DNA of 63,117 nucleotides, counting the filler, from Folioceros fuciformis (lineage: Eukaryota), in the NCBI GenBank assembly GCA_049999805.1. It is 17 parts of 17 records of this genome, joined end to end, with 100 filler letters (N's around TTAATTAATTAA, not from the genome) between each part and the next. Parts side by side here need not be neighbours in the genome. Positions count along the whole stretch, not along the records: positions 40,122 to 41,891 come from JBNGIO010006841.1; 16 more parts are not named here. One strand, given 5' to 3'. Of this stretch, positions 1 to 63,117 are shown in pieces. How positions within the stretch are numbered: the stretch's first letter is position 1; each line of letters starts with the position of its first letter. The notes below the pieces were generated by a model, which saw nothing but the letters and a program-made list of their open reading frames with translations, was not told the DNA's origin and did no database searches. Both the position numbers and the translations under genes were made by a program.

Positions 1-2025
1 TTTCGGAGACTCAAAGCCAGTACGACGAAATTGAGGTAGTTGCAGGCCCTCCGGTCTGAACCCATAGGCAGATCTTGAAGTGGAGTTGGGGTCAGTCTAT
101 TTCTCAAGAGCTGGTGACCATCTCCTTGTTGTCATTCGTATCACAGGATGTATCGGAGGAACAACAACGCGGTTTTGACATGTTCATGTCCAAGAATGGT
201 GCTCTTCCACGCACACTGTCAGACATGGTGATGGAACGGTTGCGCGATAAAAATGCTGGCCTTGTTGATGAAGCAAGTACGTGATCTCTGTCTCTCAGGC
301 TGTAGACTGGGTGGTGCTGACAAGTGAAGCTGGATATTGCATGCCTGTTTTCCGTGTTCTTGGCATGCGGAATTTATGGACTAAAACTTGGGTTGCTTGT
401 TATGGCAGGTGGTGAAAGAGCTATTCCAGGGGTTGACGATAGTATTCTGGAGGTCTACAGATGGTAAGCGTGGCTAACTTGTGATTCATATGGTTTTGAG
501 GATCAATTAAGGTGATGCTGCGCTGAGCTGCTGACTATTTGATTTGCTGCTTGCAGTGTGGGCAAGGTCCTCAGCAGGTTCACCACGGGCAAAGTCCCCA
601 AGGCTTTTAAGGTTCTGCCGAGCTTGAAGAATTGGCAAGAGTTGTTGTATGTGACAGAGCCTGAAAAGTGGTCGCCCCATGCCATGTATCAAGCCACCAG
701 AATATTTGCATCAAACTTGAATCCCAAGATGGCTCAAGTCTTTTATGATTTAGTGTTGTTACCCCGGTTGCGGGCTGACATCAGGACACACAAGCGCCTG
801 CATTTTGCACTCTACCAAGCTGTCAAGAAGTCTGTGTATAAACCAGCAGCCTTCTTCCAAGGCATCATCTTTTCACTTTGCCATGTGAGTAATTCACACG
901 ATTCAGCTACACCCCCATGTCCACAACTTGTGAGAGTTATTGCTGATCTGATTCGATTTCGGTCATTCGCAGTCTGGCACATGCACGTTACGTGAAGCTG
1001 TCATCATCGGAAGTGTGATGCAGAAAATGACGATTCCCTCTCTTCACTCCAGGTGAGCTGGTTAAATGCCTTCGTTTTCCTGACCTCTGTGCTCTGTGTA
1101 CGCAAAAATAGTCAGCGTGTTCCTGTTTCTGCTGTGGTGAACAGTGTGGCTCTACTGAAGATTGCTGAAATGGATTACAATGGCACAAATAGGTATGTTC
1201 GCAATAAGTTCAGTCTGTAACTCATGGCCGCTATGTAACCTCCGTATGTTATTTCCTGATGTCGAATTGCTTTCTTCCCCAGTTATTTTATGAAGTTGCT
1301 CATTGACAAGAAGTATTCTCTGCCATATCAAGTCCTGGACTCTCTTGTTGCCCACTTTGCCCGATTCTCGGAAGATGAGAGAGATCTACCTGTTATTTGG
1401 CACCTTTGCCTCCTGTCATTTGTGCAGCGGTAAGAACTATAAAGATGTGTAATGTCGGATAAACAGTGGGTGCTTGCCATCTAAAGTTGTGTGGACTCTG
1501 TCTTGACAGAAAACGGTTGTTGACTGCTATGCATGAGAGAGATTGCTGACCTTGGATATTGATCGGTTTCAGATACAAGCATGAGCTGAGAGAATCTGAC
1601 AAGTGTGAACTTCGACGACTTCTGCAAAGACAGCGTCACTACAAGGTAGTTGCCTCTCCTTTTTGAACTGAAAGGTTTTGTCTCCCCTTCTGTACCATTT
1701 CTCTTGTATATTATCAACTTGGAGTTTGTATCAACGTGTGTCTTGCCATTTGACGAGGTAGGTTACGCCAGAAATAGAACGAGAATTGCAGAGTTCTAGA
1801 ATACGAGGGCAGAAGCAGGTGGATACAGCCATCTCTCAAGGTACCTATCGTCATTTTGAGTTCAGTGTTTGCACATCACAGAACGCTAGCGAACCAATGA
1901 GTTTTATGGACTAAGTTGGAACAATTGCCACTTGTGATTTAGCCCCTGTCGCTACCATCATGGCGAAGTCAGACGAAGATATTTGGAGTCTGCCTGAGGT
2001 TCCCATTGCGATGCAGGAAGAGTAG
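1..2025 (+). CDS. BYSL: Bystin / Enp1 40S ribosome biogenesis factor (multi-exon, 5'-partial)
   Basis: Spliced exons give [92 protein letters not shown] and [19 protein letters not shown] introns. Probable last exon ends EVPIAMQEE*, stop 2023-2025. Confidence 0.93.
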
Positions 2026-2417
2026 CTTTTGTAGAGCTGCGAGAGCGTGTTTACGAACGGTCATACTTTAATTTTCGCTTTCGCTTAGATACTTTTGCTC
2101 AAATTGCGCTGACAATGTGAGGGGTGAGGTCTGCAGAGTTTTGTATCGGTGATTTTGTATACACTATACAATACTTGCGAATCAATTGTCGTGTACTATT
2201 ATCCATAGTTATTCATTTTTGCGCGGGCTAAAATTTTCCAAAGTGAGGAGCAAGTCCACTTTTCCTGAGGAATAGTCAAATACTAAATGATGCGCTGAAA
2301 ATAATAAGCTTGCTAAAGGGAGTGGGGCATTTTACAATGCGCAAAGGCCTGATACCACAACCAGTCCTATCAAAGGTATCCGCCAATAACACTCGAAGGT
2401 TTTCGAGTGCGGTGGTT

Positions 2418-4272
<1,855 letters not shown>

Positions 4273-4424
4273 GGCTGCACCTCCGCCTCCTCCTCTCCCT
4301 CGCGTCTATTCCTGATTCTACGAACGAGTCGGGAATACCAGGTCCTTTCGCTCCTATGCAACCTTGACCTCAGCCTTGCCTGCGCTCCTATCTGTGCCTC
4401 CCTTTTGTTATCCGCCCGATTCCA

Positions 4425-4522
4425 GCCACGTGGATTTTCTCATGGCAGAACTTATTCTCAAGATTCACAGCAAGCTTTCCTGTGTGGTGTTTGGGCATCG
4501 CCCGGAGCCTCACCGCCACGTG
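4425..4522. promoter_or_regulatory. Two G-boxes (GCCACGTG) upstream of the FNR start codon
   Basis: CACGTG at 4427-4432 and 4517-4522, both preceded by GC, 155 and 245 nt upstream of the FNR ATG. G-boxes are typical of light-regulated promoters; function here is inferred. Confidence 0.5.
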
Positions 4523-4538
4523 TCGCTCTCAGGGCTGC

Positions 4539-6258
4539 TCAGTTAAACCACAGCCCATCTGCTTTCAGCTTCCTTACTTCCAGTTTCACAGCCTGGACTG
4601 TGTGCCAGTTGAGAACAGGGGAAAGAAGCGCGGCGGCCAGGCCAGGCCGTCCCGACGCCACAAGCTGCTCAAGCAGCGGAGTTAAAGTCCTCTCATTCAC
4701 CAGGCCACCTAGGGTAAGAAGGAACCACAGGCACTCGTGGAATAGGGTCATCTGGATCATCAGCCGCACGTTGAGATTAGGATGCTTCTTGTAAAAGCGA
4801 ACTCCATTCCGCCCCCTCTGCCGCTCCTGCCACGCGCACCTCCTGTCCGTGAGATCGCGCACACTACGAAGGTCATGCACCAGGAGAAATACTGGCTGCT
4901 ACAGGAGGTGCATGCCCGCCCCTACCTGATCCACAAGCCTAGGGATTTGTTCGCAGGTGAATGCGGGATGCCAGTGGAATCCCACGGCATCGGGGGCCTG
5001 CTGTATTCTTGCCCCTCCGAGCCGCAGCCGTTCTGCAGCACAGGTAGCGATGGTGTTGCGCGCATGCCAAGAAAGTTAGCAAGATTTCATCCACGCATGA
5101 GGGAGATATGAAGGTAATTTGTGTAACGAGCGAGAGTTACCTCCAAGCTCCAGATCTTCCCAGCCATACTCGCTGAAATCGGCATCGAACGGCCCGTCGG
5201 CGGAGGGGCCAAGCAGCTTCCATGCCTCGTACAGCCGTCTGCGGGAAATTGCCACGTTGCCGGTGGCGAAGAAGGCGGCAGATATGTCCTGCGTCAGCAT
5301 CAAGATCCAGTTCTGGCCCGGTGAGCTTGATTCGTCAAGAGCCATCGGTACTGATAACAACGAGCGGCACATACTGTTAGCTTGAATGGCTCGGATGTTG
5401 GACTATCGAAGTTGGCAGTGTTGACGACACGGCCGTATGTGAAGGCGCGATCATCTTCATCCCTGGAGAACGCTTCCTTGAGAGCATCGGAATGCGATCT
5501 CAAGAAATGTTCCGTCACCACCAGGTCGGAGTCTACGAAGACGATGGTGGCACCTCGAGCGAAGCGGAGTCCAAGATTTCTTGCCTTCGTCGCACCTGCA
5601 GCCCTTGCAACAGTCTGAGCTACGATTTGCGAATGGAAGGAGTAAGGATCTCATAGTTGACCTCCAAGACCATACCGGCATGCTGTTGTCTTAGAACCCT
5701 GACGTGAGTGTATCGCTTGCTTGGCTGCGGTAGAGCGAAAGCATTGTGACCATCTTCCTCATTGCACAAGAGGAAATGAACAGTCCCGTCAGAAGATCCG
5801 TCATCCACGACAATAATTTCGTAACTCCTAATTCCGTTCTCTTCGAATCCTGTCTGCCCCTCCAATGCCTCCAAGCACTTCGTGAGAATCGGAAGCCTGT
5901 TGAACGTCGGAACAATGACACTCCACACCCCTAGTTCTCCCTCTTGCGCACCCAGCAAAGGATTGCACTTCTGTGTTCCTCCTGCATCCGCAACTTCGTG
6001 AGCTATCTTGGACGAGCAACTCGTGACCAGCGGAAACCCGGTTCTGCCACTTGGCCTAATCAAGACGGCTAAACCACGCCTACAAACATGCAACCACCCG
6101 GAACAGCGATGGAGCTGGGAGCCGAACACGTTGACAGCATTGCCCCGCCTGAGAATGCCAGCCAAGCCGGGGAAGCCACTGCTGGGTGGCCCAGGGAAAC
6201 CGCAGAGACAAGACCATGGTACTGCTAAGGGTGAACGAGCACAACACACGAAAATCAT
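4539..6258 (-). CDS. Family 2 glycosyltransferase of cyanobacterial type, probably plastid-targeted
   Basis: Five exons: SVIVPTFNRLPILTKCLEAL..YEIIVVDDGSSDGT, IVFVDSDLVVTEHFL (DxD), AAFFATGNVAI..YGWEDLELG, AVGFHWHPAF, RGRNGVRFYKKHP..VRLMIQMT. About 110-aa N-terminal extension. Exact start codon uncertain. Confidence 0.85.
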
Positions 6259-6463
6259 CTGAGCTCAAGGAGAGGACTTGACTTTTGCAATCCTCTGGCA
6301 TTAAAGCAACCCCTGAGTATATATGCGTGGTAGCGGTGTTAATTTTTGTGCCTGGTTAGGTCTGTCCGAGAGCCCTAAGGTATTAGTTCTATGATACAGT
6401 CGTGAGACTTGGGATGCTACGGGCAAGGCTGTTAATCTGTGGGTTGTTGGGAGCACCGTGAGA

Positions 6464-9211
6464 ATGGGAGGCTTCTCGCTTGAGTGTGGTGATTGCAATG
6501 TGCAATTTCGAGATGTGAAGGAAGCCCAGGAGCACGCGGAGCTCACGGGACACTTCAACTTTCAGGAGTCGACTCAGCCGGTTTGTCGTCTCGCTTCCAT
6601 ATGTGACTACTGTGAATTCTGGGGGGGGGGGGCAGGGAGACAAAGGAGCTCCCTGAAGTAGGTCACGGAGTCTTTTGTGGGGCCGATCCTCGCCTCTTTA
6701 TGTCTGTCTCGAAAGGTTTTTGCCTGTGTTATGGGCAGTGTGTGAGACGCACTGCTGTGGATGCCTCGTTAGGTCATGGCAACCGCTGTTTCATTCGGGG
6801 AGAACAACAGGGATAGCATATGCTCCATCTAGGATGTGGACACCTGTTCTAATTCCCTTTTTGTGCCTACACGTTTCCAGGTCCTCAACCTTGTGTGCAG
6901 TGATTGTGGAAAGCCTTGCCGCACGGAGACAGTAAGTTGTCTTGTCTGGTACTTGTGCTTCTCCTCTAGCTGCTGCATACAGAGCGAAGAGATACTGAAC
7001 TGCGGAAACATTGATGCTGACCAGGAGAGGGATCTACACACAAAGAGATCTGGGCATGCTAACTTCACGGACAAAACTGCGGAGTCAGCCAAGCCTATTG
7101 ACCTTGATGCTGCTCAGTTAGGACTAAATTCTTCGGCAAGTGGAGCTGGCTCTGCAGATGGGGATAATCCAGGTACTGCTTGCCCTTTGAGGTCATTGTG
7201 GAGCCAAGTACGGGGAATTCATCCTTGTTTGTGTACTGACTGTTCTTCGTTGCGGCAGTAGATATGATAATTCCTGAGGTCAACAAAGAACTGCTTGAGC
7301 AGATGGAGGGCATGGGTTTTCCCATTGCTCGTGCCACACGAGCCATTTACTTCTCTGGTACCAAGATTTGCTGACTGTGCCTTCGTCCTTTCTGCTACAA
7401 TCATGCCCGTGAGGGTGGTTGTAGGGCACCAAAGATTGATTGGCTGCTGCTTTGGTTGATGGTAGGTGCCACGGGGCTGGAAGCTGCAGTCAATTGGATT
7501 GTTGATCACGAAGAAGACAAGGACATAGATGAGATGCCCCTGGTATGATTCCACTCTGTCGGTCTGGTAGTTTTTCCACCGCTTGAATTCTTGAAGTAAT
7601 CCCCTCGTAGCACTGTTGTCATCGACTTAGGTGTAGTGTGTCAGATACAACGAGTATAATGCATACCCTCAAGCTATGTTGATAGGCAGTTGAAAGCATC
7701 TGCATGACCCTTCCGCAGCTGTTGTTTGAGGTGCTTGTAGGTCCCAGCAAGTAAAGCGTCCGTTGCAACTTCATCCCTGACTCCTGAGGAGGCTAGGATC
7801 AAAGCACACGAGGTGCGGTGAGTAAAAGGGCAAAAAATACATAAGGCTTACCCTATTCTTCTTTTTGATGTTTCAATGGCTCTTTTCTGAGCAACCCCAT
7901 GATCATAGACCTTGCAAGCTGACTCAGTTTGTTGCAATCAGGGAGCGTGCGCGTAAGAAAAAGGAAGAGGAAGAGAAAAAGCTGGAGAGGGAACGAGAAA
8001 AGGTACGAGCTTAGGTGACGAGAGTTGATCTGTTATTCAAGGTGCACAAAAGGTGATGTCTGCTTAACAGATGGCCATATTGCAGGAGCGCCTTCGTGTT
8101 GGTCGAGAGATGCTGCAAGCGAAACGCATGGAGGAGGACAACGAAAGAAAACGGTTTGCACTACTCTCTGATGGACTACGCCTCTGTAGCCACGCTCATA
8201 ATTGTGTACATTTGAGGAAGGGATGCTGATCTTGTTACACTGTCGTTGCCCTGCCCTTACAGCTTAGCATTGTATCGGAAACAGGAGAAAGAGGAGGAGA
8301 AGCGAGCCAGAGAGAAAATCCGCCAAAAGCTTGAGGAAGATAAGGTAGGTGGATTTTCGTGTACTTCCTTACTCTCTCTCTCTTTTGTTGTAATGCATTG
8401 GTGCCACACTTTTGGTTTTCCCCTCGTTGGGTACTGAACAGGCGGAGAGACGACGGAAGTTGGGATTGGGTCCAGAAGAACCAAAAGCAGCAGATGCTGC
8501 CCCGGCTCCTCCGGAACCAGAGAAGAAAAAGGTGAGCTGTGTGAAGAAGTTGAGCGGTGGCATGAATGAGGTCTTGTAGCTTCGTGAATCTCTAACACGC
8601 ACAATACTAAACATCTACAGTTGAAAGTGCAGAGCTCTGTGACTGTAAAATCAGCAACCAGAGCAGAGGAGATGCGCAACTGTCTGAGGTCCTTGAAACA
8701 AACCCAGAAGGTAAAGGTGGACTTGTCACTCACTGCCATTGGATTGCGCTGTGCTGCTCCTGAAGGAGTCGGAGAGCTTCCAAGCATATTAAGGTGGTGG
8801 GGGGAGAAGCAGTATCAGGGTGTAACGTGACACGATGCAGGATGACGATGCCAAGGTGAAACGGACATTCCAAACATTGCTCACATACGTAGGGAACGTT
8901 GTGCGCGCTCCAGAAGAGGAAAAGTTCCGCAAAGTCCGTGTATCCAACCCTGCATTCCAGGTCCGCATTCCTTTCACCAGGTCACGCAATGGTGTGTGAT
9001 TCAGCCCCCAGGATGCCAACAGCTTGTCCCTTTTTGGCAGGAGCGAGTGGGGGCCACGGGCGTGGAATTCTTACAACTTTGCGGGTTCGAGAAGGACAGC
9101 TCTGGTGAATTTTTGATCCTGCACAAGGATAAGATTAACGCTTCGTTGCTCAATACTGCGGGCTCAGAGCTGAACTCTGCGCTTACCAATCCGTTCTTTG
9201 GAGTTCTGTAA
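6464..9211 (+). CDS. C2H2 zinc finger + UBA + coiled coil + PUB domain protein (CDC48/p97 adaptor type)
   Basis: [27 protein letters not shown], second finger [37 protein letters not shown], charged coil, [45 protein letters not shown], ends NPFFGVL*. Confidence 0.92.
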
Positions 9212-9750
9212 AGAGTTCGAATATTCCATGGATAAACGTGAGTTGGTGTCAAGTGGTGATGGAATTTGGTAGCTGCGATTTTGAGCGGATTGTCAAGGAC
9301 GCTTAGTGTTCGTGTTACAGTAGCCATCCGGTCGGGCGAGATGACGTTAGCTGAAGACTGTAGTCTAGCTGGAGTGGAGATGGTGAAAACGTAGAGTCCG
9401 GCTGAAAGGGAGATGTAGTAACTTCCACTTGTCGTAACTTGGGTGGAATGGGGGAAAAGAGTGGAGGACGAGAGGCGAACGCGATTCGCCATGGGCAGTG
9501 GCAGCGGGTGAGTGGAGGGCGCCCATTGGTGGGCGCAGCTCTGTCATCTCCTGACAGAGCTCTGTTGCACGACATGTCTGACACAGGCTTCACTTCAGAT
9601 CATGATTTTATTCTGGGCTGCCGAGCTTTCACAGGCAGGCAGGCAGGCAGGCATCCGAAAAGCAATCCCGTTCCACAGTCCACAGCCCGGCCCTGTGCGC
9701 GCAGTCGACACAGAGCAAGAGCGACCAGTCAGTGTTCCCATCTTGTTCGC

Positions 9751-9830
9751 TCCAGTCCAGTGTCCAGCGTCCAGCGTCCAGTGTCCAGTGTCCAGCGTCC
9801 AGCGTCCAGCGTCCAGCGTCCAGTGTCCAG
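9751..9830. repeat. 7-bp tandem repeat (TCCAGYG)n running into a contig end
   Basis: About 11 units of tccagtg/tccagcg immediately before the N linker. Confidence 0.9.
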
Positions 9831-9930
9831 NNNNNNNNNNNNNNNNNNNNNNNNNNNNNNNNNNNNNNNNNNNNTTAATTAATTAANNNNNNNNNNNNNN
9901 NNNNNNNNNNNNNNNNNNNNNNNNNNNNNN
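9831..9930. other. Artificial contig linker N44-TTAATTAATTAA-N44 (first of 16)
   Basis: Identical 100-nt linkers with stops in all six frames at 9831, 15523, 20278, 21582, 22833, 36350, 38291, 40022, 41892, 48060, 50604, 51840, 54485, 56030, 59266 and 61932. Adjacency across them is not biological. Confidence 0.99.
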
Positions 9931-10243
9931 CACTCGGCCGGTGCCCGAATGCAGGCAGAGTAGAGTACACGACCCGTTGCCCAATGTGCAGGTTCAGCAC
10001 TCCGGAGCCCAGCTCCGTCACCACCCCTACTGCTCCTAAGCCCAACGTCTGCGGCAGGTGCAGGGGCTCCGGGATGCTCACGTCACCGTGCCCTCGGCTC
10101 AGCTGCTCGTCCCACAGGTGCGCTGCAATAGCCGTGTGCCGAACCTCCACCCCCCCGGGGCCCGGCTGTCCCACCTTCACCTCCTCGTACTGCACCGTGC
10201 GACGACCTTCCCTCAGCAAGTGAAGCCTTACAGCCTTCACCAT
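9931..10243 (-). CDS. Quinone oxidoreductase-like (MDR/zeta-crystallin) protein, N-terminal GroES-like part; truncated by contig end
   Basis: MVKAVRLH..VQYEEVKVGQPGPGGVEVRHTAI..LPQTLGLGAVGVVTELGSGVLNLHIGQRVVY follows the QOR N-terminal pattern. Confidence 0.8.
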
Positions 10244-10733
10244 GCTTCTTCCGCTATCGTGCTTCCGTGATCAGCAAACAGCCCACCGCCGCGCGGTCCC
10301 ATCCATTTCAATGATTCCCCCAAGATCACTCCTGCGCGACAAGTGGCCTGGCTACCACGTGGTGCATATCCATGCAAACTGTCAGTATCTCTCCCTGGAA
10401 GTCACTCACCGTCCACTGGCCACCTGTGTGCCCTCCGGGCTCCCTACCCTGCCTGCCTGCCTGCCTTCGAACGACCTCGACCAAGTCCTGGGGTTTATTG
10501 CAAATGATGCGCTCCATAAGCAGCAAGCTGAGCTGAATGTCAGTCAACAAAGAGAGCTCACAGCGCTTTGCACTGCGACAACAAAAAAAACGCTAAGGGA
10601 CATGCCCCTCCAAGGAACGACAAGGCCCGAGACGGACAAGACAGAACCCCCCTGTGTCGACACAAAGACCCGCGACCTAGGCAACAGCTAGCCCTTCCAG
10701 TTCCGCTTCCGCTCCTACTTCCACAATCACAAT

Positions 10734-13700
10734 TCACGGCGAGGGCCTTCGGCGGCGGGGAGCCACGTCGTCATCCCCTTCCCGGCTGCTGGCGTAGGAC
10801 GACTTGAACGTGCTCACCCCGGATGCGACAGCCGGCCCGCTACCCACACCCGCTACAGGGCCTGGACCGAGCCGTGCCTGGCTAAACTTGGATGCAGGCC
10901 TACTCAATATCTCCTCCTCGCGCCGCCGATCCCTGTCGTGAAACAACCGACCTTCTCTCCCGCGCTCTGTCTTCAGAATCCCGGCCAGCTCGCCCTCCCT
11001 TCCCCCGCCGTCCCTGGAATCCAAGCTCGTGACGCCGACAGCCGGCCCCGCTTCCATGCCCATGCCCACGGCCCCAACTCCCACTTCCCCGACGCTGGGC
11101 CCCGGCGCAGCTCCGTCCTGCCGGTGCCGACCTGCCCCAGCCCCAACCCCGGCACCGGCCGGCGGGGACACATGCCTTATGCCCGCCAGCAGCGCCCGGT
11201 CGCGCTCATCCATGAGAGACGAGCCATGTACTACGTGAGGAGACGTCCTCCGAGGCGGAGTCCGTACGTGCCGCGGCGCCCTGTCCCGGTCTCGGTCTCT
11301 GTCGCGCTCCCTCTCCCGCTCCCTGGGCCTGGACTCTACATCCCTCTTGTCGTTCAGCCGCTTCAGCCCTGCTGGCGGCGACCTCTGGTTCCTCGGGGGA
11401 GGCGGTGGCAGCGGAAGCTTGGGAGGAGGCGGCACCGACCTCCGGGCCGGCGACAGCGGCTCCTGAACCAGCCCCGGCGACCTGCTCCGCTTCCTCCCCA
11501 CCACTCCATGCCGTGGCGGGGGCGGCGACCGAGAGCGCGACCGGGACCTGGATCTGGACCTCATCGGGCTGTGGATGTAACGCCCGCGCGGCCGATTCAG
11601 AGGGGGCGAAGGGCTCCGTTCCCGCCGCATCCAGTGGTGGTGATGGTTGTTGTTGCTCTCCGGCGGGAACTCCTCCAGTCTGGAACCCGCGGCAGGGAAG
11701 GGAGGAATTCCTCTTCCGTAGGGCGGCCCGTCGAAGTTCTCCATCATAGGCCCGCGGCCTCCTCTCCCGCCCGGCGCGCCCCGGCCAGGCATGCCCATGC
11801 CGACTCCGACTCCTACCCCGGGACCAACGCCCATGCCCATTCCAGGCCCCATGCCCATTCCCACATTCATGCCCATCCCGGGCACCATCCCCATTCCCCG
11901 GCTCAGGCCCACCCGCATTCCCACGCCCATTCCGGGCCCCACGCCCATGCCCATCCCCGGGCCCCTGAACATGCCGGGCCCCAGGCCCCTGCCTCCTCGC
12001 CCGCCCCTGCTTCCCCCGGGACTCTCTGGTTTGGTGATGGTGCCGTCGGGAGCCACCACGAAGCCGCTGCTCTCCACCTTGGCGGCAGCCACAGCCGCGG
12101 CGTTGGCAGGGCCCCGAGGCCCCGGCCCTCCAAATCCTATGTCGAAGCGGCCTGGAGGAGGAGACGGGTGCCTGGCCGGACCCCATGGCCCGTTGGGTCC
12201 ATCCATCCAGGGTCCCCTGCCCCGCCCACCTGCTGGAGATCCTCCCCTGCCTCGGCTCCTGCCTCTGCCCATCTCTCTCGGGGAAGATACTCGAGGGCTC
12301 ATCTCCAGAGCCTCCTCCACTCTGCAGAAAGACCGCCCTGAATTTGTTAGGACACATTTCAATCTCCACAACCTGTGTTCTTTTTTCTGCTCAGCAAAAG
12401 GTGGGTGAGGGTGTCAGCTAGCTTCATCCACTGGCAACGCTTAACGTTAGTCGACTACTCACCGGCGCCCTCGTGTGCCGTCATCTCTTGCCCAAGGACC
12501 ATCATCACCTCTGCCCCTTTCCCCTATAGGTTCCAAGCGTGCGGATGCTGCCCTCCCTGGACCACTGAACCTGCTGCTCGCAGGGGCGGCCGGGCTGCTA
12601 CCTCGTCCTATGGGACCACTCCATAACGACGGCCGGCTGACTCGCCCTGGATCCTTCACGGCCCTTAATGCATCTGCAGGAGACTCGAAGCCCTCGGGGA
12701 GCTGGTCCCAGCCCGTTGATTTCATCCGTGATGGCCCCTCCGCCGCCCGCTTGCCGTAGGGAGGGCCCGCTGCAGGCACATCTCGGCTTCCTTGGCTCCA
12801 TTTTTCCTCCCTCCTGTGACTACCTTCCTTCGGCTTGCGATCCGTCAGAGCAGGGCTGAACCCAGTGTTGTCGGAGGGTTTGCTTAACCTGTCTTCAGAT
12901 ATTCTACCTGTTGCCATCCTCCCTACAGCTGTGCCACTCATCTGCATACGCTTTTCCGCTCCGGCATCCGCTGAAGCATCAAACCTTCCCTTCCCATCCC
13001 TCAGGTTTGTCTCGCGAGGGGCTAAATCCCCTCCGGCGCTCGACTTCAACCTCCGGGTGGGCCTCGACTCCACACCCTCCCCCGTGCTTACGGCCTGCTC
13101 ATCTCCTCTCCACCGAGACTCTGCTTGCTGGGCACCGGATCCCCTTTCGTCAGCCTCTCCTCCCATGTCGTTGATGTCAGAATCCCCATAGTCGACATGC
13201 TCCGCTTCGAATTCTTCTGGTTCAACAGAGAGATTCCAATTCTCTGAACTCCTCCCAGGACCCTCCGCCGGCGGAAGGGATGTGTCGGCACCTCTCTCAG
13301 GGACCTTGGCCCCACCCACCTTGTCACCGTCCAAGACCGGGTCATCCTCTTCGTCGAACTCATGCTCATCAAACTCTATTGACTCGGTGATGTCCACGCG
13401 CTGTGCATCAGCTGATGACTCCCTCTCTGCATGCCCGCTAACCTCACTCCTCACATTGCTGTCTTGGTCCGTCTCCGACTTCGACTTTGCTTCCGCCCTG
13501 CCTTGCTGCTTCTGCCTGTGGAAGCCGTTACCACAATCCGCCTCAGGCTGACGAGCACCACTCACCACCCCATCTCCTTCCTCTGTGGGCCCTTCCCATT
13601 CGGCCATGTCCATATTCAGGTCCCAATGAAACCGTGCGTCTCGACTGCTGGCTCTCTCGAAGGACCCATCGCGCTCCTTCTCGTCCACGACTTGAGAACT

Positions 13701-14878
13701 TCCAGCATCCGCATGGCTGCTTCGTCCTACTTCAAGTATTCTCTTGGGTGTCTCCACAGCCCTCTTCCTCACTTGCTCCGTCCCATCCCCAGCAACCGGA
13801 GATGTGCAGCCGTGGCTACCTTCATCCTCCGCAGAGGGCCCACTAACGCACAAATGCGACTTGTCGTCCTCAGGGGGTTTTGTCGCCGTCAAAGCCGGAG
13901 ACTCCTGGCAATTGCTTTCGCACTTGATTTCTGTGAGTGCTGCCTCTCCCTGAGCCGGGGAGTCGACCTTTAACTCTGGCATGTCTGGAGATGGGCCTTG
14001 ATCATCCTCCTCCTTCACAACTTCCGCAGCGACTGATTCCACGGGCAACTTGGAGTGAATCATTCCTTGAACCACCTGCTCAGGTTTTGATTCCTCATCC
14101 ACGGCAGATTCCGGAGGTGCAACGGCGAGGGGGCAGTGTGCTGTTTCCATGTCAACAACTCCAGCAGCATCTGCAGCCACGTTAGAAACCTCCTGCAAAA
14201 TCTCTCGTCTGCTATCTGCATCCTCTCTAAGGCTTCCATGTACAACAACATCCTCCTTTCCCTGGCTAGCACCTTCAGCAGCACCCAAAACCTTACTGGA
14301 GGCCAAACCATTTGCCCCATCAGCAACCTGATCCTTATCAGGAGCAGGGGCAGGAGCAGGAACAGTAGCAGCAGGTGATGCCTGTCGTCCATCTTCTTGG
14401 GGCAGGCCACCTTCAGCCATGTCTGCATCCTCTATGACCTGCGACATAAGCTCAGGCTGAGGCTTGATGTCAGGTATGGAGTCAGGTTGCGCGGTTGGCC
14501 TGGGAGAAATGGGAGGAGGCGGTGACGGAGAGCGAGCCACAGCAGCCATATTAAGCAGCCTACGTTTCTTTATAGGGACACTTGTTGGCACATCACTGAA
14601 GCGTCGACCAAGAAGAGGAACATCCGCCTGTTACGAAAAAGGCCACCAAAAGCATCAACACCTCCTAAACACCTAAGGCATGGCAAAGTCTTGCAAACCA
14701 GGAACCATTAACAAACCATATTCAACTTCCAACTGCTCCCCAGAGAACGTAAAAATGAGTGATTTCTTGTGGCATGACAGTAGCATGATAGGCAGACCTT
14801 GCTGGGATCTGCAACCGACGAAGTGACAGGCCTCAATCCCTTGTCATCCATGTTCACATCACTATCTTGCTTGTCCAT
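10734..14878 (-). CDS. Long, largely disordered protein (about 1270 aa) with VPIKKRR and WDLNxxMxxWE motifs, GM-rich repeats and an RS-rich tail
   Basis: Exons approximately 14878-14798, 14627-12464 and 12322-10734, joined by GT-AG introns, fuse the 710-aa and 545-aa ORFs. The two short motifs recall the Arabidopsis At5g13590-type uncharacterised family (from memory). Confidence 0.8.
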
Positions 14879-15698
14879 CCTCGGTTGGTGCGTGTGGTCG
14901 CCCTTAGAGCCGACTCCCCCATTAGTCAGCGCGCTCCGCAGCCGCTTCACTCCCTTACAAGATTGATCTGATTTGACATGCCTCCTAGTAGTCCGGTTGT
15001 TTGCATCCTCTGCGAATCTCTTCGGTCCCCCCTTGGGCGCAGATTTTCCTTTGCCTGCCTGACTACCCCTGGCAGCACACAGTAGGCACGCATCAACAGC
15101 TGATGACTGCTTAGAGCACCCCCATAACCCTGTATTTCCAACTGCCAATGTGGAGCCCCCATCACACGGACATGGGTGGATCTGCACATGAAATAAGCAT
15201 AGAATTAAGCAAACCTATCAGCAACTACCGAACATCTCTTGCGCATAGAGGACAGACCCAACTCTGACGCACCATCACACCGCCACTTCCACTTCCACTG
15301 TCACTGCCGACAAGCATTCCAGAGCAGCCAGGACCTACCAATTCTGGCTCCTCATGCTCTTGCCCGCCACACACCACAGCTCCCGCCTCTGTCTTCATGC
15401 TTTCCCTGAGCCAGCCGGCTAACCCCAAACGTGCTGCTCCCAAACCCCTATACGCGAAAACTGCACACAGACCGATTAGCCAACCCTGAGCCTGCATGTC
15501 TCTCCTACCGACTCCCCCACCCNNNNNNNNNNNNNNNNNNNNNNNNNNNNNNNNNNNNNNNNNNNNTTAATTAATTAANNNNNNNNNNNNNNNNNNNNNN
15601 NNNNNNNNNNNNNNNNNNNNNNCTGCGATGCTCCATTTCGCTAGACATTGGAGCTTCGAGTGGTGCATTTGGTGAGGTTTGGTGTGGATGCCGCGCAG

Positions 15699-18600
15699 GT
15701 GTTCGGAAATCTGAGCTTGCAGGATGTAGTGCGGGCAAGCGAGGTCTGTCGGTCGTGGCGTATTGCTGCAGCGTCTCATGCGCTGTGGGAGCGAATTTGT
15801 CGACGTCTCTGGCGTGTTTGGGAGAACTTGCCTGATTTCGAGGGAAGCAGGGTGCCGTCTCAGCTGGCTGCCGTGCAATGGCACAGGTTTTGTCGGTGGA
15901 GGATAGAATCGGAGAGACTGGCAAAGCAGCTTGTGGCGGGAATGGGATGGCCGCTCAAGCTGCCCGGTTACCTGAGGAAATTGGTTGCCCTTGGAAATCT
16001 GGTCGTGGAGGTCCGTACTTCGCTTGACCCTGCAAGCTGCAAGTTGAGGGAGGTTTGCGAGCTACGGCTGCTGCCATGCTCTTTCGGATATCACTGACGC
16101 TGGGGCCGGGGCCGGGGCCCGGGCTGTCCTTGTCTGCTGTGAAGGAGTTGGAGCGGCTAGCTAAAAGAGACGGAGACCTGGAAGAGGGGACCCGTTTCTT
16201 TGCAGGCCTTGCAGTGGAGAGGATCAATCATAGCAACTGTATGAAAGCGATGGCAGCCCTGCTTTCGGCTTCCGTCGCACAGGTAACGACCCGCGCCTCA
16301 GACGTGAGGCATCGTTTGTGTCGATCAAGAGGATCTGAGACCGTGTGTGTCCTCAATTGAGGAGTCCCCAAGGGTGGATTTTGAACGCCTTTCCGTCGCG
16401 CTTCACGCATCCTCACTCCTGTGCCCTAGATCCTTTTGAATTGCTTGCAGTACAGGTTCCACATCCTCACGTTCTTTTCGACGGTCTCTCACTAGTACTG
16501 GATAGCACTGACTCACTATTGTCTCATGCTGTTCATCGTTTACTTGTATGTAGCTGGAGGACCAACTTGCGAGGGGAGCGCTAATCATTGCGAAGCTCAG
16601 GTACAGGATCTGCGATTACGTTTCAATTTCATTGCCCGGTCAAATCGCTTTGCTTTACGAATTTGGTGTTGTTACACCACCGCATTCTCAGGCACCGTGT
16701 CGTTAGCCCTTTCTCTTGACAGATACGAAGACTTGGACATAGATGCCATTGAATCCAGGATGGAGGAGGTTGCCAATGTGCTTAGCCGCAGACTCCAGCA
16801 GGATGTCGAGTAAGGACCACTCTTTGCCCTTCTACCCGCTATGCTGTGTCGCGCTCTTTTGTGTCATTGATTTGTGCACGTCAACACCAGGATCGAGCGG
16901 CAAGGGGGCATCAATACGCCAGGCGGGGTGTTGATTGGACTGAAGCATTTGAATGCGCTCCTCTTCAGACAACCATCAGATCCCCTTGCTCCACTGAATT
17001 ACGATGATTCTGATGACCCGGAATGCCTGAACCTCTCTGCAAGCAGAGAAACGTTCTATCCTCCTGAGAGGTTGTATATTAATGATGTTCTTGATTCCCG
17101 GAAAGGTGTGGACCTCAGGTTTGTGGCTAGTCTTGCCTGTTATCTCCGTAGTGATCGCCAGCATCCCAGCTACATTTCGTCGGTCAGGTTGTGATCTTCC
17201 ATTCGGTTCTGATATGATTTCTTTGGAAAATTGTCATGACAGCCTTGGAATTATTCATTCTGCTGTAGGCCGGAGATGTGGTATTCCTGTGCAACTAGTT
17301 GCAATTCCTATGCTCTTCATGACCAAGGTGGGGAACGAAGGGGACGCTGAGGAACGATTTGTCCACCTGTTTTCGGGAGGGGTTCTCCAGCGGCAAGAGT
17401 GTATGGAACTGATACTGTGGGTAATTTTGGCCACGCATGTCCAATGCAAGTTGGCAGCTTGTCAATATCAGTAGTGATGTGAACGTAGGCTCTTCTGGGT
17501 TCCAACTCTTCCTAAATATCTCTTGTATGTTCCTAAGCAGTATCTCTCTCGTTTTTCAGAATGATGGGCTTGCCATTTAACCCTAGCATGCTTGCCCCGG
17601 TTCCTCCATCGAGCCTTCTGGTTGCATTGTGCGACAACCTTATCACAATGTTCCGTCAGGCAAGTTGGTAGTGCCTGGCGAGTTGTTTTCTGACGAGAAG
17701 AGGAACTGAGCTTGATTTGCTCTCCTAAGCTGTGGTAAAACTGCTCGTTTGCAGGGCAGTGAAGGCAGCACCAGACAGATACCGAAGTGGAGGAAGCAGA
17801 TGATCTTACCTTTACTAGATCTAGTACTTTTAATTTCTCCGGACGACTGCTCCCATCGTTTCAGCAGAGCCAAGGTTAATTGCACGATACAGCTACACAG
17901 AAGCTGTAGTTACTCCAAATTTTGGCTGTATTGAGGGTGTGCACCTGTTCTTCCCAGGTTTTACTTGAAATGACGGATTTTGAGGCTGCACTTGAGGACT
18001 TGCAGGTGATACTTTCTCGACCCTCTTGAGTTCTTTATGTTGGTCGGATGATCAATTCAACACTTCTTTGTGTTGCTTAGAATGACCCATCTGGATGTGT
18101 ACCGGAGAGGCCTTAAACCATGACCCATCTGCCCTTCCTCGATAACGATTACGACTGAGCGTCGTGGAGCTGTACAGGAGCTGTTGCAAAGGGCTGACGG
18201 CAGGGGAGGTGGAGGGGATGGTCAAGAAGGAATTCCGAGTGCTCTCTTGCAACAATTCTTGCAACGCGCCCTTGAGAGGAGGGGAGTACACGCTGTAAGG
18301 AACATGCATGATTCATGTGTTTACAGGTCCATCTTTGTCTGTCAAGGGGGTAACAGTGACTTATAAATCCATGTCTGCAGGCCTGGTGCAGCAGGAAAAG
18401 GGCTCCAAGACCGCCACACGTTCTCTACAGAGTTGGCAGCACAATAAGACATCGTCGGCTGCTTTACATTGGGGTGATTTTCGGATGGGACACCGAGTGC
18501 TCAGCGGATGAGGAGTGGATTTCGACTATGAAAGTATGTTATTTGAAGCTGTTGTAAATTGGAAATTGAAGTTCCGTCTTGCAGTATTACTTAGGAAGTA

Positions 18601-19516
18601 ATTGTGAATATTGACGAACTTCGCAGGTGGACCAGCTTCAGTTCGGGCGAACTCAACCCTTTTACAGGGTTCTGCCGAACCAGCGGAACAGGTCTTCTGG
18701 TGCAAGTGACGATCTTAGCCCCACCGCCACCTATGGTACGTCCTGATTGCGAAGTGCAGGAGATGTGAAGAATGGTTGGGTGATTTTTATTTACCATTGC
18801 TGTTAAATGTAGAATCTGAGAACCTGATTTTTGGACGTCGACTTCGCAGTTCCGCAAGAGAACATTATCGCAGCCTTAGACGCTGGCCCTATTGTCCACG
18901 ATGAACTTGGGATGCATTTTCGTGGATATGTGTAAGTAGACTGCGAGCCATTATGGTCTTCAAGTGCCTTATATGCCTGGCGGAGGAATACTGGTAATAA
19001 CAGTGCTTCTTCTATCCCCGCTGCAGGAATGGGAAATACGTTCCAAGTGAGTACCTTTGTCACATTTACCCTGAAGACATCGTCGAGCCAGAACAGTCGA
19101 ACGCGGGAGGTGATGTACTCCAATCAAGCGGTAAAGGCGGGGAAAATCCTAGCTCTTCTCCTGAAGAGCCTCGTGATGAGACTGATCCAACAACATCAGG
19201 TAGCTCTGCTGACCCTTCTGCGGCAGCAGTAAACAGCAAAACAGCTCTTGAAAATAGAGATGCCTTTCCCGTAGAGATCCCTGAGAAAGATGCTCAACCG
19301 CTTGCGACTGCTCATCAACAGTCCTCTGTAAACGCTGCACAGGATGAGGGCCACTGTGGTGGACACCCATTGCTCCGTCAGGTGCTATCTGACAGCGGTG
19401 ACACAATTCAGAACTTTACGGAAGAGGGCGAGAAAGAGAAGTTACCACGTGATACACTGTCAGTTGAGACTACACAAGACAAAATGTATGCAGGTGGCAC
19501 TGCTCCAAAAGCATAG
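15699..19516 (+). CDS. FBXO21-like protein: F-box + SirB1/Transglut_core2 + TPR-like helices + YccV/HspQ domain (5'-partial)
   Basis: F-box half VFGNLSLQDVVRASEVCRSWR..LWERIC; FYPPERLYINDVLDSRKG..SLGIIHSAVGRRCGIPVQLVAIP..FVHLFSGG; YccV exons 18381-18533, 18627-18735, 18850-18931 and 19027-19516 splice in phase; stop 19514-19516. Confidence 0.85.
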
Positions 19517-19656
19517 CCAGTGACATGATCTGTCCATGTACCTCAGTATCAGTTATCACTTCAATCGGTTTACTTAATTCTAACCGCGACATCCTCCAGA
19601 ATTGTCAAATTGCCAAATGCTTCCCAGTTTCTAACTTTCACCATTGGCACTGTCAT

Positions 19657-20277
19657 CTACGAACCACTAGGAATGAACCTTGGATCCGGAATTGGTGGCA
19701 GCAATATGGCTGCACCAACAACTTCATGCGCAGAAAGGTTGGCAAGTGCCTCAGCGGCGGCTCGCAGCTGATACTGCAAGTAAGAGGAGTGCATGAGCTG
19801 TTTGCATTGTGTCCGTTGCTGAATAGTAAGAACAAAACATAAACTAATAACGACATATTACCGTGCTTCCGATGGGTACACGCAAAACTGATTTGCGAAT
19901 AAGTTCAAAGAGCTCGGCCGACGCTTCCGCCAGCTGGGAGCGCGAAGTGAGGTAATCCGTCAAAACCCCCTTCAATCTCACCACCGTTCCGTTTGGCGCC
20001 ACAGAGCGCGCGAACCGGCATGGCTGCACCTCGAACAACAACTTCACCCCTTTCCCCTCGGTGGCGGCCAGAGTTTGCTCAACCACGACGTCGTCCTCCA
20101 CGCCGTGAACTCCAGGCCCCCCCTGCTTGATGGTCTCACGCTCGATATGCACGAAGTCTTTCGCTTTGCCATGGACTACAGCGGCCTCCAAGACTGCCCT
20201 CTCCGGCAGGGCAACCTCCAAGTTCCCCTGCTTCCTCTCTGGGCTTGGCAGGAGAAGGGCGTGCGCACATCCGTTCA
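19657..20277 (-). CDS. Quinone oxidoreductase-like protein, C-terminal part; probably the same gene as 9931-10243
   Basis: NGCAHALLL..EDDVVVEQTLAATEGKGVKLLFE..LTDYLTSRSQLAEASAELFELIRKSVLRVPIGST, intron 19861-19774, then YQLRAAAEALANLSAHEVVGAAILLP..* matching the QOR C-terminus. Confidence 0.78.
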
Positions 20278-20377
20278 NNNNNNNNNNNNNNNNNNNNNNN
20301 NNNNNNNNNNNNNNNNNNNNNTTAATTAATTAANNNNNNNNNNNNNNNNNNNNNNNNNNNNNNNNNNNNNNNNNNNN

Positions 20378-21388
20378 GAACTGCCGAAGCCACTTATACT
20401 CACCCTCAAGGTCTCCCACGAACTTTAAGGCTCACTGTCCCCAGGGGCACGAATGATTCCAGCGCGTATCTTTCTCACGCGCTAGAAATCCCGCCATCCT
20501 CCAGTCTTTTCGCTTAAACTGCTTCCGATGGGATTGCTCCAAAGCTTCTGCTGCAATCAATGAATGCCCCCATATGCGCCACAACAAAGCTTTCGATAAA
20601 GCTGAATCCTGTCCTACATAGACCACCACGGACCAGTTGACCCAGAGATGGAAAAGGCAAGAAGACCACAGTAAGCCCCACCATTGTGTTTTAAGAAGAG
20701 GTTTGCCCGAGGTTGCGTCCAGCCCAAATAAGGCTGATTGTGTCGTAATCCTGAGGTTAGCACCAGGAAAAATCAAACAGAGCCACCTGCCAACCTCCCT
20801 CTAGATCTCTTGGGCAAAGCTGCAATGATAGAACATGTGTTGGCTCTTGTTCGGAGCCCCAGCGGAGCACAATCGACACACATTCTCCCCCGTTGCAGCT
20901 AAAAGCCCATCCCACTGATCCGCATTAGGCAAACACGCTTGAAAAAAACACCAAACCGTAGACCTGACTTGGGAGGGATTCATGTGGCCTTCCATAGAAG
21001 TTTGATGGCTTCCCTTTGTCGCTGTCTAGCTAGTTGCAATCGGAGAGCCATTGGTTGTCTTTGCTTGATTTTTTGCGCTTGCACCAACCAAAGGAACAAG
21101 TCCGCCGTTGGGAAGTTGAAGAAAGCTTGAGGGATAGCCTTCTTGCACCCTGGACGCCTGGGCCACTTGTAGAGATCTGGTCTGAAGGTCAAAGTCCAAT
21201 TCTCGCCCCGTCGAAACCAGCACTGAACCTTTGTTTTATCGGAGGTTAGTGGCCCAATTGGGCGTTCGCCTGGGATGCACCATCGCCCTGTCCGAACGGG
21301 CTTAACGAGAACAGTGATAGCCCCAATTCCCCTCCTCGGGCTTCCCCGTCATCCCTGCCCTGTTCTTCCAAAAATCCATCAGGCGACA
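20378..21388 (-). mobile_element. Degenerate L1-clade LINE, 3' part of ORF2 with CCHC (zf-RVT-like) motif
   Basis: CRLCSAGAPNKSQHMFYHCSFAQEI motif with stops and frameshifts. About 21137-21388 is clearly homologous to 36452-36704 of the RT-containing LINE. Confidence 0.8.
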
Positions 21389-21581
21389 TGTTAGAAATAA
21401 TAGGTAATTATTAGTACATTGTTATATACGTAGAACTTACATTAGGGCACCCAACGGGTAACCCTAGAGGTAGTTATTAGTTGTAACCGTTTTTATGGGT
21501 CTTGGACACTTTTGTGCTGAGTTCGCCTGACATATAAGATATTCGTTGCTAGTGTGTCTCGAGCGTGTGTGATCTGCATGG
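21389..21581. mobile_element. Probable LTR terminus inserted into the LINE
   Basis: LINE homology stops abruptly at ..GGCGACA|TGTTAGAAATAATAGG. The new AT-rich sequence begins with TG(TT), typical of LTR ends. Confidence 0.6.
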
Positions 21582-22968
21582 NNNNNNNNNNNNNNNNNNN
21601 NNNNNNNNNNNNNNNNNNNNNNNNNTTAATTAATTAANNNNNNNNNNNNNNNNNNNNNNNNNNNNNNNNNNNNNNNNNNNNATCTGCACCTCTTAGATGA
21701 CTTGTGCTGCATGAGCAACAACACAGTTAGCCTTCTACAGCCATGTATAATTGAATGACACAGGATCAAATGGATGAAGTGTAAGGGACATACCTAATCA
21801 TCTGTATGCCTGTCTTGACAATCCTACTCCTGCCCATACTTCTCTTTCAATTGCCCCAGGATCTCTATAGCTTTCTAAAGTTGATGCTTCCCTTTTTCTC
21901 CTATAGCGTGTGTCGGCAAGGTGATTGTCTCCTCCTCACGAACTTTGCTCCAAGCCAAGGTAACATTGAGTGCTACATGGTAACCACCTGCGCAGAAATA
22001 CTGGCCGGCGTTGTGCCACCCCTCCCATTTCCAGCTTCTATCGCCATCCATCCGGGACGTCGGCTGGGTGACAGTGCTGAGTTGGGAGTCCTCTAAACTG
22101 GCGCACTTGTGACAACCTAAGCGCCTATGAGAGCTGTAATCCGTCCCACTCCTCTTTCTCATGATCAGTTGAAGCAGGAAACACCCTGGACGCATGCGTA
22201 TGAAGAGCAGAAGTTGCAGCTGAGCGGTGATCTCAGCAAGGTGGAGCGCCATGGATCTTAAGCTGACGGCTTTAATGCGGAGCAAGAGATGGATCGCTGG
22301 CTCAACCACTGCATTATGCTGGAGCACGTGTAAACGAGAGACTGTTCCTCGTGAAGGCTAGCCCACCTGGTTCTCGTGGAGCATCTGTTTATCAAAATTC
22401 GCGTTTGATTAACCATGGTTAGTTTAAGAGGGAGTGTTAGAGTAAGTAGGGGTAAACGTAATGCAGGTTCATTAAGTTAGGGTTGTTTAGTCAAGAGTCA
22501 CGTACATCAGTATTTAAACATTTTTGTATTGCGATTACGATCCTTCCAACTATTAGAGTTTCTCTACGCTCTTGCCTTCGCTCATTTTACACAAAACGAG
22601 CTATAGGGCAGAGGCCATACATAGTCTCGAAAGTGAATGTTGTAGGAGGGAGGGGAGGGCTAGAGCTTGATTGCTTGAGACCATCGGTGATTGCGATAGC
22701 ATAAGGGCCCTTGTACAGGGCTAGAGAATGAGGGCAACAAACCAAGCCCGAGGTCAGCGCAAGTCGCGATGGCCTCAACTTGAGGCTGTCGTGACTTGCG
22801 ATAGCCTTGGGCTCGGTCTCTAGGAGGGAGGGNNNNNNNNNNNNNNNNNNNNNNNNNNNNNNNNNNNNNNNNNNNNTTAATTAATTAANNNNNNNNNNNN
22901 NNNNNNNNNNNNNNNNNNNNNNNNNNNNNNNNACTACACTAGCTCGTAAGTAAGTTGCTCGACCATGT

Positions 22969-23010
22969 GTCGTTGATGCGGCATGGACTGTCGTTGATGC
23001 GGCATGGACT
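22969..23010. repeat. 21-bp perfect tandem duplication
   Basis: gtcgttgatgcggcatggact x2, flanked by a second direct repeat actacactagctc. Confidence 0.8.
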
Positions 23011-23570
23011 ACACTAGCTCTTAGCACGTAGGTTGACCAGGGTTTTCCTCGTTGACCATGGTTTTCCTCTATTTTGCATACCTTTTAACCTATATGTAGA
23101 TTTGGAGACATTTGCCCCCTCCCCTTTGATATTTATTTTCACTCCTCATCTTTATTTCATCCCTTGCAAATTTCATCTTCAAAGAAGATTAAGAGTAGCC
23201 ACTTGTATTCTTCTCATAGAAGCTTGGAGCGCTCAAACCTCAAATTTGAAGCCCTCAAAACCTCACTATGAGAAGAGAGGAGAGGAAAATCAAGGCATGG
23301 CTGCTCCGGCCATGCAAGAGAGAGAGTCTCTAGTCCCTATAAATAGACATAATTATATAGAAATATAAACTTTTAAGATATTCATATACATTTATATTTT
23401 TCACTTCGTATGTAGAACATTTCACGACCTTGAACTAATTGTGACAAACATTTGCCACCAGTTGATTTCCACTTCGAGAGTCTCAAATTCCTTGGGCTCC
23501 TTCATTTGAGTCCATTCGCTATCCCCCCACGAGTCCATTCGCTATCCCCCACGAGGGGATGCAGGATGTC

Positions 23571-24592
23571 TCAATTCTTGTCAGGCTTCAATGCTAACGA
23601 TGCACTGGGAACAATAAAAACGTCGACACGTGGGCTCAGTACGAGCGACAAACGCAACAAGCGAATCTGGTGGGCTCAGCCCAGTTAGAGGAGCTGTAGC
23701 CAGCCACGTGAGGCCTACCTGTTGATGCAGTAGCGCTTCTTGGTAGGCGGAGGACCATCGTTGAAGACATGACCCAAATGAGCATCACACACGGCGCACA
23801 ACACTTCTGTCCGAGGCATAAAAGGTATAGACCAATCTGACTCCGACTTCACATTCTCGGAGACGAAATCCCAGTAGGATGGCCAGCCAGTGCCACTGTC
23901 AAACTTGGTGCTTGATCTGCAAAGCAGGATAGGATTCTGAAGCTCCTGATGCTCCACGATGCGTGGAAGCAAGAAGAGAGGGGCTGCGAGAATTACTGGA
24001 ATAACGGCGTGTCACAGCACACGCAGTAGTAGGTGCCTTGGGTCTTGGTATTCCAGTATTGCCTGAAGACAACACGGCCCAGAACTGTCAGCCAAAGGCA
24101 GAGGCAGGAGCAGAGACACGCCCAGGGAGCGTCCATGGCCATTACCCTGTGAACGCTCGCTCTGTGCCCTTCTGCCTGGTCACGTTGTACTGCTCTTCGC
24201 TCAGCTTTTTCTTCCATTCCTCGTCGCTGATTTGCTTGAAATCCCTTGAACCTGCTGCGACTGCGAGCAAGCAGCGATCATTACCAGCCCTACACAATAG
24301 CGGTCACGCACCACCTCCACGGCAAACAACCTTGGGACAAATCAGCATCAGGCGTCTGGGCCGACTGGCCGGAGCAGCTTGCGCCCATGCCTCTGAGGTA
24401 TCTCTGGCTCCCCTCGCGAAGGTTCCGGGTGCTCGAGCTTCCGCAGCTCAACTCCCTGCGGATCACAAATCCTCCAGTACCTCCTACCCTTGCAATAGAA
24501 GAACAGTTTGAGGCGGTGAGGGCGCAGCCAAGCTGGCCTGGCAGGAGCCGCAGGCCACGCACATCATATATGTTGGAAGCTGCTGAAGACAT
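23571..24592 (-). CDS. MSRB1: Peptide methionine-R-sulfoxide reductase B1 (1-Cys type), plastid-targeted
   Basis: [51 protein letters not shown] (Thr in place of the resolving Cys), [35 protein letters not shown]. Start codon uncertain. Confidence 0.93.
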
Positions 24593-24972
24593 CGTGCAGC
24601 ACAAGTGCGAAGCTATTGGAAAAGCAAGGATCAAAGCTTACCTTTGAAATATGCACTGGCTTTCCAGAAGTAGAAGAATCTAATTTCGTCCACTATGGAC
24701 GGCCGAGGATGATGTTCAGTAGGGACATGAACAGCACTATATATGGAGGAGGTGAGACTGTCTTAAAGGCTGATGCGAACAGTGGTCTTTAAGTGCAAGC
24801 GCGGGGTTTAAGTTGGTGCTGTTTGAAGGAAGTGGAGACAAGGAGGAGTCTTTGTGACTGGATGGGATTTGAGTTCCCACCGCACTGAACAGGCTGACAG
24901 CGGTTGAGGAGTCTGTTTGAATTGACGAGGATCTGTGATCTGAGGTGCGGGACGCATGGTTGTGTGAGCGGA

Positions 24973-28803
<3,831 letters not shown>

Positions 28804-29556
28804 GCTCGCATCCATGATCAGTTCGTTTGTTGAGCAGCCTCGTCCTGTCTTTGCTGATACCGTTGGTGAGTACGGGAAGCAAGGCTTACTATGGCATCAC
28901 TTTATTGAGGGAAGAAAGATCGGGTGAGGACATTGCAGGGAGGGTCGCAGTAAAAGGAATCTTCATTATTTGAAGATGCTTAACCTAAATTAACGCAATA
29001 TCCTTACTATGGAGATAGAACACCTAGCCTAAGCACTGTTGAGGTTGTCCAGCGTTGCGTCTTGTTGTCATTGCCGTGCCAAGTGTTCCCCCTGGGATTT
29101 CAGTAGTCTTCGGTAAAGAATAGGTACTGTACTACCCGAAGGCCTTCGGAGGGTGATCCGCTGCTAGAGAGAATGGCCATGGGCAATCTTGAATTCACAA
29201 GAATAAAGTAAAATAAAATAAAATAACGCAGCTTCATAGCGTGTTTCCGACTGTTGTTGACAAACCATAATCTGAACCAGGTAGGAGCAACGATACTTAC
29301 AGCCAGATTTTAGTTGTCGATCAAGGAAACCTCATTTCGTAAGGTTCCTTAGTCCTGAACTAAAACCCAACGATTGGTCTTTTATTACCAAAGGGAATCA
29401 GGACCTTCTTGGCCATTCGCCACGAGAATCCGCCCAGAGTCCGATCTCAGATCATTTGGATTCTTTCCCCCGTGAGTGAAGAGACTCCTCGGTTGACATC
29501 AACAAGGGGGATGAGAGAAACGCAATCGACGAATGCTGTACAATCGAGAGTAAAGA

Positions 29557-32500
29557 TCACCTAGTTTGCTGGAAGTAGGCATCCGGAAACTTGCTAGTTA
29601 TCCTATCCACGTACTTGATCACAATAGGATCTGTCGAGTTTTTCAGCTTCATGAGTACACGGAAAAGGTCGGGGGAGCGCAGATACTGTCTGCACGGGGC
29701 ATGAATGCACATGTTGCCCAAGGAGAAAAGGGCAATCTTCAAGGGGGATTCTCCTCCGACCTCTTTTCTCAAGTTTGCAGGGTTGAGCAATGAAGATGCA
29801 CAATCGGCAACTAGCTGAAACAGAGCCTGTAAGGACGGCAGCCGTACAAGGACAAAAAGTGAGGATACAACGCAGATTTAGATGTCATGACATGCTGAAG
29901 GCGCTGACAATAGACGGGGCAGAGTCTGTACCTGCATCGCCCCTTTCTTGATGATATCTTCACACAACTTGCTGGAGTTACGAACCAGGTTACTCAAGGC
30001 ACCAGCAGCATTTGCCTTGGTCTTGTCTTCTTCATCTCCAGACAACAGACTAGTAAGGTGAGGGATGCACCGCCTCAGTCGTTCATACAGGCGATCATTA
30101 TGATAAGCAGCATTTCCCACCTGATACAAAAAACCCTTTACTGTTAGTATCGCTTTCAATTACATTTGCCTACTACACAATCAGGTACCTAAAGAAGCGA
30201 CTGAGAAGGGATAAGTGCATACAGCAAAACACGCGAACTTTCGCGTTTGGCGATCTGAATCAGCGCATCTATCAATAAGAAGATCAATAATCCCATTATT
30301 TTCCTGCACAGTAACCAAACCTTGAGCATCACAGTTGCCGACCAAAAGATCTCAGAGCATCCATGGAGGAGTCAAAGCGTACCAGATCATCATAAAAAAA
30401 GGGTGTATGACGGCACATGTTCCCCACTGCACTGCAAGCTTTGGATCTGATGGCAGGATCAGCATGACCCAGAAACAGCTTCATACTTTCCCAGATGTTG
30501 GCTGCTCCAATGAGCTCGTAGTAGTCCTTCACGACATACTTGGATTTTACTCACTAGAAATGGGATATTGAATAAATATAGGCATAAGAACAATGGATGG
30601 CCTCTTACCTTGGACATTCGGGCAAGGTTCGACAGTGCCACAAGAGAATCTAGCATGACCTCCTTCGGACTTCCGGAGTTCAGAACCTTTCCCATGATAG
30701 AGATGCTGAGAAAGCCCTCCTTGACAAGATCAGCAGTAAGAGTTCTTGAACCCTGTGCTATCTTCCCAATCAAAGCCATGGGTCTGGACAAGTCCGGCAC
30801 ATCAAGAAGTTCCAGACATAGCACTAAATATTTTGCGGCATTTTCCTGCAGGGGAAAAACAAAGTTAGTGTCAACATGAAGCAAGCAGGGAAGAAACAAT
30901 GTTAAGGGTCAACAAACTTCCAAAAGTTGTGGAGTTGCGTAGCCCTGTTACAGGCTTCCACATAAGGTCTACTTCAGAAAGGCTAGGAGAGTATATAAAT
31001 CATCAAACCTCATGCAACAGCTGCCAATATTGAGGCATGCTCCCAGTGATGGCCTTGGTGAGTTCCCCATTTTCAGTGGCTGTTCTTCCACTCGTTGAGG
31101 TCGAGCCAAGGAGGCCACTGCTCAGTGATGCAGACACAGATGGCGATGGAGGACATGACTGTAGATGATTTAGAGGAAACTCTAAAATGACAAGTATGCT
31201 CTGCACAATATCTATCATACCACTGCTTCCTCCGCTGATGCCTTCCCAGGCATGAACATGTGCCAGCTGCTGCTTTCCAAGCAGGTTAAGCAGAGTGCGA
31301 AGGGCTCCCCTCCTGAACAAAACGTCGCGAAAGCCCCCTGCAGCTAGGCAGTGGATTATTGATGATATAGCCCAGAGAACACCGACAGGCGATAGACCAA
31401 TGTTATCCTGCCCCATCTCTGGTACCTCATCATATTCTGAAGTATCATTGGGGCCACCTGCAAGAAGTGAAACCAATAGCAATGGAATTCCTGCTGAGCA
31501 AGCTTGATCGGCTGCTGATGGACCTCCCCACCTAAGCCTTGCTTCGATAATGCCTACATAACCATCCCGGATGCCATGCCAGCTGGTAAGCATTCCTCTG
31601 TTGCTGCTCCAACTCATGTCTTCAGGCAACACGGCATTGGAGGATGGACCTAATTTAAGGTAATTCCGGATTGTAGAATACGAAGGCATGAGACCCAATG
31701 CCACATCCGCTGCCCAGCAAGAACCAGTTTGAGAATCAACACCATGCTCAAGAATCATAATAGACGCCAGTGCCAGCATCGCTGCAGCACAGCTTGGAGG
31801 TGGGAATGGCCTATCTGTGGCATCATCAGCTGATGCCTCATGAGTAAGGGCTGCAATTCGAGCACGCTGTTTTGGCTGAGATGCAGTCAGCAGACATGAC
31901 GCACCATGCCTTCCTTCAGATGCCAATCCCTGAGCAACTGCTGATAGTGCAAGGCATGCAAGCAGGGTGAGAACATCCGATCGATTCTTGCTGTTGCCGT
32001 CTGGATCCTTGTTTTCGGTCATAGTTGGGTCCGTGGGGCCAGCGACCGAACTCTGCACCGACAGAATTCTAAACATGGCACCCACGGCCGTCCCATCACC
32101 ACCGCCGTTTAGGGGCAGAAGAGAGAGGGGCTCTTGAGGTGAGATACCCGCAAGGACAGAGCATACTGCAGGAGACAAGACGCAACAACGGACCAAAATC
32201 TGCAGCCATGACGCACAACATCAGCATCTGACAAATGTCCAAACTTTTGGACAAAACAAGGATATGTCAAAGCATCTCAACAAGATGTTCGTGAAACGTC
32301 GCATCAGAGTCATAGCTTTAAGAAACTCATGGGACAGAGGACTCAGAGATTGAAGAAAACCTGCAAAGTAGATGCCAGTGCTGACTCAGAGCCATGCAGA
32401 AGAGCATAGCAAATTGCAACTTGAACGCCTCTTGATCTTGTAAGATTGTCTGTCACCATCTCCATGACTGTTGAGCTACCCTCATCAGACTTCTCATTGG

Positions 32501-35500
32501 CATCTGCCCAAGGTTCAGCGTATCCTCTAACAACAGCAAGCGGAAACCCATTTCTTCGATCAACTTTTCCAGTTGCAAGATTAAGACCGTCGATTAGGCT
32601 CCATAAGCCTCTGCAGGCTTCAGCTGCAACAGGTGCCGATATATTGGGACTTGAAATAAGGTTCGCACCTGTTGTCTTAAGGCAGGAGCAAAGATATTCA
32701 GCTGTGTTCAAAGATCTTGCATGGACCAATATCTGGGTCATGGTTTGGCCCTCTGCTGATGCTGCACCTCCCACATTCTCATGTCCTTCCCCAGGGCTAA
32801 GCAAAGACTTGAGCTCAGAGGTGACCCTTGTGAGCAGTGCCCCAACACATGCCGTAGACTCGTAAAGCACGCGACCGGATGGATCATCTGCATATGATGC
32901 TGCCTGTCACATTACAATTTAGTTTAGTCCATGTGTAGCCACGAGGGATGTCCTACAAACACACTCATGGCTACGCAACAACCTGACGGTACAGACGTAG
33001 TAGGGTCACACTGCTGTTCATGTAAGTGGTGTCCGGTTTACTGCCATACAAATCCATCAGCTTACGCAATACCCCAAACCCCTGCCCAGATCATGAAAAA
33101 GAGGAGACGCATTTGTGAGGTGCGCGTACAGAAACAGCCATTCTTAAGGCAGGTCACGTACTCTTGTTGCGCATAACTGCAACAGCGAATAACTCACCTT
33201 TATGAGAAGGCTCGCATGCTGGGGACTATTAGTTCCCAGTATAACGTGTACGAGGGCAAGAATAGCTAGGGCAGAATCTTCAATTGCAATCCTCTGTTGC
33301 ATTGCACTACTTGCCAGTAGATTTGACAGAACCCGCAGTGCCTGGTGCACAGTTGCAATTGCCTGTTCACTGCAGAGGAGAGTGTGTTAAACTTTGGGTA
33401 TGAGGTGCAAAAAATTCACTGCAAAGGTTACAACGTCAGCATGACCTCTATGCTCAGCTCAGCATACATATCGTAGCATCAACCAGTGTCCTCCGAGATG
33501 GCTTGCCACAAAAGCCATGGGAAAATTATGATATGCGGACATACTGCAACAACTACTGCAGACCACAATGAGAACTGAGACGAGTACAAGTCACCAGAGG
33601 CATGCCTTGCCAGGGCTGCTATGCCTTTCACTGGTAAAGAGCGGAAGGGTTGTAGTACATGTCCAAAAGCACCACGGTCTTGAGCAACAACAAGTGCACC
33701 TTTAACTGAGCGCGACGTGTTCTCAATCTTGTCTAACATTGACAACTCTGCAAGGAAGACAATACATGGGTGCATGAAATGCTGAAAGGCCTCACGAAGT
33801 CATGAAAAAGAACGTCACAGTTGGACTAACATGCGGCTGCGCCATTACCTGATGTCGCTGGTGAAGTTGCCCCCCCAGAGGCAACTGTTGCCATATGTGA
33901 TGGTTGCTGCAGCTGATTCTCATTCGACGGACGTGGAGTCAAGGCTGGACGTTCAAGAGGAGACCGGTCACTTGGTGGGGGGCTACCTAATGGACGGTCT
34001 GCGGCATCCTTTGTACGAAGCTTTCCTGACAGAGAATGGCCCGGATTTGTGTCAATTACAACTTAGACAGTTGCACTAAGGGATGAGCAAGTCTGTTTCA
34101 CCTGTTGGACTGGGTGTTGCTGCTTTCGTAGAGCTTGCAGTGGCTATTGACAATGAAGATGAGAGCGTGATGTTTGCCTCGCCTCTCCAAGCAGCATCAC
34201 ATACTCTGTCAGCAGCTGTTGCAGCACGTAATTCCTGCAAAAGGTCCTTTAGAGACAAAAGTGTGGCAAACTGTGGAGCCCGGGTGATAAGAATGAGTAT
34301 CGAGAACCCACTCGGGCAGCAATTTCCTCGTCTGTCTCCCTTACGAAAGGATGCTCGAGCAGCGCAGGCCACGTCAGGCGATTTTGAGAAACCTGAATCA
34401 ACATAGCGGACATTACATTGGCACCATTCCTACCAATAAACTTTAGAGCAAAGGAACCAACTTGCGAGGAAGACCGAACAACATCGAGAAACCAGAAGTG
34501 TTAATTTCAGGACCAAAGGTTGAAAAGGATAATAAACAAAGACACATAGAGATACAACATGAAAGAGGGAGCGCTGCACATGTTTAGGCTCAAACCTTGT
34601 TCAGAAGACCTTTCAGAAAACTTTTGAAATTTGGGCTGATATTATCTGGGTACTTGACTGGGTCCTGTTACAGACAATCCAAGGAGGGCTGCAGGTTAGA
34701 CCATGATAACACTGCTGTTCCAAGCTAGCAAACCTGCAAACCTAACAAGAAGCCGTAGGTAACCTTCACAATGTGACGAATCAATGTGTAGACTGAGTTC
34801 GTGTAGAAAGGAGGTTGGCCAACAAACAGTTCATACCTTCACAAGACATTCAAGATTAGAATTTCTATTGAAGTTTATGGATCTGCATAAGGGTACGGAA
34901 CATCAAAACAGAGGCTGAAGCTGAAAAAAAAAAACAATCATATTCATTTTACCGTACCACGGGGTAGCAAATCAACTAAAGCAGCTATCTTCTGACTGTT
35001 GAATAGCGGCACTAAGGGCATGAAGGTTGTTCCTACAAGGTCCTTACAAGATGACTCCAAGTGACCATAGATCTGCGGTGTGATTGTAAGGTTGCTCCCT
35101 CACAAGCTCAGGTGCCATGTACAGGGGTGTTCCTAATGTGAATTGGCAGAAGCATTTCAATCAGCACCAGAGTAGAAACACGTGCTGCGGTGAGATTGCA
35201 CAACAATGTTCATGAACGTGAAGCAGCTCACCCTTAATAGAGCGCAAAACCATGGTGTTGCAGGACATCGCCCTCGCAAAACCAAAATCACATAGCTGAA
35301 ACATGCGTTAATGTAAGATTTACGCCATACAAACGTTGTTCCCGGTTAACATACTGACAAGCATAAAGTTTGTCGACGATAACCACAGCGTCCTACCTTA
35401 ACAACCCCCCCTGCTCCAATGAGAATATTTTGAGGCTTCATGTCCCGGTGAATGATCCGATGCGAATGCAGGTAGTGGAGAGCTCGAACCTGAAACCAAA

Positions 35501-36212
35501 ACCGAGCTGCGTGAGGTAAGCCTTTCTTAGTATGCAAGAAGCCAGAAAATTCGAGGATTCCTGAAGCATCCTGACTGGAACAAACGACTGGGACCGAACA
35601 CCTCAGTACTTACGAGCTGCTTGGCAATAGCCTGGACTTGAACTTCAGGCAAACACTTGTCGTCTTCAAGAATCTCAAAGAGCTCTCCCTGCACGAAAGA
35701 GTGGAGAAGCGTCAAACCTCCACAACAGGCGAGAGAGGGACCAGGTTCCGGAGCCCCAGGACAGGGCACGCAACAGGCAAAAAGAGCACACCTGAGCGAA
35801 TTCCGTGACCACGCAAAACTCCTGAGGACTCTCAAACGCGTCCAGCATTTCAATGATGTTTTCGTGCTTCAGCTGGCGCAAAATCTACAGAGAGACAGAC
35901 CTCCTCCTCTCCGCATTACACACTTCACGCAGAGCGACACGCCGAAATGCAGCAGCAACCATTACCTCAATCTCTTGCCTCAGATTTTCAATGTCCTTCT
36001 CGCTTTTACCCGGCTTCATAATAAATTTCATAGCCACAGTCTGCAGATGCCATGCAATTACAAGGTGAAGGACATTGCGCGCAGCCGGGTGTTAGGCAAA
36101 GAGATGACGGGGTTCCACTCACCTGGCCAGTGTACTTCCGCCGGCCCTTGTACACCTTTCCGAACGAGCCTTCCCCCACCAGCTCAATCACGTGGTAGTT
36201 GTCCACCCCCAT
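29557..36212 (-). CDS. TIO: FUSED / TWO-IN-ONE Ser/Thr kinase with C-terminal ARM/HEAT repeats
   Basis: [81 protein letters not shown], and C-terminal [48 protein letters not shown]. Confidence 0.96.
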
Positions 36213-36449
36213 GCTCGCTGCAGCAACCAAATGCGCCCTGTTGTTGTTGTTGTTGCTGTTGAGCCCCTCAGGGCGATCCCAAGCTGTGCAACGGAGACGA
36301 TGCCCTTCAAAAAATGGGCGGGAGGGCTGCTCCCGTTGCGGAGTCCCTGNNNNNNNNNNNNNNNNNNNNNNNNNNNNNNNNNNNNNNNNNNNNTTAATTA
36401 ATTAANNNNNNNNNNNNNNNNNNNNNNNNNNNNNNNNNNNNNNNNNNNN

Positions 36450-38290
36450 TATCCTTCTTGCACCCCGGACGCTTGGGCCACCTATAAAGATCTGGTTTGA
36501 AGGTCAGAGCCCAGTTTTCACCTAGTCGGAACCAGCAGTGAACCTTTGCTTTATCGAAGGTTCGTGGCCCGATTGGGCGTTCGCCTGACGTGCACAATCG
36601 CCCTGCCCGAACGGATTTACAAAGGACACAGACAGCCCGCAGCTCTCCCCCTCGACCTTCCCCATCGTCCCTACCCTGAACTTCCAGAGAACCGTTAGGA
36701 GACACGACCTTGAACGACCTCAACATCTCTTTGCCATCAGCTCTTGCAATCCAAACCGCCCTATCTAGATCTAATGCTTTGTCATGATCATCCTCCTCCT
36801 CTGAATTGATTCCCCTACTATCCATGGAATAAGCGTACCACCCTTCCTCTCCTATGGTAGGTTGCTGCCTTAAGAGCTGTTGCACCTTTTCCTCTAATCC
36901 CTCGTGCAACCATGAAAAAATGAACCTGACGTGCCGGCCCCTAAGCCAAAATCACCTTTGACCTCCTCTACCTCCTTCCAGCGGGACTCTGATCTGTTCC
37001 ATAATTGGCCAAGCTGGATAATGCCTTTCCAACAAGCCAACCCGAAAATTTGTGACCGATACACCCTTGACCTGAAATCCTGTACCCATAACCTCGAGAA
37101 ACCTTGCAGAGGGATACCAAGAACATCATCCACATGGGAGAAGTTGCCCAGAAGAATATAATGTTTGACCTCCAAGTAACTGCTCCATATGGACTTAAAA
37201 AGGGAGCATTCTGTAGTATCAAGTAGCGGTTTGTCAGCCAGAATCTTGTCTATAGATCTCCTTCCCCTGGGGATAGCTTGGGTACACTCCAAATGTTGTG
37301 TTAGAAGACTTTTCTAAGGATACTATGCCAGATCGGTTGCCCTAACAACCCATTGAGCATGCAAAACTTTCATCTTGGCAACTGGGTCCACCACCCCGAG
37401 ACCCCCCATTCCACGCGCCCGAATAATATGCTGCCAAGACACTTTAGAACACCCTGCCATACTATCCCCCGAACTCTTCCATAGGAAAGAAGTCAGCACC
37501 TATTGTAAGCGCTTCACCTCTGACTTAGAAGGGGCCCACAAAAACAGATAGTACCAAAGAGTTGCAGTAAGGATATGGTTGATCACCACCAACCTACCTA
37601 CCAAATTGAGCTCCAACAATTGTAGACCAACCGCTTTGCGAATGAACCTGAGACAAACGTACTTCCCTATCTCCCCATTCTCATCCCCTTCTTGGAAAGG
37701 GAGCCCCAAATACTTGTGAGTAGAACCCAGGGTCACTCGCCTGATGTGGTTAATACACTTAGGGAGCTCCCCCTCCATGTGAAGACACATCATGCGTGTC
37801 TTGTTCCAATTCACCTTGCAGCCCGAAAGTTCACCAAAGACCTCGACCTGTCGGAGCAACGCTTTCAATGAGGCCTCCTCTGCCGAGGAAAAGAGAAGAG
37901 TATCATCTGCAAATGCAGATACCCTTAACTATGTTCCATCTGGGTTCCGAATACCTACCACTGCCGGGTCTTGCTTGACTGCTCTGAGAAAGAAGTCAAT
38001 GACGATAATAAATAAGAACGGAGCAAGGGGGCAACCCTGACGTACCGACCGAGAGATGTCGAAACGCTTCGTAAAAGAACCATTGACAGCCACCTTGGCA
38101 CCTGCGTCTTCACACAAAATGGCTATCCATCTGCAGAAGTTATTCCCGAAGCCGAAACTACGCAGGCCTGGCCATAGGAAGTGCCACTCAACTGAGTCAT
38201 AGCCTTGTAAAAGTCAAGGGAAATGAAAACGACGGCTTTCTTTTGTACCTGGGTGTTGTACTTAGCTTCCCTCAGAAGAAGGAGGTTGTC
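36450..38290 (-). mobile_element. Degenerate L1-clade LINE ORF2 fragment (reverse transcriptase)
   Basis: SLDF..AYDSVEWHFL, SRSVRQGCPLAPFLFII, SAFADDT, FGELSGCKVNWNKT, HKYLGLP, GGMGGLG; several stops and frameshifts. Confidence 0.92.
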
Positions 38291-39853
38291 NNNNNNNNNN
38301 NNNNNNNNNNNNNNNNNNNNNNNNNNNNNNNNNNTTAATTAATTAANNNNNNNNNNNNNNNNNNNNNNNNNNNNNNNNNNNNNNNNNNNNCACATAATGG
38401 GCGGGGCGACCGGGTGACGGAGAAATTGTTGGTCGGCCCAAAGCGAAGACGCGCGCCAGTAGGCGCCACGCACCCCAAAAGCAACCTCGACATTCATTTT
38501 AGAAACTCCGTTTTACGATGGCGGGGCCCCTGAGTCCGTCCCGTCCCGCATTTGAAAACCGCGAAACGGTAAAGACTGTACGGCAGTAATAACGTTGTGT
38601 GCTTCCCTCGCTGCCCATATCCACGTCTCGTCCCGAGCTTTGGAACTCTCGTGGCCTCTACTTTAATGCCATGTCGTCCCTCACGAGTGCCCATGTCCCT
38701 TCAGAAAAAATCATACACATCTCTGCGTCTCTTCCCTGCACTACATGCCTCCCCTACTACTACGTCTGCTAAATTCACACCCCTGGCCTGGCCATGCCTG
38801 TAGCACCACACTCCCACGCATGCCATGCCCCCGCATCCACATCCACATCCACATCCACATTGGCCATGGCCATGAACATGAACTCTCTACTCACCTCCTG
38901 CTACGTGTCTTGGTCATTCCTCCTATATATTTTATTATACCCGACACATATCATTTTTCAAATCCACTTCGTACCTTATCCTTCCTATCACAATAAGTCA
39001 AACATCAAAAAACAAAAAAGTACGTACATAGTGTATTCTTTGTACCTGCAAATACAAAGTTTTTGAGAAGCACAGCGATGTTAGTTGCACAATACAGACA
39101 TAGTATGCTGAGAAATTCGCGGCACCAGACATGGCCTGCTTAGTTCTTTCTTTCCTTCAAGTTCCACATAACAAAGATCTTTTGTGGTCAAGAGGAAATC
39201 AACACAACAAAGACTAAGCACTGGATGGCTCTCTTGTATATGGTGGTCTTGTGTGGTCAAGAGAAATCAACACAAATCCTTGGCCCTTTCATTCAAGATT
39301 ATCTTGGTAAAAGACTGGGTATGACATAGAATCGACCTCGTATTGTGTGTGAAACATAGGTCACCTGAAAGGCGGCTAGTTACGCATCAAGTGATAAATT
39401 ATTTCCTCATATTTAAAAGAACTTCTTTCTTTCCATCCGGGCAACGATGATGCAACAAAACCTAACACCATTCATCCGCGGGCAAGCACCCTGGCCTCTT
39501 TCTGCCCTTTGCGTGCGTTGTTCCCCCTCGGTCTCGGTTACCAGTACTGTACATGGGAGTCTTTCTAGTTTTATGAAGACTGGCGTACTGAAAATGACCC
39601 TGCACGTACATATACGAACAATAGCACGCACGATGTGTATTGGCACCCTGAATCTCAACATGCGGCCAAGAGGCAGACATAGAAGAGACGAAATGGGCAC
39701 TATGGATCTCACGATATCTTCACAATGACACTGCTGACCTCGAAGTTGTCGTCCATCTCCACGTTAACAAAAGTGCGAGATTCCCCGAGGAGAGACTTGG
39801 CTGGCCACTTCCATTCGCATCGCCACCTACTCCACTCAAATTGGTGAGCCAGT

Positions 39854-40021
39854 TCAGCTAGAGGGAGCACTCTCAGCTATTATTGATGATAATTTGGTGC
39901 GTTTACTGCTCGACAGCTCCGGGATCGAATTTTCCTTGTTCTCTTCCCCAGTGCTAGTTGTCTCCTCCGAACTCAGGACTGATATCACAGGAGAGGTCAC
40001 TGCGTTCCAACTTTTCAGAGG
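39854..40021 (-). CDS. Possible 3' end of an unidentified gene
   Basis: Open frame from the contig edge: PLKSWNAVTSPVISVLSSEETTSTGEENKENSIPELSSSKRTKLSSIIAESAPSS*. Protein-like composition only; no family recognised. Confidence 0.3.
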   Translation of the reverse strand, partial: PLKSWNAVTSPVISVLSSEETTSTGEENKENSIPELSSSKRTKLSSIIAESAPSS

Positions 40022-40269
40022 NNNNNNNNNNNNNNNNNNNNNNNNNNNNNNNNNNNNNNNNNNNNTTAATTAATTAANNNNNNNNNNNNNNNNNNNNNNN
40101 NNNNNNNNNNNNNNNNNNNNNAAGAAAACTAATTTAAATATTACAATATTATGTGAAAACTTAATATTCAAACACCTTGGCAAATTTCTAAATCTTTGTA
40201 GTTTGAATTTATGCTAAAAAATAATGATAAAAATACATAAATTAATAGATAAGATTTAGCACTACCCAC

Positions 40270-41244
40270 CATGGAGGTTGGAATGTAAGACAACAAGCTG
40301 CCATATAATTATGGTATCCATCTATATTATGAATTCCTCGTTGTGTGTGTCTTTGAGATGTAAGGCTGCCTTTGTCGTGACAGCATCTTCCCTGATGAAT
40401 GCATGTATTAATTTTATTATAGTAGTAATGGGGATGCTGAGGTGAAATTTAAGTGTGGAATAGCTCTGGGCAGATACTTACACAACTGTAGGGAATAGGA
40501 TTGTTGTTCATTCTGTCTTGGTCGGTTGCATATGCTCTAAATGTTGCGAGGAGATGAAGTTTAACACACCAGAAATTTTGGAGCCGAGAAAGAGCATGAG
40601 GCAGCAGAGAGGGATGCTTACAGGCCGCAGGGGAAGTGATCGCCGTCGTCTCCTGGGATTTTACAGTGGCAGTTTTTCACAACGGTAGTTACTTCGAATC
40701 CTCTGTTCGGATAGTTCTGAAAGACAGTGCAAAGTTTAAGGAGAGTGTGGTGACCAATCTGTGGATAGCACAGAAACGGGGAGCAAAGTCTGTGTGGTCC
40801 TGTGCGTGTACCTGCGTGTAATATAGAGGATAAAACAGCTTGACCGGCGTCTTAGAAAGCTTGATTACCACAGGGTTCACAAGATTCTTGATTTCCCCTG
40901 TTTTAGGATCCTTCAAGCTGTCGATCTGTGCATGTAGCGCATTTGCGTCTGGAACCTAAACGGTGGTGGAAAGCAAATTTGTGAGATGGAAGCAGTAATG
41001 CACAGTGGTTGCCTTGGTCCTTGGGGTTGAAGAAAAAGGAATGGCTCACCTGGTTGGCTCGCACGTTCAGGAGCACCACAATCTTGGTAGTGCATTTGAC
41101 CTGGTTCGGAGACCCGTCGTTAGGGCACACGGCGATGTTGCTGCTGGCGAGAAAATCCGCCCGCGCACCGCCGTGCAGCAGGCACAGAGTAGCTATGGCG
41201 GCTGCGGCGGTGGCTTGGGCATACAGCAACTGTAATTGGCCCAT
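40270..41244 (-). CDS. HAP2: Divergent HAP2/GCS1 class II gamete fusogen, first five exons (3'-partial)
   Basis: Exons 41244-41050, 40955-40812, 40716-40622, 40536-40482 and 40391-40270 splice in frame with GT-AG: signal peptide, FLASSNIAVC..VKCTTKIVVLLNV, PVVIKLSKTPVKLFYPLYYTQNYPNRGFEV, PIPYSCGRCC, TQRG, AACCLTFQPPW. Confidence 0.85.
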
Positions 41245-42415
41245 TGCAGATATTGATTGTGGCCGATTAGCTGCGAATGTGCACGGGCAGATGAGCGGAG
41301 GACCCCAGTTGTGAGTGTGGAATTCTTATACTCCGAGTGCAGCGGCAGCCCGGGCCTGGCCATAGTAGTGTCGCGGGGATTACGCCTTGCATCATGTTTT
41401 GTGCTCATCCTGAGATGTGTCTTCACCCATCATGGTGTGCCTCCCCACCTGAACACGAGCAGGGGTCGCGTCATCCCTGGCCTGAGCAAGAACAGGCGGA
41501 GCGGCATCTGCCCTATACTGTGATTTCAATGCACCCCATCCCAGTCTTTTCCCGTCGCGAACTTGACGGCAAACAGTGTTGACCGGCCCTGAGCAGACCA
41601 AATCAAACAAACGTGCAAACTTTCTAAAGGATTCTCTAAAGGGTTAAGCAACCGTTGTTTCTTTCGCAAGTAAGCGTCGCCCGTCAGGCTTACCCTCTGG
41701 CCTGCCGCATTTTCACAGAAGTCTCAATATCAACACATGCAACAAGGCATGTGGCCAGTTGGCTCCCATCTCCAAAAACTGGGTCGCAGCATCATCTCTG
41801 CAAGCGCAAATGGAAGAGGGAGCTGTATGGAAGTGATGGCGCAGTGTCGTTGGAATAAATTCAGAACCCCATCATGTGTATCCACCGCATGNNNNNNNNN
41901 NNNNNNNNNNNNNNNNNNNNNNNNNNNNNNNNNNNTTAATTAATTAANNNNNNNNNNNNNNNNNNNNNNNNNNNNNNNNNNNNNNNNNNNNGTTTTATGT
42001 TTTTAATAAAATCTGCATTATCCTTATAAAATTGTCAGGTATGTGCTGCCACTTTATCCCCTTCCTTCATTTTCAGGGGTGGAAGTTCATAACCTCCAAG
42101 CCCTTTGCATAAGCATTGTCCCAACCAACTTGGAAGGCTTGCATAACACATGTTACGGTGTGGAAGGCATTTTCAACAATTACGATGATATGCAACCTAC
42201 AAGGCAAGTTGCAATTGTAAGTTACAAGGGCATATGGAAGGGATTCTACAAGGATAGAGGCATTTTGCAAGGGTTTTTGTGAACCCTTGGAAGGGAATCC
42301 ACACCCTAATATATATTTTTAGTCTGAAAAGCTAATGTTATTTTATCATAAAAAATATTTTCTATATACATAAATAAAATAATTCCTTAAAAATATATGA
42401 TAGTATAATGAGGTT

Positions 42416-42521
42416 TTTAGGGTTTAGGGTTTAGGGTATGTAAAAATATATAATATAATATAATATAATAATTTCCCTTCGGATTGTTTTTTCCTTCATC
42501 CATTGTTTTACGGGTTTAGGG
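42416..42521 (+). repeat. Short interstitial plant telomere-type repeats in an AT-rich tract
   Basis: (TTTAGGG)3 at 42416-42436 and one more unit at 42515-42521. Confidence 0.7.
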
Positions 42522-42670
42522 TTCGGCAATTATGTTTTGAAAAATGTCCCTTTTCTCCCAAGTTTTGGGAGCCAAGCTGTTAAGAAAAAGCGCTTGCCCG
42601 GGAGCTCAGTGAGCTTTCCTGCTCAAGTAGAGGAGCATCAGGAGCTGCTAGAACTGGCCCACGCGAGCGT

Positions 42671-43447
42671 TCAGCATGGTAACAAGCTCTTTGTGGGAGG
42701 ACGCTCAATCTCCTCGTCAAGGTCATGTTCACGTTTCCTCTTGCTCTTGCAACGGCAAGGCGTGGAAAGTAGTGCCACAGCGCCTGACATACCCCCGCCT
42801 TCGCTGTCGGCCGTATCCTCGTCGGCGAACAAGGAAGCAATGGGTGGCAACGGAACCTCCGGCACAGCGAAAGCCTCGAGCATGAGCCACAGGCGCCGCA
42901 CTGGACCATTCTTACCTTCCTCTGAGAAGAAGTCACTCCCCTGGATGCTGCTGTTTCCGCGTAGCAGCTCTCGCATCAGGCGCTTCAATTGGTATAAATT
43001 AGGCAGCAGACTGTAAGTGCCTTCTACGGTGAAGGACCTAAGCAGCGAGGCGAATTTCAGCGCCGTCCTGTGTCGGTCCTTGGCCCTTGCAGCGGCGAAC
43101 CTCACGAATTGAGCCATGCAAACCTGGCATCCTCGACATTTTTTTTGAGCCATGCAAACCTGGCATCCTCGACATTTTTTCGCGAAGGTTCCAAGCTTGT
43201 CGGCCTCATGCCAGATGCGGGTATACTCCTCGTTCCACTTCCAGGCCATCTCACTCGCGAGCTCCAACACAACCAGCACCTCGCACAGGAGGTGCTTCAG
43301 TGCTCGCCACGAGAACGACGCTCCGGACTCTGAGGTACCGTTGCTGCTACTGCTGCCGTCGATGTATGACATGGTCGCCAAGCCCTCCCAACTACTGGAC
43401 TCTGTTCCCTGTCCGACAATGCGAAATCCAGAACCAAGAACGCTCAT
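42671..43447 (-). CDS. Unassigned intronless ORF (about 258 aa) with a duplicated KKCRGCQVCMAQ motif
   Basis: Long open frame with acidic tract and basic KRKR near the C-terminus; in-frame 36-nt tandem duplication at about 43110-43181. No family recognised. Confidence 0.4.
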   Translation of the reverse strand: MSVLGSGFRIVGQGTESSSWEGLATMSYIDGSSSSNGTSESGASFSWRALKHLLCEVLVVLELASEMAWKWNEEYTRIWHEADKLGTFAKKCRGCQVCMAQKKCRGCQVCMAQFVRFAAARAKDRHRTALKFASLLRSFTVEGTYSLLPNLYQLKRLMRELLRGNSSIQGSDFFSEEGKNGPVRRLWLMLEAFAVPEVPLPPIASLFADEDTADSEGGGMSGAVALLSTPCRCKSKRKREHDLDEEIERPPTKSLLPC

Positions 43448-44096
43448 TGCGCTCCAAGAACGAAGAGAACACACTGAGAAGAGAAGACGATGGGAAGCAG
43501 TAAGGAAGAGAAGACAGAGAGGCATGCAGGAAGGAAGAGAAGGCAGTGGAAGTAAAGAGTGAAGAGAACATGCCGAAATTCAGCGATGGAGAGAAGGCGG
43601 TAAAGTTTAGGGAAGGAGAGAAGACGCTGCCATTTAACCATGGACAGTTTTTGTCAGGAGCGGAGGCACCGAGATTCAGCAATAAAGAGAAGCCACGGAG
43701 ATCCAGGGGTGAAAAGAACACGTTGAGCTTTGACAATGAACACCTTTGTTACAGCAGTAGGCGGAGGGGGAAATGAACCAGGTCCCAAATGGCAGACGGT
43801 GGTCCCGCCACCAGTTCACACGGACAAGAGCGTAGATGAGCAAAAATGAAAATGGACGAGCCTGGATAAGCAGAAACGAAAATGGTAGATGACTGCGGCG
43901 CGCCCCGAGGCTTCTGAGGTCCATGTAGCGGCACCTGCACCTACGGAAGCAAACGAAGATTCTCGGAAATGCTCTTACCGGCTCGGGGCTGTGGCCAGAG
44001 TTAGCTTGAGCCTTTCCGACACTCGTCCCACAACAGCGTTTACACAATCCCATCCGTTTGGAGGAATTGCGATTCCGGTCGTGGGCGGCCTGATGG

Positions 44097-47000
44097 ATGC
44101 ATGCAGCCGCTGCGACGAAGCGAAGGGCCTTGCGGCCCGTATGCGCCTGTAGCCGAGGATCCGCCTCTTGCGTGGTTTCCCGAATGGCTTGCTCCACGGT
44201 CCGCTTCGTTGTGTCCCCGGCGGCCCCCCGGGTTCGAGTAGGGCATGGCGGGAGCACGCCCGGGCCACCGCGGGCCAGGACCGGTCTGGGAAGGGCAGTT
44301 GTGGCTGCGTCCATGGACGGGGATGGAGGTGGGGAGACTTCGGAATTCAGGGTGGGAAGGAGGGTCTTGTTCGGAGCTGTGGTGTCCGGAGTGGCGCTCT
44401 CCACCGTCGTGTCCAAGGTTTTGGCCAGCGGGGATGCGGTCTTGCCTCCTGTGCCCGGGCCCTTGAAGAATCTGCTGCCGTCGTTGCAGGAGCTGGGGAA
44501 TGCGGGTCCTGCGGGGGACAGGCAGTCTAGGGTGTACGATGCCACTGTCCTCGGGGAGCCTGCCACGGTCGGGGGTGACAAGTCGAGGGTGTGGGATAAG
44601 CTGCTTGCTGCGCGAATTATCTATCTCGGAGAGGCGGAGCTGGTTCCGGACCCTGAAGACAAGGTGTGTGGCGGAGGAATTTGGTTCCAGCTGGTGTGAT
44701 GCCTGTTCTGTGCTTGACGGGCCGTCTGTGCTGACGTCAAGGGCCAACTTTTTTGGAAGAGGTTGGCAGCTGCTGGAAATGGAGATTGTCAAGACTTTGC
44801 GGGAAAGGTGTGTCGATCAGCAGAGATCTGTGTCCGTGGCCCTCGAGGTCTTCCCACGGCCTTTGCAACCTCAGCTGAATCAGTTCATGAACAAAGAGTA
44901 TGACCTCGACCTACCCAGTGGTGGTTCCGAGAGATTGTGTGCAGGCCATTGTGAGTGATTGTGTTTATGTGAGGGTGGCTCTGCTTTGGGAAGTCTGCTT
45001 CGTTGACAAGCAAACTAAGGAGGTGGACATGCTGTGTCGTCGTGTAGGTTGTCGAGCGAGGAGTTGAGGAGCTCTCTGTCCCAGCTGCCTGATGAGCAAT
45101 GGCAACAAATTCTGCCACTGCTAGAGTACTGCAGAGACAACGGTGTTCGGATACTGGCATGTGGTACGCCAGCGGACGTGAGGCTCTAGTTCCTACTCCT
45201 GCACTCCATGCTTCAAGTTGTCTGCGTGTTGTGCTGGCTCACCGGCGACTTGCTGCCTGCAGGTGCTACGGAAAATCCAAGCAAATGGAGTGCAAGCATT
45301 GACTGGAGCAGATCAGAAGTTGTATGTCCCAGTTGGTGGGACTCGTCACGGAGCACTTTCCTTACCTTTCCCGGTGGTCAACGAGTTATTCCAGAGGGGT
45401 CCATATCAGTTTGCTCAGGCGCGCATAGTGTCTGAAAACACAATGGCACAGGTCGTATCGGATTATTTGGCGGAGGGGGATGCCACTGGGTTGCTAGTTC
45501 TGATTACTGGGGCATCTCATGTGGAGTATGGAGTAAAAGGCTCTGGTGTGCCAGCCAGAGTTCCAAAGAGACTGCAGAGGAAGAACCAAGTTGTGGTGTT
45601 GCTAAATCCTGAGCGGCAGCGGATCCGCCAGGAAGGTGATGTGCCGGAAGCAGATTTCTTGTGGTATTCCTCAGCGAAGGGCTGCTCGAGAAACTGTTTC
45701 AACAGAGCTGAGATTGCTCGAGTTATGGATGCCGCTGGTAGAAGGCGGGATGCACTGCCTAAGGTCAGATACATTGTTGGCGTACTCACGTGTCATCACT
45801 TGTGCTTTCTAGAATACTAGCTAGCTGGCCGGGGTTGTCGTTAAGTTCATCACTTGTAATCGTGGTGATGTGCAATGGATAGCCGAGCTGATTTTTGGCA
45901 CCTTTCCAATACAGGATCTCCAGGCAGGGATTGATCAGGGATTGGTCTCCCCAGAATTGTTAAAGATTTTCTTTGACCTTGACAGGCAGCCTATGATTGC
46001 AGACCTTACACAACGGTTTCAGGTAAGCTGCTGGATGGAAGAGTTTCGACCTTTTGGTGTGCAGTGTTTGGTTCCTGCAGGTCTGACTGAAGTCTCGTCT
46101 ACATCTGTTGTGCAGGGATTGCGGGAAAGATGGTTGGCAGACCCTCGTTTTTTACAACGGCTTGCTCTTGAGGAAAGCATCTCAATAACAACAACTCTTA
46201 TAGCTCAGTATGAGCGACGTGGACCTCGTTTTTGGAAAGAACTGGAGTATGTTATTACTGACACTGTTCGAGGAGCAGTGGTGGATTTCTTCACTGTCTG
46301 GTTACCAGCTCCCACGTTATCATTTCGTTCCTTGGATCCTGAATCCAACGAAGGAGGCTTTGTTGCCCTCGAGGGACTAAAAGGGTTATTGGGATCAGTG
46401 CCTGATAATGCTTTCCAAAGAGCACGGCCTGGAGAGTTCTGGGACCTCAAGGCTAGAGCTCTAGCAGTTGTTGTTGGTGGGCTGAAGCTTTTTGGTGTAG
46501 GGTTTATCTCTAGTCTGGGCACAGTGAGCATCACGAACACGATTTTGGCTGTGCGGCAACGGTTTAATCCAGAGCTAGCCAAGAGACGATCGAACAGGAG
46601 ATCGCCTATTTTCAAGACTGCTCTATTGTATGCTTCGTTTCTTGGGACATCAGCCAATCTCCGTTATCAGGTTTGGTTTCCTGCCAGACTGTTGACAATC
46701 GAAGTGCACAATCGGTTTCTTGGATCCTAGGGATAGTGCCATCTTTAGAATGATGTAGAAGGTAAATTCTACTTTACAAGCGTGGGTTCCTGCGGCTATC
46801 GTCTGTGCAGGCAATTGCTGGATTGGTGGAACACTGGGTGGCTGACTACCTGCTTGCTTCGGAACCTTTAGTGGGAAACATGCTATCTTTTGTTGCTCGC
46901 ACTGCAAATTCATATTGGGGCTCCCAGGTCTGTTGTTATGCCTCCAATGATTTGCTGTGTCGGTGCATGAAAGAAAAGGCGATGAGATTCAATTCGCCAT

Positions 47001-47316
47001 GCATTGTCCCAATGGTTTGACGTACCGTTTCTTAACTGGTGTGTTGCAGCAATGGGTGGATCTCGCAAGATTTACTGGCCTACAAGCTCACAACGATGAG
47101 GCTCCTCCGCAGTCAGAGAGTTCAGGTTTGCGGAACTTGGAACAGCTACGCCCTGATGTCCTTGGTAGACCAGACGTGATTGATACGGCAGTGCCTCTTA
47201 AAACACTTATCAGCATTAGTCCAGATGTTCCTGATAGCACAGCCCCTCTGCAGTCACTTCTCAGCATTCCTAAAGAGACACCCCAAGAGGAAAGCCACGG
47301 AATGACAACCAAGTAA
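44097..47316 (+). CDS. RETICULATA-RELATED 5/6-like plastid protein (ChaN/PhuW-like DUF399 + DUF3411)
   Basis: [120 protein letters not shown]. Confidence 0.92.
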
Positions 47317-49274
47317 GTTGTATATTGATGTAACAATGCTCTTACTCTTCTCACAGTTATTATCGTATGCATTCGCACTAAGTGCTGAGGATCAAAACCC
47401 GTGGTAGGGGGCGAGCAGAAGTCTGTTTATTTAACATATGCTCAGAGACTGCCGTTCGTAGCACCAGGTTGTCCTTGTGTCGGATCTGAAGGTCAAGCAG
47501 AGGCAGAGTGGCCATGGACGGGGGCCCGACGTGTGCGTCCATGAATCTTGCTCTCCGCACGTCGTGTCGCACAGGGTGTCTGCATTAGCAATCCCCGCAA
47601 ACCAGATACTTCCTCGCCTGCAAAGGTTTTCAACAGCATGCAGACAGGATGTGGCTGAAATCTCTTCACAATTGGATCCTTGGATCCCAGGAATAGTGCA
47701 CATGTTTAGAACAGTGGCGATTGTGAAATCTGCTGGCAAGTTTTGATTCTTGCAGCTACTGAAGGGCATGCAGACAGGGTAGCTGAAGTCACTTTCTGCA
47801 CCTGGATTGTATTATTTTTGGGATAACCAGCGGTGTTGGGTAGAATAGTGAGCTCCACAAGGACATGAGACACCTGGGAGGCTTTCAACAATCACGTGCT
47901 GCTGTTGTCCTCTCGTTATCTTTGGGATTCTCGTACAACATCCATGGATACCTACTCGTAGCTTGTAGATATCAATGGAGCTCTACGGAAGGGACACCCA
48001 ATCCGTGAGCCAGGCCTTCGGGGATGATGACATAGGTGTATACGTGAATGCAGATGAACNNNNNNNNNNNNNNNNNNNNNNNNNNNNNNNNNNNNNNNNN
48101 NNNTTAATTAATTAANNNNNNNNNNNNNNNNNNNNNNNNNNNNNNNNNNNNNNNNNNNNGCTTTGTTCTGCTCAACTGCAGTAGTGAATTTTGTGCCGTG
48201 TCGCGAGCTGGCTGCCGTCTGTTTGCCGGAAGAGAAATTGTGTGTTTTCTTGCTCGAGCTGGTTGAATTTGCACCTGCTGCTGGATCGATCGCTGGGCTC
48301 CGGAGACTGGGCTTGCGCTGAAGGACTCGTGTGATTGCAGAGCGGGGAGTGCATCGGCATGCCGTACAAGTCGAGCTTGTTTTCACCCAAGCGGCAGCTC
48401 ACTTGTCTCAACTTAACGGTGGGAATTGCCGTCAAGCAAGCCGTGGTTGTGGTTTTGTTGTGGTTGTGATGGTGAGTGAGTGTTTCGATATGTGCTCCAA
48501 GTGCGGTGGCGTAGGACAGTAATTCATCTCTTGTTTTTGCTGGTTTGGAGTCCCGGATGTGCACTGTGTGCTTTGCTGTGTCCTGAGAAACCAAGGCTTG
48601 CGGCCAAGGGAGGGACTTAACTCGGGAAAAGAGGCATATGTTGTCTTGGTCGGGACTTGGTCTCGGGCAGTTACTCCACTGAACGTGGACGGTTTTGCGA
48701 AATTGGTGATGCTGCTGTTGCCGTTGCTGGTGATCTTGCTGCCGGATCTCGCGTGCTGGACTGGTTCGTGGCGTCCGTGTTGTTGGTAATTTGGACGCGT
48801 GAGAAAGTTTGTGCGATTGGTGTCGAGGCCTAGGAGCGGAATCGGAAGTGACGGGACCTGAGCACGTGAACTCCCCCGTGCCATGTTGATGCCAGCCGGC
48901 AGCGAGCGGTGCTAAGGCTGGTGAGCGGGTCGTTCTGCTAGCGATGTGAAGCTTCTACAGAGTTTCTCGTTCGTCCGCCAGCAGTGCGGAGCGCATGTAG
49001 TGTGGCGTCTCTCGATTGCGGGGGTGCGGTAGGTTGTACGACGTGATGTCGCAGTCGGGACAGGGTTTGTTGCGTTCTTGGAAGGTGATGCCTGGCCCTC
49101 AGTGATGGCGAAGGGTGGCTTGTAAGGATGTGACGTTGGATTGTGGCAGTGGTACCACTTCACCAGCAGCTGGGCTAGTGTGTGCTTCTGCTTAGTTTTA
49201 TGCTCGTTTGGCGTTTGCAGGCAGGCAAGCTGGCTTTGTGGGGTAGCCGCAGTTACCGGAAGGAAGTCTTCCAC

Positions 49275-50594
49275 ATGGGAGGCGACGCCAGCTACAATTC
49301 TGGCAACTCTTTGGAGGATGACCTCATCGTTGACGACTATGAGCACTTCGGGCCCGTAGGCGGCGCCAGGCCTCCTGCGGGTCCTCCTCAGCCTGCTTGG
49401 GAGATCGACCCGGACGACCTCAAAATGATGCACCGCATCGGTCGTGGAGGGTTTGGCGATGTGTGGCTCTGTACGCTTCACAACTCCACTATTGAATTTG
49501 ACGAGTTCCATGAAGTGGCAGTCAAGGTGCTACCTTCCATGTCCCAAGATCAGACAAGTACTTTGCAGAGAAAGTTTGAGGCTTTGTTTAAGGTGTGCCA
49601 GGGTCTGAAGGACGTGAGTTGGCCACGAGGTATTTCGACAGTGAATGGTAAGGTAGGTCCTCAATTCGACATCCGTCTAACCTTGTCTGGTTGTCGAAGA
49701 TTCTGTTGGCAGGGATCATCGTCCGTTGGATCTCGATGCTGACCGTGTGTTCTAACGTATGCCCAGACTTGCTTAGTGCTGAAGTTTTACGAGGGGTCAC
49801 TAGGAGACAAGATGGCTCGGCATCCTGAAAACCGAATTCCTGTGCCTGAAGTTTTGAGGTAACTGCGAGTGCAGCTGCTTTGAACTGAGTATGGACTGAT
49901 AAATCTCACAAGGCAGGGCAGAGATGACACATTTTGCATGGACCTTGTGAACCACATTCATGGAGATCAGAGTGTCCCGAAATTCAGTGTCGATTCTTTA
50001 TGCATAGCCATCCTTCGTAAAGGGGGTTCTACTACTCTTAATGCAATAGAGACGATTGTTCAGACATTGAGCGTTGCAAATCGTTACGAGCTGCGCTCAC
50101 TCATTGCATCATTTCTGCAGGTATGGTGCTGATATTGCCCGCGGGATGATCGAACTTCATTCTCGTGGAGTGCTAGCACTTAATCTGAAGCCATGCAACT
50201 TTCTGATTGATGATCAAGGATCTGCAGTCGTCGGGGAATTTGGAACCCCTTTACTTTTTCCAGGATGCTCGGTACCATCCGCGGAAACAACTGTGTGGTT
50301 GGGAACACCAAATTACATGGCACCCGAGCAGTGGGGTGCTGTTGTTAGAGGCCCCATCTCGTTCGAGACAGATTCGTGGGGTTTTGCGAGTAGCATGGTC
50401 GAGATGATAACAGGGTACAGGCCTTGGGATAAACTCTCAGTTGAAGAGATCTTCAATGCAGTTGTTGTTAGGCATGAAAGACCCTCCATCCCAAGTGGAC
50501 TGCCAGTTGCAGTTGAGAAGATATTGAGGGCATGCTTTGAGTACGACTACCGACTTCGACCAACCTTCGACGTGATACACCGCGCCTTTTCATG
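49275..50594 (+). CDS. KEG-related Ser/Thr kinase-like protein (3'-partial)
   Basis: HRIGRGGFGDVW..HEVAVKVL, RYGADIARGMIELHSRGVLALNLKPCNFL..GEFG, LGTPNYMAPEQW..RGPISFETDSWGF. Resembles the At4g32250-type family (from memory). Confidence 0.88.
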
Positions 50595-51724
50595 GTATTG
50601 CCCNNNNNNNNNNNNNNNNNNNNNNNNNNNNNNNNNNNNNNNNNNNNTTAATTAATTAANNNNNNNNNNNNNNNNNNNNNNNNNNNNNNNNNNNNNNNNN
50701 NNNAGGTTAGCTAGGGTCGTCTTAGCTAGGGTCGTCTTGCTCTCTTGCTCTTTAGCTAGGGTCGTCAGGGTCCGTTTTTAGCTATGGGTGGGTCGTCTAT
50801 GGATCTTTAGCCCTACTACATATGGATGGCTATGGATCTGGGCTTGGTGAGAAGAAGAAGAGATACAAAGATGAAGATAGTAAGGATTTGATGCAGAAAT
50901 TGATTTGATTGTGTGTTTAGGTGATGAAGATGCAGGAGGTGGACATTGAGCACAGAAGCCAAGGCAAAGGAGTGGGAAAGGGAGAGGCCATATGGTGTGC
51001 GTGTGTTCGTGTTCGGTGTTGGTGGGCAGTGGGCAGTGGGCAGCCCACTCCACTGACAGTGGAGCGTGCGGAGTGTTTCCCGGCGGGAGCACTGTGATGG
51101 AGCGCACTCTGTTAAAAATAGACGGCATTCAAAAATTTGAAAAGTTTCACCTCGAGGCGACACAGGATGTCCTGAAGTCGAAGCTCACAATGGCGCCCAA
51201 AGTAACGGAACGTGAATGCTAACTGGGCCCGGGCTCGAGGTCGGGCCCGGGCCGGGCCCGGGACTTCCCCCCTCTCCCTCCTTCCCTCTCCTTCCGCCAA
51301 GCTTTCTCTCTCCTCTTTGGCCACGGACTCCCAAAATCTGCTGCCTTCATACTTTTCTCTTTCCCTCCATCGCCAGCAGCAGCCAGCACACGCAGCAGCA
51401 GGTGGAGCAGAGAGCAGAGAGGGGGCAGACAGGGCAGTCCCACTCCAGCGCGCTGCGTCCTGCTGCCACACCCCACACCCACGCTGCCCTCGGGGCCTCG
51501 CCATCGCCTAACGCTCCGCCCGCTCCATCCGGTCGGGAAGCAGGAAGGCCGCCTCTCCCCGCTCCCAGGGCGGGAGCGGACGGGACGGGACAGGACGGGA
51601 CAGGACGGGGCGGGCTCTCTAGAGTGCATGCGCTGAGGGCGGGATTCGGGGGCAGGCATTGTCAAGACTCGGCCCTGGGACGGCCGCGAGCTCGCTGTTG
51701 TGGCTTTTGTTGGGTTGCTGAGGA

Positions 51725-51839
51725 GCTGAGCTGGAGTCGGAAGTCGGAGTTGGAGTCGGAGCTGGAGTCGGAGCTGGAGCTGGAGTGGAGTTGAGCTGGA
51801 GCGAGAGCGGAAGCGGGAGGTGGAGTGGAGGAGGAGTGG
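51725..51839. repeat. Degenerate hexamer repeat (GGAGYY)n at a contig end
   Basis: Runs of ggagtc/ggagct/ggagtg units. Confidence 0.75.
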
Positions 51840-54584
51840 NNNNNNNNNNNNNNNNNNNNNNNNNNNNNNNNNNNNNNNNNNNNTTAATTAATTAANNNNN
51901 NNNNNNNNNNNNNNNNNNNNNNNNNNNNNNNNNNNNNNNGGTTGGGGAAGACGAACCGCCGCCGTGGAGAGAGGAACCGATAGTGAAGCCCCATTGGGGT
52001 AGTGGAATCGAAGCGTCATGGTGAATGAAAACCCTAAGTAGGGACCCAAGGGTCCTGGGGTATTTTTGAAAGTGGAGCGCAACCATGGCAAAAGCAGCGT
52101 CAGGGAGCGGAAGTGTCGGACAGGACACAAAGTGGAGGCAAGCGAATAGGGCGCAGGCAGAGCCTAAGAGGGGCGACTGTTGAGGCGGATCAGGAGAGAC
52201 ACGAGTGCGCCAGTACCAGGAGGGGCGGTTACGCCAGATCGATGGTGGAGCGGGGCTTGATGGAGGGAGCGACCCCGGACTTGGCACTGGCGGAGGAGTC
52301 TAGGGAGGCAGCGCTGGAGCTGCTACTTAAGGTGGAGGTAGCTTTCTGGCCAAATATGGACCATTGGAAGGCAAGAGCCAGAGGGCTGGTAGAGGAGCTA
52401 GGCCTCGGGTTCATGGGCCAGAGATGGAACCACGTGACCACTGCTCTAGTGCAGGAGTGTGCGCACCGGTTGACGAATAGGACAAAAGGGGAAGGGACAT
52501 GGAAGGTGTACGAGTGTATGTTGTGGTGAGTATAGGTGGTGATGATGATAACACATATCGCTTGTGGCCTTGTTTGTGTAGACACTGTAGATCGCCTACG
52601 ACAACGTGTATGTGCAAGGCTTGGAGGGTATGGACCACCTCCCTGATATGTACCGCCTGCACCTGGCTTTGACAACATTGTGTAAGGAGTGCAAGAGCAG
52701 ACTGGAGGCCTTGGAGGCCTACCTATAGCCTTGGATGGAGGAGGAGGCCACTCCATGGGCATGGAGATGGGCATGGAGATGACCATGGAGGGGCATTTGT
52801 CTCATTTGCTCTCTGTACAAGTGAGGTGTCTACTTAGTGGGTAAGGGGCATGGACAGTTTTGGGTGAAATGCTTTGTACATTTGGCTTGCCCTCATGGGC
52901 TGTGGAATGAAGATGGGGATTTCATTCCCCCGTAGCCTATGCCTTTGCCTTTTGTGCTGTAGGAGAGATCCGCTTGGGGCCACTTGTGTGGTGATACATG
53001 GGAATGAACGAAGGGGCATCTCCTTAAGCTACACCCCTCCCTCAAACCCTCAACACGGTGTGCTGTGGAGATGCACAAAAACATCCCCTTTAGCTGTGCA
53101 CATAGCATTGTAAATGGCTGTGAGAGAAACAAGAAAGTGAGCAGTGAGGCACATCTTTGTGCCATCTTCCTCGGCCTTTCAGCTGTGCACATAGCACTGT
53201 AAACGATCGGTACTGTACATGGGCAGGTGTAAACCCTAAAAAGACTATATGAGAGAGGGACACAGACGTGTCAAAAACAAAAACATCGAATAGCTGCTCA
53301 AAAGTTAGGAAAACCCTTATCTCTATCGGGACGCCCAAATGGCTGCCGACTACGGATGTGGGCAGGTTTGTGACGTCCAGACATTTCGATCTTATACGGA
53401 GGGGCAAAACATTCCATAAAACACCCCTTGACCTTATCGGTATTCCATACTCATGCCATAATCCGGGTGAATGAAGCTTTTTCCTCTTGCCCCTCCACTT
53501 GCCCTTTTTTCTTTGTGTGCTACATGTACAACGAAGCTTTTCCCACTTGATCGCGAAGCATGGTGTCGGAGGACATCCTCCCCCCATGTGGGCCGGTGGG
53601 GTGTTGCGTGTGGCCCTGTAGGAAGCTTCCAGCTGTGGGACCATTAGCTCTCACCATATCGCCAACAGGCTCACTGACACACAAGACATTTTACATAAAC
53701 GGGAGTCGGGAGCTACCACTTGTTATCTGCCTACATGTTCAACAGGGCAGGGAAAGCTTCACCTCTTTTACAGTGCCCGCAGACAGGCTCTTTTTTCACT
53801 CCAATCCAGGGCATTCCCGGGATGTGCATGCATTGCTCTGTCTGTTCTTTCCATAATGGAATGGCAGCCTTGTTGGAATCTGTGGCCGTGGCCACCGCCT
53901 ACGCCTACCCTGACACCACTGGCATGGCGCCTGATTCATTCGAAGTGTGAGTGAGAGAGAACGGGAGATCCTTTTGTGGTCGCTCCAGTACCGGAGGAGT
54001 CCGCATCCTGCCGTTTCCTGCTGTAACGAGAAGCCATGGGGACGTGCTGCTGTGGCCCAATGGCAGCAGCGAAACAAATTGTGCAATCTAATCTGGTGGC
54101 AGGGCAGGCTGGGGTGAAACTGGCCCTCTCCTTTGATTCCTTTCCACTCATCAACAGCCTATCATAGTGGGAATTGGAAGCCATGTGAGAGCCCGGTGTC
54201 AGATCAGGTGGTCCGCCAGGGACCAATTGGGGTAGAGGTCGGCTGCGCGTGGCCTGGCGGATCACGTGGCAGAGGCCCACCCTTGCATTTTAATCTGAAT
54301 CGGGCCCCTTCCAGATCTTTGTAGATAGAGAGTTACATACATACACATACTCCTCCTCTCCTCTCCTGCTGTGCAGCTGCCTGCTGTTGCTGCTGCACCC
54401 CCTTCTCTCTCTTCGCTTCCCTCCCCCTCCTGGAGTCCAGAGCCCGGCCCAGCCGCTCCGCCCCGGCTCCGTTCCCATGGAGCCNNNNNNNNNNNNNNNN
54501 NNNNNNNNNNNNNNNNNNNNNNNNNNNNTTAATTAATTAANNNNNNNNNNNNNNNNNNNNNNNNNNNNNNNNNNNNNNNNNNNN

Positions 54585-56029
54585 AGCGGTTGACCTATGA
54601 TAGCTATGTAGCTAGGCACCATGCCTATATGGCAAAGGTTGTACAGGATGTGGAACCAAGAAGCTTTGAAGAAGCTATTGGAGACACAAAGTGGGAACAT
54701 GCTATGGATGAAGAAATGAATGCGTTAAATCAGAATGCAACATGGGACCTAGTACAACTACCTGAAGGCAAGAAACCAATAGGTTGCAAATGGGTGTACA
54801 AGGTCAAACACAACGCAGATGGTAGTATCAACAGGTACAAGGCAAGGCTTGTGGCCAAGGGATATGCCCAGACATATGGAATAGATTTTGAGGAGACGTT
54901 CAGTCCAGTTGCCAAAATGGCAACAATTCGAACCGTGATCGCACTAGCGGCATCAAAAGGTTGGGTCCTACATCATATGGATGTGAAGAATGCGTTTTTA
55001 CATGGAGAATTGCTGGAAGAAGTATACATGGACCAGCCACCAGGTTATGAGGATTTGGATCATCCAAATCATGTGTGCAAGCTGAAAAAAACGTTGTACG
55101 GACTGAAGCAAGCCCCGAGGGCTTGGCATGAGCGTCTTGCTCAGCATCTGATTCACATCGGATTCAACATGGCAGATGCGGATCATTCGTTGTATGTGTG
55201 CAAAAGTACAAAACGACTGGTCTTTGTGACCATTTATGTGGATGATCTAATCATTGGAGGTAATCAGTTGGATCAAGTGGAGCAGATCAAGGAACTTCTA
55301 CAACAAGAGTTCAAGATGGCGGACCTAGGTGAACTGAGGTTCTTTTTGGGCATTGAAATTATACGAACCAACACAGGCATTTGGCTGTCACAGCGGAAGT
55401 ATGCGTCGGATGTACTAACTAAGTATGGTATGGTTGAGTGCAAGCCAATCTCGATTCCTTTGGATCAAAATCTAAAGCTCAGTGCTCATGATGGTGAAGC
55501 ACTTGAAGATCCAACAATGTACAGGAAGATTGTGGGTAGCTTGATATATCTCACTCTATCCCGACCAGATTTGAACTATACAGTGGGATTGCAAAGTCAG
55601 TTTATGCAGGCGCCAAGAAAGCCACATTTAGATGCAGTAAGGCGAACATTGCGCTATGTGAAGGCAACTATGGATCATGCTCTCTTTTATGTTGCAGATT
55701 TAGAAATAAACCTGTGTGGGTACACAGATGCAGATTGGGCAGGCAGTGTTACTGATCGTAGATCTACAAGTGGATTCATTTTTTCACTTGGGAGTGCAGC
55801 AATTACATGGAGTAGCAAGAAGCAGCCTACAGTGGCTTTGTCTAGTACAGAAGCTGAATACAGAGGCGCAGCAATGGCAGCGTGTGAAGTGACTTGGATT
55901 TGTAAGTTACTCGGAGATTTTGGATTGCAGGTCAACGACAAGGTTGTTATCTACTGTGACAATCTTAGCAGCATACAGTTGACGCGAAACCCAGTGTTTC
56001 ATGCCAGGACAAAACACATTGAAATACAT
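54585..56029 (+). mobile_element. Ty1/copia LTR retrotransposon pol fragment (RT + RNase H), uninterrupted ORF
   Basis: PIGCKWVYK, RYKARLVAKG, MDVKNAFLHG, LYGLKQAPRAW, IYVDDLII, YTDADWAG, SSTEAEY, YCDN, HARTKHIEI. Confidence 0.97.
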
Positions 56030-57355
56030 NNNNNNNNNNNNNNNNNNNNNNNNNNNNNNNNNNNNNNNNNNNNTTAATTAATTAANNNNNNNNNNNNNNN
56101 NNNNNNNNNNNNNNNNNNNNNNNNNNNNNGCCAGATGCGCAACAATTCCTTTGCTCCGTTGCATCAGTACCGCCTGGCGTCGCCCTCTACCTCAAATTGA
56201 TCAAACCCCGCAAAACAATGAAGACCAGCTTGCAGATTCCTCTACCCTGTGCCTGCCTCAAGCATGCATTTAACCAAATGCCGCCAAGATGGTGAGATTC
56301 ATGCCACCAGTTCTTGGTGCCCAAAAATACCCTAAAATTTGCCACCGAATGCCCACATTTCACCATCCACGCCACGAGCTCGGCCGCCTTATTCCCCGCG
56401 GTTTCCTCTGATCGTGACAACTTTGCAATCCAATGTGGCCAGACATTCAGGACCCGTATTGTATTTTGGCAGACGAGGGGTTTTCGCGGCATGCATGTAG
56501 GGCTGCAAGGCGCGTGGCATGCGACACATGGCGGGCTGTCGTTAGGACATCCCAGGTTCTTCCACACCAACTGGGCTGTTCCTCGATAGTTTAGTTTGAA
56601 AGGGCTTTGCACGCTGCCATTCGTTGCAAACGAGCTCCCCAATTTGCACATAAGCTGCTCACCAATGGTGAGTTACCATCTCTAACGCTGGGGATCCCAC
56701 ACTTCCACATGGCTGCAAACGGCACACAGCCATTGGTTAGAGCAACGACTTCTCCTTGCATGACACTGTAGAGACGAAAAGCTCCCTGGCCCTGCCAGAA
56801 TTCTTTTCGTCTGGCAAACGCGTCGAAAAGCTCCCTGGCAAAAGCTCCCGATCGCCTTACCCTGCAATTAGTGCCGTTGTGATCACATCTTTTCCGAGCC
56901 CCTCAGCATCCTGCACGCTCTTACGGTTTCCATGGCCACCACTTTCGTGACAAACACATCTGTTTCATCTTCGTGTTCTAAATTTTGCACGTGCACCACT
57001 TCCGTTCGCAAAGTTGCCAGAAGGCCATACTCGCCTAACATATATAACCACCTAATATAAAACGTCCCTTGTAGCTAGGCCAGAACTTTGCCTATGGAGG
57101 GAACTTTGTTATGGCTGCTTTGTGGCCTATGGAATACCGATATAGACACCCCTTGTTACATGAGGGGCCGTATTTTTAACCTAGTGGACATGACCGGCTA
57201 TGAGGACATCCTAGATCTTTTTTTCTTTACAACACACTGCACAACACATCACATTTCTTTTTGTCTCTAACACAATCTCATTATGATTTTTATGATTGGA
57301 GGGCATAGGATGCGAACCAAAGTCACCATGCTCCCTGTCACATCCTTTTAGCAAA

Positions 57356-57460
57356 CCAAGTCCATTGCCCTCGAGGCAACAATCATGGCAAGCCAAGTCC
57401 ATCTTCCTCGAGGCAACAATAGTGGCGAGCCAAGTCTATCTCCCTCGAGGCAATGATCGT
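57356..57460. repeat. Imperfect 37-bp tandem repeat, about 3 copies
   Basis: Units ccaagtc-at--cctcgaggcaa--at start at 57356, 57393 and 57430. Confidence 0.75.
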
Positions 57461-59365
57461 GTTGCAACACTTGCACCAATAGTTAAGCCGGGGAATGGAA
57501 CCATGCAACGTTTATTCCTAGCATATGAGGCCAGCATGACCCAACAAAAGTTTAGGGACAAAATCTCATATTCTGTAGGGCTTGACGAGAAGACCCACAC
57601 TACTGCAAAGACCGGAGAAGGCAAAGGCTACTCCATGTCCATGCAGTGGCCTTCCCCTCTGTCCATGGCTGCATGTACACCTCTAGCTCCTAACTAATCT
57701 TGTGCCGGTCTACCGGCACACTAGAGCTGGTATTGGCCATGGTGCTCTCTTAGATTGAGGCAATGGCGCAGATTAGTAAAAATGTGATAAAACTTCAGAC
57801 AAAAGAATGCAGATCATGTAAACTTACCACTTTCGTGAAAGCTATTTGGAATTGCAGGAGATGCCCATGTTCAGTGTGTTTGGGAACATAGCTTCCTCCT
57901 CTTCGAAAGTCGAACATTTCATTGCTATCTTGAAAGCATGCTAAATGAGATGTATCTTCTTTTTCGTGCCTACCTCAGTATCCATGTCTTTGAGATGGAG
58001 CTTCCATTGAATGACTTTTTGTGTGACTGCGATGAGCATTTCCTCTCCCTTCACACCAGTTAGGACTCCTTGAAAGGCTCTCCATAGCCTTTCTTGCATT
58101 GGTGTGGTGCCACAACCCCGGTCATTGTTTGCCAATGGGTTCAACCTTTAGCGGCCACACATATCCCACTGTCGTTGAGATATTGGGTTTTGTTCCCACG
58201 AAGGAGCGATGGGGTTCCTAGCTGCTTTGGATGGAGGGTCGGACTCAACCGACTCGATGACAAATTCAAGGGCTCCCCTCCAGCTCCGTTTAGGCGTGCG
58301 ACAGTCCTCGCTGTCCAGCAGTCAACTGCACCTCTCTCAGTGCCCACAAATTCACTCCAGTCACTACAACGACCCTAACTTCTCAAGTCTACTACTTCCC
58401 TCACTTCACTTCACTTCACTCACTCACTCACTCACTCTAGCACCAGCACCAACAACGACTAGCAACCAGCAACCAACAACGGCACCACCACCTTCTACGC
58501 TTTCCTATTGACTCCCCCTACACGGCAAGAGTCACTAGCCTAACCCCGAAGAAAAGCATGCCGCCACCCACGATCCTACTAGACACCATGCAAGAACCGT
58601 CGGCACTCACTCCAGCCTACAAGGAAACGAAAATGACAAATCATGGGGACACGACACGAAGAGCACGATCAAGAATTAAAAGGGACCTTGCCCTTAACCC
58701 TAGCTACCACTTCTCAAAGCTTTACCAGATGCTGCACACATGCACAGCCGGCACACACACTGCTGTATCCAAGCAAGGACAGCCTAAGAGAGCTCGCAAA
58801 GTGACAACCTACCTCCTACAGGCTCACCTGATCTTGTAGGAGCCTCTCTCTTTGACTTCACCTCTCTCTAGCTTGACAAATAATATTTTAATAGGACCAC
58901 TAGCCTAGCCGGCTGTCACCAACCACATATATAAACTTTCCTAGCACATCTTGCCACCAATGAGCTGGCCCTACAACCTGTTGACCCTACCACCACAAGT
59001 ATCGACCACCTCTTAAACTACCCTGAGACTTTGAAGGATGCCTGATCTTCAAAGTTCTTACGAACGCCGCCTCTTCCTTGCTGGATAGCCGCCCGCAAAG
59101 CCTTCCCCTGCAACTTTTCCTCCTTGGTGGCTGAGCCTACCTGCACGGGAGGAGTACGAGCAGTGGGAGAAGATAGGGAAGAGGCGGGATCAACAACTGG
59201 AATCGGGCCTGAAATCGGCAACTTATTTAGCATAATCGGCTTCCAGCCAAAATGGTTGCTTGGCCNNNNNNNNNNNNNNNNNNNNNNNNNNNNNNNNNNN
59301 NNNNNNNNNTTAATTAATTAANNNNNNNNNNNNNNNNNNNNNNNNNNNNNNNNNNNNNNNNNNNN

Positions 59366-59534
59366 ATCCCGCTGCCTGGGAACACCCTGACGAATTCTCC
59401 CCAGCAACGCACACAACACCGCTTCTCCATGCCATCCCGCACCCGCTCGACTTCCGACATGACACAGGCGAGGGCACGTAGGAGCAGGAGGCGGCAGCCG
59501 CCGAGGCCGCACATGTTGCCACTCGCGCAGCCAT
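59366..59534 (-). CDS. 5' end of a gene encoding a probable plastid transit peptide (truncated by contig end)
   Basis: MAARVATCAASAAAASCSYVPSPVSCRKSSGCGMAWRSGVVCVA: starts MA, is Ala/Ser/Arg-rich, lacks early acidic residues, and has a VxC/A cleavage-like site. Confidence 0.5.
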
Positions 59535-59929
59535 GCTGTGCTACCTCGTACTCCCGACACCAGAGTGGATGAGGCGAGGATCGCAATGGCGCCAAATGTC
59601 CTGCCAACCGCTCGTTCACAAGCCCCTGTTTTGTCAAGGCGAGTGACAAGATTTTAGGTCACCGGCGTTCGTTGGGAGGATAAGGTGAGGCAAGAGCGGC
59701 AGAGGATCGGCACCTCTATCGCAAATCAGTGCGGACTATGTCTGTACGTACCTTCTTTTGTGCCGTAATAAGCGGTCTAAACAAGCCGTCAGAGAGTGGT
59801 TATAAAATGACTCGGTTAGATGCAACCGTTCTGTATACGCCTACTCAGTACCGGAAGACATCAGAAGGAGAGGTGGCCGGAGGAACACCGGAACCTCCTG
59901 AGCATGATGGCCAACTTGGTGTGCCATCA

Positions 59930-61650
59930 CGTTTGAGCAGGCCTCCGCCTGATGAAGGCTAGCTGAATTTCTTCATGGTTGCATGCGGTGCATTTCAACT
60001 CCTTCGCATCCGCGTTTTGTTGATCGTTATTCAAGATTGCATCACCAGCTGCTCAGCCGTCTCGAATTGCTTGATCTTCAGGAAGAAAGATACTGGCTGC
60101 AGCATTGCCTTGATCGCCAACCGAACCCCGATTGCATCTGGAACATGTTACAAGGCAGCAAGATTAGGAAACAAGGATTATTTCAACGTCGGCCTTTGGG
60201 TGCGACCGGATGCTTACCGGACTGGAAGTTCTGACTGGAGGATGTTGATGCCATGGTGGTGCTCATCGGGTCGGAGCAGAGCGTGTGTTCCGATGACTGA
60301 TGCAGCGTGGATGACTGGGAGATTCTTGAATTGCCTCCTCGAGATGACGTGAAGCAAGAGGAATGACGCTCTGGCGTGCGAGGATTTGGTAGTTAACTGC
60401 ATAGGCACATCCTTTGCAGTAATGCGCCTCTGCCAGACCAGGCTCCTGCTGGACTGCTTGCTAGTAGAACGCAATGGCTGCGAAGGGATGATCACCGAGC
60501 AGAGCTTGCAATGGTGTCCAAAACTGCACTCCTCCTCGCTGCACATTCTCGTTTGCAGTGCCTCATTCTCCCTAAGCACAGTGGTCTTCACAATGTTGGC
60601 GTACCTGTTGGATCTTCGGATGGGGGTCTTGCATACTGGACTTCGCAAGGAAAGTAATTTCAGTGTCTTAATCCATCCTTAAGGGGTGTCTGAAGGAAGG
60701 CAAGGGGTTGGACGCTCACCACTGTTTCAGCTTGATTGATCTTGTGAAGGATCCGTCTTCTTGCTCCCGCTGCTGCTGCTGCTCCAACTCCAGCAACCTG
60801 TCCGGGCTGTCACTTCGAAGACATGGCCGCAGTCATGGAGCTGTCTGTGCTCTTCAGGTGTTTCAGAGGATCATTGGAGATGATGTCAACCGACGTTCGG
60901 TCGCAGGCCGTGCAATTGGGACACTCCTCTTCGCACAGCCCCCTGCAGCGATGAGAACACCCTTCCAGCTCCTTGTCGCAGTGTTGGTTGCACCGAGGTT
61001 TTCTGCATGGCTCGCGGCAGAGCAGGTTATACTGATGATGGCTGCATTGCCAGGCACAATTGTCCATGCACGGGAAACATTTTTCTCCGCATCTTTGATT
61101 GCGGGCACCGTGCTCACATCTACTTCCACAGGGCCGCTGACAGGGAGGGCAGACAACCCGGCAGGATGCTTCGCAGGGGTGTCCGCATGGGAGCACGTTT
61201 CTGCATGGTTTGAGGCAAGGGGCGTGATGCGCACCCTGGCAGCTGCCACAGGTAACTGCCGCAGGAACAGTGAGACAGCTGCATGCACAAGACTCACAGC
61301 AACAGAGAAGGAGATGACGATGCCGGTGGTCGGAGCGTACCAGAACATTGGTGGCCACATCTTCCGTAAATCTTTGTGCAAGGAGTCCTGCAAACAGTGC
61401 TTAGTGTGTCCTGGCTACAAGGACCCGATGTTGTCTGTGGCCGCATGGGAGGACTCTTTCCACCGAAGAGAGGCATTCTACTTGTAGTGGTAGCGAGAAG
61501 CATGGCACGAGTTGTTCATCACCACAGCCAGTTATGTATATTGTCCCGGGCGTCGTGCAGGGCGGGCAATCGGACCCCTCTATGGCAAGGTTTTGAACAA
61601 TCGTGCCCACAGGTGTCATGCTGCTTAGAGCAGATCTTAGAGCCGAACAT
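59930..61650 (-). pseudogene. ZNFX1-like (NF-X1 zinc fingers + RING-like) pseudogene fragment followed by TPR-like repeats
   Basis: CGHDCSKPCH, LPCGHPCEASC..CPPCQRPC, CFPCMDNCAWQCSH..LCREPC..CSHRCRGLCEEECP, QLHDCGHVFEVTA, IKLKQCPVCKTPIRRSNRY. Needs several frameshifts and has an in-frame TAG at 60463-60461. Confidence 0.82.
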
Positions 61651-61846
61651 CTATTCATGGTTATTAGGGTGGCAAAAACAACGTCTGCGCGTAACGGTCA
61701 TATTCCATTTGACGTTTGGCGCAGTTTTGAATTTACACCATTCTAGTCATATCCATATTTAAGTTATTTAAAAAAATATATTATTTGGATATGTGGTGCA
61801 CACCATACATAATCATAAATAACCAAAACATCACAATCCAACTTAA

Positions 61847-61931
61847 ACATAAAGTAGAAGACCAATTAAATTACATAAAGTAGAAGACCAATTAAATTAC
61901 ATAAAGTAGAAGACCAATTAAATTACATAAA
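61847..61931. repeat. 26-bp perfect AT-rich tandem repeat, 3.3 copies, into a contig end
   Basis: acataaagtagaagaccaattaaatt x3 plus a partial unit. Confidence 0.9.
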
Positions 61932-62031
61932 NNNNNNNNNNNNNNNNNNNNNNNNNNNNNNNNNNNNNNNNNNNNTTAATTAATTAANNNNNNNNNNNNN
62001 NNNNNNNNNNNNNNNNNNNNNNNNNNNNNNN

Positions 62032-63117
62032 TATGCAGGATTTCCCGAATGTATTTATGCTGGTGGATAACCAGAAGACCCTCCTCACGAACTCGGAGGA
62101 TCTGTATCCCTAAACAGAACTTTAGATCACCAATGTCTTTCATTTCGAACCTGTCGCTGAGCATTTGCTTGACTTCATCTAACAGAGTTTTACTGTTTGT
62201 GACCAGAATGACATCATCGACATACAAGGCAACTATGACGAAAGCTGTGCCCCTAGTCAGCCGGTAAACATTGGTATCTGCGGCACTTTGAACAAAAGAC
62301 AAGTCCAACAGATAGATGTGGATGGTAAAATACCAAACCCTACCAGATTGCTTCAGTCCGTAGATGCATTTTAAAAGTTTAAGAACCTGCTTGGGGTGCT
62401 GCTTACTAACGTAACCTTCCGGCTGTTGCATGTACAGTTCTTCATCCAGAGACCCATAAAGGTATGCTGTGCAGACATCCATCTGCCATAAGTCAAGGTC
62501 GAATTCTGCAGCCAGAGCCAACAGCATGCGTATGGATTGGGACCGGACGACAGGGGAGAATGTCTCCTGATAGTCCAGACCCTCCACCTGGGTAAAACCA
62601 CGGGCCACGAGACGGGCCTTGTACCGGGCGATCTCGCCCTCAGCATTCAGTTTGTGTTTGAAGACCCATTTACATGAAATGGGTTTGCGGCCGGGTGGCA
62701 AGTCCACAAGAGTCCAGGTCTTGTTTTCAATCAGAGACTGGTACTCGTCTTCGACGGCCGCACGCCACTGCTTACTATCAGGTCCGTTGTAAGCCTCGGC
62801 CAAAGTGCGTGGCTCATCCGGGATGGCCGACGGAGCAGTGTGTGCTGTAGCTGGGGCTGCCCGATGGCGGAAGTCAATAGATTGGTAACGCGGTTCAGCC
62901 CATTGATCAGGTGGTGGTCGGTGGCGGTCAGAACGGCGAGGTACCACTTCCTCGGTGTCGCGGGCAACTACTGCAGGAGGGATTGGTGGAGTTTCAATGA
63001 CCTCCGGTAGATGCTCATCCATAATGGGTGCTGGATCCGGCTCGTCGAAAAGAGCAGCATCTGGTAAGTCCGCAGCAACTTGGACAGGAGCACCTGGGTC
63101 GTCAAAAGGGATGAGGT
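62032..63117 (-). mobile_element. Ty1/copia LTR retrotransposon pol fragment (RT), a different family from 54585-56029
   Basis: EPRTLAEA, PISCKWVFK, RYKARLVARG, QMDVCTAYLYG, IYGLKQSGRVW, LYVDDVIL, MKDIG. Confidence 0.96.

Follow-up and report, generated by a model that had tools for sequence, protein, structure and literature searches.

To our knowledge, HAP2 (GCS1) is the only known gamete fusogen, both in plants and in many protists. A short contig of Folioceros fuciformis seems to carry a gene resembling it, in which part of the otherwise invariant cysteine frame is changed, and the question raised by this locus is what such a gene could be: the HAP2 of its lineage, a diverged second copy, an interrupted fragment or a protein of another kind. 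The window, i.e. the whole stretch of DNA that was analysed (63,117 nucleotides, filler included), consists of 17 small contigs (1.1-13.4 kb) and 16 spacers of N around TTAATTAATTAA; the contigs are merely chained, so adjacency across a spacer carries no meaning. The HAP2-like gene lies on the minus strand of a contig of 1,770 bp (40122-41891) and consequently is visible only to the limit of this contig, for which neither overlapping ends nor common repeats were found in comparison with the other 16 contigs. The located features are collected in Table 1.

Exon structure, splicing and upstream region

Translation of the minus strand gave five exons of 611 nt altogether, which are joined into 203 codons with zero stops, every exon having AG acceptor and GT donor sites; introns 1-4 are 94, 95, 85 and 90 nt long and their GC content is 0.36-0.49. 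Exon 5 has two candidate donors (40270/40269 and 40266/40265), of which the one at 40266 (..TGGTGG followed by gtagtg), four bases further, is equally good and results in 205 residues with one added Trp. The five-exon, stop-free model of about 203 amino acids proposed in the sequence-only reading was thereby reproduced (203-205 residues, GT-AG introns), and all peptide strings quoted there were found in the translation letter for letter. At the N-terminus there is an Ala/Leu-rich core and then ARA/DF, and residues 1-29, ending at this site, form a putative signal peptide.

In two DNA runs obtained from one sample (X1 and X2) the contig is present and unspliced. A third run (X3) carries the same organism label, belongs to a study separate from that of X1 and X2, and is RNA by guess; none of the runs containing the sequence is annotated as RNA, and a fourth run (X4) contributed nothing. 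X3 contains a contig of 159 nt, which spans 40812-40957 together with 13 letters that agree fully with 41052-41064, where exon 1 ends, and which terminates precisely at the final base of exon 2. In the alignment output these 13 letters figure as a loose end, and their reading as a splice joint is our interpretation; since the identity falls at the predicted place it is hardly due to chance, and the 13 letters most plausibly represent the joint of exon 1 with exon 2 without intron 1. This joint indicates that, for exons 1-2 at the least, the model is real, and that the gene was transcribed and spliced in some sample, the expression data being this one spliced contig of a run guessed to be RNA.

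Another contig of X3, 1,753 nt long, overlaps positions 41683-41891 and extends past the end of the genomic contig. It is probably the transcript of a neighbour gene lying within about 440 bp of the HAP2 start codon, and this short distance suggests a gene-dense genome. Upstream of the HAP2-like gene a palindromic AACCGTT stands at 41650-41656. This is no evidence of control by DUO1, as the DUO1 site RRCSGTT is not enriched in the whole window (37 observed versus 41.6 expected); according to a study on Marchantia, HAP2 is not under DUO1 control there (PMC6290024). An Rfam search of the whole window revealed no RNA family.

Table 1. Features located in the window, with positions counted along the whole stretch
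Feature	Position	Strand	Details or basis
HAP2-like gene, exon 1	41050-41244	-	195 nt, 65 codons; ATG at 41244-41242; Cys40, Cys51
HAP2-like gene, intron 1	40956-41049	-	94 nt, GT..AG; absent from RNA-type contig
HAP2-like gene, exon 2	40812-40955	-	144 nt, 48 codons; closest to HAP2 profile
HAP2-like gene, exon 3	40622-40716	-	95 nt; Glu121 (GFEVTT), Cys129, Cys131, Cys143; putative strand b
HAP2-like gene, exon 4	40482-40536	-	55 nt; putative bc connection / strand c; last residue Cys163
HAP2-like gene, exon 5	40266-40391	-	122 or 126 nt; Cys166-Cys167, loop 168-195, Cys196-Cys197
HAP2-like gene, exon 5 3' end		-	LTFQPPW(W), putative strand d
AT-rich tail	40122-40265	-	GC 0.19; after exon 5, reaching contig end
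Upstream region	41245-41891	.	GC 0.53
Bystin	543-1430	+	exon-wise Pfam, ORF scan
NAD-binding oxidoreductase	2567-3210	-	exon-wise Pfam, ORF scan
GT2 glycosyltransferase	5303-6264	-	exon-wise Pfam, ORF scan
OTU1-zf/UBA/PUB protein	6395-9208	+	exon-wise Pfam, ORF scan
F-box + transglutaminase-like + YccV-like protein	15645-18554	+	exon-wise Pfam, ORF scan
MsrB (SelR)	23718-24277	-	exon-wise Pfam, ORF scan
Kelch + DUF4110 protein	25499-28689	+	exon-wise Pfam, ORF scan
Protein kinase	35349-35884	-	exon-wise Pfam, ORF scan
ChaN (haem-binding) + RETICULATA-like gene (RER5/6 type)	44467-46727	+	exon-wise, four ORFs
Spacers	9875, 15567, 20322, 21626, 22877, 36394, 38335, 40066, 41936, 48104, 50648, 51884, 54529, 56074, 59310, 61976

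Relationship to the HAP2/GCS1 family

The profile, PDB and homologue searches were all made with single exons or stop-to-stop ORFs. Exon 2 matched the Pfam family PF10699 (HAP2-GCS1) with an E value of 0.0018 and 17.3 bits over positions 26-66 of the 515 in the profile, and the ORF at 40692-40955, which comprises exon 2 and its read-through, matched it with E 0.0013 over positions 26-71 of 515; the scores of 17.3-17.8 bits, obtained with a single exon as query, are to be compared with a gathering score of 27.4. Profile positions 26-71 correspond to the place expected for precursor residues 73-118. When the 856 stop-to-stop ORFs of the window (at least 40 amino acids, without X) were scanned with the 24,736 Pfam models, PF10699 was matched at E<=0.01 by a single one, namely the exon 2 ORF. 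The same scan gave six stray matches to unrelated families (E 0.0014-0.0093), thus an E value of about 0.001 by itself is at chance level; the match of exon 2 carries weight because the family had been predicted beforehand and because its position is colinear. Exons 1, 3 and 5 gave nothing against Pfam at E<=10, and the ORF containing exon 4 gave nothing at E<=0.01.

Exon 1 had a single PDB match at E<=10 among 177,635 distinct sequences, 5ow4_A (E 0.45), and 5OW4 is the HAP2 of Trypanosoma cruzi as stated in the structural study (PMC6089408). Residues 30-65 are aligned with 6-41 of the chain, 15 of the 36 columns are identical, both Cys are paired at equal spacing, and mature N-terminus stands against mature N-terminus; by this weak match, a domain I N-terminal strand with its Cys pair is present right after the signal peptide. 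No solved chain other than T. cruzi HAP2 was matched, and here the sequence match is confined to the N-terminal strand. With phmmer exons 2, 3 and 5 found nothing in the PDB at E<=10; the PDB searches with exons 1, 2, 3 and 5 gave no match to Arabidopsis 5OW3, and the HAP2 of Chlamydomonas reinhardtii (PDB 5MF1; PMC5332557), a member of the same family, was likewise not matched by the exon searches. The earlier impression that the sequence is more algal- or protist-like has as its basis this one weak T. cruzi match and not the Arabidopsis or Chlamydomonas chains.

Searches for homologues beyond the solved structures were less productive. An exhaustive phmmer search of 1.84 billion proteins with exon 2 retrieved no HAP2; its sole match, to a stretch of 19 residues which recurs about ten times in a 2,532-aa bacterial Big_1 repeat protein, was rejected as spurious. 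Word-indexed homologue searches among longer proteins, for which exons 2 and 1 served as queries, produced 110 and 227 candidates, respectively, and none of these reached E<=10. In the ESM Atlas exon 5 had no usable match and exon 2 had just PIN_4 clusters (0.79), below lead level. When metagenomes were scanned, exon 2 yielded 591 pattern matches and the 68-aa exon 5 ORF yielded 78, of which 0 were confirmed.

The exon boundaries provided further evidence. In intron-rich genomes the HAP2 introns are located between the segments of strands b, c and d, according to PMC6089408, and in agreement with this the putative segments of b, c and d are divided from one another by the boundaries of exons 3, 4 and 5, strand b having been assigned to exon 3 in an alignment by eye. 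Exons 1 and 2 independently match the start of HAP2 in the correct order and in this way support the family call. On the strength of these two independent weak matches (exon 2 to the Pfam profile, exon 1 to T. cruzi HAP2) and of the intron positions, membership in the HAP2/GCS1 family, as the sequence-only reading had claimed, appears very probable. The locus is a real, partial and transcribed gene of this family, of which it covers the 5' third.

It is highly improbable that the likeness arose by chance in an unrelated secreted Cys-rich protein or in a foreign gene, contaminant or transferred. No match reached the curated threshold, three of the four exons tested were blank in Pfam, and the Atlas searches were without usable result, which would all fit such an origin; on the other hand, two exons lead independently, and at colinear positions, to one and the same family, which motifs had already singled out in advance among 24,736 Pfam models and 177,635 PDB sequences; the gene occurs in runs of two studies with one organism label, and its introns are similar to those of neighbouring plant genes. 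Horizontal acquisition, which had been offered as one possible origin, left no sign: the introns are host-like and the same label was found in both studies, thus this suggestion was dropped.

Cysteines, candidate salt bridge and loop of the putative domain II tip

In a comparison of 38 HAP2s, as given in PMC6089408, nine residues of the b-c-d region are invariant across four kingdoms, i.e. seven Cys, the Glu of strand b and the Arg of the cd connection; the loops between the invariant residues and the membrane-insertion element differ widely among lineages. The 205-residue model contains 11 Cys (21, 40, 51, 129, 131, 143, 163, 166, 167, 196 and 197), and the last eight of these, from 129 on, are in the b-c-d region. 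The cluster motif of HAP2 is named CCxC. In direct reading this motif is absent, the cluster being C163-G-R-C166-C167-H-D, i.e. CxxCC, and no Cys is present between 167 and 196, where the cd-loop Cys is expected. Glu121 in GFEVTT is followed by Cys129 eight residues later and then by Cys143, and at the start of the putative d strand A-C196-C197-L-T-F is found with a Trp four residues on. According to an alignment by eye, Cys131, Cys163 and Cys196 have no equivalent in the usual HAP2 pattern.

This arrangement may be read in two ways. Either CCxC may have lost its third Cys, together with the loop partner of this Cys, and three Cys may have been gained, or the cluster may retain three Cys in the shifted order CxxCC and the loop Cys alone may have been lost; in both cases the small loop which in Arabidopsis is closed by a disulfide and holds the conserved Arg is missing. 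The sequence-only reading had adopted the first of these; the extra Cys stood, the specific losses depend on the alignment by eye, to which the CxxCC order is an alternative. It had also regarded the Glu-Arg pair as retained: Glu121 stands, by eye, where this Glu would be expected, and the Arg is ambiguous by eye, as both R177 and R181 are candidates and either may be the salt-bridge partner of Glu121.

The loop 168-195 (28 residues) is polar, it has four His and no Trp or Phe, and its mean Fauchere-Pliska hydrophobicity is 0.137. The best 11-residue hydrophobic moment (0.49) was matched by 447 of 5,000 shuffles; an amphipathic fusion helix of the Arabidopsis type is thus not indicated, and neither composition nor hydrophobic moment revealed a nonpolar or amphipathic membrane-insertion element in this loop. 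As a description, the missing CCxC, the additional Cys and the polar loop without Trp/Phe reported earlier proved to be true by direct reading.

The order of the elements is the same as in Arabidopsis thaliana HAP2/GCS1 (PDB 5OW3; PMC6089408); the Arabidopsis sequence used for this comparison by eye agrees in its numbering with E117, R163, I171, F172, M175, I176 and K179 of that article. Common to both are the signal peptide, the Cys pair of the first strand, the Glu of strand b, the Cys eight residues after it, the CC pair, and a d strand which begins with Cys-Leu-x-Phe and has a Trp four positions on. The distance separating the CC pair from the d-strand Cys is 30 residues here versus 29 in the Arabidopsis sequence used (C156 to C185). 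Unlike the Arabidopsis protein, the present one has no third CCxC Cys and no cd-loop Cys, and additional Cys occupy positions 131, 163 and 196. In Arabidopsis, according to PMC6089408, E117 and R163 form the salt bridge, and I171, F172, M175 and I176 the nonpolar face of the fusion helix; here the site of this amphipathic helix is a polar stretch rich in His, Asn and Tyr.

The same article describes three short non-polar loops and an additional disulfide (5b) in T. cruzi HAP2 (PMC6089408). According to PMC5332557, the Chlamydomonas protein requires both the Glu of strand b and a positive charge, Arg or Lys, at position 185 of the cd connection (R185K works, R185A and R185Q fail), and there are two hydrophobic loops, of which F192 and W193 contribute to fusion, this being impaired without them. 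Glu121 and the candidate Arg177 or Arg181 would correspond to the Chlamydomonas pair, whereas the loop without Phe and Trp is unlike the one bearing F192 and W193.

Based on these data the following model can be proposed. As the 5' third of a HAP2/GCS1-family gene that a non-seed streptophyte transcribes, the locus would encode a signal peptide, then the Cys-paired first strand of domain I, and lastly the domain II tip composed of strands b, c and d together with the cd loop. The product would be a class II fusion protein displayed on the male gamete, which would enter the egg membrane with the tip of domain II, then trimerise and finally fold back; the fold, the fusogenic function and the male expression are all predictions of this model. 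The tip itself would be built with CxxCC in place of CCxC, without the small disulfide loop round the Arg, with three extra Cys near the conserved ones and with a polar, His-rich loop. A natural HAP2 in which part of the invariant frame has been abandoned and the loop is polar would be a test of which tip features are required for insertion.

Status of the gene, its 3' end and the surrounding window

Plants usually carry a single HAP2. This prior and the intron sizes, which resemble those of neighbour genes, favour orthology: the HAP2 introns (85-95 nt) are similar to the short gaps between the exon-wise Pfam matches in the neighbouring RER5-like gene. Weighing the prior against the departure from the invariants, we give an even chance to the reading that the gene is the lineage's own HAP2 orthologue with a lineage-specific tip. 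An orthologue selected for fusion is expected to keep the invariant Cys, thus the changed Cys weigh against orthology; the weak family matches, the null result of the exhaustive search, the non-amphipathic loop, the drop of GC3 and the AT-rich end also count against it. In its present form, this gene fragment on a 1.8-kb contig is of value as a pointer toward HAP2 in a poorly sampled lineage.

HAP2 paralogues are reported in protists, namely in Leishmania, Dictyostelium, Eimeria, Plasmodium and Tetrahymena. They are a precedent for more than one diverged HAP2-type gene in a genome, none of them being from plants. It is possible, though rather unlikely, that the present gene is likewise a diverged second copy beside a canonical one, in which the constraint on the tip has been released and which may act as a weaker or regulated fusogen, as an adhesion or decoy protein, or as the fusogen of another cell type. 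Residues which are invariant in the 38 HAP2s of PMC6089408 are changed here, the loop is polar without Trp or Phe and its amphipathicity is not significant, and the exhaustive search with exon 2 retrieved no HAP2, all of which would suit a paralogue; nevertheless an exon of 48 residues from a deep-branching plant could fall short of the approximately 41 bits needed even if it were orthologous. No second PF10699 match was found in the other 855 ORFs of the window, which is a tiny fraction of the genome, and within the accessible literature our search yielded no account of a plant HAP2 paralogue or of hornwort HAP2 sequence features; plant names had 0 occurrences in the accessible portion of the supplementary files of PMC9259645. 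The distinct paralogue, the non-gametic fusogen and the decoy put forward in the sequence-only reading gained no support from these analyses. If a canonical copy coexists, plants, like several protists, would be able to duplicate and repurpose the fusogen.

We consider it unlikely that the locus represents a rebuilt tip in a streptophyte of land-plant grade, perhaps a hornwort, either in the sole fusogen, with a different and perhaps pH- or partner-dependent insertion, or in the first plant HAP2 paralogue described. The disulfide loop framing the Arg would then be gone, the new Cys would provide the bracing, and the loop for membrane insertion would be a polar, His-rich one.

The end of the contig lies 144-148 bp beyond exon 5. 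In the window (about 61 kb) four blocks have a GC content of less than 0.27 over 100 nt, and two of the four, the tail of the HAP2-like gene among them, are contig-terminal; the four blocks are mutually dissimilar, and the HAP2 tail is unlike any other contig. The GC3 value, 0.74 for exon 1, has dropped to 0.26 by exon 5. The tail may reflect an assembly break in AT-rich DNA within intron 5, and it fits equally an interruption of the gene. According to the latter, the locus would be a truncated or decaying HAP2 copy, whose transcribed and spliced 5' fragment is interrupted after exon 5 and yields no fusogen. The termination in 144 bp of GC 0.19 (introns: 0.36-0.49), the rarity of such blocks (4 in about 61 kb), the drop of GC3 toward the 3' end and the altered invariant residues speak for it, and the ORF scan of the window found no downstream HAP2 exon, as the other 855 ORFs had no PF10699 match. 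We regard such decay as quite improbable nevertheless: the 203-205 codons are without stop or frameshift, the four GT-AG introns are intact, the joint of exons 1 and 2 is present in X3, and the presumed disulfide pair seems to have changed jointly with extra Cys appearing near conserved ones, which may point to compensated change. Moreover, an assembly failure in AT-rich DNA explains the break equally, a second AT-rich block also being contig-terminal.

If the gene is the orthologue, as we prefer, the ij-loop signature, domain III, the stem and the membrane anchor would lie past the contig end, two thirds of the protein being outside the contig. The ij-loop signature is the original PF10699 segment.

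Besides the ordinary plant genes seen in the ORF scan (Table 1), the window contains the RER5-like one, which was followed further in order to place the organism. Of 8,000 candidates scored against its 301-aa ORF, 430 proteins matched at E<=1e-10, and among the matches listed (the best 120 of the 430) the identity was 66% with Physcomitrium, 63% with Ceratodon and Ceratopteris, 61% with Diphasiastrum, Riccia, Sphagnum and Selaginella, 58% with Mesotaenium and 54% with Chara, that with Physcomitrium being the closest in the list. In a quick tree of 26 of the 120 matches listed, chosen by clade name, it fell outside the supported moss, liverwort, lycophyte, fern and seed-plant groups, on a long branch whose position is unresolved in that tree. 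Together with the TTTAGGG repeats at 42416-42438 and the short introns, these matches point to a streptophyte lineage that has no annotated relatives among the matches listed, perhaps a hornwort, a streptophyte alga being the other possibility.

Several minor features were also recorded. A retroelement of Copia type (RVT_2, E 3.7e-84) occupies an entire contig; the retroelement pieces, consisting of RVT_2, RVT_1 fragments and a zf-RVT fragment, are at 54533-56077 (+), 37503-38213 (-) and 20804-21025 (-). On the GC-rich contig 9931-15522 (0.60-0.66) long ORFs of 549, 559 and 723 aa overlap on the two strands; the longest is of low complexity, rich in Ser, Pro, Glu and Asp, and belongs to no Pfam family. 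Interstitial TTTAGGG telomere repeats, about three copies, were found at 42416-42438 and 42521-42534 in a stretch of AT-rich DNA about 200 bp long. At 43109-43180 a 36-bp unit is perfectly duplicated in tandem (2.0 copies) in a 302-aa minus-strand ORF without a Pfam match, and a 26-bp unit, cataaagtagaagaccaattaaatta, is repeated about three times at 61846-61931, in an AT-rich contig end.
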